Shown: positions 1 to 45,144 of the stretch, piece after piece
Layout: each line of letters begins with the position of its first letter
Position numbering within the stretch: position 1 is the first letter of the stretch
Sequence record: MZ234026.1
DNA length: 45,144 nucleotides
Reading direction: 5' to 3' (one strand)
Source of the DNA: Escherichia phage vB_EcoS-CHD2B1
Notes under the pieces: generated by a model
Database searches by the model: none
The model's input: the letters and a program-made list of their open reading frames with translations, nothing else
What the model was told of the DNA's origin: nothing
Made by a program: the position numbers and the translations under genes

Positions 1-137
1 GCGCACTCATGATGTGTTGGTGTGCCCGTGCCGCAAACTGGCGCGCATAGTCTACGTTGCCGTTTGTGTTTTTTGCTTCGTCCAGCTTCGCTATGGCCCG
101 TGAGTATTTCCAGATTAATGCTTTCATTGTTCGGTCC
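1..137. repeat. Terminal overlap: 1..137 is identical to 45008..45144 (circular-assembly overlap or short terminal redundancy); contains the 5' end of the minus-strand gene 44839..45144
   Basis: Direct comparison of the first and last 137 nt of the window; both read gcgcactcatgatgtgttggtgtgcccgtgccgcaaactggcgcgc...ttaatgctttcat. Confidence 0.9.
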
Positions 138-149
138 TCATGTTGGTGT

Positions 150-180
150 GCAACCAATTTAGCAGGGTGCCAGGCTGAAT
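150..180. promoter_or_regulatory. Pair of TGCAACCAA motifs upstream (minus orientation) of gene 44839..45144
   Basis: gtgcaaccaattt...gaatgcaaccaatatt; same 9-mer recurs in many intergenic regions of this genome. Confidence 0.4.
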
Positions 181-339
181 GCAACCAATATTAATCATGC
201 GTATGAAAAAGCCGATCCCTATCTGCTGTAACTGCAAACTGCATTTTTCACTCACCATAATACAACTCGCATTGGTTGCCTAGTTCATCAACGACCGCAA
301 TTCACATCATGTTGCCGTGTGTTATGCAATCCCGGATTT

Positions 340-513
340 TATGCAGTCTCAGACGAGGGGGGCCAACTGACCCCCGTCTAGTCTGAAAGACTGGGGTTTG
401 TCCCGCCTGTCCCGCTCCCCTGCAAGCCGCGTAATCCGGGGCGGGACGGGGGTGCTGTCCCGCTTTGTCCCGCCCCCTGGCTGTCCCGCTTTTTGTCCCG
501 CTTACTTTATGCA
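340..513. repeat. Iteron element copy A: two adjacent hairpins followed by about five GTCCCGC direct repeats and GCGGGAC inverted copies, flanked by TTATGCA motifs
   Basis: About 170 bp near-identical to 28536..28704; non-coding by position (between primase stop at 608 and gene start at 137). Confidence 0.8.
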
Positions 514-607
514 ATAAAACTGCATAACTATTCACTATATTTACACTACACGGCAACCAATGCGACCAGCTAAAAACACTCAATTTGGCAACCAATGCGC
601 GCAAAAT

Positions 608-2872
608 TTAATCTTTCAGGTCATCATCGGTCGCTGAAAGCGTGATGGGTATATCCGATTTTATGACCAGATTCGACGACCCATAGATGGCCCCGGTGTG
701 TGGATCTGTATAAAATCCGAGCACGCCGCGCTCCACCATATCGTCAATTGCCTTCGTCGATGTGCCACCTTTCGCAAGTCCAGCCTGGCGGACGATTGCC
801 GATTTACTGAATCCAGTATGGTCCGGGTTATCTTCCATCAGTTTTTCCAGTGCCGCATAAAGCACCTTCTCTTTCTCGTTGCGCGGTCCGGCGGTGTTCT
901 CTTCCTTAACTGCTGCCTTGCCTGCTGCCTTAGCCTGTTCGATAGCGAACGGCGCCAGGGCGACCGGTACGAGGTAAAGAGTCTCGTCGCGTGGCGTGGA
1001 GGCAATTGGCTTGACGTCCCAACCGGCAACCACATCGCCGAAGTCTGGCCCGGTGCTGGTGGACTGGTGGGCTTCGAACGCATCAGACTTACGGAGATCC
1101 ACCTTAACTTTGCACTTGAGCAGGACGAAGCCACGCGGCGCTTGCTTGATGCCGTTACGTGACTTTTCGTGATACAGGTTAAGCTGGCCTGGCTGATTAT
1201 CGTCCGGCTGTTCCAGGAAGAACGCAGAATCTACAGCACCATGAAGCGCGCCGGACCCGCGTGGTGACCTGCTGCCGTTTGCACCCTTAGCCGGGTGATG
1301 GATGACACCCGCACTGCCACCTGTATTTTCCGCAATGGACTTCAGCGCCTTGACCACTTCGCCCATATCGCTTGCGTTGTTCTCGTCGAACGGTTTGGCA
1401 TCAGCGGACCGCAGCGCTACAGTCTGGTTGAGTGAGTCGAAGGCCACCAGGCCAACCGGCTCCCCGTTAGCGGTGCGGTTGATAAAGCTGATAACCTCGC
1501 GCAAGCCTGACTTGCTGGTAATATCCCAGCCGCGTGATTGCAGGTCGATAATGTGCAGCTTGTCGAGGTCGTGCTCGTATTTAATCTGCAATGCTTCCTT
1601 ACGCTGGTTGGAGGCTTCGCCACCTTCCGCATCGAAATAGAAGCAATGCGACTGGACGACCTTCGCGCCACCGAACGGAATCCCCGCGGCAACAGCGCCC
1701 ATCTGGCCCAGCACGTAGAACGACTTACCAATGTTCGACTCACCCGCCATATACCAGGTAGATTTGAAGTTGACCAGGCCTTCGATAATCGGGTCGTGCT
1801 TACTGAACAGAGCGACCGGCTCGTTGTCCAGGTCAGCGTCGGTGCATTCGCCGTACTCGTCGCCGTCTCCGACCGCATCAACAATATGTTCATAGCACGA
1901 TTCCACTTCCTCGTCGTCCAGTCCGGGAAGGATGGCGGCGATTTGCTTGCGTGACATGTTGTGTGGCTCGACGTTCAAGTGGTCCGGGATGCCGATCAGA
2001 CGCAGCGCCAGGTGCTGGTGTTTATTCAGTTCGGAACAGAATTCGTTGCCGGTGTGCATACACTTGAAACGGATCTCGCCATCCTTAACCATGATAGCCG
2101 TCGACCCGCCGCCGCTATGCAGGTGCTCGTTCGGGCAAGGCACTTCATAACCGCGACCGGATGACAGTGGTTCAAAGCCAGCCTGGAAGCACCAATCCAG
2201 AATGCCGTCCGCCACGCCATCGGCGCCCTGGGTCAGTTCGCGGCGCACTTCCTCTTTCTCCACTCCCAGCTTGTCAGCCAGGCGAAGCAGACGACGGACA
2301 CGGGCGCGCTTTCCGTAGTGGCACTTTATGACAGACTGCTGGTGAGGCAGGTACATAAGGCGGTTGGTGTCTTTCGTACAATCGTCGAAGTCCACATCTG
2401 ACAGGCCCAGTTGGTCTAATAGCGCATACTGGACGCGGCCCAGGTCTTCAGCCGGTACAGGCTTGTCAGTGAGCACCAGGAAACGGGCGCAACGTGTGCC
2501 GCCTTTCAGTGGGTGACGGTCGCCGGTTGTGGTGTGGAATACGTGCTCCAGGCCAGCGTCGGTGAACGCCTTACGGCAGCGGCGTAAGGTGCGGGTGTCA
2601 GTGCGGTCAATATCGAAGAACAGGATCGAGCGGTCGACCGCACTGGTCTTGCGGCGTAAGCCATCATTGGTATAGGCCACGATGCCATCAGCCTTACGCT
2701 TGCGGCGCGCATACTCGGCTTTATCTTCAGTCTTGTTGATGTGCACCGAGGAGATTTCTTTCGCATCGTTGATAAATTCGAAAAATTCATCAGTGGTCAT
2801 CTCGAAGTTTTCCGCCCTGGCTTTTTCGCCTTTTTTAGCGGGTCTTGTTACTGCGAATTTAATTAAGCTCAT
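608..2872 (-). CDS. DNA primase/helicase (N-terminal primase-polymerase-like domain, Cys/His zinc-binding motif, C-terminal RecA-like helicase with Walker A GESNIGKS)
   Basis: 754-aa ORF; motifs CPNEHLHSGGGS...KCMHTGNE and GESNIGKS...AFDSLN; ATG at 2872. Confidence 0.8.
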   Translation of the reverse strand: MSLIKFAVTRPAKKGEKARAENFEMTTDEFFEFINDAKEISSVHINKTEDKAEYARRKRKADGIVAYTNDGLRRKTSAVDRSILFFDIDRTDTRTLRRCRKAFTDAGLEHVFHTTTGDRHPLKGGTRCARFLVLTDKPVPAEDLGRVQYALLDQLGLSDVDFDDCTKDTNRLMYLPHQQSVIKCHYGKRARVRRLLRLADKLGVEKEEVRRELTQGADGVADGILDWCFQAGFEPLSSGRGYEVPCPNEHLHSGGGSTAIMVKDGEIRFKCMHTGNEFCSELNKHQHLALRLIGIPDHLNVEPHNMSRKQIAAILPGLDDEEVESCYEHIVDAVGDGDEYGECTDADLDNEPVALFSKHDPIIEGLVNFKSTWYMAGESNIGKSFYVLGQMGAVAAGIPFGGAKVVQSHCFYFDAEGGEASNQRKEALQIKYEHDLDKLHIIDLQSRGWDITSKSGLREVISFINRTANGEPVGLVAFDSLNQTVALRSADAKPFDENNASDMGEVVKALKSIAENTGGSAGVIHHPAKGANGSRSPRGSGALHGAVDSAFFLEQPDDNQPGQLNLYHEKSRNGIKQAPRGFVLLKCKVKVDLRKSDAFEAHQSTSTGPDFGDVVAGWDVKPIASTPRDETLYLVPVALAPFAIEQAKAAGKAAVKEENTAGPRNEKEKVLYAALEKLMEDNPDHTGFSKSAIVRQAGLAKGGTSTKAIDDMVERGVLGFYTDPHTGAIYGSSNLVIKSDIPITLSATDDDLKD

Positions 2873-2882
2873 TGCCGTTGCC

Positions 2883-3212
2883 TTACTTAGAAGTTTTATT
2901 ATTGCGTACCCAGGAGCGCACGGTGCTCTGATTAATTCCAGTTAACTCGGCAATCATCGCCCAGGACTTGCCCTCGTCGCGCAAACGGATAACCTGCTTT
3001 TTGTATTCTTCCATTTCTTCATTGTGTTTTTGCAGCTTGCTTGCTGCCGTACCGTTGAGTAATTCCAGCTTGGCGCGCAATTCTTTTTCGACACTGCGCA
3101 GGCGTTCGATTTCAAATAACGCCGCACCAACGGCATCGGTATAAGCCCAGGACCGGCTTGTCTCACCACTAACGGTCTTAGTTAACATTTCGATTGCGTC
3201 GTTGATATGCAT
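2883..3212 (-). CDS. Small DNA-binding protein with C-terminal helix-turn-helix (candidate transcriptional regulator)
   Basis: 109-aa ORF, coiled-coil middle, C-terminal WAMIAELTGINQSTVRSWV HTH-like segment; RBS AGGAGA 6 nt upstream of ATG. Confidence 0.55.
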   Translation of the reverse strand: MHINDAIEMLTKTVSGETSRSWAYTDAVGAALFEIERLRSVEKELRAKLELLNGTAASKLQKHNEEMEEYKKQVIRLRDEGKSWAMIAELTGINQSTVRSWVRNNKTSK

Positions 3213-3258
3213 TGTTCTGTCTCCTATTGGTTAATGACCAACGAAACTACACCTAAAA

Positions 3259-3287
3259 TTGCAGGGTGTCAACTCCTTTTGTATATT
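3259..3287 (+). promoter_or_regulatory. Sigma70-like promoter TTGCAG-N17-TATATT
   Basis: -35 at 3259..3264, 17-nt spacer, -10 at 3282..3287; lies in the divergent intergenic region. Confidence 0.4.
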
Positions 3288-3342
3288 GAAACGGGCGCGC
3301 ACGCGTGTAATAATAATCACGTCTCATTGTCTCTTATTGGTT

Positions 3343-3378
3343 AGCGCCGTCGCATTTTGCCTCGGCGCTTTTTTTTTG
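3343..3378 (+). terminator. Rho-independent terminator (AGCGCCG ... CGGCGCT followed by 9 T)
   Basis: GC-rich inverted repeat 3343..3369 followed by T-run 3369..3377, about 80 nt downstream of the promoter at 3259..3287. Confidence 0.5.
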
Positions 3379-3388
3379 AAATTAGTTG

Positions 3389-3418
3389 TTGACACCCCAC
3401 CTGCAACCAATCTATTAT
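3389..3418 (+). promoter_or_regulatory. Strong sigma70-like early promoter TTGACA-N18-TATTAT; TGCAACCAA motif sits in the spacer
   Basis: Consensus -35 TTGACA at 3389..3394, -10 TATTAT at 3413..3418; upstream of the plus-strand operon starting at 3615. Confidence 0.55.
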
Positions 3419-3614
3419 TCACTCCGTCGACAGGATGCAGGACGCAAACTGGAGAGGGGCAACGCAGGGGCCGGATCGAAGTGTCAGGATTCCCAACCGT
3501 GATTATATAACCAGGTCCACTACCCGAAAGGGAGAACGCGTAACCTGGCACTATGTTAAGGCCACCGACGAAGTTGACTGCCGACACCTAAACTTAACCA
3601 ATCGGAGATATACC

Positions 3615-4133
3615 ATGTTTGAGCAAATCGTAAACCTGATCACACGCGGCGTAGTAGCACTGGAAACCATCGCTAAGCATTATGAAACTGCTGGCGCTGC
3701 CGTTGGTAAACAGGAAGCGAAGAAAGCCCCGGCTAAGGGCAAGGCAAAAGAAGAAGTAGTCGAAGATGACGACGCTGAAGACGAAGCACCGGCTAAGACC
3801 AAAAAAGCGCCAGCAAAGGGCATGGCTAAGAAAGAAGCCGTAGAAGAAGACGACGCGGACGACGAAGAAGAAGCCCCGGCGAAATCTAAGAAAGCACCGG
3901 CGAAAGGTAAAGGCAAGAAAGATGCCGATCCGCTGAAAGAGATGCGCGACGAAATCAAGCAGTATGCCGCTATTATTGCTGGCGGTGATGACGACGACGC
4001 AAACGACGAATTTGACGACCTGCTGGAAGAATTCGAAATTAAATCCGTTGCCAAGCTGGAAGATGACGACGTGGAAGAGTTCCACCAGGAATTAAAAGCA
4101 ATCGTCGAAACTTATTTCGAATTAGAAGATTAA
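3615..4133 (+). CDS. Highly acidic repeat protein (alternating Lys-rich KKAPAKGK and Asp/Glu-rich blocks); candidate DNA-mimic or host-takeover protein
   Basis: ATG at 3615 with GGAG RBS; in-frame upstream ATG at 3435 has no RBS; repeats EDEAPAKTKKAPAKG / EEEAPAKSKKAPAKG; first gene after the early promoter. Confidence 0.6.
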   Translation: MFEQIVNLITRGVVALETIAKHYETAGAAVGKQEAKKAPAKGKAKEEVVEDDDAEDEAPAKTKKAPAKGMAKKEAVEEDDADDEEEAPAKSKKAPAKGKGKKDADPLKEMRDEIKQYAAIIAGGDDDDANDEFDDLLEEFEIKSVAKLEDDDVEEFHQELKAIVETYFELED

Positions 4134-4137
4134 TATA

Positions 4138-4263
4138 ATGGACTATGAAATGAGAATCACGCTCGATTTCATAGCAGAAAATTGGGCGGCATTCACCGCC
4201 TTCTGCGAAGAAAGAGGCGACGACCCGGACGAGGTTTATAGACAACTCGGCGGTGAAGATTAA
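4138..4263 (+). CDS. Small acidic hypothetical protein (41 aa)
   Basis: ATG at 4138 two nt after the upstream stop; ends just before terminator 4270..4298; below the ORF-track size cutoff. Confidence 0.3.
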   Translation: MDYEMRITLDFIAENWAAFTAFCEERGDDPDEVYRQLGGED

Positions 4264-4269
4264 TATTAT

Positions 4270-4298
4270 CCGGCCCGCTAATCTGCGGGCCTATTTTT
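4270..4298 (+). terminator. Rho-independent terminator (GGCCCGC taatct GCGGGCC tattttt)
   Basis: Perfect 7-bp GC stem followed by T-run. Confidence 0.6.
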
Positions 4299-4311
4299 AG
4301 AGGACGAGACA

Positions 4312-4563
4312 ATGGCACGCTTCACGCTATTCGAGGCGGTGGATTCACGCGACCAGCGCCCTTATTATTGGCTATTCGAACGCATCGGCAACTTTAAGTC
4401 CCGCGTTGCCGTAATAGATAAACGCCGCGATAATCCCGCGCAAATTAAGCGCACCACATTTACTAACCCCGACTTTTATATTTGGGCGGACTCCAATCTG
4501 GAATATGTTCGCTTTGCCGTATCGTCGGAGGAAAAAGTAATTGACCGTTGGGAGACAAAATAA
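4312..4563 (+). CDS. Hypothetical protein (83 aa)
   Basis: ORF with ATG start; stop overlaps next start (TAATG). Confidence 0.5.
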   Translation: MARFTLFEAVDSRDQRPYYWLFERIGNFKSRVAVIDKRRDNPAQIKRTTFTNPDFYIWADSNLEYVRFAVSSEEKVIDRWETK

Positions 4564-4748
4564 TGACTAAATTCTTCGTGCTGGCAACTTGCCACAAAAC
4601 AAACGACCACTTCTCTTTTATGGTCGTTAACCATGACGCCTCGATGTGCTGGGTAGATGCGCAGCGTGAAGTGCACCGCCGTGTCGAACAGGCGGGAATG
4701 GCTAATATCTGTAAATATGTAATTGTCCAGTTTACAAGGGTGGAATAA
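4563..4748 (+). CDS. Hypothetical protein (61 aa)
   Basis: ATG at 4563 overlapping the upstream stop; stop overlaps next start. Confidence 0.45.
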   Translation: MTKFFVLATCHKTNDHFSFMVVNHDASMCWVDAQREVHRRVEQAGMANICKYVIVQFTRVE

Positions 4749-6178
4749 TGGCTATTAAACCAAAGCGCAAAACGCAATCCGGTAGCAATACGGAACACTC
4801 ATTACTCGGACCATCGGGATCTAAAAAATGGATGGGGTGTCCTGCCGCCCTGGTAGTCGAAAAAGGTATCCCGAACGAATCCGGGCAAGCTGCGATTAAC
4901 GGTACGAGTATGCACACCGTATCAGAGGTCGTGTTAAACCGCATCATTGCCGGTGAGAAGAAGCTATCCGCGAAGACGTACAAAGGGTGCTACGTCGAGA
5001 ACGAAGGTAAGGGACCGGTAAAGGCCCACCCGAAAGCACCGAAAGGCGGCGTACTGGTCAACGACGATATGGTGAAACAGTGCGATGCATACATCGACCA
5101 CTGGCGACCGCTCCTTGAAGTGGCGGAGTTTGTTCAGCTTGAAATGCGCGCCGATCTCACCCGCATCTTGCACCCTGGCTTCGAGATAGACGGCAACAAG
5201 GTGAAGACGTTCGGAACTGCCGATATGGTCATGGTCATGAAGAAGACCGACGGCACGCACATGCTTATTGTTGGCGACCTGAAGACCGGGCGACATAAGG
5301 TCGAGGCGAAAGAAAACAAACAGCTTATGTTGTACGCGCTGGGCCTGCTGCGCAAGCTGCAAACCATGTACGACATTACGACCGTTCGCCTGGTAATCTT
5401 CCAGCCGTATTGCGGCGGGGCGTCAGAGTGGGATATTACAGTTGAAGCGCTGGAGATATTCGCTAAGTTTGCATCCAAGCGGGCTACCGCCGCACTGGAA
5501 GCGTACGCCCGCGGCAAGAAGGGACTTACCCGTGCCGACTTCCGACCGAGCGTTGACGCCTGTCAGTGGTGCCGATTTGCGGATCAGTGTAGTGCCCGTG
5601 CTAAGGCCGCCATCGCCACGATGACCCCACCAACGGCAACAGACGAAGACCTGGGCGACGACGTGAGCGTGGCGACAGAGGAAGAATGCGCCAACCACGA
5701 CCGCAATATGGCCCGCGAAGCCCGGAAAGCGGCACGACGTGCGAAGCGTGGCAAGAAAGAAAAAGCACCAGGCGCTATGAGCGCGGCGGAACTGCGCAAG
5801 GCATACGAAGGTCTCGACGCAATGCGCCAGCACATCAAGGCTATCGAGTCCGCGGTATTCAAGGCCGTAATGGCGGGAGATGGCGAATCGCTGGGCCTCA
5901 AGATGGTTGCCGGTAAGGAAGGTAATCGCAAGTGGGCGGATGAGAGCGAAGTGATTGAGGTCTTCACGAAGGCCCGGATCAAGCGCGATGTGATGTACAA
6001 AGAAACATTGCTCAGTCCTACCGATGCTGAGAAGGTATTGAAGGACGAGAAACCGAAAGTGTGGGCGAAATTGTGTGATAAAATCACGCGCGCACCGGCT
6101 AAACCGGTATTGGCACCAATCGACGACCCGCGCCCTGCGTGGTCTGAAGCTACTGATGAGGACTTAAGTAATGAATAA
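4748..6178 (+). CDS. PD-(D/E)XK nuclease, Cas4/RecB-like with C-terminal Cys cluster (DUF2800-type phage exonuclease)
   Basis: 476 aa; motifs GTADMV...GDLKTG...LYALG and CQWCRFADQC; typical neighbour of DUF2815 SSB and family A polymerase. Confidence 0.7.
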   Translation: MAIKPKRKTQSGSNTEHSLLGPSGSKKWMGCPAALVVEKGIPNESGQAAINGTSMHTVSEVVLNRIIAGEKKLSAKTYKGCYVENEGKGPVKAHPKAPKGGVLVNDDMVKQCDAYIDHWRPLLEVAEFVQLEMRADLTRILHPGFEIDGNKVKTFGTADMVMVMKKTDGTHMLIVGDLKTGRHKVEAKENKQLMLYALGLLRKLQTMYDITTVRLVIFQPYCGGASEWDITVEALEIFAKFASKRATAALEAYARGKKGLTRADFRPSVDACQWCRFADQCSARAKAAIATMTPPTATDEDLGDDVSVATEEECANHDRNMAREARKAARRAKRGKKEKAPGAMSAAELRKAYEGLDAMRQHIKAIESAVFKAVMAGDGESLGLKMVAGKEGNRKWADESEVIEVFTKARIKRDVMYKETLLSPTDAEKVLKDEKPKVWAKLCDKITRAPAKPVLAPIDDPRPAWSEATDEDLSNE

Positions 6179-6413
6179 GGTGTTTGCATTCGTATTGATG
6201 ATTATGCTCGGCGCGCTGGGCTTTATCCTGCATTGCGTGCAAGGCGTGTTAATGGTGGCCTGGATGATTCGCCATCCGTCCCGCTGGCTGGACGATGGCT
6301 ACAGCGACGTTGCCGTCGATTGGGTCGAGAAGCACATCGACCGACCGCCGTTAAGCTGGATCGAGAACGCCACCAACTACGTGACGCGAAATCTTTTTAA
6401 TAAAAGTGCTTGA
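6171..6413 (+). CDS. Small membrane protein (80 aa)
   Basis: ATG with GAGGA RBS; hydrophobic N-terminal half VFAFVLMIMLGALGFIL. Confidence 0.5.
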   Translation: MNKVFAFVLMIMLGALGFILHCVQGVLMVAWMIRHPSRWLDDGYSDVAVDWVEKHIDRPPLSWIENATNYVTRNLFNKSA

Positions 6414-6438
6414 CCGCTTAGGCGCAACCAAGTAAATT
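6410..6438 (+). promoter_or_regulatory. Sigma70-like promoter TTGACC-N17-TAAATT with GCAACCAA motif in spacer
   Basis: -35 at 6410..6415, -10 at 6433..6438; upstream of the SSB gene. Confidence 0.45.
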
Positions 6439-6502
6439 AGCAACCAAGCCGAACGGGGTGGCTCACAATAACCCCGATACATGCGAAATGAGGAATTGAG
6501 AA

Positions 6503-7294
6503 ATGGCTAAAGTCAACCTGAAAAATGTACGAGTATGCTTCCTGAAAATTTGGGAACGTGATACCCCTAAACAGGATGGACAAAAACCGGCATACCGTGC
6601 CGTGATTCTTCTTGATAAAGAAGATCCGCAGGTGGACAAAGTGGAAGCGGCAGCGCGCGCAGTGCTTACCGACAAGCTGAAATCCGAGAAGAACGCCGAT
6701 AAGTGGATGGACCGCCACTACGCCCAGGATTCTAAGGAATGCGCAGTTCGTGACGGCGACGAGCGCGACGAAGTAACCGAAGAATTCGAAGGCATGTTGT
6801 ACATCAACGCCAAATCGTTCAAACAGCCTAACATTCAAACGTCACTGGGCGAGAAGCAGACCGAACAGGGTCTGACCATCGACGGCGACGAGATCGAAGG
6901 CCAGGAAATCTATTCCGGTTGTTATTGCAACGTGTCCCTGGATATTTGGGCGTGGAACAACACCAACGGTAAAGGTCTCGGTGCTGGCTTGATGGGTCTT
7001 CGCTTCCGTGACGATGGTGACTCCTTCGGTGGCGGCGGGTCTTCTTGTTCCGATGACGACCTGGGCGACGATGACGAAGATGAAGCACCGCGCAAGGCTA
7101 AGAAGTCCAAACGTCGTGATGACGATGACGAAGATGATAAGCCGCGCAAGTCCAAGAAATCCAAGCGTCGTGATGACGATGACGAAGACGAGGAAGACGA
7201 AAAACCTCGCAAGCGTCGCAAGTCCCGCGATGACGAAGATGAGGACGACGACGACGACGAAGACGAAGCACCACGTAAACGTCGCCGCCGTTAA
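6503..7294 (+). CDS. Single-stranded DNA-binding protein (DUF2815-type phage SSB) with a ~90-aa low-complexity acidic/basic repeat C-terminal tail
   Basis: N-terminus MAKVNLKNVRVCFLKIWE typical of this SSB family; C-terminus repeats DDDEDEAPRKAKKSKRRDDDDEDD... Confidence 0.7.
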   Translation: MAKVNLKNVRVCFLKIWERDTPKQDGQKPAYRAVILLDKEDPQVDKVEAAARAVLTDKLKSEKNADKWMDRHYAQDSKECAVRDGDERDEVTEEFEGMLYINAKSFKQPNIQTSLGEKQTEQGLTIDGDEIEGQEIYSGCYCNVSLDIWAWNNTNGKGLGAGLMGLRFRDDGDSFGGGGSSCSDDDLGDDDEDEAPRKAKKSKRRDDDDEDDKPRKSKKSKRRDDDDEDEEDEKPRKRRKSRDDEDEDDDDDEDEAPRKRRRR

Positions 7295-7313
7295 GGGCAA
7301 AGCCCACTATTCA

Positions 7314-7340
7314 AGCCCGCTTATTGCGGGCTTTTTATTA
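7314..7340 (+). terminator. Rho-independent terminator (AAGCCCGC ttatt GCGGGCTT tttatt)
   Basis: 8-bp stem followed by T-run directly after the SSB stop. Confidence 0.65.
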
Positions 7341-7352
7341 GGACAATGAAAA

Positions 7353-7523
7353 ATGCGTATTAAAGCCAGTGAAGTAAAAGTCGGAATGCGTGTATGGTCC
7401 AAATTGCTGGGCGAGTATTTTACCGTTGCCGAGATTCGCAACAACGGCGAAGAGATTGCCTTGTCGGATGGTATCTTCTCCATGATCGGCAGCGCTGACG
7501 CAGTAGTGAGGATAAAGCAATGA
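7353..7523 (+). CDS. Small hypothetical protein (56 aa)
   Basis: ATG at 7353 with AGGA 9 nt upstream; stop overlaps polymerase start (ATGA); below ORF-track cutoff. Confidence 0.4.
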   Translation: MRIKASEVKVGMRVWSKLLGEYFTVAEIRNNGEEIALSDGIFSMIGSADAVVRIKQ

Positions 7524-9811
7524 AAGACTTCGAACGCCTGTTTCTTGACACCGAGACATATAGCGGGGTGGACCTGAAGAAAGCAGGTGCGTATGCCTAT
7601 GCAGAACACCCATCCACCGAGATTATGATTTGCACCTACGCCATCGACGAGGGCCGCGTGCAGACATGGGACGCCACTGAATCCCCCACGATGCCGCGTG
7701 AACTGCGCAAGGCGCTACGCCAGGTAACCCGCAAGAAAGCAAAAATAGTGATGGCTAACGGCCTCCTGTTTGACCGCCTGGTTATCCGTGAAAAGTGGGG
7801 CATCGACCTGCCGGTAAGCCAGATCGAAGATACGATGATTATGGCCTTTCGTCACGCGCTGCCGGGTGGCCTCGATATGCAATGCCAGGTGCTGGGCGTT
7901 GACGCAGAGCACGCGAAGGATAAGGCAGGCAAGGCGCTGATTAAGCGATTTTGTAAGCCGACCCCTAAGACCTACAAAATCCGCCGCTACACGCGCGAGA
8001 CTCACCCTGAAGAATGGGCTAAATTCCTGCGCTATGCCGCGCTGGATATTATCGCAATGCGTGAAGTCTACTGGCGAATACCGGACTGGGGCAACTCACC
8101 GAAGGAAGATGAAATCCTGCGTATCGACCAGTTGATTAACGACCGTGGCTTCTATGTGGACGTTGACCTGGCGAACGCCGCGATCAAGGCGGTGCAGGTG
8201 CACAAAGAAGAATTGAAGGAAGAAGCCTGGGAACTGTTCGGCGGTAAACTGACCGGTAATGACTTCCTGCCAATCCTGCGTGATATTGCCCCGGCGTTCA
8301 CCATTCACAACGCGCAGAAATCCACGCTGAATGACTTGCTGGAAGATCCAGACTTCCCCGACGAGGGCAAAGTGCTTATTGAAATGCGCCTCGGCGCGTC
8401 ATCAACGGCATCGACTAAATACAATCCGCTCGTCAATGGTCTTTCTGCCGATGGTCGCCGCCGTGGTTGTCTTCAGTATGGTGGGGCAAAGCGCACACTA
8501 CGCTGGGCCGGTAAAGGCTTTCAGCCTCAAAACCTGGCACGTGGCGAGTACAGTGATGACCACGAAGGGAAGATTAAGCGCCGCGAAGGTGAGAGCGACG
8601 TCTCGTTTTGGGTACGGTCGCACATGCTCACCAACGGCATCAACTCCCTGTTACGCGGGACCGCGCACTGGGCGTATGACATATCGAAGCTAACCGCCTC
8701 GACCGTTCGCGGGTGCATTATCCCGGCTAAGGGCAAGAAGTTTGTTGTAGCGGACTACTCCAACGTGGAAGGGCGTGGCCTTGCCTGGATCGCTGGCGAG
8801 AAAACCGCGCTTATGGTGTTTAAGGCCGGACGCGATATCTATTGTGAAACTGCCGGTAAGATGTTTGGCCTTGACCCGGACTACATCAAAGCCAACCGCA
8901 AAGACCTACGCCAGATTGGTAAGGCGTGTGAATTGGGACTGGGCTATGGTGGCGGCGTCGCGGCGTTCTTGCAGTTTGCTAAAAACCTGGGCCTCGACCT
9001 GTACGCAATGGCTGACGTCATGAAGGGAACATTCCCCGATCATATTTGGGCGGCGGCTAAACGCGGTTATGAGTTTGCCCGCATCAACGAAGCGAAGCGC
9101 CCGCCGAAGCCCGGCAAGAAAGACGAGCGCCCGACTTACATACTGCCTAAAAACGTGTGGTTGACCTGCGACGCGATCAAACGTATGTGGCGTGAATCTC
9201 ACCCGAAGACCGTAGCCTTTTGGGCCGAGCTTGAGGAGGCGGTGTTATGTGCGATACGCAATCCAGGTAAGGCATACTGGGCTGGCGCGAACGTTCGCCC
9301 GGATGGCAAGAAAGCGCTCAAGATTGTGCGCACGAAGGCGAAGCACGACCCCACCTTTGACGAGGAACGCGACGACCCGAACGCCGCGGGCTGGTGGCTG
9401 AAGGTTGAGTTGCCGTCAGGGCGAATCATGAGCTACCCCGGAATCGCGCTGTCTGTCACTACCGAGATTGACGAAGACACCGGCAAGAAGCGCACCAGTA
9501 CCCGCATCAAATACCAGGGCGAGAATCAGACGACGCGCCAGTGGGGATTCCAGTACACCTACGGCGGCAAACTTACGGAGAACATCGTACAGGCGTTGTG
9601 CCGCGATATTCTCGCATGGTCCATGCCTGGTGTTGAAGCTGCGGGCTATGAAATCGTCCTGTCAGTGCACGATGAATTGATCACCGAAGTGCCGGACACC
9701 GACGATTACACGACCGAGGAGCTTTGCGCGCTGATGTGTGACCTGCCTATATGGGCGAAAGGTTTCCCACTTGCCGCCGAAGGCGACATCATGTATCGGT
9801 ATAGGAAGTAA
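7520..9811 (+). CDS. DNA polymerase, family A, with N-terminal 3'-5' proofreading exonuclease domain
   Basis: 763 aa; Exo I motif FLDTETYS; polymerase motifs RQIGKACELGLGYGGG and LSVHDELITEV. Confidence 0.9.
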   Translation: MKDFERLFLDTETYSGVDLKKAGAYAYAEHPSTEIMICTYAIDEGRVQTWDATESPTMPRELRKALRQVTRKKAKIVMANGLLFDRLVIREKWGIDLPVSQIEDTMIMAFRHALPGGLDMQCQVLGVDAEHAKDKAGKALIKRFCKPTPKTYKIRRYTRETHPEEWAKFLRYAALDIIAMREVYWRIPDWGNSPKEDEILRIDQLINDRGFYVDVDLANAAIKAVQVHKEELKEEAWELFGGKLTGNDFLPILRDIAPAFTIHNAQKSTLNDLLEDPDFPDEGKVLIEMRLGASSTASTKYNPLVNGLSADGRRRGCLQYGGAKRTLRWAGKGFQPQNLARGEYSDDHEGKIKRREGESDVSFWVRSHMLTNGINSLLRGTAHWAYDISKLTASTVRGCIIPAKGKKFVVADYSNVEGRGLAWIAGEKTALMVFKAGRDIYCETAGKMFGLDPDYIKANRKDLRQIGKACELGLGYGGGVAAFLQFAKNLGLDLYAMADVMKGTFPDHIWAAAKRGYEFARINEAKRPPKPGKKDERPTYILPKNVWLTCDAIKRMWRESHPKTVAFWAELEEAVLCAIRNPGKAYWAGANVRPDGKKALKIVRTKAKHDPTFDEERDDPNAAGWWLKVELPSGRIMSYPGIALSVTTEIDEDTGKKRTSTRIKYQGENQTTRQWGFQYTYGGKLTENIVQALCRDILAWSMPGVEAAGYEIVLSVHDELITEVPDTDDYTTEELCALMCDLPIWAKGFPLAAEGDIMYRYRK

Positions 9812-9851
9812 GATTATGAAAGCAGAATTAAGCATAATGCGCGCTGGCGCT

Positions 9852-9880
9852 AACCGGTAGATCTGACATACCGGTAGATC
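9852..9880. repeat. Two direct copies of ACCGGTAGATCT (period 17 bp)
   Basis: aaccggtagatctgacataccggtagatct in the 100-bp gap between polymerase and VRR-NUC genes. Confidence 0.6.
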
Positions 9881-9911
9881 TACGTCTGCGTAACGTGGAG
9901 TTGCAAACCAA

Positions 9912-10190
9912 ATGACACCAGAAGGCAAGATTCAAAGTCACCTGATGCGACGGGTGAAAGAGGTTGGCGGATTCTGCCGCAAGCTGGCATGGGAGGGGCG
10001 CGCAGGTGCGCCCGACCTGATTATTATCATCAACGGCATCATAGTATTCGTCGAAGTGAAGCGCCCCGGAGGAAAACCGAAGCCGCACCAGGTGCGAGAA
10101 CATGAGCGAATGGCCCGCCGCGGTGCTGACGTTCGCGTTATTGACAACATAGCCGACTGCGATTTATTGGTTGCTGAATTGGTCGCGTAG
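9912..10190 (+). CDS. VRR-NUC domain nuclease (PD-(D/E)XK superfamily)
   Basis: 92 aa; GAPDLIII...VFVEVKRPGGKPKPHQ pattern. Confidence 0.65.
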   Translation: MTPEGKIQSHLMRRVKEVGGFCRKLAWEGRAGAPDLIIIINGIIVFVEVKRPGGKPKPHQVREHERMARRGADVRVIDNIADCDLLVAELVA

Positions 10191-10230
10191 CGGTATAGTG
10201 TGCCGGTTAGCCCTATCGAGGATTTTAGAA

Positions 10231-10404
10231 ATGATTGAAGAAAAACGTTGTAGTAATTGCGGATGCATCAAGCCGCTATCCCAGTTCCACAAATACACCG
10301 GAAAGACTGCGCGCAGTCCAGACGGGCATCGGGCCGAGTGCAAATCGTGCCGCAATAAGAAAGAACGTGAACGGCAGCGCCGCTATCGCGCAGAACAAGA
10401 ATAA
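10231..10404 (+). CDS. Small zinc-ribbon protein (CxxC...CxxC), basic C-terminus
   Basis: ATG at 10231 with GAGGA RBS; CSNCGC...CKSCRNKKERERQRR. Confidence 0.45.
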   Translation: MIEEKRCSNCGCIKPLSQFHKYTGKTARSPDGHRAECKSCRNKKERERQRRYRAEQE

Positions 10405-10440
10405 TCAATACGGCGGGCTTGTCCCGCCATTTTTGGAGGC

Positions 10441-10665
10441 ATGACGATGAAAGAACATTACCGACTCACCAAGCTGGGCGAGTGCAAACCTGGCGATCGC
10501 GTATGGTTTATCGCAGGCATGAATTACCCGCTGCCGTTGACAGTGTGCTGGCAGAAGTTTAAGAGCTTCCGCGCGACCGGTGTGCACATTGGACACGCCA
10601 CCAACTACGACGCCACAAAGAGGAATTGGAACAGTGAAACCGAAGTCTGGAAAAAGGCGGAATAA
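10441..10665 (+). CDS. Hypothetical protein (72-74 aa)
   Basis: ATG at 10441 or 10447 after GGAGG. Confidence 0.5.
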   Translation: MTMKEHYRLTKLGECKPGDRVWFIAGMNYPLPLTVCWQKFKSFRATGVHIGHATNYDATKRNWNSETEVWKKAE

Positions 10666-10669
10666 AGAT

Positions 10670-12094
10670 ATGGCACGATTCCGACGTCGCGAATATCAGA
10701 AATTGATAACCGCGTTTATTCTCAAGCATGAGCGCTGCAATATTTGGGCGACAATGGGGTCCGGTAAAACCGGCGCGACTATGTGGGCGCTAAACAAAAT
10801 GTTCCAGACTGGCATCCTGTCCAACCAGGAGGACCGCGTACTGGTGCTGGCCCCGCTGCGCGTTGCGTCCGGTACGTGGCCTCCGGAACAAGAAAAATGG
10901 AGATTCCCCGCCCTGCTGGTAGTAGACGGCACCGGGCCAGAGAAGGACCGCATTGCGGCGCTTGAGAGCAACGCTAACGTGGTTTGTGTCAACTACGATG
11001 TTGTTGAGTGGCTTGTCGAGTATTGCGGCGACGAGTGGCCTTTTACGGTCGTTGTTGCCGATGAATCTACTAAGCTGAAAGGATATCGCAGCAAGCAAGG
11101 CAGTAAGCGCGCACGCGCACTGGCGGCGATCGCACATAAGCACGTCAGGCGCTGGATTAACCTGACCGGCACACCAGCACCAAACGGACTGAAAGACCTA
11201 TGGGGCCAGACGTGGTTTGTCGACGGTGGCGAACGACTCGGCAGTAGCTATAAGGCATTCACCGATCGCTGGTTTATTAGCAAGCCTGTTAAGCCTGGCA
11301 GCTTCACTATGCAGCACGCCCCGCTAAAGAACTCCGAGAAGGAGATCCAACAGCGCCTGTCCGATGTATCCCTTACCGTGGACGCGGCTGAATACTTCGG
11401 ATGTGACAAGCCAATCTACACGCCGGTTGTCGTGGACCTGCCGAAGAAAGCCCGCAAGATTTATGACCAGTTTGAGAGTGAGCTATTTGCCGAACTGGAA
11501 AGCGGAACAGTGGAAGCGGCGAACGCTGCGGCTAAGACCATCAAGTGCCTTCAGCTTGCATCCGGTGCCGTGTATAAGGTGGACGAAGACGGAGAGCGGA
11601 CCGACGAGTGGGAGAAGATTCACGACGCCAAGCTGGACGCGCTGGAAAGTATCGTAGAGGAGTTGAACGGAGCGCCGTTGCTCGTTGCGTACCAGTACAA
11701 GCACGACCTGGCACGTCTGAAGAAGAAGTTTCCCCACGGCGTTGCGATGGGTAAGGGTAAGCAGGGCAATAAGGATATGGAAGCGTGGAACAGGGGCGAG
11801 ATTCCCATCATGTTCGCACACCCGGCATCGGCTGGTCACGGCCTTAACTTGCAGGACGGCGGTCATCACCTGGCTATCTTCTCGGATACGTGGAACTATG
11901 AGCACTTTGCGCAGATCGTGGAGCGTATCGGGCCAGTTCGCCAGATGCAAGCCGGGCACCCTCGACCGGTATTCGTCTATATTATCCAGGCACGCGGGAC
12001 ACTGGACGAACTGGTGGCGGACCGCCGCGATGGTAAGCGCGACATCCAGGACGACTTGATGGAATACATGAAAGCTAAGAAGGTGCGCAAGTGA
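10670..12094 (+). CDS. SNF2/DEAD-like superfamily 2 helicase
   Basis: ATG at 10670 preferred over the GTG at 10580 listed in the ORF track; motif I ATMGSGKTGAT, motif II VVADESTKL, LTGTPAPN. Confidence 0.75.
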   Translation: MARFRRREYQKLITAFILKHERCNIWATMGSGKTGATMWALNKMFQTGILSNQEDRVLVLAPLRVASGTWPPEQEKWRFPALLVVDGTGPEKDRIAALESNANVVCVNYDVVEWLVEYCGDEWPFTVVVADESTKLKGYRSKQGSKRARALAAIAHKHVRRWINLTGTPAPNGLKDLWGQTWFVDGGERLGSSYKAFTDRWFISKPVKPGSFTMQHAPLKNSEKEIQQRLSDVSLTVDAAEYFGCDKPIYTPVVVDLPKKARKIYDQFESELFAELESGTVEAANAAAKTIKCLQLASGAVYKVDEDGERTDEWEKIHDAKLDALESIVEELNGAPLLVAYQYKHDLARLKKKFPHGVAMGKGKQGNKDMEAWNRGEIPIMFAHPASAGHGLNLQDGGHHLAIFSDTWNYEHFAQIVERIGPVRQMQAGHPRPVFVYIIQARGTLDELVADRRDGKRDIQDDLMEYMKAKKVRK

Positions 12095-12786
12095 TTATCT
12101 GGTCATTATTTGACGGCAGCGGCTTGATGATAGAGCGCGCTGCCGAGATGGGGCATAAATGCTACTGTTTCAACTACTCGGAAGCCGATCACGGGTCTTA
12201 CCTTGACTACCGGATTTATGGTCGCGGTATCCGCTATCGTAACGAGTTTATCGATCTGGACTTCGTGGACCGCGCGATGAATGGCGATTTCGGCACGCCG
12301 GATATTATCTACGCGTTTCCGCCGTGTACGGATCTGGCGGTGAGCGGTGCGACAGCTTTCCCGTGCAAGCGTGCGAAAGACCCCGCCTTTCAGCTTAAGG
12401 CAGTGCGCACCGCGAAGATTGCCGCTTACCTGGGTGACTTCTTTGAAGTGCCATATATGATTGAGAATCCGCGCAGTGTGCTATCCACCCAGTGGCGCAA
12501 GCCAGACCACTCGTTTGATCCGTGGGAGTATGGCGGCTATCTGCCGGAGGATGACGTACATCCGTTGTTCCCGGAATACATCAACGACCGCGATTCATAT
12601 CCAAAGCTGACCTGTTTATGGACCGGCAATGGCTTTCGTATGCCGGAGAAAAAGCCGGTATTCGTTGAAAAAGGGTACTCGAAGCAGTATAGTCGCCTCG
12701 GTGGCAAATCTGCCCGCACCAAATTAATCCGGTCGCTCACTCCGCGCGGCTTCGCAATTGCAGTCAATGAGGAAAATTTAAAATGA
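12091..12786 (+). CDS. DNA (cytosine-5)-methyltransferase-like protein, short form
   Basis: GTG start overlapping helicase stop; motif I SLFDGSG, motif IV FPPC, ENV-like MIENP. Confidence 0.55.
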   Translation: MIIWSLFDGSGLMIERAAEMGHKCYCFNYSEADHGSYLDYRIYGRGIRYRNEFIDLDFVDRAMNGDFGTPDIIYAFPPCTDLAVSGATAFPCKRAKDPAFQLKAVRTAKIAAYLGDFFEVPYMIENPRSVLSTQWRKPDHSFDPWEYGGYLPEDDVHPLFPEYINDRDSYPKLTCLWTGNGFRMPEKKPVFVEKGYSKQYSRLGGKSARTKLIRSLTPRGFAIAVNEENLK

Positions 12787-13106
12787 ATACTACATTCGAA
12801 GCCATCGACTTCTCGGTAGCAATGACTAACCAACTATTCACCTACGACAGTAAGACCGGCGTCATCCGTCTGAAGTCTACCGGCTGCAAGATTGGCAACC
12901 TTAACACTGCCGATGGCGGTACGCGTATCGAATGCAACGGCAAGACGCTGTCTGGCGCGCGCGTGGCGTGGATTATCGAGACGGGCAATACAATCCCTCC
13001 AGGTTTCGCCGTTGTGTGCCGCCAGCGCACGCCAGGGCACTACGGCAACCGCATGAGCAACTTGTATCTGGTAGACGTAGCGCGCGACCCAAATTTTTAT
13101 GAATAA
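12783..13106 (+). CDS. HNH_3-like endonuclease family protein, possibly degenerate
   Basis: 107 aa; pattern YDSKTGVI...NGKTLSGARVAWIIETGNTIPPG...GNRMSNL resembles AP2/HNH_3 phage endonucleases but catalytic His positions are not all evident. Confidence 0.4.
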   Translation: MNTTFEAIDFSVAMTNQLFTYDSKTGVIRLKSTGCKIGNLNTADGGTRIECNGKTLSGARVAWIIETGNTIPPGFAVVCRQRTPGHYGNRMSNLYLVDVARDPNFYE

Positions 13107-13111
13107 ATTGG

Positions 13112-13140
13112 TTGCGTAATTAGATTGGTTGCATTATCTT
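13112..13140 (+). promoter_or_regulatory. Putative promoter TTGCGT-N17-TATCTT overlapping two TTGGTTGC motifs
   Basis: Motifs at 13108..13115 and 13125..13132 upstream of gene at 13187. Confidence 0.3.
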
Positions 13141-13186
13141 AAGGGTGTCCGGTTGGACGCCCTTTTTAATACCTGGAGACATTACG

Positions 13187-13429
13187 ATGAAATCATTGTT
13201 TTTCGACTACGATGGCGACCTTCGATTTTGGGTAATACTAACCCTCATGTTTGCCGGTTGTATTGGTATCCCTTCTACGGCTATTTACTACGTCGACCGC
13301 TACGAATGCCAGACCGTGTACGCCGAGCAAACAGGCCGTAATACCCAATGGCGCTACGGTGTTTGCTGGGTAGAGATGGACGGCAAATTTATCCCACGCG
13401 ATGAAATCCGCACTACGGAGCTTAAATAA
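13187..13429 (+). CDS. Small membrane protein (80 aa)
   Basis: ATG with GGAGA RBS; hydrophobic segment FWVILTLMFAGCIGIPSTAIYYV. Confidence 0.5.
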   Translation: MKSLFFDYDGDLRFWVILTLMFAGCIGIPSTAIYYVDRYECQTVYAEQTGRNTQWRYGVCWVEMDGKFIPRDEIRTTELK

Positions 13430-13894
13430 ATGAAAATTTTACAAGAAGAGAAAAATTACTGGGCCGCGCAGTGCCTCGAAGCCCGCGAACAGGCCGAACG
13501 CGCGAACGCGCTGGCAGACACCTACCTTGCGAGCTATGAAGGTGAGGAGAAGGTGCGCAAGGAGTTAGAGGAGCGCTTCGAACTGCTGTTCGAACTGATG
13601 GGGATTATGCAGCGCACCGGATACACAACCACCGCGGTGCTTAATCGCATGACGGCTGAAGGTCTGCGTGAGCATTGCAAACGTGCCGAGGCGTACGTGC
13701 GTCCGAAGGGCCGCCAGTCCGCGGTCGCCCGTAAAGACCTGGTGCTTATGGCGTGGCGACACCCAACAAACGGCAACTTCTACCCGGACGCGCGCCCTTT
13801 GGGGGTGTCGGAGACGCAGCGATTGCAGCGAATCCTGAAGAAAGGGGAAAAGATTGCCCTTTACGCGATAGACACCGACCATGCAGAAGAGTGA
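13430..13894 (+). CDS. Hypothetical protein (154 aa)
   Basis: ORF with ATG start immediately after the upstream stop. Confidence 0.5.
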   Translation: MKILQEEKNYWAAQCLEAREQAERANALADTYLASYEGEEKVRKELEERFELLFELMGIMQRTGYTTTAVLNRMTAEGLREHCKRAEAYVRPKGRQSAVARKDLVLMAWRHPTNGNFYPDARPLGVSETQRLQRILKKGEKIALYAIDTDHAEE

Positions 13895-14366
13895 GCAAAA
13901 GGATAGCTGGCGCACTCCGCCAGCTTTATTTAAACCGCTGCGCCGTAAGTACCGATTTCGTTACGATATGGCTGCAAGCGACGCCAATCACCTGCTACCG
14001 CGCTACTTCACGGCAGAGCATAGCGCGCTTGATGCGGACTGGTCAGAGTTGAAAGGGTGGAAGTGGTGCAACCCGCCGTACTCCGATCCGCTGCCGTGGG
14101 TCGAGTGCGCTGCGCACGGACGCCGTACTGTCATGCTACTGAATCAGGACACGTCAACGAAGTGGGCGAAGCTGGCCCGGAAGACTGCCAATATGATAAT
14201 TCTTCTGGACTGGCGTGTGCGATTTATCCATGCTGTGACCGGCGAAGTTGGGCCGAGCAATAACAAGTGCCAGCAATTGATAATATTTGACGAAGCGCCG
14301 CCCATCGGCAGCGCACAAATTGAAATAATGAGCGAGAGAGAACTACATGAATATCTTAATCGTTGA
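13881..14366 (+). CDS. Phage-type DNA N6-adenine methyltransferase (Dam-like)
   Basis: 161 aa; DSWRTPPALF...DMAASDANHL...WCNPPYS (NPPY catalytic motif). Confidence 0.75.
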   Translation: MQKSEQKDSWRTPPALFKPLRRKYRFRYDMAASDANHLLPRYFTAEHSALDADWSELKGWKWCNPPYSDPLPWVECAAHGRRTVMLLNQDTSTKWAKLARKTANMIILLDWRVRFIHAVTGEVGPSNNKCQQLIIFDEAPPIGSAQIEIMSERELHEYLNR

Positions 14367-14571
14367 CCGCGACCCCGCGGTAGTGGACCAAATGCAAAGG
14401 GACTTCATCATTGACCCGCGCCGCGACCGAGTGATGCGCGCCAGCCGCCCGGAATACATCCTGGGCCTGGACCTCACCGGCTGGCTTGTCATAACCAAGC
14501 GTTGCCATTTTGTATGCAACTCCGTTACTGCGCGAAGCGCCCGCTACACCCTTATTGAGAGCTTAAAATGA
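14347..14571 (+). CDS. Hypothetical protein (74 aa)
   Basis: ORF overlapping neighbours at both ends. Confidence 0.45.
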   Translation: MNILIVDRDPAVVDQMQRDFIIDPRRDRVMRASRPEYILGLDLTGWLVITKRCHFVCNSVTARSARYTLIESLK

Positions 14572-15038
14572 AACTACTGATTTGTGATCTGGATGGCGTT
14601 ATTAATGGTTCAAGTGATGCGCGTGCTGACCTGGTGCCCGGCATAAAAACCAAATCAACCTTTTGGGCGAAGTGGCACAAAGCACACGTACGCGAAGACC
14701 TTAACATGGATATGCTGCCGCTGCTGCGCATGTACAAAGAGCAAGGCTTCGAGATAGCGTATCTGACTAACCGGCAGCGCGAATGCTGGGACACGACCGC
14801 CAAGCAATTGGAAGTATTCCCGACGGGCCGGTTGTTCATGCGCCACATGCTGGACGACACCCCTCCGCCAGAGTTTAAGGCGTGCGCTGTGTTCAAAATG
14901 GTGTGCTATGCGGACGTGTCGGAACTGGTCATCATTGAAGACTGCCCGAAGAATATCGAAGCCATCCGTCGGGCGTGCAGCGATCTGGTCCCTAAAATTT
15001 ATTCTATAAACGTAGCAAAATTTACTTGCAACCAATAG
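14568..15038 (+). CDS. HAD-superfamily phosphatase (possible nucleotidase)
   Basis: N-terminal ICDLDGVI (DxDG motif I of HAD hydrolases). Confidence 0.55.
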   Translation: MKLLICDLDGVINGSSDARADLVPGIKTKSTFWAKWHKAHVREDLNMDMLPLLRMYKEQGFEIAYLTNRQRECWDTTAKQLEVFPTGRLFMRHMLDDTPPPEFKACAVFKMVCYADVSELVIIEDCPKNIEAIRRACSDLVPKIYSINVAKFTCNQ

Positions 15039-15055
15039 GTTGGTTGCACTATAGT
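15026..15055 (+). promoter_or_regulatory. Sigma70-like promoter TTGCAA-N18-TATAGT containing palindromic operator-like site GCAACCAA-tagg-TTGGTTGC
   Basis: Perfect inverted repeat of the recurrent motif between -35 and -10. Confidence 0.5.
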
Positions 15056-15099
15056 TATCTCGTCGGGGGCAATCCGGCCCCACTAAAAAGGAAAACATC

Positions 15100-15621
15100 A
15101 TGAAAGCATTTGAATACTGCAAGAACGCCGCCACCACTATGGAACAGCGCGGGAAAGAGAACGGCTATGATAACGCGAAAGAAGAACGCAGCGCGAAGCA
15201 AATCGCTGCCGTGTTTAACGCGCTTACCGGTCGCGACCTTACAGAGCAAGAAGCCTGGACCTTCCTGATCTGCCTGAAGCTGGTGCGCCAGCACCGTAAG
15301 CACCAGGAAGACAATATTGTTGACCTGGTTGCGTATGCCGCACTACTGGGTGAGTCGCACATGACCGTGCATGATGAGATTCAGATCGATACAACGGCAG
15401 CGCAATTCGACAGCCTCAAGGGTTGGCCCCTTGACATTGCCGGTGCGTGGCATCCTTCGTCATCTGCTGGCAAGATGGTTAACGCCGCCAATTTCGGTGT
15501 GGTAGATCAAGAAGTCCAGCCTATGGTCGTGCTCACTGGCGAGGATGGGTCCAAAATTCTCATGACGCCGGAAGACTTCCGCAACATGGAAAAAACACTG
15601 GTGACTAGCGCACTTAAATAA
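15100..15621 (+). CDS. Hypothetical protein with DUF6378-like helical N-terminal domain
   Basis: 173 aa; SAKQIAAVFNALTGRDLTEQEAWTFLICLKLVRQH...DNIVDLVAYAALLGE. Confidence 0.45.
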   Translation: MKAFEYCKNAATTMEQRGKENGYDNAKEERSAKQIAAVFNALTGRDLTEQEAWTFLICLKLVRQHRKHQEDNIVDLVAYAALLGESHMTVHDEIQIDTTAAQFDSLKGWPLDIAGAWHPSSSAGKMVNAANFGVVDQEVQPMVVLTGEDGSKILMTPEDFRNMEKTLVTSALK

Positions 15622-15663
15622 TTCTAATAGCGGGCTTCGGCCCGCAGCAATGAGGACTTCACA

Positions 15664-16239
15664 ATGTACGGCGAATACGAAATAACCGGTAAACAATTCC
15701 ACATCGCGGCAATGTTAGCAAGCGTCGAGTTTGACCAGTGGCGCTTAAAGTCTGACGCGTGCAAGCAAAGCCGTCTGGTCGGTGTGCTGGGCGAGATGTT
15801 TGCGGGCATGTACCTTGAAGGGCAGGCGGGCGGGCGTAGTTGTATCCCGCAAGGCTTGCTCATGCGTACCGGCCTGTTTAGCGCCAACACCATCGACCGC
15901 GGCGATATTATCATGGTCGGTAAACGCAAGGTTAAGTCTGGCCCCGACTTCCGTGAGCACATGATTGATGCCGTCTGGACCTACGAGGTTAAAGCCACCA
16001 GCGGCATCCGTCGCGGACTGGTAGAAGCCCGTTGCGCTCGCGAATATCTAACCCGTCGAGTTGCCGGTGTTATCCTGGTGGGCGTATCGTTCGGACAACA
16101 TAGCGCGCACGGTGTAATTGAGGATATTGCGGAGCCATACGTGATTGTGAACGATTGGCCCCTGGTGGAAGTAGAAGGCAAGGAATATTATGAGAGTCCG
16201 CTGGTGCGGCGAAAAATGGATTGGGAAAACTCAAACTAA
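15664..16239 (+). CDS. Hypothetical protein (191 aa)
   Basis: ATG with GAGGA RBS; last gene of plus-strand block. Confidence 0.5.
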   Translation: MYGEYEITGKQFHIAAMLASVEFDQWRLKSDACKQSRLVGVLGEMFAGMYLEGQAGGRSCIPQGLLMRTGLFSANTIDRGDIIMVGKRKVKSGPDFREHMIDAVWTYEVKATSGIRRGLVEARCAREYLTRRVAGVILVGVSFGQHSAHGVIEDIAEPYVIVNDWPLVEVEGKEYYESPLVRRKMDWENSN

Positions 16240-16264
16240 AAAAGGGGCCGTATGGCCCCTTCTA
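16238..16264. terminator. Bidirectional hairpin terminator AAAAAAGGGGCC gtat GGCCCCTTCT between convergent genes
   Basis: 6-bp G/C stem flanked by A-run and T-rich tract; convergent gene ends at 16239 and 16266. Confidence 0.65.
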
Positions 16265-16265
16265 A

Positions 16266-18308
16266 TTATGCTTTGGTCAGTGCCGCTACGGCAGCTTTCA
16301 ATTCCTCCAGTTCTTTCTGCATATCTTCCACTTTACGCCCCATAAAGACCATCGCGCACGCCATATCTGTTAACATGACGTTGCTGTCAAGTGCCAGCGT
16401 GTCGTCGTAGTAGTCGCCGTCTTCGGCTTTGAATCCTTCAGTCCCTACGAGGTCCGGGTTTTTAAGTGCGCCGGGGATAATCTTCACGTATTGCGGATCG
16501 ATTTTCACCAGGTCCTGCGCGATAAGGCCATAGCGCTGGATTTCCGACCCTTTATACTTAAACATTGTGGGAAGCCACTGCATCACTCGATCGTAGCTTT
16601 CTTTCCCTTCCGTGTACTTAATATCGTGCTTCAGGTCACGGTCGGACGTAGGCGCTTTGGAAAATGTGTACGCGCCGAATGTACCGCTGACCTGGATATC
16701 GCAACTGTTAACGACGAACTCGAAGTTGGTCCAGTTTTCGCCATCCCCTCGGCAGCGCAATGCCGCACGGGGCCAGTTCGCCGTGCCCTGAGAGATAAGC
16801 CCCCACGTGGCGCGGATAGGGTATCCGCCGGTTGATTGGGACCGCCAGGAGATTGCAGGAACCCAGCCGCCGTCGTTATTTCCGACGTCAGATAGCCACA
16901 CACCGCTGTCCCCGTAGTTGTTAGGCTGGTCCCAGCCGGTCTGGAAACCTTCGGCGATAAGTCGTCTGGCGGACATCTTTCCATCGGGTCTAAACCGGTA
17001 GCGCCATTCCGCCACGCCAGCATTCAGGACGTAGACCTCATAGGCTTCAAGCCCCGTCCCTCCCTGACGAATCGGCCCGGTAAACACCGCGCTATTTTGC
17101 CAGTTATACCGCGTGAATCCGGTATAGTCGTTCGGCTTTGGTGGGTTAAGCGACAGTAGCTGCACGGTGTTACTATCGACGCCGTTCAGAAGTAATTCGC
17201 CACCCTGCGCAGACGACAGGCGCTTGAATCCGTTAAAGTTACCTTCGACGTCGAGTTGATAGTAATGTGACCCCGAAGGCGTGATTACGCCGATCGTGTG
17301 CTTTCCGGTCCCTAGTTGTGTTTCTGCGTAGCTTTGCGTCGTTACCACGTCCTCACCGTTGCTATTCTTTAGCTTAGACTGGAACATTCCGCCCTGCGCC
17401 GATACGGTGTCGGGGGCTGATTTAACAGCGAGAGCACCCTTAAAAATAGGCTCGTTACCCTCCCCCAGTTCGAGGTTGGTGCGCGACGTCTGCACATCGG
17501 CAACGCCTGCAAGGTTGCCGGATTTAGTTAGCAGATTATCCGCGTTTACGCTTTGCGCCCATTCTTCGGCCTGATCGCGAAATCCCTGCGCGGCAGTGCT
17601 GGCGGCTTGCGCGTCAGTCTTCGCAGTATTGGCTTCATCGCGAATAACGCCAGTATCCGTCTTAATCTGGTCGGTCTGGTCCTTGATAGACTGCGTATCA
17701 GTCTTAATCTGGTCGGTCTGCGTCTTGATCGTATTGGTGGCGTCGTGGATTGCCTGCGTGTCAGTCTTGATTTGGTCGGTCTGCGTCTTGATGGCATTGG
17801 CATCGTTCTTGAAGCCTTCGGCCTCATTGCGCGACACCAGCGCGGCGGCTTCCGATGCGGCGGCTTGTTGTTGCAGGTCGCGCATTTCGACGGGGTCTAC
17901 TTCCTTCAACAAGGATGACAGGTAGCCCCATGACATTCCCTGCATAACTTGCCCGTTTGGCAGCGTTACCGTGACTTCTTCAGCGTCGCCGAAGATTGCA
18001 CGCCAGTTGTTTTCATCCGCGATCATCAAGCGTAGTGCTTTCTGCGCCTGGACGGTTACGCCCATCGTTGCAAGGGACATGGTATCGCGCGCCACGCTAT
18101 CCCATGCGAGGCCGGTTGCCGTTGGGCCATCGAATGGCAGCGCCAGTGTAAGCGCGGTGTCGCTCTCAATGGATGCAATAGCAATAGTGTAAGGGACTTG
18201 CCCTACTACCAGCGACAGGAAGTCGCCCGCCTTCAGCGCGGTAAGCGTTGTGCCGTCTCCAGTCACCGCGGTGCTGTTATTCGTTACGGATAGTGTACCC
18301 GCTGCCAT
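16266..18308 (-). CDS. Tail fiber protein with internal tandem repeats and C-terminal intramolecular chaperone (peptidase S74-like) domain
   Basis: ATG at 18308 with GAGGA RBS (ORF track starts at upstream TTG 18335); repeats TQTDQIKTDTQ; C-terminal SDRDLKHDI...YGLIAQDL. Confidence 0.7.
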   Translation of the reverse strand: MAAGTLSVTNNSTAVTGDGTTLTALKAGDFLSLVVGQVPYTIAIASIESDTALTLALPFDGPTATGLAWDSVARDTMSLATMGVTVQAQKALRLMIADENNWRAIFGDAEEVTVTLPNGQVMQGMSWGYLSSLLKEVDPVEMRDLQQQAAASEAAALVSRNEAEGFKNDANAIKTQTDQIKTDTQAIHDATNTIKTQTDQIKTDTQSIKDQTDQIKTDTGVIRDEANTAKTDAQAASTAAQGFRDQAEEWAQSVNADNLLTKSGNLAGVADVQTSRTNLELGEGNEPIFKGALAVKSAPDTVSAQGGMFQSKLKNSNGEDVVTTQSYAETQLGTGKHTIGVITPSGSHYYQLDVEGNFNGFKRLSSAQGGELLLNGVDSNTVQLLSLNPPKPNDYTGFTRYNWQNSAVFTGPIRQGGTGLEAYEVYVLNAGVAEWRYRFRPDGKMSARRLIAEGFQTGWDQPNNYGDSGVWLSDVGNNDGGWVPAISWRSQSTGGYPIRATWGLISQGTANWPRAALRCRGDGENWTNFEFVVNSCDIQVSGTFGAYTFSKAPTSDRDLKHDIKYTEGKESYDRVMQWLPTMFKYKGSEIQRYGLIAQDLVKIDPQYVKIIPGALKNPDLVGTEGFKAEDGDYYDDTLALDSNVMLTDMACAMVFMGRKVEDMQKELEELKAAVAALTKA
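17570..17830. repeat. Tandem ~33-bp coding repeats inside tail fiber gene
   Basis: Repeated gtcttaatctggtcggtctg / gtcttgatttggtcggtctgcgtcttgat units encoding KTDTQ-type repeats. Confidence 0.6.
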
Positions 18309-18329
18309 AGCTAAATCCTCATAAATTGG

Positions 18330-18358
18330 TTGCATTCTTGATCGAGCGGTGTAATACT
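18330..18358 (+). promoter_or_regulatory. Putative promoter TTGCAT-N17-AATACT overlapping TTGGTTGCAT motif, driving the plus-strand island
   Basis: Motif at 18326..18335; upstream of lipoprotein gene. Confidence 0.4.
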
Positions 18359-18388
18359 AAAACTCAACCAAATATAGGAGATGATAAC

Positions 18389-18610
18389 ATGAAAACTTTA
18401 ATTATGATTTGTGCTGTTCTTTTGTCCGGTTGTGCCGTAGAACGCAACAACGGTGATTGCATTACGGTGGCTTACGGAAGCTGCATGTTGCGTTATGTTG
18501 ACGGGCAAAAAGTCCCTGCCGGAGACGTGGACATGCGCTTCACTGGCCTATCTGCCGATAGCGACGGCAATTTCTCAGGTACTGTATCAGTTAAATCACG
18601 GGAGTGGTAA
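18389..18610 (+). CDS. Small lipoprotein (candidate Llp/Cor-like superinfection-exclusion protein)
   Basis: 73 aa; signal peptide with lipobox MKTLIMICAVLLSGC; AGGAGA RBS; located among tail genes on the opposite strand. Confidence 0.6.
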   Translation: MKTLIMICAVLLSGCAVERNNGDCITVAYGSCMLRYVDGQKVPAGDVDMRFTGLSADSDGNFSGTVSVKSREW

Positions 18611-18612
18611 TA

Positions 18613-19578
18613 ATGGGTGCTGGAATACTTATCGACTACAACGACGGTAGACCTGTCATGGAGATAACCGCGGGCCTTCGCGCTCCGTCGTTCTGCACTA
18701 CCTTTAATCAGCGCTGTCAGTCTGACAAGACGCTGACCATTAACACACCGCTGACACCGGGGTCCGAACTGGTCGTTGCCCTAACTAATCCGGTAGAAGT
18801 GATGGAAGTATTCGACCAGACCCTGGTCTTGCCAGACCCGTTTTATGTGACGTCGATACAACGTAACGGGGATGGCGGAATCACCTTGCGCGGTGAGGAT
18901 GCCTATAACGCATACAGCGGGCTTCCAACATGGGGCGGGGTGATTATGGAAGTGCTGCCGGTTGGGTCACGCAATGCGGGCTTACTGGTAGCTAACTCAA
19001 CGGACTTCACCGCAATATCCAACGTCGCACGGCTAATGACCTGCCGATATGCGCAGCGCGTGCATGTAAACGGAAGTATGCCGCTACCCGTCGGCGGTGT
19101 CCCGTTCGCTCGCTGGGACGACGGCAACGTATCGGTTGGCTTCGATGGCGGAAGTATTATCGTCCGTAATGCGTCCTATGGCGGGATTGACGACGTAGGC
19201 GCTGCCGTCGACATGGACCTGGTTATATTCAACAATACGCCGCCATCACCGGGGACCGGTATCACCATGACTAACAACCAGGGGCAGGTCACGTTCTCGA
19301 CGGTAAACAAGCCGTTTGTCTACGACCGCACGATTAATATCGGTGGCGGCGACCAGCACATCGGTAATAGTCTGATCCAGCTTTCATATACCGGTGCGCT
19401 CATTGAGAACAACAGCGGCTATAACCATGTGCGCATGAACGGGATACGAATGGCGGGTAATAATGTGCGCATCGCCAAAAACCGCGTTATTGGCAACTAC
19501 TCACGGCAGCAATTCCAAATGCCGGGCAAAAATATTGCCGTACCCACCCCGCTACTAGTCATCCCTAACATCTATTAA
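18613..19578 (+). CDS. Hypothetical 321-aa protein co-transcribed with the lipoprotein (candidate receptor-binding or tail-associated protein)
   Basis: ATG at 18613 right after the lipoprotein stop; Gly/Asn/Thr-rich; function not recognisable from sequence. Confidence 0.5.
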   Translation: MGAGILIDYNDGRPVMEITAGLRAPSFCTTFNQRCQSDKTLTINTPLTPGSELVVALTNPVEVMEVFDQTLVLPDPFYVTSIQRNGDGGITLRGEDAYNAYSGLPTWGGVIMEVLPVGSRNAGLLVANSTDFTAISNVARLMTCRYAQRVHVNGSMPLPVGGVPFARWDDGNVSVGFDGGSIIVRNASYGGIDDVGAAVDMDLVIFNNTPPSPGTGITMTNNQGQVTFSTVNKPFVYDRTINIGGGDQHIGNSLIQLSYTGALIENNSGYNHVRMNGIRMAGNNVRIAKNRVIGNYSRQQFQMPGKNIAVPTPLLVIPNIY

Positions 19579-19603
19579 AAAAGGGGCCGGATGGCCCCTT
19601 CTC
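19576..19603. terminator. Bidirectional hairpin terminator AAAAAAGGGGCC ggat GGCCCCTTCT (near-identical to 16238..16264)
   Basis: Between convergent gene ends at 19578 and 19606. Confidence 0.65.
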
Positions 19604-19605
19604 AT

Positions 19606-22600
19606 TTACCACGTCCCAACTTTCACCCTGCCCCCGCCAGGTAATGGCACGTTAACGCCCGTTGCGTCGATCTGTACCGACCCGCCGGAGAATCCAAAGT
19701 TACCCGTAGTTGCGAACAGATTGCCGCGTACCGTAACGTTGTTGAACTCCGCCCCGCCATCCTTCGCGATACGCCAGCCGCTGTTACCCGGATTCCAGTT
19801 ATTGGATTGCAGCGTGTCCGTGATCTGCGCGAAGTTAATGGACGCGTTCTTGATGCGTGCTGTGTCGATGTACACCTGACCGCCGTCAACGATAAACGCG
19901 GAGGTGAGCGTACCATTCGACGGGTGCATGATGTAGAACTGGTCCGCCTTGAACGCGATGCGTGATTTAACCGCGCCACCTTCCGCCACGACGGAAAGCT
20001 GCATACCGGCATCATAGTAAGTCCCGTTATACGTCACGCCAGCCTTAAGGCTGTATGTGGCGCTACCGCCAGCATGGTTAAACGAGGACGTCATCTTCTG
20101 CTCGATAGCTGCGGACTGCTGACCGAACTGTGCCGCGACCTGGGTCTTATACTCCGCCAGCGCGCCCGCTACGTCTGCCGTTGCCGTTTGTACCTGCTGG
20201 ATGGCAGCTTCCTGCTCCCCGAACTTAGCGGCAACAGTTTGTTGGTACTGGGCGAACGCCTGTTCATGCGTGCTTTGCGCGGTCTGCAACGTGTGGATTG
20301 ACGCTTCGGCGTCGTCAAGGCGCGTGCCGATTAACGTTTCCAGTTGCGCTACGGCTTCGTGAGCGTCCGCCGCCACGTTATACGCCACCGTAATTTCTGC
20401 ATAAATCCCTTTATACTCGGCGCGGGCGTTGAATAACTGCTGGGCGTCCGTAAGCATTGACTCATAGATGCCTTGCGGAATGGTGTCGATTGCTTCCTGG
20501 AAGTGTTTACCGTCCTCGGAAGTCAAGAACTCGTCATCAAGCCCCTGCATGTACTCGTCAACTTTGTCACTCACCTGCCCGTCGAACGGATCGGACCAGT
20601 CTGACAGGTTGCCGATTTTATCCGCTACACGTGCGCGCAACTGCTGGTAGATCCCGAACTCCAGCGACGTTTGCGCATAGTCCGACCCCGGATATGGGAC
20701 GTTGGTTAGGAATTTCCATTCCGTTTCGCCCAGCTTGCGTACTTCAAGCTCTGTATACGAAATATCCGTTGCGGCGTTGTTGTGATTCCACTTCCACAAA
20801 ATTTGATGAAGGCCCGAAATCGCGTTGGTGATGATAGGCGCGTTAAGCCCACCAAGACGACCTTCCACCGGCGTGATGGCGGATGACACCCACGGGGATG
20901 AAATCTCGCCCATACCGATAGCACGGACGCGTGCCTGGTAGTTACCCGAAAACACGTTCGGGATGTGCGCGCCGTTCGACGCCGTGCGGGGAATGTTCAC
21001 CCAGTCGTTTCCCCACTGGATTTCCAGATTCTGCAAGCTGGTACGTCGCCACTGGATTTCGTACACAACGGCATCCTTCACCGGCGGAAAAACAATATCC
21101 ACGTTAGTGATTAGCTGGCCTTGTGATGAAATCTGCGACGGGGTGATGGTAACGGATTCTGGCCCCTTCATTACGCCGTCCGGCACTTGCGTGAAGATGC
21201 CCGGATCAAGACGCGCGCCATTATCAACGGCATCATATTTGCTATCGTTATATTCAATCCCGCGCACCGAGAAAGTGCTGGTAGCGTCGTCATATTCCAG
21301 GTCGGTGATGCGGAACTTCTGCAACTGGATATCATCGCCATCAACGCAAAACGGCTGATCAGGAATCGGGTCGGCGTCCAGTGCGGTTTTTAGCGTGACC
21401 TGGTTGCCGTTGACGCTGGCAATCTCGCGAGTCTCCACATTACCGCTATCGGTGCGCACCAGGAATTTATCGCCAGGGCGGAACGTGATTTCGCTGTCCG
21501 TGTTCAGCACGGTGCGCGTGCCCGGATCTGACAACAGACGTCCGCCGCGTGTCTCGAAGCCGCCAGAAATGTTAGTATCTGCGATCGCGACTACGCTCCC
21601 CGGAATAAAGAATAACCCCTCCATGCCAACCTTAAAGCTAACTTGCTGATCAAGCTGGTTGGAGATTAGCGCCCAGTGTCCGCGGCGTTGCGCTTCAGAT
21701 TCACGCGTACAGCCGATCGCCGTAATATCAAGGCGGTTAATCTTATGGCGGCGCACCAGTTCGACACGCTGGCCAGTTGCGATGGCGTCCTCGTAATGGT
21801 TTTTCGGGTTGCCGTAGGCTACCGAGAACGTGGAATACCGAGTTTTCTGGCTTCCCGATGCGTAGTCGAATCGACCATCAATAACCGAGGCGTTGGTGAT
21901 AGTATGCGATACCGCTGCGACCGGCTGGTCACTGACAATATTCAGCATCTGGTTGCCCCACCAGGTCATCCCAGCAAAGATAGCCGCTAAATCCTTCAGC
22001 ACGGTCCAGGCGTCGGTCTGCGATTGAATGTACATATCATTCTTAAATCGGATTTCCTGACCGCCGTTGCCGTCACTGACCATCTGGTCGCAGCGCTGCG
22101 CAATCTGGTAGAGTGCGTAACGGTTTAGCATTTGTGGCTTGACACGACGACCGAGGCCGAAGCGCTCAGTAATACAAATATCGTACCAGTGCCACGCAGG
22201 ATTATCCGTCCAGGCGCGTTTAAATGTACCGTCCCAGTTACCAGAATAGGTATGATTCACGGGGTCATAGTTGTTCGGGACCAGCACTTTGCGGCCTTTG
22301 CACTTGATTGACACGCGCGGGATGTTCTGGAAAGCCTTAGCGTCGAACTCCACGAACAACAGCGCGGTTAGCGGGTAACGCAGGCGGGCGTCGATAATCT
22401 CAGTAATGGATTGTACCTGGATATCGTTGACCACTTTCGCCGATGTGGAGTCTGCCGTTGTGCGGATCACCTCCACGCGCCAGCCGGTGTTAACGTTCGA
22501 CGGTAGTTCGATGCGGTGGTCGCGCTCATACAGCGACATTGTTTTACCAACGGCAGCGAATGTAAACTCGCGCGGATCAGCATTATCGGTATACACAACG

Positions 22601-23052
22601 ATTTTATAGTCGATGCGCCCGCCCACCAGGTCGCCATTATCTTCGTTAGTGTACAGGGCCGGAATACCGATTCGAATGCGCACCGCGTCAAGACTGGTGT
22701 CCGAAATCTGGCGGACCCACGGCTGTCCCTGTTCCAGTTTTACACCTACGGACTGCTCGCTTTCCACCGCGGAAAATCCGTGGATTACATCCTGGTGCTG
22801 CGTGCCGGGGCGGAACTCCACGCGCGCGCCGGGGAAGTTATCCGACAGGTCGGCGTTCTGGATCGGTGTGCCGTCCAGGTAGACACGCTGCCGTAATTCG
22901 TTAGGGTCGGGAATGCCTTCAAATTCGCCCTCGCCCAGTGCGAGCAAGATGCGGATTTTAGCCAGCGAATGCAGGCTATCAGGCGTCTCCTGTGGGGTGT
23001 GCTGTTTGCCACCGCCGCCTTTATGGCCCGTGACGTCGTATACAATCGTCAT
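19606..23052 (-). CDS. Tail tip / host specificity protein (lambda J-like central tail fiber)
   Basis: 1148 aa; NYDPVNHTYSGNWDGTFKRAWTDNPAWHWYDI matches the conserved lambda J region NYNPQTRQYSGIWDGTFKPAYSNNMAWCLWDM. Confidence 0.85.
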   Translation of the reverse strand: MTIVYDVTGHKGGGGKQHTPQETPDSLHSLAKIRILLALGEGEFEGIPDPNELRQRVYLDGTPIQNADLSDNFPGARVEFRPGTQHQDVIHGFSAVESEQSVGVKLEQGQPWVRQISDTSLDAVRIRIGIPALYTNEDNGDLVGGRIDYKIVVYTDNADPREFTFAAVGKTMSLYERDHRIELPSNVNTGWRVEVIRTTADSTSAKVVNDIQVQSITEIIDARLRYPLTALLFVEFDAKAFQNIPRVSIKCKGRKVLVPNNYDPVNHTYSGNWDGTFKRAWTDNPAWHWYDICITERFGLGRRVKPQMLNRYALYQIAQRCDQMVSDGNGGQEIRFKNDMYIQSQTDAWTVLKDLAAIFAGMTWWGNQMLNIVSDQPVAAVSHTITNASVIDGRFDYASGSQKTRYSTFSVAYGNPKNHYEDAIATGQRVELVRRHKINRLDITAIGCTRESEAQRRGHWALISNQLDQQVSFKVGMEGLFFIPGSVVAIADTNISGGFETRGGRLLSDPGTRTVLNTDSEITFRPGDKFLVRTDSGNVETREIASVNGNQVTLKTALDADPIPDQPFCVDGDDIQLQKFRITDLEYDDATSTFSVRGIEYNDSKYDAVDNGARLDPGIFTQVPDGVMKGPESVTITPSQISSQGQLITNVDIVFPPVKDAVVYEIQWRRTSLQNLEIQWGNDWVNIPRTASNGAHIPNVFSGNYQARVRAIGMGEISSPWVSSAITPVEGRLGGLNAPIITNAISGLHQILWKWNHNNAATDISYTELEVRKLGETEWKFLTNVPYPGSDYAQTSLEFGIYQQLRARVADKIGNLSDWSDPFDGQVSDKVDEYMQGLDDEFLTSEDGKHFQEAIDTIPQGIYESMLTDAQQLFNARAEYKGIYAEITVAYNVAADAHEAVAQLETLIGTRLDDAEASIHTLQTAQSTHEQAFAQYQQTVAAKFGEQEAAIQQVQTATADVAGALAEYKTQVAAQFGQQSAAIEQKMTSSFNHAGGSATYSLKAGVTYNGTYYDAGMQLSVVAEGGAVKSRIAFKADQFYIMHPSNGTLTSAFIVDGGQVYIDTARIKNASINFAQITDTLQSNNWNPGNSGWRIAKDGGAEFNNVTVRGNLFATTGNFGFSGGSVQIDATGVNVPLPGGGRVKVGTW

Positions 23053-23666
23053 TCGTTCAAATCCTCGGTTACGATTCCGGCTGAAATAATAGCGCCGCCG
23101 ATCTCACGCTCGCCCCATAATACACCAAGTGCTGTACCTTGCGCGGTAGTGTTTACCGGTCCACCGAACGCATACGACGCCTTGTTATCCACGTCCTGCC
23201 GAGTCTGCAATCCTTTCGGTTGCGGTGACAGCAATTGCATAGCGCCGCCCAGCGCAAGCGACATACCGAACGAAAACGTCGCCGTTCCGATAGCGGCAGC
23301 GGTCGCAGCGGAAGCACCGAAAGCGGCAGCGGCAAGCCCGCCAGTGTAGAACGACGCCACCACGATAGCTACGCCAGCCAGCAATTGGCCCAGTCCGCTT
23401 TTAGCACCAGTCATAACCGGAGCGATGGTTACTACGCGGTCGCCGTGGAACTCGCCCAACTCGTCGTAGCTGGTCATTGTGTGATTACCCTTGCGCACCT
23501 TGAACATCATGCTGTTAAGGTGGGCCGACATTAGAAAGTCCTGTAAGCCTGGTAACTTCACGCATAGGCCGGTGATACCCTCGCCAGGTGTAAAACAGTC
23601 CAGCTTATGCACTTTACCAAAACGACGTCCTAAGACGCCGTACAATTTAAATGTGGTCATTGCCAT
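23049..23666 (-). CDS. Tail assembly protein (lambda I-like)
   Basis: 205 aa, Gly/Ala-rich hydrophobic middle; position between K-like and J-like genes; ATGA overlap. Confidence 0.65.
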   Translation of the reverse strand: MAMTTFKLYGVLGRRFGKVHKLDCFTPGEGITGLCVKLPGLQDFLMSAHLNSMMFKVRKGNHTMTSYDELGEFHGDRVVTIAPVMTGAKSGLGQLLAGVAIVVASFYTGGLAAAAFGASAATAAAIGTATFSFGMSLALGGAMQLLSPQPKGLQTRQDVDNKASYAFGGPVNTTAQGTALGVLWGEREIGGAIISAGIVTEDLNE

Positions 23667-24397
23667 TCTGTGATTTCCCCAGGTAAGTCTTTATGACGTA
23701 CCCATTTAACCACATTGTCGCGGAAAAATCCTGCCCGGAAGGGGACCACGCTCGACAAGCTGCCGTAGATATGGTGTAGTAGTTGGTTGCCCGGAAGGAA
23801 GATTCCCGCGTGGTTAGGCACTGGCGCGCTAATCTGCATGATGACCATTGCCCCCGGTGTATTCTCCTCGCACTCCCTGAATCCCGCATCATACCAGTTA
23901 TCCATATACAGGCTTTCGCCCATTTCCCACCAGTTGTACGGCACGCGGAAGTCAGGCAGATTCACTCCCTGCTTTTTGTGCCAGTCCATGACGAGGCCAT
24001 AGCAATCCGTAATTCCGAGAACAAATCGGCGACCTACCAGCGGCGGGTCTTCCGGGTCGATCTCGATAAAGTCGCCATACTCATTGGTGATGGTCCACAC
24101 AATGCCGCTGCCGTTACATCCGCTAACGTCGCCCAATGATGGGGTTAGCTCGCGCTGGCCTGGGTGTGAGTGGACTACGCGCACGACGTCGCCCATATCC
24201 TCGGCATCCATCCAGGCCATATCACTAATCGTGAACGCGTCCTTACGCGAGCGCGCGCCGGTCGGGTCTTCGAACACGTTCAGGCATGGTACAAATACTT
24301 GTTTGCGGCCCACCATGACGACCAGGCCGCAGGCTTCTTCAGGCAGACATGCCGCAACGTGCGCAGCGATATCGCTTTTTACCTTTTTCGTTAACAT
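23657..24397 (-). CDS. Tail assembly protein (lambda K-like; MPN/JAB plus NlpC/P60 domains)
   Basis: 246 aa; HSHP metalloprotease-like motif and Cys/His motif ...CYGLV...H. Confidence 0.75.
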   Translation of the reverse strand: MLTKKVKSDIAAHVAACLPEEACGLVVMVGRKQVFVPCLNVFEDPTGARSRKDAFTISDMAWMDAEDMGDVVRVVHSHPGQRELTPSLGDVSGCNGSGIVWTITNEYGDFIEIDPEDPPLVGRRFVLGITDCYGLVMDWHKKQGVNLPDFRVPYNWWEMGESLYMDNWYDAGFRECEENTPGAMVIMQISAPVPNHAGIFLPGNQLLHHIYGSLSSVVPFRAGFFRDNVVKWVRHKDLPGEITEWQ

Positions 24398-24399
24398 GA

Positions 24400-25188
24400 C
24401 TACCCCTTAATTAATCTTGACCCTGGAAAGCCGCCGTAGTCCAGTACCGCCGCTTTCGGGTCCGCAAGCCCTTGTCCGAATCGAAGATAACAGTCGGACA
24501 AACATCCGCCGCACCGGTCCATATCCATCGCTATTACTTCATTGCCTCGCTCGTCATAATACTTGATGCCTGGTTGTGCAAGGTTCCACGTGCACCCATC
24601 CCCGCTGGCGTACTTCCCATTGAGCGCCCATTCGCACATATTCATGATTTGGCGGCGCGGGACTACTTGCCCCTCCATATCCGCGGGTGAGGATAATGCG
24701 AAGGTGATTTGTTTGCCCGGATTGCGACCGACCTGTGAGTCGATGTAAAACTCCTGTACACGTTTTTGCGTTGGGTCTGGATCAGGCCCGTTGTCCAGGA
24801 ACTTCGCAAACGTGTCGATGATTTCCACCTTCGCGCCAAGTAGCTGGTCGTGATTCAGTGACAGCCTGGTGATAATCCCGCCAATATCGACGATAGTTAG
24901 CTGCGGTTCTGCTGCCGTTGATGTGGAGAAGTTGAGGCCGGATAAATCGAAGGGCCAAAATTCGAACTCCTGCCCGCCGAAGAAGATAGATTTTGGCTTT
25001 AGCTTGTCCTCGTCACCGCCAGCGGCAGCAATATCTTCGGCAGTGTGCGGAATAAAGCAATAATGAAAATAGTGGTGGCCCGCGCCGATCGCGCCGTCGC
25101 CCGGCTCCACGTCCTGCGCATCAATGTGAATCAGGCGAACGCGACCCGATGGGTCAAAGCGCGTCGCCTCACGATATAGTTTATTCAT
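24400..25188 (-). CDS. Minor tail protein (lambda L-like)
   Basis: 262 aa; C-terminal Cys cluster CGGCLSDC; synteny M-L-K-I-J. Confidence 0.7.
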   Translation of the reverse strand: MNKLYREATRFDPSGRVRLIHIDAQDVEPGDGAIGAGHHYFHYCFIPHTAEDIAAAGGDEDKLKPKSIFFGGQEFEFWPFDLSGLNFSTSTAAEPQLTIVDIGGIITRLSLNHDQLLGAKVEIIDTFAKFLDNGPDPDPTQKRVQEFYIDSQVGRNPGKQITFALSSPADMEGQVVPRRQIMNMCEWALNGKYASGDGCTWNLAQPGIKYYDERGNEVIAMDMDRCGGCLSDCYLRFGQGLADPKAAVLDYGGFPGSRLIKG

Positions 25189-25784
25189 CTTACGAATCCA
25201 ATAGCAGTCTTAAGGGTGGCTGATACAGTTGCCGTGTAGTGTCCGTTGTCAGTGTACGACAAGCTCGAACGCTCGACCACGAATAAACCTGTTTCGCCAT
25301 CCGGCGCGGTGACGACAAACGGCTTGACGAAGTGCCCGCGAAGGAAGTTGTACACCAGTTTAGGGTCACACCACTTGTCCGTAGTCAGTCCGATGAATTG
25401 CACGGGGAACTGTTTCGTCTCGGCGTTCGGGCCGTCTGCGATGTTCTGACCATAGCCGTTACCGAATTGCAATTCCTCCGACCGGAAAGCCAATTGCACG
25501 TCGCCGCCGCCCTGCAATTGCATGTGCCAGTAATAGGGCCATTCGTTTGATCGCGGGTCGTGCGCTTCGATTAGCTCGTAGGCTGCACCGGCTTTTGTCG
25601 GACCGGCCCAGTTATCCACCAGGGTGATGACGGTGTCAGAGTTGAATGCAGCGATTTTACCGGTGTAGTCGTTGCCGTCGATGCGGGCAAATACGCGGAC
25701 CTTCCCGATCTCGCTCAGGAACGCCGTCCCCGCGCCCGTGACGGTCTTACTTCCGTTCGTTAGTGTGATTGTACCTTGCGCCAT
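25185..25784 (-). CDS. Minor tail protein (lambda M-like)
   Basis: 199 aa; synteny downstream of tape measure gene. Confidence 0.65.
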   Translation of the reverse strand: MAQGTITLTNGSKTVTGAGTAFLSEIGKVRVFARIDGNDYTGKIAAFNSDTVITLVDNWAGPTKAGAAYELIEAHDPRSNEWPYYWHMQLQGGGDVQLAFRSEELQFGNGYGQNIADGPNAETKQFPVQFIGLTTDKWCDPKLVYNFLRGHFVKPFVVTAPDGETGLFVVERSSLSYTDNGHYTATVSATLKTAIGFVR

Positions 25785-25820
25785 AAAAAAGCCCCCACGT
25801 TGTATGTGAGGGCCATTTTA

Positions 25821-28466
25821 TCATCGTTTGTAAAGTACTCCACCCGGTTTCGTCGCTTTCACGATCTCAGCCTTGACCGACTCGGTGATTTGCTTTCCGA
25901 ACGCCTGCGCGGTGCGTGGGTCCGGTCCGCTCACACTGGTGTCCGTTTTACCGGTCCCCATGTTCACGTTGGTCGTTACAATCATCCCACCCCCACCAGC
26001 ACCGGCAGCGGCAACGCCCAGTTTCCCGTCCGGCCCGCGCTTCAGTGGCATGATGGCCTCGGGTCCGGCCTCACCCATCAATCCAGCGCCCTTAGCGAAC
26101 GCCTGAACGCCATAACTGAAAAAGGTAGGCTGGCTTACCACTTGCCCGGAATAGGCCGCTAGATTGCCTCCTGCGTACGCTCCGCCGTCTGCGTTCTTAG
26201 TGAGGCCCGAGAAGATAGCGCCGAACAATCCGTTTTTGCCGCCGTCACCGCCGAAAGCGCTAACGATGGATTTGAACGCCTGCGAGGTAGCCAGCTTGAT
26301 TAATTCGCTCAGGATGGACTTAACCATATCCTTCGCGCTCAGCTTGCCCGTCTCGAAAAACTTGTTCATCGTGTCCTGCATAGCGCCGAACGTGAATTTT
26401 GTGAGTGACGTCATCTGCGTGTAGCCGTTACCCATTTCATCCACGCTATCCTTAAGCCCGCGGCCGAAGCCATCCCACAACGAGGCGTTAGCACCGGTCT
26501 GTGCTTCCTGCACTTCGCGCAGCTTAGACACCGCGTTGTCAATATCAGTATCGTTAGCGCCGACACGCTGAAGGCGGTCAATTAGCTGTAATTCTTCGCG
26601 CAGGTTAGCCGCTTCGCGAGTGGAAAGCGCATAGCCCGCAGCGGTGGCCCTTAGCTCAGCGTTCTGGTTCTTGATGAATGCCTCGACCTGGGCGTGTGCC
26701 TTGATCTGCTTCTCTTTCGCGTCCAGCAATTTGGCTTCTTCGACGATCTGCTCGCGTACCGCTTTAACCGCCTCGAACTCCGCCATTTGCTGCTTTTCTG
26801 CTGCCGTTAGAGTGCGCTCCTTGCTTGCGGCGACCATCTGCTCATTATCCGCCACCAGCTTATTCAACGCGGCCTGTGCGCGCTGCGTGCGGGTCTGCGT
26901 TGTTGCATTGGCCTCGATCTGCTTGCCGGACTCCTTAAGCTGTGCCAGTTCGCTCCGTGCGACCTCCAGCATTTTGACACCGGCATCCACGCGAATAGCC
27001 GCCGCCTTCTTCGGTGCGGGGTCTTTGTAGCGCTCGTTGACCTGCTTCACCGCCTCGGCTAGTTCTTTCTCGTTAATCACACCGCGCTTATTCAGCAAAT
27101 TGAGGCGGGCGATCTCGTCGGCGCGCTTCTGCGCGTTGGTGGCAAATTCCTTCTCGAACGCGGCGCGGTCGCGGGCGGTGCGGTTGGCCTCCTCGTTCGC
27201 CTTCGCTGATTTGTCCGCGGCGCTGGCGTTGTCGCGCTCAGCACGGTTGCGCAGGGTGAGTGACGCTACGACCTTCTCCTGGGCGACCAGTTCGCTATAA
27301 AGCATGTTAATTCGTGCTTTCTGCGCCTCGGTCATTACCCCACCGGCAGCGTTTACCGCTTTCATCTCGGCATAGTAAGCCGTTGTCATGCGCTGCAAGG
27401 ACTCACGCGCTTTCATCTCGGACTCATTCGAGGACTGCGCGCGGCCCACATCCAGGATGGCATCCCACATAGATTTAGCTGCCGATGTGACGACGTTCAT
27501 CGATCGCTCAAGCGTACCCATGTTGGACTTGATCTCGTTGGTCATGCTGGTGAACGACGCCGCGGCTGTTTTGTTAGCCAACGCCACCGCTTCAGTTTCG
27601 CGACCCGTCGTAACCAGTGACTGCACCTGCTGGATCTGCGCCTCGGTAACGACGTGATACTTGTCTGCCAGTGCGCGCAAGCCGCCCACCGGGTCGTTGG
27701 ACAATTTGGAGATGGACTCCACCACGTCAGCGATCGGCTGATTAGACACCTTCGCGAAGTCGTTCACCACTTTCGCCAGCGCGCCAAAGTCAGCACCGGC
27801 TTTCACACCTGCCGCCGCCAGCGCCTGAATTGTGTCACGCGTCTTGCTGAATGATCCGCCCATGCGTTCGGCGTTCTCCGACAGCACCAGGATCTGGTTA
27901 GCGGTGAGGCCAGAGATATTACCGGATAGCGCCAGCGTCTTATTCAGCGCCGCTACCTGGTTTTCGGCACGGGACGTAATCGCCACGCCTACGCCTAACG
28001 TCGCCGTTACCGCAGCAAGGCCGATCCCTACCGGACCGAGAAAGCCAGCAACATAACGCAGCGTATTACCCAGCCCACCGAATGCCCCGGTTAACTGCGG
28101 TAACTGCTGAATCATGACGCGGTGCACCGGCATACCCATCTCTAGCGTGACCGCAATATCCTGTAACTGAAATGCGGCGTTACGTGAGGCAAAGCCCAGG
28201 TTTTTAGTCGACATGCCTAAGCGGTTGGCAAGTCGCTCCTGCTTCGTCATGCCATCTGCGGCGCGCTGCGATTCAGTTGCCAGCTTCCCCATTCCGCCCG
28301 CGGCGTCACCCGTCACCTTTTTCGTGTTGCCGAGTGTGTCGTTTAATTTCTTAACCTTGTTTTCGGTGTTCTCGGACTTCTGCGCGAATGAGTCCAGCAC
28401 CGTATTCGCCGTTCTGATTTGTGCAACATCCGCCTTTAGCGTGATGCCTGCTGCTTGATCTGCCAT
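25821..28466 (-). CDS. Tail tape measure protein
   Basis: 881 aa from ATG 28466 (AAGGGG RBS); long Ala/Gln-rich coiled-coil; position. Confidence 0.85.
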   Translation of the reverse strand: MADQAAGITLKADVAQIRTANTVLDSFAQKSENTENKVKKLNDTLGNTKKVTGDAAGGMGKLATESQRAADGMTKQERLANRLGMSTKNLGFASRNAAFQLQDIAVTLEMGMPVHRVMIQQLPQLTGAFGGLGNTLRYVAGFLGPVGIGLAAVTATLGVGVAITSRAENQVAALNKTLALSGNISGLTANQILVLSENAERMGGSFSKTRDTIQALAAAGVKAGADFGALAKVVNDFAKVSNQPIADVVESISKLSNDPVGGLRALADKYHVVTEAQIQQVQSLVTTGRETEAVALANKTAAASFTSMTNEIKSNMGTLERSMNVVTSAAKSMWDAILDVGRAQSSNESEMKARESLQRMTTAYYAEMKAVNAAGGVMTEAQKARINMLYSELVAQEKVVASLTLRNRAERDNASAADKSAKANEEANRTARDRAAFEKEFATNAQKRADEIARLNLLNKRGVINEKELAEAVKQVNERYKDPAPKKAAAIRVDAGVKMLEVARSELAQLKESGKQIEANATTQTRTQRAQAALNKLVADNEQMVAASKERTLTAAEKQQMAEFEAVKAVREQIVEEAKLLDAKEKQIKAHAQVEAFIKNQNAELRATAAGYALSTREAANLREELQLIDRLQRVGANDTDIDNAVSKLREVQEAQTGANASLWDGFGRGLKDSVDEMGNGYTQMTSLTKFTFGAMQDTMNKFFETGKLSAKDMVKSILSELIKLATSQAFKSIVSAFGGDGGKNGLFGAIFSGLTKNADGGAYAGGNLAAYSGQVVSQPTFFSYGVQAFAKGAGLMGEAGPEAIMPLKRGPDGKLGVAAAGAGGGGMIVTTNVNMGTGKTDTSVSGPDPRTAQAFGKQITESVKAEIVKATKPGGVLYKR

Positions 28467-28535
28467 TATGCAGTCCCCTTTTTTTATGCAGTTGCCGATT
28501 GACATTGTATCAGCGAATTTCAAACAAACCTTATT

Positions 28536-28850
28536 CAGTCTCAGACGAGGGGGGCCATTGACCCCCGTCTAGTCTGAAAGACTGGGAGTTGTCCCGCCTG
28601 TCCCGATCGGCTGAAACCCGCGGCAGCACTGACGGGGACGGGGTGCTGTCCCGCTTTGTCCCGCCCCATGTTTGTCCCGCTTTCTGTCCCGTTTGTTTTA
28701 TGCACGAAATCTGAATAGGTATGCACATTTAGGGGCTGGACGGATCGGGACGTCCCGCTCGTCCCGCTTTGAGTTTATGCAATGAAAGTGAGTAAGTATG
28801 CAGTTTTGCAAAACGGGACAAAGCGGGACGTCCCGTTTTGTCCCGCTTCA
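28536..28850. repeat. Iteron element copy B (extended): same hairpins and GTCCCGC repeats as copy A, plus extra CGGGACGTCCCG palindromes and TATGCACA motifs
   Basis: 28536..28704 aligns with 344..513; extra iterons 28740..28850; lies between the GT chaperone stop (28851) and tape measure start (28466). Confidence 0.8.
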
Positions 28851-29527
28851 TTATGCGGGGTTTTGTTGCGCCATTTCGTCAAGCGCGATTCGCTCCATTA
28901 GCTTTATATCTTTAAATGCACGTTGCTCGTTTTCGATGCCGTGCATCTTAAATAGCCATTCCAGCACGCCGTAGTCGATGCCGTATGCGCCACCGAATCC
29001 GGTGCGCCATTGCGTGGAGCAATCTGTGAAGACTGCGACTATCTTCGCGTTGTCGGGCCATAGCGCAACAGGTGGACAAACATCCTCGGGGGCCGCGCCC
29101 CATAAACTAGCGGCTAAATCTTCGGAGGGTGGCGGCGGGCCATAAAAGCGTCGCGCCGCCTCAATCAGTTTTTTTCACGCAATCCCATCAATTCGAGATA
29201 GTACGAGGTGTGGAACACGCCGAACGCGCGCGGGTAGTTGACCACCAGGCGGCGGACGTTCTCAGCGTTAAATTGGTCTGGCAGATTCCAGCCTTCAGCG
29301 ACGTGCATGATGGCCGCAACCATAACGTTAAAGCCGTCCGGGTCATTGTCGTCATATTCCGACAGCTTGCGCTCGGTGTCCTGCATGGTCTGCGAAAACT
29401 CGTCGATCGGGCGGTGGCGGACGGTAAAGGTCATCTTGCCCGGCTCGTTCTCACCAGGGCGCGGGATCTCAATCGGCAGCTTAAAGGTCGGCTTAGGGTC
29501 AAGTGTAAAGAGTGGTGCTTTAGCCAT
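28851..29527 (-). CDS. Tail assembly chaperone G/GT fusion made by programmed -1 ribosomal frameshift (slippery A AAA AAC at 29168..29174)
   Basis: -1 frame is open for ~105 codons from the slippery site to TAA at 28851..28853, checked codon by codon. Confidence 0.7.
29165..29527 (-). CDS. Tail assembly chaperone (lambda G-like), zero-frame product
   Basis: 120 aa; ATG 29527 with GGAGAA RBS; ends GLREKN-stop with slippery GAAAAAAAC. Confidence 0.75.
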   Translation of the reverse strand: MAKAPLFTLDPKPTFKLPIEIPRPGENEPGKMTFTVRHRPIDEFSQTMQDTERKLSEYDDNDPDGFNVMVAAIMHVAEGWNLPDQFNAENVRRLVVNYPRAFGVFHTSYYLELMGLREKN

Positions 29528-29541
29528 TGTAATATTCTCCA

Positions 29542-29568
29542 ATAAAAAAGGGGCCGTGCTGGCCCCAT
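29542..29568 (-). terminator. Hairpin terminator after major tail gene (GGGGCC ... GGCCCC plus T-run on minus strand)
   Basis: aaaaaaggggccgtgctggcccc; same hairpin family as 16238 and 19576. Confidence 0.55.
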
Positions 29569-29596
29569 ATTAACACTCGCTATTTAAGCGACCAAA

Positions 29597-30322
29597 TCAG
29601 GCAAGTGCCTCGACCAGTTGCTTGTTGTAGATAACCATATCTGATTGCATGGTCAGAGTGGATTGTACCGTTTCCACGTTGTTTACTTCAGCGGACGGAA
29701 TCTTCTGGAAAGATACCTTAGCCGGGTAAATACGAATTTCACCTTTCCCGCTTGCTGCCGCTGGGTTAGTGAACTTAATCACTGTGGTTTTCTGTGTGTC
29801 GTCCAGGTCTTCCAGGATTGGGCGGATCGGGTCTTCTTCGTCGTGGGTGAAGGTGTAAGTCTGGACCAACGGGTTTTTCGTGGTGTTCAGGCTGATCGCG
29901 GTGTTAACCTGCAACGGCTGGAAGGTAGTCGTCTGCTGGTCGCCACCCGACACGGCAACGTTGGTGATAAACGGGAAGTCGATAAAGCTCGACACCTTCA
30001 CCACTTCACCCGGAGTGCCTACTGCAAAAGCACCGGTAGGATATTTGGTGACGTCCGAGGAGTCGAAGCGCGCCAGCGTCACATCGTTGGTAGACACTGC
30101 GCCAACGATAAACGCGCGGTTTAGCGCACGGACCCACGGGGTTTTAGTGAACATAACCACATCACCAACAACCAGACCATGAGATTCCGCGCAGGTAATA
30201 ACGCAACCGGTAGCGAGGTCAGAGATCGACGCGGTGGCGTTGGTAGCTGCCGTAACAGCGATGCCGTCGCCCAGTACGGACCCAATCTGGACGCTAGACC
30301 CGTTAGGAAGTTGATAACCCAT
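29597..30322 (-). CDS. Major tail (tube) protein
   Basis: 241 aa; strong AGGAG RBS; immediately upstream of G/GT; followed by terminator. Confidence 0.65.
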   Translation of the reverse strand: MGYQLPNGSSVQIGSVLGDGIAVTAATNATASISDLATGCVITCAESHGLVVGDVVMFTKTPWVRALNRAFIVGAVSTNDVTLARFDSSDVTKYPTGAFAVGTPGEVVKVSSFIDFPFITNVAVSGGDQQTTTFQPLQVNTAISLNTTKNPLVQTYTFTHDEEDPIRPILEDLDDTQKTTVIKFTNPAAASGKGEIRIYPAKVSFQKIPSAEVNNVETVQSTLTMQSDMVIYNKQLVEALA

Positions 30323-30383
30323 AATGAAAGCTCCTGTTTAGATATACGGATTAATGATACAGCACGCGCAGAATTGCGCCAAA

Positions 30384-30806
30384 TCAGGCGCAACAGTTAT
30401 ACAGGACCGATACCACGATGCGGGCGCGGTCGATATCTTCAATCACCGAACTGGTGTAGGGCGCGTCCTGAAGCTGGAAGGTAGCGCCGGTAATCTTGAC
30501 GCCCTGCCATTTGTCTGACGTCGCGATGGCGTCCGCCAGTTCGCTCGCATACTGTGTGCCAGTGCCCGCGGGGAACACTACGGCAACCTGATACACGCCT
30601 GCGTAGATCCGGCCCTTCTGCTGAATGCCAACAAACTGGGTCGGTGCCGGAAGCAAGTACGGCTCCAGGTACACGCCATTGCCGATAGCGTGGTCGCCCT
30701 TCACGTTCTCCCAGTTAACCTTGATCGGGCGCTGGTTAGTGCTCAGGCTTACCGATAATTCTTCAACTACGCTGTTAAGCGCCTTGCGGATTAGAGTATT
30801 GCTCAT
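30384..30806 (-). CDS. Tail terminator / tail completion protein (U-like position)
   Basis: 140 aa; position between neck proteins and major tail. Confidence 0.5.
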   Translation of the reverse strand: MSNTLIRKALNSVVEELSVSLSTNQRPIKVNWENVKGDHAIGNGVYLEPYLLPAPTQFVGIQQKGRIYAGVYQVAVVFPAGTGTQYASELADAIATSDKWQGVKITGATFQLQDAPYTSSVIEDIDRARIVVSVLYNCCA

Positions 30807-31399
30807 TATTTCACCTTCGAATTGATTTCTGCCGCTACGACGCGAACAATCCCCGCGGGCGCTTGTTTACTCCAGCCATACTCAAGCCGCTGCGCATACG
30901 GCACATTGTTAGTAAACCAGATCGACCCATATTCGCCAGAATCATAATGCGCCAGCACATCACGCCCTGCGGCTAATGTTGCCGTTCCGGCCTTGTCCAC
31001 TCGGTCAACAGCGCCAACAGCCGGACGGTCGAAAGACACCTGCCAGTTTCCCCGGAAGCGCCCGCCGGTGTAATTCTTCGCGGCCCAGCCACGCTGGCGG
31101 AACGTGACGTTGCCGTTTTTAGTCTTGAACGATACGAGCACACTGGCGTGCTTCTTCTGCCCGCGCTTCAGTTTGCCGCCATTCTTGCGCCGCTGTGCGG
31201 CGTTCACCTTGTTCGCGTGCTGGCGGGCCATCGCGTAAGCCTTGTTAATCTTCCACCGGCGGGGGTCGCCCACCGGGGAGATCTCAATCAGGCGTCCGAG
31301 TATTTGCATACCGGTCGCCCGCACCGCCTTGTCGTTGTTCTCCTTCGTCTTATCTACCCATGTTGCAATGGTAGCGGCGAACGAGTAGACCTCAGCCAC
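30806..31399 (-). CDS. Head-tail joining / tail completion protein (Z-like / HK97 gp10-like position)
   Basis: 197 aa; GTG start overlapping upstream stop, AAGGGG RBS. Confidence 0.5.
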   Translation of the reverse strand: MAEVYSFAATIATWVDKTKENNDKAVRATGMQILGRLIEISPVGDPRRWKINKAYAMARQHANKVNAAQRRKNGGKLKRGQKKHASVLVSFKTKNGNVTFRQRGWAAKNYTGGRFRGNWQVSFDRPAVGAVDRVDKAGTATLAAGRDVLAHYDSGEYGSIWFTNNVPYAQRLEYGWSKQAPAGIVRVVAAEINSKVK

Positions 31400-31400
31400 G

Positions 31401-31754
31401 TTAGCCCCTTAGCTGTAATTGAAACAGCATGGTCGTGCCCGCCGGTTGCAGGGGGTTAGTATTAACGACCCGGTAGTCTGTGTTATTCAGGTTAACCAGA
31501 TCGCCTACCTGCAATTGCTCCACCGCCTGGCATAAGAATTTAACATCACCGGCAATGACCCGGGTACCGTCGATCTCGCGTGGCTTGTACTCCTCACGCA
31601 GTCCGATGATATCAAACGAGGTCGGCGGGATTACCACTTCGTCGCCGTTAACGCGGTCAACAGATCCGGGACGCGTCACGGTAACTGTCATGCCGAATTT
31701 TTTAATCAGCGGATTAACTTTCCGCTTTAAGCCCGCGTAGTCAAAGCCCGCCAT
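31401..31754 (-). CDS. Head closure / head-tail adaptor protein
   Basis: 117 aa from ATG 31754 with GGAGGAAG RBS; ORF track extends to an upstream TTG. Confidence 0.5.
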   Translation of the reverse strand: MAGFDYAGLKRKVNPLIKKFGMTVTVTRPGSVDRVNGDEVVIPPTSFDIIGLREEYKPREIDGTRVIAGDVKFLCQAVEQLQVGDLVNLNNTDYRVVNTNPLQPAGTTMLFQLQLRG

Positions 31755-31855
31755 CGTCTTCCTCCCGCGCCGGTGCTTCCGGCGGTACTGGTTCTTCCTC
31801 TTTCTCTTTCGTCGCCAGCGCTGCCAGCAACGCTGCAATAACAGCCGGATTCATA

Positions 31856-32356
31856 TTAGCCCCTGTATACGTCAAAGTTACCTGAAGCGTTGCCGTCTAC
31901 GTTCACCCAGTAGCCCAGCAAGCCATCCCACCACGGGAACGCCACGTATCCGCCGATTGTAGCGGGGTCATACTCCATCGTGATTGGGCCAACCGTTTCG
32001 CGGATAGTCTCTTTGCCACCGCCGATCGGAGAAATATCAATATCGTCCGCCACCAACAGCGCCAGCCGGTAAACGGCTTGCTCAACGGCAACAGGGATTG
32101 ATGCGAAGTCTACGATTTGCCCGGCAGGCACTACCGCCACAACTTCAGTGAGCGTGTCTCGCACCGGCTTACCGTCTGACGGGTAATTAATGCGGGGCCA
32201 TGCGTCGATTCCGGTCTGGTCGGCTTGTTCGCCGATCCAGTTGAGGCCGTTGAGGAAGTCATTAACGATGGTAAGGTGTCGCGTTGCATCGCCCAGCGTA
32301 ATTTCAACGCCACGCGCTGCGGCATAATCAGTAAAGGTTTGCGGGTCGCCATACAT
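31856..32356 (-). CDS. Head-tail connector protein (gp6-like position)
   Basis: 167 aa from ATG 32356 with AGGAG RBS; first gene after capsid terminator. Confidence 0.5.
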   Translation of the reverse strand: MYGDPQTFTDYAAARGVEITLGDATRHLTIVNDFLNGLNWIGEQADQTGIDAWPRINYPSDGKPVRDTLTEVVAVVPAGQIVDFASIPVAVEQAVYRLALLVADDIDISPIGGGKETIRETVGPITMEYDPATIGGYVAFPWWDGLLGYWVNVDGNASGNFDVYRG

Positions 32357-32371
32357 TTTATTCGCTCCTAT

Positions 32372-32397
32372 AAAAAAGGCGGGCATAAGCCCGCCCC
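32372..32397 (-). terminator. Rho-independent terminator downstream of major capsid gene (GGCGGGC ataa GCCCGCC plus T-run)
   Basis: Typical attenuating terminator after a highly expressed capsid gene. Confidence 0.65.
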
Positions 32398-32414
32398 TTT
32401 GGGATGTGCGCCGA

Positions 32415-33509
32415 TTAAGACGCGCTGGTCGCGGTCAGCGTAACCAGTACGCCAGCCGTTTCCTTGATGTTACGGGTCGGCACGGCCTGTGCGGTCTGCG
32501 CCTTACGACGGCCTTTAGTATCGCTTTCGCCGCCAACGTCCTGGACGGTTGCCGGAGCGTTGTCTACCTGGCCCTGATCCAGTTCCCAGTTGTCCTTAGT
32601 GGTGATATCACCCAGGGCAAAAGAGCGGACGCCTTCGATCGGGGTACGAGCGGACGCCTTCAGACGGTAGCCTTTAACAGCCACGTTGAAGTCGAACTCA
32701 CCCTGCCACCAGCGCTCGATGTTCTCGTTACCGCCTTTTTCCTGCGCCAGCATATCGAGGCCGTTGGTGGTAACTGCAACCGCGCCAGGGACCAGACCCA
32801 GCATTTTGCCAGCGCCCATAGCATCGGCAGCGGCATCGGAGATAATGAAACGACGGCCCAGGCCATCACCCATTACTTGCAGATCGCCGATAGCGAATAC
32901 CTGCTCCGCAGAAGGCAGTGCCTGATAGGCAATGAAGTTAGCCCAGGTAACGCCGTCCATAAACCAGGACTTAATCAAAGACGCCTGATCGCCGAACTTA
33001 GAAGCCGCCAGCGGGAAGTCTGCCAGGGTCGGGAAGGTACGACCGCCAACGCCATCAACGCGCGCCGGTTGGGTGTATGCTGCCGCTGCGTTGCTCTCGA
33101 TCGCCGCTTTACTTGCGCCGATACCTGCTTTCAGGTAATGCAGCATAATCGCTTGAGTAGCCTGTGCCGCAATCTCAGCCGCAACGCTGTTAACGTTGGT
33201 TTCGATCTTAGCCATCATAGCCTTGGTGATTGCTACCGGACCCACTTTCGCGGAGAGGTTAACCGAGTTGGTCAGCATACGCGCCAGCACTTTAGCGGTC
33301 GCCGGAGTACCGACAGGGGCGTAGGCGTTACGGTCAGTAACGAGGTTGGCGATCAAGCCTACGGACATTTTTTCTACAACGTCCTTCAGCACTTCACCTG
33401 TACCGAGAACAACAGCGCCGTTAGCGGCAGCGTTGAACACGTTCAGGTTGTCGGGGATCATTTGCGTAACCGCGGTAACGAGTTTACGCTGGAACACTGT
33501 TAAAGACAT
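32415..33509 (-). CDS. Major capsid protein
   Basis: 364 aa; Ala/Gly/Val-rich; AAGGA RBS; preceded by scaffold gene and followed by terminator. Confidence 0.7.
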   Translation of the reverse strand: MSLTVFQRKLVTAVTQMIPDNLNVFNAAANGAVVLGTGEVLKDVVEKMSVGLIANLVTDRNAYAPVGTPATAKVLARMLTNSVNLSAKVGPVAITKAMMAKIETNVNSVAAEIAAQATQAIMLHYLKAGIGASKAAIESNAAAAYTQPARVDGVGGRTFPTLADFPLAASKFGDQASLIKSWFMDGVTWANFIAYQALPSAEQVFAIGDLQVMGDGLGRRFIISDAAADAMGAGKMLGLVPGAVAVTTNGLDMLAQEKGGNENIERWWQGEFDFNVAVKGYRLKASARTPIEGVRSFALGDITTKDNWELDQGQVDNAPATVQDVGGESDTKGRRKAQTAQAVPTRNIKETAGVLVTLTATSAS

Positions 33510-33606
33510 ATCGAAATCCTTTGAGTTGTGAGCATTCGCCCAGTGACGTTAATGTTACCTTAGATTTACGCGCTCGCAAAATCGCCCGCTTTCGCGGGCG
33601 ATCTGC

Positions 33607-34311
33607 TTACTCGTCGTCGCCCATCTTAGCGATGATATCCCCTGCCTGTTTCGTCAGGTCGGTGATACCGAAGCTATGGCCCATCGTGATTTTAGACTTC
33701 GCATCTTCGATAACCTGTGTCGGTTTGCTCGGTGCGCCACCGGCTGGCGTGCCAGCCAGGACGGATGCAAAATCGGCGTTATTACGGAACTCTTTTTCAA
33801 GCTCGTCCATAGTCAGAGCGGACGGTTTGCCATCCTGCAAGACGCGCACTTTCAAGCTGCCGTCTTCGCCGTCTTCCAGCGCGAGGCGCTCCATTACGTG
33901 GCGTTGCATGATGCCAGCATTCTTACCGAACAGCTTCGAGGCCAGGTCTTTGGCAGCGCTGCCGATTGTAAGGTCATGGATCTGTTTGCGATAGGATTCG
34001 ATTTTCCCCGATGTGTCTGCTTCGTGTTTTGCAAACTTATCCTTCCAGGACTTATCGATCGCTTCGAGGTCGCCATTTTTGCGCGCGGCGGCTTCCTCTT
34101 TCTCTTTCGCAAGGCGCTCGGCTTCGGCGCGGCGTTCAGCTTCTGCTTTCTTCTCGCTCACCAGCTTTGCGTTGTTGTCTTTCAGACCCTTGATTTCCGC
34201 CTGTACTTCGTCAGCGGACATAAATGTTGATTTATACCCGTCGCCATCGGCAACAAAGAGCGCCTTCATACTTTCCGGCAACGCGTCATATTCTGCTTTA
34301 GTAAGTTTCAT
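33607..34311 (-). CDS. Scaffolding protein
   Basis: 234 aa from ATG 34311 (GGGGGA RBS); charged coiled-coil KKAEAERRAEAERLAKEKEE; directly upstream of capsid gene. Confidence 0.6.
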   Translation of the reverse strand: MKLTKAEYDALPESMKALFVADGDGYKSTFMSADEVQAEIKGLKDNNAKLVSEKKAEAERRAEAERLAKEKEEAAARKNGDLEAIDKSWKDKFAKHEADTSGKIESYRKQIHDLTIGSAAKDLASKLFGKNAGIMQRHVMERLALEDGEDGSLKVRVLQDGKPSALTMDELEKEFRNNADFASVLAGTPAGGAPSKPTQVIEDAKSKITMGHSFGITDLTKQAGDIIAKMGDDE

Positions 34312-34401
34312 GCTATCCCCCTGGGATTGTGGCAGAGCGGGCCACCCGCTCGACTTCACGCCTCTAATATTATCAGCGATAAAAATAATCGCAAAATTCG
34401 C

Positions 34402-34431
34402 TTGCAATTCAGGTATTGGTTGCACTATATT
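34402..34431 (+). promoter_or_regulatory. Sigma70-like promoter TTGCAA-N18-TATATT with two TTGGTTGCAC motifs
   Basis: Motifs at 34417..34426 and 34431..34440; upstream of plus-strand gene 34461. Confidence 0.5.
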
Positions 34432-34460
34432 GGTTGCACACCAACAATGAGGACACACAA

Positions 34461-35225
34461 ATGAGACTGACAAAAGACATTAAAAACCAGATTCTGGCTA
34501 ACATTCTGCGCGACCACGAAATCGCGACTGAAGCCAAAAAAATCATGATGGACTCTCGCGACCTGGCGTATGACATTACGTTGCACTGTATGCCAAAAGG
34601 CATTCACACGTTCGCCGAGCTACGCGCATATATCGCAGAAATCCGCGATAACCAGTCGCAGATGTACGGCGTCAGCGTTTACACCGATAAAGCGTCGTAC
34701 AGCTATAACAAGGACCGGACGAAAGGCATTGGACGCGTTTACTGCTCCACTTTCGAAATCAACGCAGGCGGTAACATCCGTACCCTGCATATGAGCGGCG
34801 ACGGATACCGCTACCGCCAGCACCGCGGATACTGGGAAGAGAAATATATGAATACGCTCGCGCCGGATCTCAGCGATATAGTACCGGGGTACGAGGAAGT
34901 TATGCTCGCGTCAGTGTGTGAAGTGGACGAGAACGGGGCCGCGCTGCCGATATATCTCCCGCGCGGTCGCGTAGACTACCCGGCAGATCATGATTTCTGC
35001 AAGCGCCTGGACCGCAACGACAAGGCCCGCCGTGAATTGCGTGCGAAGTATGACGCGTTCAAACTAACTGTTACCGGCGTGCTGGATATGCACAATACTG
35101 ACAAGAAGCTGATCGCGGCGTGGCCTGAAGTTGAACAGTTCATTCCATACCCGGACAAGCCGAAGTCAACGGCAGTAGCGCTGGACGTGAAGACGTTAAA
35201 CGAGATTTGCGGTATTCCGCGCTAA
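34461..35225 (+). CDS. Hypothetical 254-aa protein encoded as a plus-strand moron inside the structural module
   Basis: ATG with GAGGA RBS; own promoter and terminator; no recognisable domain by eye. Confidence 0.6.
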   Translation: MRLTKDIKNQILANILRDHEIATEAKKIMMDSRDLAYDITLHCMPKGIHTFAELRAYIAEIRDNQSQMYGVSVYTDKASYSYNKDRTKGIGRVYCSTFEINAGGNIRTLHMSGDGYRYRQHRGYWEEKYMNTLAPDLSDIVPGYEEVMLASVCEVDENGAALPIYLPRGRVDYPADHDFCKRLDRNDKARRELRAKYDAFKLTVTGVLDMHNTDKKLIAAWPEVEQFIPYPDKPKSTAVALDVKTLNEICGIPR

Positions 35226-35258
35226 CAAAAAGGGGGCCATTACGGCCCCCGAATTATT
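35226..35258. terminator. Bidirectional hairpin terminator (GGGGGCC attac GGCCCCC)
   Basis: Between convergent genes; the o-spanin stop codon lies in the loop. Confidence 0.6.
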
Positions 35259-35470
35259 TTCTGCAACTCCAGCACTTGCGCCCTCAGCTTAGCCCCGCAT
35301 TCCATATTTTTAACATCAACAAGCAAGTCCTCGTCTGGATCTGCCGAGGCATTCTCAAAGGTGCAAGGCGGTCTATAGACCGACTCGGTTAGCGGCGTCG
35401 ATGGCGCTTTGCTTGATCCGCACGCGCTCAGCATCAAAACTACAATCAGGACGGTTAGGACGCGTAACAT
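35240..35470 (-). CDS. Outer-membrane spanin (Rz1-like lipoprotein), overlapping the i-spanin gene out of frame
   Basis: 76 aa; lipobox LMLSAC; Pro-rich mature part; GAGG RBS; overlaps 35373..35470. Confidence 0.65.
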   Translation of the reverse strand: MLRVLTVLIVVLMLSACGSSKAPSTPLTESVYRPPCTFENASADPDEDLLVDVKNMECGAKLRAQVLELQKIIRGP

Positions 35471-35681
35471 ATTTTACAACCTCTTTCGTGATAGTCCGGT
35501 ATTCCACGTCGCGGGCTTGCTCAGCCTTCACCGACCCCTCAACAACCTTAGTTTGCTGCCGTTGGGCTTCGGCTTGCGCTTCTTGCGCCGCTTTCGCCAC
35601 AACGCCAGTGCGGTAGGAATCACCCTGCCAGAATCCAACCGCCAGACCGATAACCAGTCCAATCGCTGCATATTTAATCAC
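35373..35681 (-). CDS. Inner-membrane spanin (Rz-like): N-terminal TM helix plus periplasmic coiled coil
   Basis: TM segment VIKYAAIGLVIGLAVGFW; probable GTG start at 35681 (GGGGG RBS); ORF track gives TTG at 35711. Confidence 0.6.
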   Translation of the reverse strand: MIKYAAIGLVIGLAVGFWQGDSYRTGVVAKAAQEAQAEAQRQQTKVVEGSVKAEQARDVEYRTITKEVVKYVTRPNRPDCSFDAERVRIKQSAIDAANRVGL

Positions 35682-36777
35682 GCCATAACCCCCGGTTTTT
35701 AAGCTGTGCAATAGTCATTAGTTCGCCAGTATCTGTGAACATCCTCGGCACTTTCACGCCGCGCATAATCTGGTCTGCGCGCTGCACCCCATATAATTCC
35801 TCCAGAATATGGCGCGGCTGGCGCTGCACCCATGAGAAGAAATCAGTCTGCGCGTCGACCTGCTCACTCAGCAATCGACCCGCGTCAGCCTTCAGTGCCG
35901 GACGCTTACCACTGGGCCAATCTTCCATGCCTTTGACTTTCCACGTCTCCGTAGACCGGCAGCAATAATGCAGCTTGCCCGGACCAGCGCCATATTGTGA
36001 CCCAGCCACCACTTTCCCGCCGCGCTTTCCTTTGGTGTCGGGAGTAACATCAACTGGATAAAACAGGCGATCGCGTAGCTGGCACATGGGAGAAGTATGC
36101 GTATCCAATGTAGCCAACCATTGGCGACCTTCGAGAATATCGTCATTAGCTTTTACCATTAATTCGCGGGCGGTCGCCGCATAGTGGTTTACTGCGGACT
36201 TAACAACGCTTGAGATTGCCTGCGCACTACGACCGCCGAGAGCGCGCCTTACGTCCGCGATAATTTCCATAGTCGGCTTGCCCTGGATGAATCCAGCGCG
36301 CACCTGATTACCGATCTGCGTCCTGGTCCACTCCGAAAGTGAATCGGGCCATTGCATCATGGTGTTACCCTGGAATGGGTTTTTCATAGCCGTCGCTGCG
36401 ATCTGCGCGCCAGTCACTACGCCAACAACCTCAACAGCCGGTACGGCGACCGCTGGCTGGATCGCTGCCGTTAATGTATCGGCAAGATAATCAGCCTCCG
36501 TGTCGGCGAACTCCTGAAGGCTTTCAGCCAGCGCCTTAAACTCGGTGCGCAGTTCCGTTTTGACGGTCTTGTCGATTTGCGTTAACAGTGTGGTCAGTGC
36601 CTTGTTATTCATGGACTTTTTGCCATCAAGTAACTCGGTCAGCTTACCAAGTAACGTGGGCCGGAACTTCTCCCACATAGTCAGCACCCTTCGCGCCTGG
36701 TCATTGCTCAGGCGCTGGGTGAAGATGTGACGGCGAATCATACGATCCGCCATATGTTGATTAATTGTTCTCGCCAT
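35674..36777 (-). CDS. Head morphogenesis protein (Mu F / SPP1 gp7-like minor head protein)
   Basis: 367 aa; position immediately downstream of portal. Confidence 0.6.
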   Translation of the reverse strand: MARTINQHMADRMIRRHIFTQRLSNDQARRVLTMWEKFRPTLLGKLTELLDGKKSMNNKALTTLLTQIDKTVKTELRTEFKALAESLQEFADTEADYLADTLTAAIQPAVAVPAVEVVGVVTGAQIAATAMKNPFQGNTMMQWPDSLSEWTRTQIGNQVRAGFIQGKPTMEIIADVRRALGGRSAQAISSVVKSAVNHYAATARELMVKANDDILEGRQWLATLDTHTSPMCQLRDRLFYPVDVTPDTKGKRGGKVVAGSQYGAGPGKLHYCCRSTETWKVKGMEDWPSGKRPALKADAGRLLSEQVDAQTDFFSWVQRQPRHILEELYGVQRADQIMRGVKVPRMFTDTGELMTIAQLKNRGLWRD

Positions 36778-38281
36778 TGTCCGTTACCTTGTCCGGGTCT
36801 TCTTCGGTAGATTCTACCGCATCAGGGGACATTTGAGGCAATGGATTCTGATTTCGCAATTCGTCTTCCACCTGCTCGACGGTTTGCGAGTCGTCGATAA
36901 CGCCCTGCGCCATCATCCACTTGATAAAGTCAGCCAGTCGGACCGTGCCAGTCTGCACACCTGACATCATTGCGGTCATAAGCTGCGCGTCAACCGTGAT
37001 TTCGGTGTAGAACTTGTTCAACGTGACTTGCTGCACTGCGGTGTCACCGGTGAATAGCTGGACGATTTGCAGCGCACGGTTGAAAGCCTTCTCAACGTTA
37101 CCGGCAATGAGCGACAAGATACTGTTATCAGTCTGCGCATCGTAGGCCGCTTCGGTTGCCGTCTTCGGTGCGGTCCCCTTCTCAACCAGGGCCGCGCCCA
37201 GTTTAGCCATCTGCAATTCGCGGCGCTCACAAAGTGCAACAGACAAGTTGCGCTCCTCGGCCTGAATCAGTTTAGCGTCCATGTTCTGGCCCAGGATAAC
37301 GCCCTTAGTCGCACCGAGAGCGATGCCACCCTTCAGGTTTTTGTCGGCCCATGATTGAGTCAAGCCCGTGGCAACCAGGGTAGGCTGGCCCACGATGTGC
37401 GCAATCTCGGCGACGTCCGCCTCAGCGTTGTAGTGCTTAATGTTGATGGATGCAATATCCGCCAGCGGCGCGGCGTCCGGCGTGGCGTTGTTGTCCACTG
37501 CACCACACCAGCAAAATGGCAGTTGAGTAAGCGCCCGACCGGCAGCATCTACCAAAGGTACAAGGTCGGTGCGGGTGAATCCGCGCGGCAAGTCCATTTG
37601 CACCTCGGACGTGTCCGCGTTGTAAAACCAGCGGCGGGCGTGCGCCTTGCCGTCAACCATGCGAAGCTCGGTCCAGATCGTTACTTCGTGGTTTGCGAAG
37701 TCGTCCGGGTCTTCGGTGCTGATTTCGTCCGTTTCCTTCAGCACGATTAGCGTATCGACGCCGTGAGTCTGCCGCCAGTTGATGATCTGTTCTGCCGTAT
37801 ACAGGCGGATAAGCGGGCGGTGTGTCGCCATCTCGGCGGCGGTCTGCGGCACTACGTTACCCAGTTCATCAAAGTTAGCCTGGCGGTCGTAGTCCACCAT
37901 AAAGCCAGCGCGGCCCGATTGCAGCACTTCCGACATAGCACCGCGCAGGAGTTGCGCGAGCGGCATTCCGCTGCCGTCTACGTCATCAATCAGGTCAGCC
38001 ATCGCCCCGGTAAGGTCCACACTAACAGGTTTAGCGAAAGCAACGCCTAACAGCGCGTTAAGAGTACGTGCGGTGGCGTTCAGGAATACAGCACGTTGCT
38101 TATACGCCTTATATCGCGCCCGTGCTTTCGGGTCGGTATTGTCGCCACTGGCTGGGTGGGGCAGGTACAAAGGACCGCACGCCTTCACGGCGCGCTCCCC
38201 TGCTACGCAATCCCGAATCATTTTCCACTCTTGCGCGATGCGCGCATAGAGTGGGTGTTGGTTGTCAACGTTAACGGTCAT
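36761..38281 (-). CDS. Portal protein
   Basis: 506 aa from ATG 38281 (AAGGAA RBS); position downstream of terminase large subunit. Confidence 0.7.
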   Translation of the reverse strand: MTVNVDNQHPLYARIAQEWKMIRDCVAGERAVKACGPLYLPHPASGDNTDPKARARYKAYKQRAVFLNATARTLNALLGVAFAKPVSVDLTGAMADLIDDVDGSGMPLAQLLRGAMSEVLQSGRAGFMVDYDRQANFDELGNVVPQTAAEMATHRPLIRLYTAEQIINWRQTHGVDTLIVLKETDEISTEDPDDFANHEVTIWTELRMVDGKAHARRWFYNADTSEVQMDLPRGFTRTDLVPLVDAAGRALTQLPFCWCGAVDNNATPDAAPLADIASINIKHYNAEADVAEIAHIVGQPTLVATGLTQSWADKNLKGGIALGATKGVILGQNMDAKLIQAEERNLSVALCERRELQMAKLGAALVEKGTAPKTATEAAYDAQTDNSILSLIAGNVEKAFNRALQIVQLFTGDTAVQQVTLNKFYTEITVDAQLMTAMMSGVQTGTVRLADFIKWMMAQGVIDDSQTVEQVEDELRNQNPLPQMSPDAVESTEEDPDKVTDNGENN

Positions 38282-38291
38282 GGTCGTTTCC

Positions 38292-39677
38292 TTAGTAGAA
38301 GTCAACAGTTGGAACAACGGCGATAGGACGAATCACTGGGAACAGGTGCGCAATTGGATAGCCCGCGGCATCGTTCATGTGGTCCACACCGGCGGTTTTA
38401 TCCGGCTCGCCTTTCTTCAGGTCATAAACCTGCTGTTCCAGACATTTCGCTAGTGTAGGGCATTTATCCATGTTGACAAAATACTGGCGCACGCCCTTCG
38501 AGTTGCACATCATCGTATTCATCGCGATCAATCTGTCTTTTACAGGCGGGTTGACGCTGTCATACTCCACCTCGAAGCCAGCGTCTTCCAGTTGCGCGAT
38601 ATCGGACGACGATGCGTTAACAGTCTTACGAGACTTGCCACTGCTATCCGGGTAAACGACGACCCGACCGGCAGCACAATGATCGGGGTAGCGCTCCTCG
38701 ATCGCCTCAATCATAGCCGGGGTATCAAACAGGTCCACGAATTCATCCACTGCGTGAATCTCGTCGCGGAACTCCTTGTTCTCGGTAGTGTGCTGCCGTC
38801 TGACGTACACAACCGCCGCCATTTTCGTTACGTTAAAGTCCATACCGATAATCAGCGTATCATCCGGTTGCACTTCCTCGGTGCTGGCGTTCTCTTCGCG
38901 GTTAAACATCTTGTAGACCGCGCCAGACGTAAGGTTGACAAACAGGCCGTTCAGGTATGCATCAATCAGGTTTGCCGGGTACTGGCTCCGCAGCGTGTCG
39001 ATAAAGTCTGCCGGTAAGTGGTGATTATCGGTAGTCTTCGCCCTGATCAAACGTTTCTGGCTATCCTTCTCCACTTCGAAAATCTGGTACATCGCCCGGA
39101 AGCCTTCAGGCGTGGATACGATGACGAACTGGCGCACCAGGCCCGCACGCAGACGACCAAGCAATTTGTGATATGCCGCCATAGCGACGTCTTGCTTAGT
39201 GGTGTCGAACTCATCGGCAACAATCCACGCGGCGTTAACCCCGATCAGGCGGGTGTAGTTCTCCATTGACTCACAAATAACGCGGGTCCATTTGCCTTTC
39301 ACCAGCACGCTATAAATCTTGTCTTGCTTGTTGAACTTCCACCGGAATCCAGCCTCGTCGAATGCCTTCTCAAGCTCCGGGTACATGATTTTAACCAGGA
39401 GTGGAATAGTCGGTTCTGTAACGATGCCATCATGACCGGGGTTAAGTGTGAGAAGCTGGATGACCTTACGCGCCGCTACCCACGACTTTCCGCCACCGAA
39501 GCCGGAGCAAAGGCCGAGGATTTTAGTCTTCGTGTCGCGCAGCAGTTCTACCTGGTGCGGAAGGCAATCAGGCTGATACAGGCGGACGGCCTGCGCAACG
39601 CGCGTAGGGCGTGGCGGTCGGTTGCGCTTTGCGATCGCGCGTTCAAGTGCGCGGTGTTCTGCCGCATAGTTACGCAT
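38292..39677 (-). CDS. Terminase large subunit
   Basis: 461 aa; Walker A GLCSGFGGGKS, Walker B WIVADEFD; C-terminal nuclease region. Confidence 0.85.
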   Translation of the reverse strand: MRNYAAEHRALERAIAKRNRPPRPTRVAQAVRLYQPDCLPHQVELLRDTKTKILGLCSGFGGGKSWVAARKVIQLLTLNPGHDGIVTEPTIPLLVKIMYPELEKAFDEAGFRWKFNKQDKIYSVLVKGKWTRVICESMENYTRLIGVNAAWIVADEFDTTKQDVAMAAYHKLLGRLRAGLVRQFVIVSTPEGFRAMYQIFEVEKDSQKRLIRAKTTDNHHLPADFIDTLRSQYPANLIDAYLNGLFVNLTSGAVYKMFNREENASTEEVQPDDTLIIGMDFNVTKMAAVVYVRRQHTTENKEFRDEIHAVDEFVDLFDTPAMIEAIEERYPDHCAAGRVVVYPDSSGKSRKTVNASSSDIAQLEDAGFEVEYDSVNPPVKDRLIAMNTMMCNSKGVRQYFVNMDKCPTLAKCLEQQVYDLKKGEPDKTAGVDHMNDAAGYPIAHLFPVIRPIAVVPTVDFY

Positions 39678-40228
39678 TACTCACCCTGGCCTTTGCCGGT
39701 AGGTTCCACAACGACGTCGCCGTTATCATCTTCGTCGTCATCCAGCGGCGCATCGTCACGAATGCCGTGGTTGGCTTTAAGCAGGAACGTAGCGAAGCCC
39801 GCCGCGATGGTCACGCCGCCAGCTTCCATCAGGAAAGTTTTCTGCAACTCCATAGCGTCCGCCATCGCTTCGGCGAACTCCTCATGTGCGCGCGCCCAGC
39901 GATACAGGCAGGCGATGCCTACACCAATATTTGCAGCGAATCGACCGAGAGTCGGCATCATGTTTCGAGGGATGACTTGCGCAGCGCCCTTGTCGGAGTA
40001 GTTGATCTGCCAGGCTACGGCATCGGCGAAATAGCGACGAAGCTGGTCACAATACACGGTGCGGTAGTCGGTCGGGCGTCCGCATTTGCCGCCTTTACGA
40101 CGCTTGCCGTATTCGATCTCTGGTCCAAGATTGGTGTGTTCTGTTTGCTCGCCTGGTTTACGGCGCGGGGTAACTGCTACTCGTCCGTCCAGTTTGGCAC
40201 GACGGCCCTTAACTTTGATTTCTGCCAT
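39677..40228 (-). CDS. Terminase small subunit
   Basis: 183 aa from ATG 40228; HTH-like PTLGRFAANIGVGIACLYRWARAHEEF; acidic C-terminus; TAATG coupling with large subunit. Confidence 0.65.
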   Translation of the reverse strand: MAEIKVKGRRAKLDGRVAVTPRRKPGEQTEHTNLGPEIEYGKRRKGGKCGRPTDYRTVYCDQLRRYFADAVAWQINYSDKGAAQVIPRNMMPTLGRFAANIGVGIACLYRWARAHEEFAEAMADAMELQKTFLMEAGGVTIAAGFATFLLKANHGIRDDAPLDDDEDDNGDVVVEPTGKGQGE

Positions 40229-40311
40229 GATATAAGCCCTTTTATGCATATGCGCCGACCATCGGCAACATAGGAGACGGCCCAGCCATCTAAGGGGGAT
40301 TATAACAGGCA

Positions 40312-40338
40312 CAAAAAAGCCCACCAAATCGGCGGGCT
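40312..40338 (-). terminator. Rho-independent terminator on minus strand (GCCCGCC gattt GGTGGGC plus 6 T)
   Basis: Located between gene 40346..40558 and terminase small subunit gene. Confidence 0.55.
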
Positions 40339-40345
40339 GGGAGGG

Positions 40346-40558
40346 TTAAACGGCGCGACCGTAGTATCTGGTCAACATGCTTTCTACTTCGCTTATAGCG
40401 CCTTCTGTGTAGCGTATCTGCGATAGTATCTCGATCCGCTCACTGATAGACATGCCTATTGCCGCTGCCGTTCGTTCGAATCGGCGCAAGCCTTCAAGCT
40501 GTTTGCGAAGCTCTTTCAGGCGGGTGGCCTGCGTGCTCATGAATACTTGTCTAATCAT
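40346..40558 (-). CDS. Small coiled-coil hypothetical protein (70 aa)
   Basis: ORF overlapping the upstream gene stop. Confidence 0.45.
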   Translation of the reverse strand: MIRQVFMSTQATRLKELRKQLEGLRRFERTAAAIGMSISERIEILSQIRYTEGAISEVESMLTRYYGRAV

Positions 40559-41697
40559 TTCAACATTTCCGGGCTAATGGTTAAGCGCGCTACTTCGCCG
40601 TAGTTGGCGCTATAGGTGATGACGTTAGCACTACGACCAGACATCCAACCGCCGCGGCTCGCATATGCGTCTTTCGCGGCAAGGGTCCGGTGCTGTTCAA
40701 CAATCATGTTGCGGGATTCAACAATCTTCTGGTGGTGCAAGTGGCCCACGTGCGCGTAGCTGTACTCACTGGACCCGAAAGCCTGTCTGAATTTAGAAAT
40801 CATGACCGGTTCGATGGCGTCAAAGCGTGCTTTGTGTCCGTGGTGGAAGAACAGCGTTGTTTTACCGTGCTGCACCATTTTGTAAACGTCCGGGGACGTG
40901 TCCACATCAACGCGCGGCTCGTTCTCGTACAGGGTATTGAACATCTCAGCCAGCCAAATCATACCGGACTCATCATGATTACCCTGGACGATTAACAGTT
41001 TGACCTTATGGTGTTTTTGCAGCGCCAGTTCAACCACGTTGCGCACCATGCAAATCATGTAGCGGACCAGTTTCTGGTAGCGGGTATCTGCGTCCAGTAC
41101 GTGACCACTGGCTGGCGTGACGGCGTCGAGGCTGTCAAAGTGGGCCATATCACCGAGGATATTGATTACAGCAGTGCCAGCGTCCGGCGCGCGGGCGAAG
41201 GCTTCGACAAACCAGCGGTAAAAAAGGTCTTCGGCGATTGCCATATCCCAGTCCTCGCCAGTCTCCTCGCCCCACGCCAACATTCCCAGGTGGAAGTCTG
41301 ACACGGTATACAGGTTAAGCAGGTCAAGCGCCTGGATCGGGACTGGCGGAGCGCTCACTGGTGCTGCCGGTGTGATTTCGCTATTCATGCCCTCGACAAC
41401 GGCGCGCATTGCTTCGAGTTGGCGCTCCTTGTCCTGCTCGGTGATAACCCAGGACATGACCTCTTCGCCATTGCCACGCACAAGGGCGGAGACACGCTTA
41501 ACGCCGAAGCCATCGGCAACGCGCTTACGGATTACAGCATCGTTGCCGTGTCCAATGCCTTTCTTCGACAGGCGAGCTTTGCGCATATAGACATTTCGAA
41601 GGGCAATGCCGTATTTCTTCGCAATATCTTTCGAGGTAGTGCCAGATTGCAATTCAGCGATCAATTGCTCGTCGGTAATTTTAGTTTGCGGGTGCAT
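40555..41697 (-). CDS. Calcineurin-like metallophosphoesterase (SbcD/Mre11-like motifs) with N-terminal helix-turn-helix domain
   Basis: 380 aa; N-terminal TSKDIAKKYGIALRNVYMRK; motifs YTVSDFHLG, ILGDMAHFD, VQGNHDE, GHLHH. Confidence 0.65.
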   Translation of the reverse strand: MHPQTKITDEQLIAELQSGTTSKDIAKKYGIALRNVYMRKARLSKKGIGHGNDAVIRKRVADGFGVKRVSALVRGNGEEVMSWVITEQDKERQLEAMRAVVEGMNSEITPAAPVSAPPVPIQALDLLNLYTVSDFHLGMLAWGEETGEDWDMAIAEDLFYRWFVEAFARAPDAGTAVINILGDMAHFDSLDAVTPASGHVLDADTRYQKLVRYMICMVRNVVELALQKHHKVKLLIVQGNHDESGMIWLAEMFNTLYENEPRVDVDTSPDVYKMVQHGKTTLFFHHGHKARFDAIEPVMISKFRQAFGSSEYSYAHVGHLHHQKIVESRNMIVEQHRTLAAKDAYASRGGWMSGRSANVITYSANYGEVARLTISPEMLK

Positions 41698-41759
41698 ATT
41701 AATTTACTTCCTGATTGAGAGGACCGAGGACAATATACCACGGTCCCTATGGCGGCGGG

Positions 41760-41840
41760 CTATAGCAATTCGCAAATAGCCATACCGATGAATGCGGCGG
41801 CGGACCAGATTGCCAGTACATAAATATCATTGCGTGTCAT
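41760..41840 (-). CDS. 26-aa hydrophobic peptide
   Basis: ATG 41840 preceded by strong RBS GAAGGAG; sequence MTRNDIYVLAIWSAAAFIGMAICELL. Confidence 0.3.
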   Translation of the reverse strand: MTRNDIYVLAIWSAAAFIGMAICELL

Positions 41841-41863
41841 AGTGTATTACTCCTTCTCGTTGA

Positions 41864-41895
41864 TTGGTTGCAGTATGGCCCTTATGTTGGTTGCA
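41864..41895. promoter_or_regulatory. Pair of TTGGTTGCA motifs (spacing 23 bp)
   Basis: gattggttgcagtatggcccttatgttggttgcaag between terminator 41905..41932 and the small peptide gene. Confidence 0.4.
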
Positions 41896-41904
41896 AGTCA
41901 AGCA

Positions 41905-41932
41905 ATAAAAAGCCCGGAATTAACCGGGCTTC
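41905..41932 (-). terminator. Rho-independent terminator on minus strand (AGCCCGG ttaatt CCGGGCT plus TTTTTATT)
   Basis: Immediately after the lysis cassette. Confidence 0.6.
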
Positions 41933-41936
41933 GTGT

Positions 41937-42107
41937 TTATGCCGCGGGGCCTGGTTCTTCCGGCGGTGGCGGGCTTGGCAGCTTCGCGTCAAAGACACCC
42001 GCATGACTGATAGTGTCCGCGATAATGGCGCGCGCGCCTGGGTCTTCCGTTTTAGCCAGTGCGGCAAGCGCGTCCGCGTTATGATCAAGAATACTTTTTA
42101 ACATACT
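41937..42107 (-). CDS. Small protein with Pro-rich C-terminus (56 aa), last gene of lysis cassette
   Basis: ATG 42107 with AAGAGGAA RBS; ...KLPSPPPPEEPGPAA. Confidence 0.5.
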   Translation of the reverse strand, partial: SMLKSILDHNADALAALAKTEDPGARAIIADTISHAGVFDAKLPSPPPPEEPGPAA

Positions 42108-42120
42108 GTGTTTCCTCTTA

Positions 42121-42612
42121 TTATGCCGCGTTACGACCGATTTTCTCGGCAACGTCCCACTGCTTACCATCGAATAGCGCCTGTCTGCCGATTGCACGAC
42201 GTACCAGGCCCTTGAGCACTTCACCGCCTTGCTTGCGGAACTGCGGCAGCGTAGCACGGACTTTGGCCCAATCACCCAGGCGCACCGCGTCATCGAAGTC
42301 ATTGGCAATGTTATCCGGTACGATCGGACCTTGACCGGCATTGATTACCAGATCCACCAGCGCGTCGAATTGCGCCTGATTGATGCTCGGGTGTGCGTAC
42401 TTGTTCACCCAGTTCTCGGCATACGCCACATCACGCTTGAGTAGCTCCAGCGCTTCCGCGCGGGTAATGCTCTGTGGCGGATTAGTGCCAGTATGACCGT
42501 AGCCCCAGGTGTACAAGCCGCGGGCCTGCTCCTTCTTAGTCGCGAAATACGGCACTGGGCTGAACGACTCCCACGCTGCCGTAAATCTTAGACCGTTGTC
42601 ACTAAATCGCAT
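42121..42612 (-). CDS. Endolysin, phage lysozyme (glycoside hydrolase family 24-like)
   Basis: 163 aa; GLYTWGYGHTG and NQAQFDALVDLVINAGQ resemble the P22/T4-type lysozyme core. Confidence 0.8.
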   Translation of the reverse strand: MRFSDNGLRFTAAWESFSPVPYFATKKEQARGLYTWGYGHTGTNPPQSITRAEALELLKRDVAYAENWVNKYAHPSINQAQFDALVDLVINAGQGPIVPDNIANDFDDAVRLGDWAKVRATLPQFRKQGGEVLKGLVRRAIGRQALFDGKQWDVAEKIGRNAA

Positions 42613-42841
42613 GTTTTACCCCATTTAAAACAGCATTACGCAGTGTGCGTAATGCGAATAGCCAGATTAGCACGGACCAGACTGTATTCGATACGTCCCC
42701 CGTTTGCATCAGGCCAATAATACAGGTCATTGCTGTAAGCAGGTAGAGCACCCGTCCGCAAATGCCATCCTGGACGGATGGCGCGTATACGTTATACAGC
42801 GACGAAGCCCCGATCACTAATAACAGGATGGCGATAATCAT
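42602..42841 (-). CDS. Holin or antiholin (small membrane protein)
   Basis: 79 aa with 2-3 predicted TM helices; directly upstream of endolysin. Confidence 0.55.
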   Translation of the reverse strand: MIIAILLLVIGASSLYNVYAPSVQDGICGRVLYLLTAMTCIIGLMQTGDVSNTVWSVLIWLFALRTLRNAVLNGVKHAI

Positions 42842-43128
42842 TTTGCATTCCCCGGCAGACGGAACGAGGAAATTGCTTCACGGATTCTGGCGGCGACCGG
42901 CATCCAGAAGATTGCCGTTACGAAGCCAAGACCGGCGACAGTTCTCGGTCCGGTTAGATTAAACCACTCGGCAATAGCTGGTGCCCCAAACACGGCGCAC
43001 AAGAAGCCGACCACGATAAACAACACAAAATTTAGCGGCCCTTTCGTTGCCTCACCGTGAATGCGAGCGCCAACGAAGCCACCTGCAAGACACGCGAGGG
43101 CGAATAACCACTCGTTTAGCTTATCCAT
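42838..43128 (-). CDS. Holin (small membrane protein)
   Basis: 96 aa; TM helices WLFALACLAGGFVGA and FVLFIVVGFLCAVFGA; charged C-terminus. Confidence 0.6.
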   Translation of the reverse strand: MDKLNEWLFALACLAGGFVGARIHGEATKGPLNFVLFIVVGFLCAVFGAPAIAEWFNLTGPRTVAGLGFVTAIFWMPVAARIREAISSFRLPGNAK

Positions 43129-43162
43129 AAAAAAGTCCCAGTAAGTTTTAGCTCACTGGGAC
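43129..43162 (-). terminator. Hairpin plus U-run immediately upstream of holin start codon (terminator or translational control structure)
   Basis: GTCCCAGT ... ACTGGGAC 8-bp stem followed on the minus strand by TTTTTT and then ATG. Confidence 0.4.
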
Positions 43163-43180
43163 TATATCACGACTGCATAT

Positions 43181-43468
43181 TTAATCGAAAATGGACCACT
43201 TGCCGACGCCTTTCCATTCCCACCCGGATGACCGGATGGCCTCAAACCTTCGACCGCCAATCATATCCAGATACCAAAGCCACCACATGCGCAACCTGGT
43301 CGGGTGTTCCGATATGCCGCGGCGCTTGTATATCTTGAACGTCATGCGGGTAATGCTGGCTGCTTCCACCGCGGGCCATACCAGGAATAGCCATACCAAC
43401 AGCGCCAGCACCACAACAAAGAGTGACGCACACCCCAAACCAAACCAAAATATCAAATCGTATAGCAT
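43181..43468 (-). CDS. Membrane protein (95 aa)
   Basis: From ATG 43468; hydrophobic LIFWFGLGCASLFVVVLALLVWLFLVW. Confidence 0.45.
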   Translation of the reverse strand: MLYDLIFWFGLGCASLFVVVLALLVWLFLVWPAVEAASITRMTFKIYKRRGISEHPTRLRMWWLWYLDMIGGRRFEAIRSSGWEWKGVGKWSIFD

Positions 43469-43589
43469 CGTATTGCCCCTACTGGTTTTCCGATATGGCG
43501 CGCCCAAGCACGCGCCACGAAGTAATTGCAGAATACTCGCCCGCCTATCTCAAAGCGGTTATGCATAAGCATATCACGGATAGTCGCGC

Positions 43590-44222
43590 TCATTTCAGTA
43601 TTACCGAGCGCGGGTCTATAGCGGACATGCTGCCGTCTCGCTCGACACGGATGAATCCTACGCCGTATTCGCGGGCCATGCGCTGCGCATTCGTCACGGC
43701 ATCAACGTGATTAATTATCTCATGCGTGGCCTTGTTAAGTCTGGCCTGCACCTGGCGGGCGTCGTAGGTCGCATACGCTGGCTGGGATTTGCGGAACTCA
43801 ACGCTCATCTTCTGCGCCACCTCACGCGTTACGCGGTTGACGACGTCAGCTATGGCGTTCGCTCGCTCATGTGGCTGGCGGTCACGCTTGCTGTACTTGC
43901 GGCCCACTCGTTCGTAGTGGATTAGCCCGAAGTACGTCATGCCCGTGACCATGTTGCCCGCTACGACATCCTTGCGGGACTTCATACGCAGGCCGTGCCG
44001 ACCCACGTATTCCACGACCCACAATTGCCCGTCGCGAATATCCCGCAGCACATCGCCGCGCTCGATATCGTGTGTGAGGATTTCGTAGTACTCCGGCAGC
44101 TTTGCCTTAGTCGCCCACCAGACTTTATCGCTTGCAACGTGGCGGAGGCGTACCCAGTTCGATAAGGTCTGGATCGGCTTCAGGATATAGCCATCTGATT
44201 TACGGCGGAATAGTAATTTCAT
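43590..44222 (-). CDS. Hypothetical protein (210 aa), paralog of 44219..44563
   Basis: Shares GDVLRD...LW.V and GLIHYERVGRKYSKR-like segments and an identical RBS context (GGAGACTGAG) with the upstream gene. Confidence 0.55.
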   Translation of the reverse strand: MKLLFRRKSDGYILKPIQTLSNWVRLRHVASDKVWWATKAKLPEYYEILTHDIERGDVLRDIRDGQLWVVEYVGRHGLRMKSRKDVVAGNMVTGMTYFGLIHYERVGRKYSKRDRQPHERANAIADVVNRVTREVAQKMSVEFRKSQPAYATYDARQVQARLNKATHEIINHVDAVTNAQRMAREYGVGFIRVERDGSMSAIDPRSVILK

Positions 44223-44563
44223 TTTCTCAGTCTCCAGGTAGCGTTACGGCCTACGCGGGTGTAGTCCACCAGGCCAATAGTGTTAATAGTTTGCTGTTTG
44301 CAATCCGGGCGGGCGAGCAATAACGTGTGCTGCCGTTTATCTTTCACCCAAATACTCGCCACCGTCCATAGCTCACCGGTGTGCTTATCGCGCAGCACAT
44401 CACCACACCGGACGTTATGCTTGAAATAGTCGTATGTGCTCAGCATACCGATCGGCAGCGCCAGCCGGGCGTCACCCCGTCCGAAGATGACGAACGCGCC
44501 GCGAACGTCGATTACATCGTAAGTGGCCCCCGATTGTTCGCGGCGTGCGGTTACTCGAATCAT
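44219..44563 (-). CDS. Hypothetical protein (114 aa), paralog of the N-terminal half of 43590..44222
   Basis: GDVLRDKHTGELWTV / GLVDYTRVGRNATWR aligned with downstream gene. Confidence 0.55.
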   Translation of the reverse strand: MIRVTARREQSGATYDVIDVRGAFVIFGRGDARLALPIGMLSTYDYFKHNVRCGDVLRDKHTGELWTVASIWVKDKRQHTLLLARPDCKQQTINTIGLVDYTRVGRNATWRLRK

Positions 44564-44829
44564 TTGCTCAGTCTCCAGTGTTTGCCTACCCGCTCAACGG
44601 CGGGCTTCCGGCGTAATGTAATACGTATTCCCATTTGTTGCAAGGAAGTCCGCACATAGAATCCATGTTGTGCTGCGAACTGGTGCAAGTAGCGAGTCTG
44701 CGTAAGTGGCTTCACATCGTCGCGATAGCACCAGTACACGGAATCGCCCTCAATCGCGTTCTTAGCCCATATTCGTATGCAATGCAGGGGAATATGCCAA
44801 GAAAGCTGATTAGCTCGTCTACGGCCCAT
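44560..44829 (-). CDS. Hypothetical protein (89 aa)
   Basis: ATG with AAGGGG RBS; ATGA overlap with next gene. Confidence 0.5.
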   Translation of the reverse strand: MGRRRANQLSWHIPLHCIRIWAKNAIEGDSVYWCYRDDVKPLTQTRYLHQFAAQHGFYVRTSLQQMGIRITLRRKPAVERVGKHWRLSK

Positions 44830-44838
44830 TTTGGCCCC

Positions 44839-45144
44839 TTATTTCGCAAGCTGGGCGAATAGTTCGCGCTGTGCTTTAATCCGGGCGACGTTTGTCACTG
44901 CCTTATCGCCAATACCGAAGCGATAGGCCAGGCGCTCACGGGAGAATGCCAGCGCGTATTCATGGATAGCCTTACGCAGCGGACCCAGGTCATCCATGCT
45001 GGCGTCCATATCGTCGAGCGCACTCATGATGTGTTGGTGTGCCCGTGCCGCAAACTGGCGCGCATAGTCTACGTTGCCGTTTGTGTTTTTTGCTTCGTCC
45101 AGCTTCGCTATGGCCCGTGAGTATTTCCAGATTAATGCTTTCAT
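44839..45144 (-). CDS. Hypothetical protein (101 aa); its start codon is the last 3 nt of the window and is duplicated at 135..137
   Basis: ORF with GAGGA RBS visible at 138..160 when the overlap is circularised. Confidence 0.5.
   Translation of the reverse strand: MKALIWKYSRAIAKLDEAKNTNGNVDYARQFAARAHQHIMSALDDMDASMDDLGPLRKAIHEYALAFSRERLAYRFGIGDKAVTNVARIKAQRELFAQLAK

Follow-up and report, generated by a model that had tools for sequence, protein, structure and literature searches.

An opposite-strand nmad5 cassette in the head gene block of a Dhillonvirus and a possible non-catalytic, partner-binding role for its product

The lone plus-strand gene within the minus-strand head gene block of Escherichia phage vB_EcoS-CHD2B1 (sequence record MZ234026.1, of which the window comprises all 45,144 nucleotides analysed) was identified as nmad5. 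It is almost certainly the Dhillonvirus nmad5 gene, carried in a cassette of putative promoter, gene and terminator. The best explanation overall joins this identity and this cassette to a product that acts as a non-catalytic binding protein, and a probability of roughly 0.5 was assigned to the whole. The original prediction had treated the gene as unknown. This was superseded, since the product is a full-length match to Pfam Nmad5 and an orthologue has already been studied. The gene is thus already known: it is represented in Pfam, GenBank holds copies that are more than 99% identical, and it has been characterised genetically in the same genus.

The coding sequence (34461..35225, plus strand) extends from an ATG at 34461 to a TAA ending at 35225 and encodes 254 residues, about 29 kDa. 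A Shine-Dalgarno sequence, GAGGA, was read from the sequence at 34449..34453 on the plus strand, 7 nt 5' of the ATG. In the list of open reading frames the same frame was entered with a TTG start (34416..35225, 269 residues). That start was ruled out, as it falls within the promoter motifs and as MRLT opens every homologue; the start was therefore placed at 34461. The gene lies between the scaffold gene (33607..34311, minus strand) and the spanin genes Rz1 (35240..35470, minus strand, overlapping the start of Rz) and Rz (35373..35711, minus strand). The head morphogenesis gene lies beyond the spanins (35674..36777, minus strand), and the major capsid gene is located at 32415..33509, also on the minus strand. 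All flanking genes, including those for the portal and the large terminase, are on the minus strand, which confirms that a single plus-strand gene interrupts a minus-strand head gene block.

Against Pfam PF18757 (Nmad5), for which the curated gathering score is 27 bits, the product scored 191.4 bits (E 2.6e-56), with residues 1-253 aligned to profile positions 1-206. When the thirds of the protein were searched separately against Pfam, Nmad5 was the sole match, and the N- and C-terminal thirds each matched alone. The product also matched phrog_1965, a family of unknown function. The earlier statement that the protein contains no recognisable motif was correct for inspection by eye only, as Pfam recognises the whole protein. 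The peptide segments singled out at that time correspond to residues 42-65 and 116-129.

The region 34300-35300 shares 99.7% DNA identity with Escherichia phage vB_EcoS_WFI, a Dhillonvirus, and is matched by 157 phage records. By sequence similarity, the source phage is a Dhillonvirus (an HK578-like E. coli siphophage) of the WFI branch. The GC content of the gene is 0.529, compared with 0.545 for the window, and its GC3 of 0.655 falls within the range of its neighbours. Among 13 Dhillonvirus copies the median pairwise dN/dS is 0.13, which shows purifying selection.

Downstream, a hairpin terminator (GGGGGCC-ATTAC-GGCCCCC, 35232..35250) separates the convergent nmad5 and Rz1 genes and is bidirectional. 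The hairpin has a 7-bp all-GC stem, a folding energy of -17.3 kcal/mol and a z-score of -2.97; it shares bases with the Rz1 stop codon and carries a terminator annotation in phage WFI. The T-run is better on the minus strand (TTTTTGTTAG) than on the plus strand (GAATTATTTT). The strong hairpin terminator of the original prediction was accordingly upheld, as an element shared with Rz1.

Upstream, 149 bp of intergenic control region (34312..34460) separate the divergent scaffold (minus strand) and nmad5 (plus strand) genes, and this region was conserved at all of the Dhillonvirus loci examined, regardless of the gene behind it. A putative sigma-70-like promoter was located at 34402..34431 on the plus strand, comprising TTGCAA (34402-34407), an 18-nt spacer and TATATT (34426-34431). 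The first copy of the motif TTGGTTGCAC (34416..34425, plus strand) is operator-like and sits in the spacer of the promoter, directly against the -10 box. The second copy (34430-34439) together with ACCAAC occupies 34430..34445 on the plus strand, reaches into the -10 box, takes in the predicted +1, and includes an imperfect palindrome, TTGGT-N5-ACCAA. The promoter-like site and both motif copies that had been described earlier therefore exist, but the match to consensus (9 of 12 positions) is at chance level: bare consensus sites were no more frequent than expected, with 2 sites found in 4 kb compared with 3.0 in shuffled sequence.

The case for promoter function is made instead by motif over-representation, selective conservation and recurring architecture. 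Allowing at most one mismatch, 14 copies of TTGGTTGCAC were found where 3.3 were expected, and both copies at the nmad5 promoter are exact. The 8-mer TTGGTTGC occurred 19 times compared with approximately 1.4 expected. Copies of TTGGTTGCAC are mostly paired and intergenic, 60-80 nt upstream of non-structural ORFs; the ORFs behind such pairs start at 10231, 13187, 15100 and 18389 on the plus strand and at 3212 and approximately 127 on the minus strand. A 109-aa HTH-like protein is encoded at 2883..3212 on the minus strand and is a candidate regulator of this promoter class. The arrangement of the nmad5 promoter recurs at 15026-15055 as TTGCAA-N8-TTGGTTGCAC-TATAGT, and a second copy of the nmad5 leader, TTGGTTGCACACCAACA..TGAGGAC, occurs on the minus strand at 157->127. 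Across 16 Dhillonvirus loci, invariant positions made up 4/4 of the TATA, 15/16 of the second motif with CACCAAC and 7/9 of the first motif, compared with 1/8 in the stretch that separates the -35 box from the first motif, where the sequence varies freely.

From these patterns, the TTGGTTGCA repeats may be operator-like sites of a promoter class that serves non-structural (replication/early) operons. As the repeats are common to the nmad5 promoter and to those operons, nmad5 would be co-regulated with them and not with the head genes, and we infer early or middle expression. Transcription of the gene probably runs counter to the late head operon, from a sigma-70-type promoter of its own to the bidirectional hairpin shared with Rz1. 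Two other explanations of the repeats were rejected. Autoregulation by Nmad5 through its own TTGGTTGCAC sites was discarded on the grounds that HK578 and Bas14 keep both copies without nmad5 at the locus. A sigma-54 -24/-12 element was dismissed by inspection, as the GG-GC spacing in TTGGTTGCA is 4 nt and not 10-11. A literature search for the motif gave unrelated primer sequences only.

Full-length nmad5 was present in approximately 145 of the approximately 158 Dhillonvirus-type records that matched the locus (about 90%). HK578, Bas14 and SO-1 lack it, with no other difference in their head genes, and Teewinot retains the first 54 codons only. The gene is not sporadic. Behind the conserved promoter, either nmad5 follows directly, as in the window, or it is preceded by a 109-aa, 135-aa, 53-aa or 170-aa DnaN-like gene. 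Where nmad5 is lacking, the slot holds other cargo: the 135-aa gene alone in HK578 and the DnaN-like gene alone in Bas14/TheodorHerzl. An empty site was not seen at any of the 16 Dhillonvirus loci examined. Judged from these alignments, the locus behaves as an accessory-gene slot with a constant promoter region and variable cargo. In the unrelated Vibrio siphophage P23, an Nmad5 homologue is likewise the lone opposite-strand gene between head genes, and nmad5 evidently works as a portable, self-contained unit.

With clustering at 50% identity, the profile search for Nmad5 returned 734 representatives, as a rule single-domain proteins of 190-230 residues. Conservation was assessed in two sets of diverse members, of 135 and 75 sequences, and the positions conserved family-wide were R2, L3, T4, I11, N14, G104, G113, P167, T213, L217, W221, P222, E223, P229, L246, N247, G251 and P253. 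The signature residues are all present in the window protein (RLT..I, G104, T213, L217, WPE 221-223, P229, LN 246-247, G251 and P253), which shares with the Pfam family an N-terminal RLT..I...I..N and C-terminal T..KL...WPE and LN...G.P. The C-terminal module is invariant in the form T-x3-L-x3-WPE ... P ... LN-x3-G-x-P. Conservation within the family peaks at the motif T-D-K-K-L-I-A-A-W-P-E, encoded by codons 213-223 (35097..35129, plus strand), in which T213, L217, W221, P222 and E223 are the conserved positions. Compared with the family core of approximately 200 residues, the Dhillonvirus protein is about 50 residues longer and has two insertions, at about residues 75-95 and 128-160.

AlphaFold models were obtained with a pLDDT of 74.6 for the window protein and 81.7 for a 206-aa member from a Proteus prophage. 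The two share a bundle of long helices and a small variable beta element, and in each a short, conserved C-terminal helix comes after a stretch of low confidence. The models are of moderate confidence, and the Dhillonvirus-specific insertions (about residues 63-94 and 118-128) were poorly modelled, such that a cryptic active site could be concealed. No catalytic or cofactor-binding residue pattern was found among the positions conserved family-wide in the 135 and 75 members. A search for an enzyme-like fold match found none, and BFVD gave family members only. PDB sequences (searched by single sequence and by profile), NCBIfam and PADLOC gave no match to Nmad5. On conservation and modelling together, Nmad5 is most likely not an enzyme.

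This bears on a rival view, in which Nmad5 modifies DNA (nucleotides) as an enzyme in its own right or as a subunit that such an enzyme cannot do without, and in which the defence system Tmn senses the modification made. The name of the family, "nucleotide modification associated domain 5", is said to originate with Iyer et al. 2013 (NAR 41:7635). It can be traced to the gene context in M6-like Pseudomonas phages and Bordetella phages (Yuavirus and Vojvodinavirus), where nmad5 is part of a thymidine-hypermodification cluster, between the genes for aGPT-Pplase1 and a pyrimidine hydroxymethylase, a placement in keeping with a role in DNA modification. The label is implied by the Pfam name and is used in the literature: Yamashita et al. 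2025 (Commun Biol) call Nmad5 a DNA modification enzyme (PMC11846954). At some other loci a methyltransferase shares the operon with nmad5, but at a distance (Dam at L005/L006, an N6_N4_Mtase at L008 and MT-A70 in Proteus prophages). At most loci there is no adjacent modification gene, and none adjoins nmad5 in this genome or in the lambdoid prophages.

The commonest neighbours were of a different kind. In a census of 37 non-redundant IMG/VR loci, built on crude ORF calls and BLAST clustering, PolA was found at 11 loci, a ResIII helicase at 10, a DUF2800 PD-(D/E)XK nuclease at 7, a 285-aa unknown family at 5, and an Enc34-type SSB and an Rv2179c-like exonuclease at 3 each; no methylase or hypermodification family was common to at least 3 of these 37 loci. 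Among relatives at 23-28% identity, nmad5 is located in an early operon, directly before DUF2800-SSB-PolA-SNF2 genes and a few genes after a divergent HTH-gene promoter. In Kapi1, PhiR12_2 and the Proteus/Providencia prophages it is in the pL operon, right after N and before cIII, kil and recombination genes. Stx-converting phages also carry an Nmad5 homologue, with no annotated feature beneath the match.

Gene contexts and residue conservation thus lean away from the "modification enzyme" label. Type I/II restriction systems also act comparatively well against Dhillonviruses, in contrast to the 7-deazaguanine phages (BASEL preprint). Moreover, a phage deleted for nmad5 was still blocked by Tmn (PMC11846954), which is hard to square with a Tmn that senses an Nmad5-made modification. 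An enzymatic role was therefore judged unlikely.

The genetics of Tmn were reported for two Dhillonviruses, SM_A8 and SM_S22, whose nmad5 is at the same locus as the window gene, encodes 254 residues with 82-88% protein identity and contains the same TDKKLI.AWPE with K216. Escape mutants of both phages carried nmad5 K216E, reported as K296E in SM_S22, and reversion of the substitution restored sensitivity to Tmn (PMC11846954). The two numberings refer to one residue. The 334-aa SM_S22 annotation is over-extended: it takes an ATG further upstream as its start and so runs across the promoter, and there is no real N-terminal extension. Residue 296 of that annotation is the K of TDKKLI.AWPE that is K216 of the 254-aa protein; in the window this conserved basic residue is encoded by AAG at 35106..35108 on the plus strand. 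Deletion of nmad5 was tolerated in the laboratory, and attempts to clone the gene failed, apparently through toxicity (PMC11846954). The experiments were carried out on SM_A8 and SM_S22, whereas the window phage is from the WFI branch, but orthology implies that the published phenotypes should transfer to the window gene. The original prediction had suggested a host-interaction, anti-defence or exclusion function. A dispensable orthologue that is genetically linked to Tmn is in keeping with this, although it is only the point mutant that evades Tmn.

These data could be read to mean that Nmad5 is itself a trigger of Tmn by direct binding, with K216E acting as a binding-competent, non-activating decoy that blocks a second, redundant trigger. 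Tmn, a membrane NTPase defence, binds the early replisome-associated RIIB of phage T2 via its cytosolic arms (bioRxiv 2026.03.01.708804, PMC13001434). Binding and activation are separable there by one substitution, as a single change in RIIB keeps Tmn binding and abolishes activation, and RIIB nonsense mutants escape Tmn (PMC13001434). Independent escape mutants of two phages altered the same conserved residue, K216 lies in a confidently modelled helix beside the invariant WPE motif, and a decoy would explain escape by missense but not by deletion. However, Nmad5 has no homology to RIIB; a relationship to the T4/T2 protein was tried and rejected (hhalign probability 0.5%; BLASTP E = 1.6). T1 is blocked by Tmn, yet no T1/Tunavirus was among the Nmad5 tblastn matches listed or in the tallies by organism, which means that other Tmn triggers must exist. 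A role as trigger would also explain the liability of nmad5 and not its benefit to the phage. Any contact between Nmad5 and Tmn is something that we infer, the decoy is speculative, and as a full account of the protein the trigger explanation appears improbable.

A head assembly or virion structural protein is very improbable: in about 90% of Dhillonviruses the gene does have the scaffold gene on one side and the head-morphogenesis gene on the other, with a similar placement in Vibrio phage P23, but it runs against the head genes and comes with a promoter-like site and a terminator of its own, HK578, Bas14 and SO-1 lack it with head genes otherwise the same, deletion mutants are viable (PMC11846954), and homologues elsewhere are located in early, replication or pL operons. 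The original prediction had named a conserved virion structural component as the outcome that would count against it, and nothing was found to suggest such a role.

The reading of Nmad5 as a non-catalytic, partner-binding protein is preferred as to mode of action, tentatively and at somewhat less than even odds. Nmad5 would be expressed with the replication and early genes although placed in the head module, and would bind a partner at the replication/recombination stage, either the replication or recombination machinery of the phage, whose proteins include PolA, a DUF2800 nuclease, an Enc34-type SSB, a primase-helicase and SNF2, or a conserved host factor. A constant interface would be made up of the conserved N-terminal helices and the C-terminal T..KL...WPE / LN...G.P module, with specificity perhaps tuned by the variable beta insertions. 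A host-directed or accessory role is consistent with the gene being dispensable and with its reported toxicity on cloning. A bolder version can be stated, and is unlikely as a whole. In it, Nmad5 would be misnamed and would be a non-catalytic replication/recombination adaptor, spread across PolA-type siphoviruses and lambdoid prophages, that is engaged by Tmn-type membrane NTPase defences through the invariant T..KL...WPE helix; RIIB would be a functional analogue and not a homologue, and K216E a non-activating decoy.

The interest of these results is at the level of the Nmad5 family and is small for the window gene, whose orthologue has already been mutated and deleted. Its members from phages and prophages form hundreds of sequence clusters, and those of Stx-converting phages often go unannotated. 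The "DNA modification enzyme" label rests on a context that most Nmad5 loci do not share. If Nmad5 is a replication-stage binding protein monitored by Tmn, the odd genetics of missense and deletion would be explained, and phage engineers would have a rational handle on Tmn evasion.

Two known systems offer a comparison. T-even RIIB and Nmad5 are alike in being early or replication-stage proteins, with the timing of Nmad5 deduced from its promoter class and gene contexts, in which single substitutions abolish Tmn defence. They differ in that they have no sequence relationship, and in that RIIB nonsense mutants escape Tmn whereas an nmad5 deletion does not.

The Dhillonvirus group is treated as lytic (BASEL preprint), so prophage expression of nmad5 is not expected, unlike that of lambdoid morons. 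The term "moron", used in the original prediction, applies in part. Lambdoid morons (Juhala et al. 2000; Hendrix) are extra genes with their own promoter and terminator, situated among late genes. The nmad5 cassette resembles them as an opposite-strand, self-contained unit in an accessory slot: a single dispensable gene, with a promoter-like site and a terminator, among late structural genes and in a place where the cargo differs between relatives. It is unlike them in that none of the 16 loci has an empty site, both the slot and the promoter are old and have been conserved, the composition is native, and the gene is near-universal in its genus.

The 8-mer TTGGTTGC(A) was found in 19 copies across the whole window, against approximately 1.4 expected, and is a regulatory motif spread over the genome. 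Sites were located on the minus strand at 148-188, 560-595, 3401-3410 and 6422-6447, on the plus strand at 10167, 13108-13134, 18326, 34416-34439 and 41864-41896, and in both orientations at 15026-15049. Most copies form pairs with differing spacing, or an inverted pair, and copies overlap -35/-10-like boxes 5' of non-structural operons. They look like operators for a phage-encoded regulator. The putative product of a 109-aa ORF (2883-3212, minus strand) upstream of the primase-helicase gene has a helix-turn-helix-like C-terminal stretch, SWAMIAELTGINQSTVRSWV, and is a candidate for binding the TTGGTTGCA sites. The divergent early region also carries a 232-aa ORF (3435-4133, plus strand) encoding a low-complexity protein, in which KKAPAKG-type basic repeats are interleaved with strongly acidic runs. 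The annotated start of its homologue in the near-identical phage vB_EcoS_WFI may be internal.

A possible divergent promoter for the scaffold and capsid genes was read by eye at 34367-34394 (minus strand), comprising TTGCGA, a 16 nt spacer and the extended -10 TGaTAATAT. This site scored 8/12, under the threshold of the promoter scan. A promoter of this kind would be needed should late transcription arriving from Rz1 end at the 35232-35250 hairpin.

The nmad5 promoter was also found in relatives with other or additional genes behind it. These encode proteins of 109 aa (locus L001, 6153-6482), 135/140 aa (HK578_006; L003, 1345-1767), 170 aa (L004, 1340-1858) and 53 aa (L017, about 9825-9986). 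None of the four received a Pfam assignment; the 170-aa protein showed a weak, sub-cutoff likeness (E 1e-4) to PF02767, the DNA polymerase III beta clamp.

The 334-aa nmad5 published for Escherichia phage SM_S22 (L040, PP627283.1, 1261-2265) is an over-extended annotation. Its start was placed 240 nt upstream, and the reading frame crosses the conserved promoter and is antisense to the 5' end of the scaffold gene, the CDS of which is likewise over-extended in that record. K296 in this numbering is K216. In Escherichia phage vB_EcoD_Teewinot (H118, NC_073053.1, 5104-5253), nmad5 is reduced to its first 54 codons (72% identity), which indicates that the gene was deleted in this lineage.

Vibrio phage P23 (L043, MK097141.1, 4563-5192) has a distant homologue of Nmad5 that its record labels a coil-containing protein. 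This single plus-strand gene is flanked by minus-strand head-completion and capsid genes, so that the window's arrangement occurs here independently. Approximately 59 records of Stx-converting phages (Stx2a/Stx1a-converting; H128-H140) also contain a homologue, with 32-33% identity to Nmad5 across the C-terminal 100 residues. The matching region has no annotated feature in these records; in annotated lambdoid relatives, the Nmad5 gene lies directly after N.

Follow-up and report, generated by a model that had tools for sequence, protein, structure and literature searches.

The window analysed here is the whole 45,144-nucleotide stretch of record MZ234026.1 from Escherichia phage vB_EcoS-CHD2B1 (CHD2B1), a Dhillonvirus (HK578-like) coliphage. 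A 2.6-kb query covering positions 34300..36900 matched 157 phage records, nearly all from HK578-like siphoviruses (Dhillonvirus) of Escherichia, and the best match, vB_EcoS_WFI, was 99.7% identical over this interval. Two overlapping open reading frames on the minus strand occupy positions 35240 to 35681, exactly the limits within which the original prediction had placed an overlapping gene pair. The upstream frame (35373..35681, minus strand) is referred to below as the i-spanin (Rz-like) gene and the downstream frame (35240..35470, minus strand) as the o-spanin (Rz1-like) gene.

The i-spanin gene encodes a protein of 102 aa from a GTG start. In the translation of the frame running from 35681 to 35373 the protein begins MIKYAAIGLVIGLAVGFWQGDS..., and its longer opening stretch reads MIKYAAIGLVIGLAVGFWQGDSYR.... 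At this GTG the gene overlaps the end of the upstream 367-aa head-morphogenesis gene, with its TAA stop, by 8 nt (GTGATTAA). A second candidate start, an in-frame TTG at 35711, lies 30 nt upstream of the GTG at 35681 (35682..35711, minus strand); it would prepend MHSLKTGGYG to the protein, with codons lying wholly within the head-morphogenesis gene. The profile phrog_2536, annotated as Rz-like spanin, matched the i-spanin (E = 5.7e-34). Residues 4 to 19, approximately (YAAIGLVIGLAVGFWQ, codons 35625..35672, minus strand), make up the sole strongly hydrophobic stretch of the protein by hydropathy, with a maximum Kyte-Doolittle 15-residue mean of 2.05, and the other 82 residues are 33% charged.

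Of the architecture first proposed for this protein, an N-terminal transmembrane helix followed by a periplasmic coiled coil, the helix was recovered at residues ~4-19 and the coiled coil was not: a crude test gave no signal, 0.71 of shuffled sequences reaching the observed 3.5-residue hydrophobic periodicity and the best heptad register having hydrophobic residues, mostly Ala, at 7 of its 14 a/d positions. A single-sequence AlphaFold2 model of low confidence (pLDDT 57) has two helices, residues 5-72 and 84-99, interrupted at RPNRPDC, which weakly supports a mostly helical periplasmic domain. The position of the i-spanin stop differs within Dhillonvirus. Five relatives share the length of 102 aa seen here, and in eleven others the protein reaches 109 aa, ending in the tail ...GVGTATAVQVR without any indel (stop at ~3328..3330 in the relatives' loci L006-L016). 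Since the stop position varies, the length of the two-frame overlap varies among close relatives.

The o-spanin gene starts with ATG and encodes a 76-aa precursor (opening MLRVLTVLIVVLMLSACGSSKAPSTPL...) with a predicted mature length of 60 aa. Its N-terminus reads MLRVLTVLIVVLMLSAC followed by GSS..., so that the lipobox LSAC with the predicted lipidated Cys17 is followed by Gly-Ser. The four lipobox codons (residues 14-17) lie at 35420..35431 on the minus strand. A lipoprotein gene with this lipobox had been proposed from the start, and the regular-expression and hydropathy scan agreed, returning a predicted signal peptidase II signal peptide, the cysteine at position 17 and Gly at position +2. 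As the +2 residue is Gly and not Asp, the protein carries no inner-membrane retention signal. A strict lipoprotein scan of all ATG, GTG and TTG reading frames of at least 35 aa in the whole window returned the o-spanin as its sole candidate. The description of the lipoprotein as proline-rich was borne out in part: prolines are present, and their enrichment is modest (6 of the 60 mature residues, ~10%). The mature protein also contains two further cysteines.

Two profiles matched the o-spanin, phrog_5672 (E = 1.2e-25) and phrog_1267 (E = 2.5e-12), both annotated as Rz-like spanin, and a weak match to phrog_6561 (E = 0.0026) was also seen in the PHROG search of the two proteins. Neither the i-spanin nor the o-spanin reached threshold in a search of Pfam, which is therefore uninformative for this pair. 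Translation of the o-spanin gene has a Shine-Dalgarno sequence available, AAGAGG at 35480..35485 (minus strand), 9 nt upstream of the ATG and within the i-spanin coding sequence.

The o-spanin gene starts 211 nt into the i-spanin gene and is therefore in the +1 frame. As originally described, the lipoprotein gene thus overlaps out of frame the 3' end of the gene for the membrane protein; the two-frame stretch spans 98 nt (35373..35470, minus strand) and encodes the C-terminus of the i-spanin together with the signal peptide and the mature start of the o-spanin. Coding in both frames was examined in a set of 16 distinct Dhillonvirus sequences, drawn from the window, two GenBank relatives (Oekolampad and vB_EcoS_WFI) and 14 IMG/VR contigs. 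The 442-nt region aligned in all of them with zero indels and with both frames open. In the part that is i-spanin only, pN/pS was 0.13 in the i-spanin frame vs. 1.43 and 2.28 in the other frames, and in the part that is o-spanin only (130 nt) it was 0.13 in the o-spanin frame vs. 3.13 and 3.76. The proportion of variable sites was 0.19 in the overlap, compared to 0.27 and 0.30 in the unique parts. Each of the two frames is maintained by purifying selection, and the overlapping pair is more than a product of chance.

These data bear directly on the alternative of a single genuine gene, that for the 102-aa protein, with the lipoprotein frame arising by accident from the +1 frame and the downstream spacer. 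Some deposited genomes, vB_EcoS_WFI for example, annotate the upstream gene alone, and within the overlap pN/pS of the o-spanin frame rises to 0.91. Such a relaxed pattern is, however, what a signal peptide tolerates, and the frame-specific substitution pattern of the unique part rules out a chance reading frame. The frame is moreover open in all 16 sequences with Cys17, Cys36 and Cys58 invariant, its product is 45% identical to the o-spanins of phages Jersey and K1G and has the profile match of E = 1.2e-25, and the Shine-Dalgarno sequence is strong. We give this alternative practically no chance. Oekolampad alone has MSAC as its lipobox, the other 15 of the 16 sequences having LSAC, and Jersey and K1G likewise retain the lipobox Cys. 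Three further cysteines, Cys80 of the i-spanin and Cys36 and Cys58 of the o-spanin, show no variation in Dhillonvirus, Jersey or K1G.

The spanin genes are followed by a G+C-rich hairpin terminator at 35232..35250, found by a terminator scan of both strands, annotated in vB_EcoS_WFI and common to the spanins and the convergent gene on the plus strand. The last codons of the o-spanin gene (R-G-P) form the 5' arm of the hairpin and its stop codon TAA lies in the loop, so the o-spanin C-terminus and the terminator stem constrain each other. The o-spanins of relatives end in ...IIRGP, ...IIKGP and, once, ...IIRGL. After the stem the minus strand reads TTTTTGTT. A terminator at the end of the spanin genes had been foreseen, assigned to the neighbouring moron; the hairpin is there, and its assignment to the moron alone does not hold, since the better T-tract is on the spanin strand and the element is at least equally the terminator of the spanins.

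The gene taken for a moron is a full-length gene with a nucleotide modification associated domain 5 (Nmad5; 34461..35225, plus strand; PF18757, E = 2.6e-56) that converges on the spanin genes, and it is the sole plus-strand gene in the spanin neighbourhood. In the phages WF5505, CHD5UKE2 and rolling the matching Nmad5 stretch is several hundred bases longer and carries an additional gene labelled DNA polymerase III beta subunit. Beyond the Nmad5 gene lie a minus-strand scaffold gene (phrog_206) and then the capsid gene. On the other side, a 367-aa head-morphogenesis gene of the SPP1 gp7/Mu F-like type (35674..36777, minus strand; phrog_241, E = 7.4e-116) precedes the spanin genes, which therefore lie between head morphogenesis and a terminator as proposed. 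Gene order at this head-morphogenesis/spanin locus is the same in Oekolampad, Jersey and K1G.

Further upstream on the minus strand, the small and large terminase genes and the portal gene lie between 40318 and the head-morphogenesis gene, as assigned by synteny with Oekolampad, and the terminator scan placed a terminator at 40338..40318. From these consensus terminators we infer that the spanin pair would form the final genes of a terminase-portal-head-morphogenesis transcription unit. Between this terminator and the next one upstream (41932..41909, minus strand) lies a 380-aa exonuclease-like gene (41697..40555, minus strand).

The other lysis genes are found in a separate block on the minus strand. 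Profile matches placed a holin (42838..43128; phrog_2359, E = 1.5e-32), a second holin (42602..42841; phrog_2508, E = 1.4e-24) and an endolysin (42121..42612; phrog_7, E = 8.1e-36) within 41937..43128, where holins and endolysin had been expected. The endolysin is of the soluble lysozyme type and has no N-terminal hydrophobic segment. The block ends with a 55-aa reading frame (41937..42104, minus strand) that has neither a transmembrane domain nor a lipobox and is matched along its entire length by phrog_11068 (E = 6.7e-39), whose function is unknown. Terminators on the same strand lie before the first holin gene (43163..43134) and after the 55-aa frame (at 41932..41909). In the slot of the 55-aa frame vB_EcoS_WFI instead has a 138-aa gene with a Big_2 domain; gene content at the end of the lysis unit thus varies.

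A distance of 6.4 kb separates the endolysin stop from the i-spanin start. The earlier view that the lysis functions are split over the late region is thereby upheld, the two groups of genes falling into two putative transcription units. An alternative or unimolecular spanin was sought beside the endolysin and not found, the soluble 55-aa frame being all that is there, and the whole window yielded no second spanin candidate. A lysis-cassette location, which is typical of spanins and does not define them, is thus not seen for this pair. Its off-cassette location is not disqualifying, because T4 and the whole Jersey family share it; T4 is the classic example, and Kongari et al. (2018, PMC6139136) note that its spanin genes do not adjoin those for its holin and endolysin.

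A looser lipobox scan of the whole window returned one additional reading frame (18389..18610, plus strand), whose 73-aa lipoprotein-like product begins MKTLIMICAVLLSGC.... It adjoins, and diverges from, a 689-aa tail fibre gene (16266..18335, minus strand) and is followed by a moron encoding a 324-aa 'membrane protein' (phrog_1265). The frame matched phrog_4281 (E = 3.7e-33), whose function is unknown, and gave a weak match to the Cor superinfection-exclusion family (E = 6e-4). The product is likely a receptor-masking exclusion lipoprotein. It was rejected as a second spanin, as no partner membrane-protein gene accompanies it.

With one such lipoprotein in the genome, the pair at 35240..35681 could in principle also be a membrane protein and a lipoprotein with a role outside lysis, in superinfection exclusion, in receptor masking of the Cor/Llp kind or as an assembly helper, the outer membrane being breached by other means. 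The presence of the Cor-like frame indicates that non-lysis lipoproteins occur in this phage, the location of the pair between head-morphogenesis and scaffold genes would suit such a role, and so would the failure of the crude test to detect heptad periodicity in the i-spanin. In the profile searches, nevertheless, both proteins hit several spanin PHROGs, with the weak phrog_6561 match as the sole hit to an exclusion family, and the pairing of the two genes, their overlap and their cysteines are kept from Dhillonvirus to Jersey and K1G. A genome with holins and an endolysin would in that case be left without any other spanin, unimolecular or two-component, and T4 demonstrates that spanin function is compatible with a place outside the cassette. 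We consider a non-lysis role very unlikely.

The reading of the pair as a two-component spanin is further supported by the annotation of close relatives. In Oekolampad (Bas18) the same two genes, of identical lengths (i-spanin 309 nt), are annotated as i-spanin and o-spanin, and the i-spanin is annotated as Rz-like spanin in Bas83, Bas85, JL1 and McMelon. Spanins of the BASEL phages were annotated by means of the SpaninDataBase (PMC8594841), and in work on a Dhillonvirus the lysis system has been given as holins 0031/0032, endolysin 0033 and spanin 0040 (PMC12677095). Kongari et al. (2018, PMC6139136) placed both subunits from EK99P-1, EP23, HK578, JL1, SSL-2009a and SO-1, all of which are Dhillonvirus or close kin, in an overlapped family named 'Jersey'. 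Its o-spanins have two constant cysteines, and a shorter subfamily, from EP23 to SO-1, is described as having two helices and a linker (PMC6139136). The CHD2B1 pair shares with this short subfamily the overlapped architecture, the short i-spanin with a single Cys and the two constant Cys of the o-spanin; there is no substantive difference beyond an i-spanin of 102 aa here and 109 aa in others. Identity to the other Dhillonviruses examined is 88-94% for the i-spanin (90% to that of JL1) and 78-96% for the o-spanin.

Homology extends beyond the genus. A tblastn search with the i-spanin matched 610 phage records, ~160 of them at Dhillonvirus level and the remainder coming largely from Jersey/K1G-type phages of Salmonella, Escherichia and Klebsiella. 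Against the Jersey locus tblastn gave E = 1.7e-11 for the i-spanin and E = 3.6e-13 for the o-spanin. In multiple alignments Jersey gp09/gp10 and K1G ORF5/ORF6 are homologous to the CHD2B1 pair (35-42% identity for the i-spanin, 45% for the o-spanin) and keep the transmembrane domain, the motif VKYVTRPxRxxCxFxxERV, the lipobox Cys and the PPC and EC cysteines. The i-spanins of Jersey and K1G have 128 aa compared to 102 aa in CHD2B1, owing to an extra insert after the transmembrane domain and a longer C-terminal tail, and the overlap in Jersey measures 155 nt compared to 98 nt.

In Jersey and Escherichia phage K1G (Guernseyvirinae) the spanin genes come after an SPP1-gp7/Mu-F-like head-morphogenesis gene and before a scaffold gene, as they do here. 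The neighbourhoods differ in that a head-decoration gene and a small reading frame separate the head-morphogenesis gene from the spanins in Jersey and K1G, and no convergent Nmad5 gene is present, the scaffold gene following the spanins directly. In Salmonella phage Jersey the genes for two holins and the endolysin are found a short way upstream of the terminase genes, on the far side of the genome end, and in CHD2B1 they are likewise upstream of the terminases. In the Jerseyvirus SeF1 the spanins gp009/010 belong to phrog_2536 and phrog_5672 and the holins gp063/064 to phrog_2359 and phrog_2508, the same four spanin and holin PHROGs that were matched in CHD2B1. As Jersey has the same split and K1G the same spanin slot, the split layout is, judged from synteny, old and conserved and no peculiarity of the CHD2B1 genome.

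The experimental prototype of two-component spanins, lambda Rz/Rz1, resembles the CHD2B1 pair in combining a type II inner-membrane protein with an outer-membrane lipoprotein encoded in the +1 frame, and in having periplasmic cysteines. Sequence similarity between them is undetectable at the Pfam level. The lambda Rz1 gene is fully embedded whereas the CHD2B1 genes overlap, and the lambda pair closes the S-R-Rz cassette whereas that of CHD2B1 is 6.4 kb off, in another putative transcription unit. Lambda Rz has 153 aa, and mature Rz1, with 40 aa, is far richer in proline than the CHD2B1 o-spanin. T4 PseT.3/PseT.2 is also a small two-component spanin encoded away from holin and endolysin, and its sizes (117 and 83 aa) are comparable to those found here (102 and 76 aa); it differs in its separated gene arrangement and belongs to an unrelated sequence family.

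Together, the PHROG spanin families, the alignment with Jersey and K1G, the annotation of near-identical phages and the listing by Kongari et al. endorse the proposed two-component spanin, and we conclude that the pair very probably represents the two subunits of a spanin of the 'Jersey' family in overlapped arrangement. Spanin function is here assigned by homology and architecture, since our literature searches turned up no experiment on lipidation, complex formation or lysis phenotype for any family member.

The complete holin-holin-endolysin set of CHD2B1 calls for a partner that breaches the outer membrane, and the role of the pair is presumably the same membrane fusion as that of lambda Rz/Rz1, from which, together with PMC6139136, the steps of the mechanism are drawn. 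By analogy with lambda, the i-spanin would be anchored in the inner membrane with a mostly helical domain of ~80 residues in the periplasm, and the o-spanin would be lipidated at Cys17 and sorted by the Lol system to the inner leaflet of the outer membrane. Joined through their C-terminal parts, both proteins would bridge the periplasm by passing through the murein, and intermolecular disulfides would stabilise them as disulfide-linked dimers; Cys80 of the i-spanin and Cys36 and Cys58 of the o-spanin are the candidates. Release of the endolysin (42121..42612) by the holins (42602..43128), followed by breakdown of the murein, would set the spanin complexes free, and their fusion of the inner and outer membranes would complete lysis. 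Overlapping the preceding stop at its start and closed directly by a terminator, the pair would be expressed as the last genes of the terminase-portal-head-morphogenesis unit and not from the holin-endolysin unit 6.4 kb upstream.

The placement of the spanins is retained across Dhillonvirus and Guernseyvirinae. It is conceivable, but in our judgement rather doubtful, that this fixed placement is functional design and not historical accident, the spanins being the last, translationally coupled cistrons of a packaging and head operon whose terminator lies inside the final codons of the o-spanin. If so, expression of the structural genes would set the dose and timing of the spanins independently of the holin-endolysin unit.

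The spanin pair and its off-cassette position are already known, from the database annotation of close relatives and from the published spanin census, and being already catalogued in close relatives the pair is an ordinary one. Several deposited Dhillonvirus genomes, including that of vB_EcoS_WFI, nevertheless call at least one of the two genes hypothetical or leave the o-spanin out. The confirmed pair completes the lysis gene set of CHD2B1, which then comprises two holins, an endolysin, an i-spanin and an o-spanin, and has little import beyond correct annotation. The conserved split between holin-endolysin unit and spanins is a reminder, already stated in the spanin literature, that searches for spanins should not stop at the neighbourhood of the endolysin.

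Follow-up and report, generated by a model that had tools for sequence, protein, structure and literature searches.

A 380-aa protein of Escherichia phage vB_EcoS-CHD2B1 joins a three-helix helix-turn-helix (HTH) domain, a beta-hairpin/helix module and a calcineurin-like metallophosphoesterase (MPE) domain in one chain. It is an ordinary member of the phage family PHROG 704, with nothing of substance to set it apart; the sequence feature is already known, and this copy adds nothing new to it. At a confidence somewhat below even, the protein may be a stand-alone, HTH-tethered DNA nuclease of the Mn2+ type, most likely degrading or processing DNA; we infer the DNA substrate, the metal, the role and the timing.

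Family membership and selection

The stretch of DNA analyzed (the window; MZ234026.1, 45,144 nucleotides) represents the complete genome of a Dhillonvirus (HK578-like coliphage). A sequence-only reading of it had reported an ORF combining an HTH with calcineurin-like phosphoesterase motifs, and both the ORF (40555..41697, minus strand, ATG start) and every motif proved to be exactly as given. The HMM of PHROG 704 ('DNA repair exonuclease') matches the protein over its full length: residues 5-380 align with profile positions 2-390 of 390 (E=6e-160, 533.6 bits). At 99.7% identity, its Bas83 counterpart carries the annotation 'DNA repair exonuclease', and deposited Dhillonvirus copies (97-99.7% identical) go under the names 'phosphoesterase', 'DNA repair exonuclease' and 'HTH luxR-type domain-containing protein'. 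Phage T1 gp16 (ST16) aligns at 45% identity over residues 4-379, HTH included, and PHROG 704 takes in T1 gp16 together with the 'phosphoesterase' genes of Dhillonvirus, Kagunavirus and Jerseyvirus, with the same three-part architecture.

Compared with the copy in phage mckay (90.4% nucleotide and 97.6% amino-acid identity), the gene has a dN/dS of 0.018, a value indicating that selection on it is strongly purifying. Together with the PHROG 704 match, this ratio indicates that the ORF is not a chance one. Homologues occur in 2,060 phage records and form 4,616 clusters at 50% identity; among 142 full-length cluster representatives, the HTH region was found in 135 and the middle module in 136. 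In a published survey the gene was persistent in 508 of the 522 Drexlerviridae (PMC13164509), and blastn found no prophage or chromosomal copy in 5,426 complete E. coli genomes. The fusion, which had first been called atypical, is thus the standard architecture of a large phage family, as the HTH counts, the full-length PHROG 704 match and the similar T1 gp16 demonstrate. Literature searches turned up no experimental paper, biochemical or genetic, on PHROG 704, whose members carry annotation only; a Tn-seq preprint, a Druantia/Zorya preprint, a PUA-Cal-HAD preprint and a daunorubicin paper make no mention of the family.

Domain architecture and active site

The HTH resembles the DNA-binding domains of LuxR/NarL and of sigma region 4 and is fast-evolving (19.5% identity). 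The hairpin/helix module that follows is family-specific: in the alignment of relatives G77 is near-invariant and W83 invariant, no PDB match spans the module and no known counterpart was found. The C-terminal catalytic domain has the MPE beta-sandwich fold and all five metal-binding motifs of the superfamily (DxH, GD, GNH[D/E], H and GHxH; Table 1). In the translation these lie at S133-D-F-H-L-G138, G182-D-M-A-H-F-D188, G239-N-H-D-E243 and G318-H-L-H-H322, to which is added motif IV (H285-H-G-H288), missed by the sequence-only reading.

Conservation was assessed in an alignment of 87 diverse relatives, 32-81% identical. D134, H136, G182, D183, N240, H241, H286, G318 and H321 are invariant in all 87 sequences, and H186, D188, D242, H285, H288 and H319 are conserved in at least 90% of them. 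Because every metal ligand is either invariant in these relatives or kept in at least 90% of them, and the gene is under purifying selection, the enzyme is taken to be active. The active site is intact, and at nearly even confidence the protein is predicted to be a binuclear-metal phosphodiesterase belonging to the nuclease branch of calcineurin-like enzymes.

The family is divergent within that superfamily, and its membership rests on motifs and fold: the Pfam gathering scores were missed by both Metallophos (23.2 bits against 27) and Metallophos_2 (18.7 against 21.5). A profile search of PDB sequences gave only marginal matches, namely GerE (E=0.04) and Thermotoga maritima Mre11 (E=0.36); single-sequence PDB matches to designed repeat proteins were spurious.

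Table 1. Features of the metallophosphoesterase gene and its surroundings in the window
Feature	Coordinates	Strand	Remarks
HTH-metallophosphoesterase CDS	40555..41697	-	member of PHROG 704, orthologous to T1 gp16
N-terminal three-helix HTH DNA-binding domain (predicted), aa 5-46	41560..41685	-	
Beta-hairpin + helix module, aa 63-106	41380..41511	-	AF2 strands 64-73 and 79-88, helix 90-105/107
Calcineurin-like MPE catalytic domain, aa 126-380	40558..41322	-	
MPE motif I, D134-x-H136	41290..41298	-	invariant in 87 sequences
MPE motif II, G182-D183-x-x-H186-x-D188	41134..41154	-	G182, D183 invariant; H186, D188 at least 90%
MPE motif III, G239-N240-H241-D242	40972..40983	-	N240, H241 invariant; minus strand reads GGTAATCATGAT
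MPE motif IV, H285-H286-G287-H288	40834..40845	-	H286 invariant; other three at least 90%
MPE motif V, G318-H319-x-H321	40735..40746	-	G318, H321 invariant; H319 at least 90%
Shine-Dalgarno AGGAAG	41707..41712	-	9 nt before ATG; conserved in 5 Dhillonviruses
Intrinsic-terminator-like hairpin closing lysis genes, upstream of cassette	41909..41932	-	scan; terminator annotated in phage WFI
Sigma-70 promoter-like TTGACT-18-CATACT, directly after terminator	41872..41901	-	scan, 9/12 matches
Putative unannotated 26-codon hydrophobic mini-ORF MTRNDIYVLAIWSAAAFIGMAICELL	41760..41840	-	AAGGAG 9 nt upstream; ORF list
70-aa ORF	40346..40558	-	PHROG 20931 (unknown function), E=9e-48; annotated in relatives
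Intrinsic-terminator-like hairpin closing cassette, just upstream of terS	40318..40338	-	scan; terminator annotated in phage WFI

Gene neighborhood

The gene was said to lie between packaging and lysis genes, and it does: two annotated holin genes (42838-43128 and 42602-42841) and an endolysin gene (42121-42612) are upstream, and the genes for TerS (39677-40327), TerL (38292-39677) and the portal (36761-38317) are downstream. Between them lies a small cassette, with the MPE gene as its principal member, made of a promoter-like site, the 26-codon ORF, the MPE gene and the 70-aa ORF, with terminator-like hairpins on both sides. The upstream hairpin keeps its stem in phage mckay while its loop varies. 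Both hexamers of the promoter-like site are invariant in 5 phages, with a spacer that varies in mckay, and by number alone such 9/12 sites do not exceed chance; the site is a candidate promoter. The mini-ORF between this site and the MPE gene is conserved in 5 phages with a mixture of synonymous and non-synonymous changes. For the leader, a riboswitch or other structured RNA was rejected, as Rfam matches were only sub-threshold, on the opposite strand and at the bidirectional terminator; the leader, 86 nt long, has a fold z-score of -0.73.

The ATG of the 70-aa ORF overlaps the MPE stop codon by 4 nt, and the two genes are probably co-translated. As a conserved partner the 70-aa ORF was rejected, since no convincing counterpart lies beside the MPE gene in Kagunavirus, Jerseyvirus, Vibrio or Campylobacter phages. 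Indeed, no neighbor is conserved across the genera compared. An SbcC/Rad50-like ATPase was found neither among the large replication-region ORFs of this genome nor beside the MPE gene in nine other phage genera. Those large ORFs carry other functions (DNA polymerase, exonuclease, gp2.5-like SSB, helicase and methyltransferase, plus a tail fibre; 608-2872 is annotated as helicase-primase in close relatives), which bears out the original remark that no SbcC-like partner is present. Since there is no SbcC/Rad50 ORF, the tail after motif V is short and no neighbor is conserved, the enzyme is read as a stand-alone one.

Comparison with known metallophosphoesterases

The nearest folds are double-strand break (DSB)-repair and proofreading nucleases, with nuclease-type MPEs outranking the others, and the catalytic domain is similar to the nuclease domain of Mre11/SbcD. 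An 'SbcD/Mre11 arrangement' had been proposed from the motifs. Of this, the superfamily motifs and the catalytic fold stand, whereas the capping domain, the Rad50-binding tail and a match to the family models are lacking, and membership of SbcD/Mre11, for which a partner is lacking as well, was rejected. Neither Mre11_DNA_bind nor SbcD_C of Pfam matched the protein or its 87 relatives, and the NCBIfam SbcD model did not match. Hhalign against E. coli SbcD, which itself maps to PHROG 100 and not 704, gave 3% over only 15 columns, at GNHD. Motif V is followed by just 59 residues, which complete the core sheets in the AF2 model, and a C-terminal Rad50-binding region is therefore absent. In BFVD, the neighbors are phage proteins of 370-480 aa annotated 'DNA polymerase II small subunit', and SbcD-type phage proteins appear only at rank 50. 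Unlike Mre11/SbcD and the phage gp47-type proteins, the 380-aa protein has an N-terminal HTH and hairpin module.

The archaeal PolD small subunit DP1, a 3'-5' proofreading exonuclease, is 13% identical to the 380-aa protein, in which the N-terminal OB fold of DP1 is replaced by the HTH and hairpin. The protein does not have the DP1 combination of a PDE domain and an OB fold bound to DP2; no DP2 polymerase partner is present, and T1-like phages carrying the MPE gene encode no DNA polymerase at all. PdeM, the ligase-associated 'Nuclease MPE', acts as a nuclease on its own and occurs together with repair enzymes, and the Campylobacter-phage homologue of the 380-aa protein adjoins a DNA ligase; assignment to PdeM was rejected, the TIGR04123 cut-off not being reached.

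Two phage MPEs provide functional precedents. T5 A1, a predicted metallophosphatase described as like DSB-repair and proofreading nucleases, is both required and sufficient for the degradation of host DNA and works alongside the DNA-binding protein A2 (bioRxiv 10.64898/2026.04.02.716235). Expressed ectopically in E. coli, A1 has been shown to destroy the nucleoid. Profile-profile comparison of its family with the 380-aa family gave a weak match (probability 39%, E=3e-4, 130 columns) that covers motifs III-V and includes an NHDxxxSxWL stretch. However, T5 A1 belongs to a separate family, PHROG 1745, which the 380-aa protein does not match; it has 556 aa and a different N-terminal half and is a pre-early gene, and the DNA-binding function of T5 is on the separate protein A2, with no detectable relation to the HTH (1.6%). 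Bxb1 gp47, a mycobacteriophage MPE, doubles as excision directionality factor. Its relative A10ZJ24 gp48 has phosphodiesterase and DNase activity in vitro, destroys host genomic DNA and supports phage replication (PMC12287305). These cluster A proteins were rejected as members of the same family (hhalign 4.7% for Bxb1 gp47): they are about 255 aa long, without HTH, belong to PHROG 221 and are encoded in the early replication module. By sequence, then, the relation of the 380-aa protein to characterized nuclease MPEs is marginal or absent.

Discussion

Among the functions originally suggested for the protein, a DNA nuclease is the most defensible. In the proposed mechanism, the HTH, and probably the Trp-bearing conserved hairpin, would bind duplex DNA, and two metals would be held by D134/H136, D183, N240/H241, H286 and H319/H321. 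The enzyme would hydrolyze DNA phosphodiester bonds as an exonuclease and/or a single-strand endonuclease, acting alone without a Rad50/SbcC ATPase. The outcome may be bulk DNA breakdown or trimming, most likely of the host chromosome, which would feed nucleotide salvage and silence the host. One chain would then be a functional analogue of T5 A1 (MPE) plus A2 (DNA-binding protein), and of A10ZJ24 gp48. The recurrent neighbors of the gene, dNMP kinase and polynucleotide kinase (genome comparison; also PMC13164509), count in favor of this reading, as does its persistence in the Drexlerviridae. T1 'gene 2.5' is probably needed for host DNA degradation.

Timing complicates this picture. The MPE gene is found within or next to the late lysis, packaging and tail modules and not in early host-takeover regions, so that a late or repair role fits at least as well as early destruction of host DNA, and no mechanism that would spare phage DNA from the proposed nuclease is evident. 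A more specific version is rather doubtful: PHROG 704 might provide the host-DNA-degradation function of T1-type siphoviruses, with T5 A1 and A2 in one chain and in a cassette of its own, or else be a late nuclease tied to packaging or lysis that clears unpackaged or host DNA.

Rather than destroying DNA, the enzyme could process or repair the ends of the phage's own DNA, as a Rad50-independent, Mre11/DP1-like 3'-5' exonuclease or a hairpin/flap endonuclease. Together with end-healing and sealing enzymes, it would prepare ends for recombination-dependent replication, mature concatemers or repair breaks inflicted by defence systems. This is somewhat unlikely. Besides the closeness of the DSB-repair and proofreading folds, the gene neighbors are suggestive: polynucleotide kinase directly follows the MPE gene in Jedunavirus, in Yersinia phage X1 and in Drexlerviridae without an adjoining SH3 gene (PMC13164509), and in Campylobacter phages the MPE gene comes directly after DNA ligase. 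In addition, packaging genes adjoin it in Dhillonvirus, Jedunavirus and X1, and it persists in the core of phages whose replication runs through recombination modules (RecE/Erf in T1, a gp2.5-like annealing protein here). Against end processing, however, the protein lacks a capping domain and has neither a Rad50-like clamp nor a known recombination partner, a separate exonuclease is already encoded (4748-6178, PHROG 69), and the neighborhood varies between genera.

The same recurrence of polynucleotide kinase and ligase beside the gene in other phages, with a compatible MPE chemistry, could also reflect an end-healing phosphoesterase (2',3'-cyclic phosphodiesterase or 3'-phosphatase) that acts on broken RNA or DNA in partnership with polynucleotide kinase. 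Bacterial Pnkp has an MPE domain that is an end-healing phosphoesterase of this kind. For the 380-aa protein such a role is improbable: neither kinase nor ligase adjoins the gene in the window, T1 pnk is about 35 kb from gp16, an HTH is unexpected in RNA repair, and the closest folds are nucleases and not Pnkp-type phosphatases.

Degradation of cyclic (oligo)nucleotide immune signals, another of the original suggestions, found no positive support, and a counter-defence phosphodiesterase is quite improbable. The conserved DNA-binding HTH would have no obvious role in it, nuclease-type MPEs rank higher in the fold comparison, and the gene belongs to the persistent core and not to the variable accessory genes (PMC13164509). 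No PHROG 704 member was tied to defence evasion in the literature search, and no PADLOC model matched, in a library made of defence and not anti-defence models; the same result led to rejection of the protein as a defence-system component. The known anti-CBASS and anti-Pycsar phosphodiesterases Acb1 and Apyc1 have a 2H-phosphoesterase or metallo-beta-lactamase fold.

A transcription regulator with its HTH on promoters, or a Ser/Thr protein phosphatase of the lambda type, has very little probability: the likeness of the HTH to LuxR/NarL and sigma region 4 domains and the position just upstream of the late packaging operon favor it, but the comparison with lambda Ser/Thr phosphatase (NinI) and PPP phosphatases went against the suggested phosphatase, as only the superfamily fold is in common and the GDxHG, GDxVDRG and GNHE signatures and the PPP fold are absent.

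The gene is part of the persistent core of T1-like phages and of several other siphovirus groups of E. coli, Salmonella and Klebsiella, including therapy candidates and phages of the BASEL collection. T5 A1 and mycobacteriophage gp48 are two unrelated phage MPEs recently tied to destruction of the host genome, and if the T1 gp16-type MPE degrades host DNA too, stand-alone MPE nucleases may be a general phage strategy. If either the single-chain host-degradation reading or its late-nuclease variant is true, PHROG 704 would represent a third, Rad50-independent and HTH-guided class of Mre11/DP1-like nucleases, and a core gene shared by over 2,000 sequenced phages would gain a function.

An intact and conserved phage gene

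The metallophosphoesterase (MPE) gene is an ORF with an ATG start encoding 380 aa, and the motifs quoted for its product by the sequence-only reading were all located: SDFHLG (residues 133-138), GDMAHFD (182-188), GNHDE (239-243) and GHLHH (318-322). Motif IV, HHGH (residues 285-288), had been absent from that list. Homologues fall into 4,616 clusters of 50% identity at E <= 0.001 and 1,120 at E <= 1e-30, from which 150 representatives were collected. In an alignment of 87 sequences (the query, 84 full-length representatives and 2 closer homologues), D134, H136, G182, D183, T194, N240, H241, H286, G318 and H321 are invariant, and conservation is 90% or higher at H186, D188, D242, H285, H288 and H319. 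With the catalytic residues conserved to this degree, a check for non-conserved motif residues, on which the sequence-only reading had said it could fall, does not refute it. The gene is real and well conserved (90.4% DNA and 97.6% protein identity to phage mckay, dN/dS = 0.018), and its parts had been described correctly; all details of that observation are borne out, among them the gene's place between the lysis and the packaging genes.

Matches to the 2.7 kb surrounding the gene occur in 167 phage records, of which almost all are from Dhillonvirus (HK578-like) coliphages; with Escherichia phage vB_EcoS-101114B2 this region shares 99% identity. The window, at 45,144 bp, has the length of a whole Dhillonvirus genome (relatives, 44.0-47.1 kb) and looks like a circular permutation of one, because the helicase-primase gene shares its strand with the lysis, MPE and packaging genes across the window ends. 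Its replication set is T7-like, and the large ORFs of that region also include a tail fibre. A 109-aa ORF is labelled 'transposase' by PHROG 9366 and 'DNA recombination nuclease inhibitor gamma' in the GenBank record of phage rolling. A search of 5,426 complete E. coli genomes found no copy of the MPE gene, which is therefore a gene of virulent phages. By tblastn, homologues of the protein, a PHROG 704 member, are present in 2,060 phage records, covering Dhillonvirus, Kagunavirus, Jerseyvirus, Jedunavirus, Drexlerviridae (T1-like, Webervirus) and Casjensviridae, as well as phages of Vibrio, Ruegeria, Flavobacterium and Campylobacter.

Features of the window and of loci from other phages (L numbers) that carry a PHROG 704 gene
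Feature	Position	Strand	Basis or remark
T7-like replication set	3435-16239; 608-2872	+; -	
Helicase-primase	608-2872	-	annotation in relatives
109-aa ORF	2883-3212	-	
Exonuclease, PHROG 69	4748-6178	+	replication region
gp2.5-like SSB/annealing protein	6503-7294	+	replication region
DNA polymerase, family-A-type	7520-9811	+	replication region
Helicase	10580-12094	+	replication region
Methyltransferase	12091-12786	+	replication region
Terminator-like hairpin, just before terS	40338-40318	-	scan
70-aa ORF, PHROG 20931 (no function given)	40346-40558	-	overlaps MPE stop by 4 nt
MPE gene	40555-41697	-	
Shine-Dalgarno AGGAAG	9 nt upstream of MPE ATG	-	sequence
26-codon hydrophobic ORF	41840-41760	-	AAGGAG 9 nt upstream, 41850-41855
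Promoter-like TTGACT-18-CATACT	41901-41872	-	scan; directly after hairpin
Terminator-like hairpin, with 55-codon ORF closing lysis genes	41932-41909	-	scan
134-aa ORF	41937-42341	-	
Endolysin	42121-42612	-	
Methyltransferase-PHROG 704, L008 (T1)	39024-41955		
Methyltransferase-PHROG 704, L005	2393-5104		
Methyltransferase-PHROG 704, L012	3246-6090		
Methyltransferase-PHROG 704, L065	1190-3426		
HNH gene, L008 (T1 gp15)	42028-42510		
HNH gene, L006	5159-5659		
HNH gene, L018	1370-2008		
HTH-less PHROG 704 member, phage F365 (L003)	4848-5801		

Domain architecture

The protein matches PHROG 704 ('DNA repair exonuclease') end to end (E=6e-160), and phage T1 gp16 (ST16) is 45% identical across residues 4-379, HTH included. 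A beta-hairpin followed by a helix (AF2 strands 64-73 and 79-88, helix 90-105) separates the HTH from the enzyme; this module has an invariant W83 and a near-invariant G77, and the PDB contains no counterpart of it. The fusion had been called atypical, a description left unsupported when HMMs made from each of the three protein parts were applied to 142 full-length representatives: the N-terminal region was found in 135 and the hairpin module in 136, with HTH-like sequence still visible in the seven that missed the former. Deposited annotations, too, name both halves, as 'HTH luxR-type domain-containing protein' or 'sigma-70 region 4 domain-containing protein' for one and 'calcineurin-like phosphoesterase' or 'similar to DNA polymerase II small subunit, HHpred 99.59' for the other. 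Campylobacter phage F365 has an HTH-less member of 317 aa (E=9e-103), annotated 'putative recombination endonuclease'. Identity to the query, averaged over 84 diverse relatives, falls from 45% in the MPE domain to 30% in the hairpin module and 19.5% in the HTH, so the DNA-binding surface diverges fastest, which fits either non-specific binding or lineage-specific targets.

Relation to characterised enzymes

At the sequence level, no characterised protein is close. The family profile reaches only GerE (E=0.04) and T. maritima Mre11 (E=0.36) in the PDB; hhalign gave 3% against E. coli SbcD, 0.5% against lambda NinI and 4.7% against Bxb1 gp47, and the NCBIfam PdeM model (TIGR04123) 12.4 bits against a cut-off of 150. 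In the fold comparison, the leading ranks are followed by LpxH (13.9), MJ0936 (13.4), further Mre11/SbcD chains (13.1-13.4), Vps29, YfcE, Rv0805 (12.2) and GpdQ (12.1), and lower down by PdeM/'Nuclease MPE' (9.0) and PPP protein phosphatases (at most 9.1). Neighbours in BFVD are phage proteins of 370-480 aa, many of them carrying the label 'DNA polymerase II small subunit', and the first phage 'SbcD' stands at rank 50.

The proposed likeness to SbcD/Mre11 therefore holds in part: in its catalytic fold the protein is like the nuclease branch, yet it lies outside the SbcD/Mre11 family. E. coli SbcD belongs to PHROG 100, as Bxb1 gp47 does to 221 and T5 A1 to 1745. Since the chain ends 59 residues past motif V, there is no room for a capping domain or a Rad50-binding tail, and none of the 87 sequences matches Pfam Mre11_DNA_bind or SbcD_C. 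The genome likewise encodes no SbcC/Rad50-like ATPase, the large ORFs of the replication region having other functions; the sequence-only reading had noted no SbcC-like partner nearby. A profile of T5 A1 relatives (eight sequences, 40-100% identical) aligned with that of PHROG 704 over 130 columns spanning motifs III-V (probability 39%, E=3e-4), a weak and at most suggestive match.

The MPE cassette and its neighbours

Both terminator-like hairpins that bound the cassette are annotated as terminators in phage WFI. Among five Dhillonviruses the spacer and the terminator loop differ, but neither promoter hexamer changes; this speaks mildly for a genuine promoter after the lysis genes, one that may drive the cassette; the number of promoter-like sites in the scan is not above chance by itself. 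The leader region has no Rfam family at threshold and no unusually stable fold. An unannotated 26-codon ORF (MTRNDIYVLAIWSAAAFIGMAICELL) with a strong Shine-Dalgarno lies between this site and the MPE gene; kept in the five Dhillonviruses with synonymous and non-synonymous changes, it could encode a small membrane protein or leader peptide. In the Dhillonviruses examined, the 70-aa ORF comes immediately after the MPE gene; in other genera nothing that clearly corresponds to it adjoins that gene. The 134-aa ORF shares the 3' end of the endolysin gene in a different reading frame, and only its last 55 codons (about 41937-42104) match a small gene of relatives, annotated there as 40, 53, 55 or 137 aa; phage WFI has an Ig-like (Big_2) gene at this place. 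No Rz/Rz1-type spanin is annotated in these relatives.

Across phage groups the MPE gene has no constant neighbour and tends toward module junctions, adjoining lysis or packaging genes. Drexlerviridae have the order methyltransferase, small ORFs, MPE, (SH3, HNH, PNK or dNMP kinase), holin-endolysin-spanin; Jedunavirus, MPE, PNK, dNMP kinase, one gene, terS; Yersinia phage X1, endolysin, one gene, MPE, PNK, one gene, portal; and Rhodobacter phage RcCWillis, holin, endolysin, two genes, MPE, with a divergent DNA methylase. In Guernseyvirinae the gene is an opposite-strand island within tail genes, in a metagenomic phage contig it stands just downstream of large-ORF and DUF4055 (portal-like) genes in a block that also has tail genes, and in T4-like Campylobacter myoviruses the HTH-less form directly follows DNA ligase. 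T1, Warwickvirus, RcCWillis and Synechococcus phage S-CBS2 have a DNA methyltransferase gene no more than a few genes away, which the window's Dhillonvirus does not; this proximity may be fortuitous, or may hint that the phage protects itself from its own nuclease. HNH homing-endonuclease genes repeatedly sit directly downstream in different phages, which seems to make this junction a hotspot for mobile endonucleases.

Discussion

Full-text literature searches found no experimental study of PHROG 704. Because an intact active site and a nuclease-branch fold are combined with a fused DNA-binding domain and frequent neighbours in nucleotide salvage and end healing, the protein would, on the best-supported mechanism, be a stand-alone, HTH-tethered, Mn2+-type DNA nuclease, whose substrate, metal, timing and role we infer. 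Degradation of host or bulk DNA is the favoured role, at somewhat under an even chance. Data exist for two other MPE families of phages. T5 A1, a predicted metallophosphatase said to share features of double-strand-break-repair and proofreading nucleases, is the only factor that is both required and sufficient to degrade host DNA, and it works alongside the DNA-binding protein A2 (bioRxiv 10.64898/2026.04.02.716235). In vitro, the MPE gp48 of mycobacteriophage A10ZJ24 has phosphodiesterase and DNase activity; the protein is toxic, breaks down the host's genomic DNA and is required for the phage to replicate in M. tuberculosis (PMC12287305). The less probable role, and a rather unlikely one, is the processing of DNA ends of the phage itself, but a location in late modules and the neighbouring PNK and ligase genes keep it a serious candidate. 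An end-healing phosphoesterase, an immune-signal phosphodiesterase, and a regulator or protein phosphatase are minor alternatives.

Neither the unusual fusion nor the SbcD-like identity holds: the protein is already known, as an ordinary member of a catalogued phage family, and its novelty is low. What gives it real interest is only the lack of an assigned function for a core gene of T1-type phages, now that a cheap and obvious experimental test is at hand.
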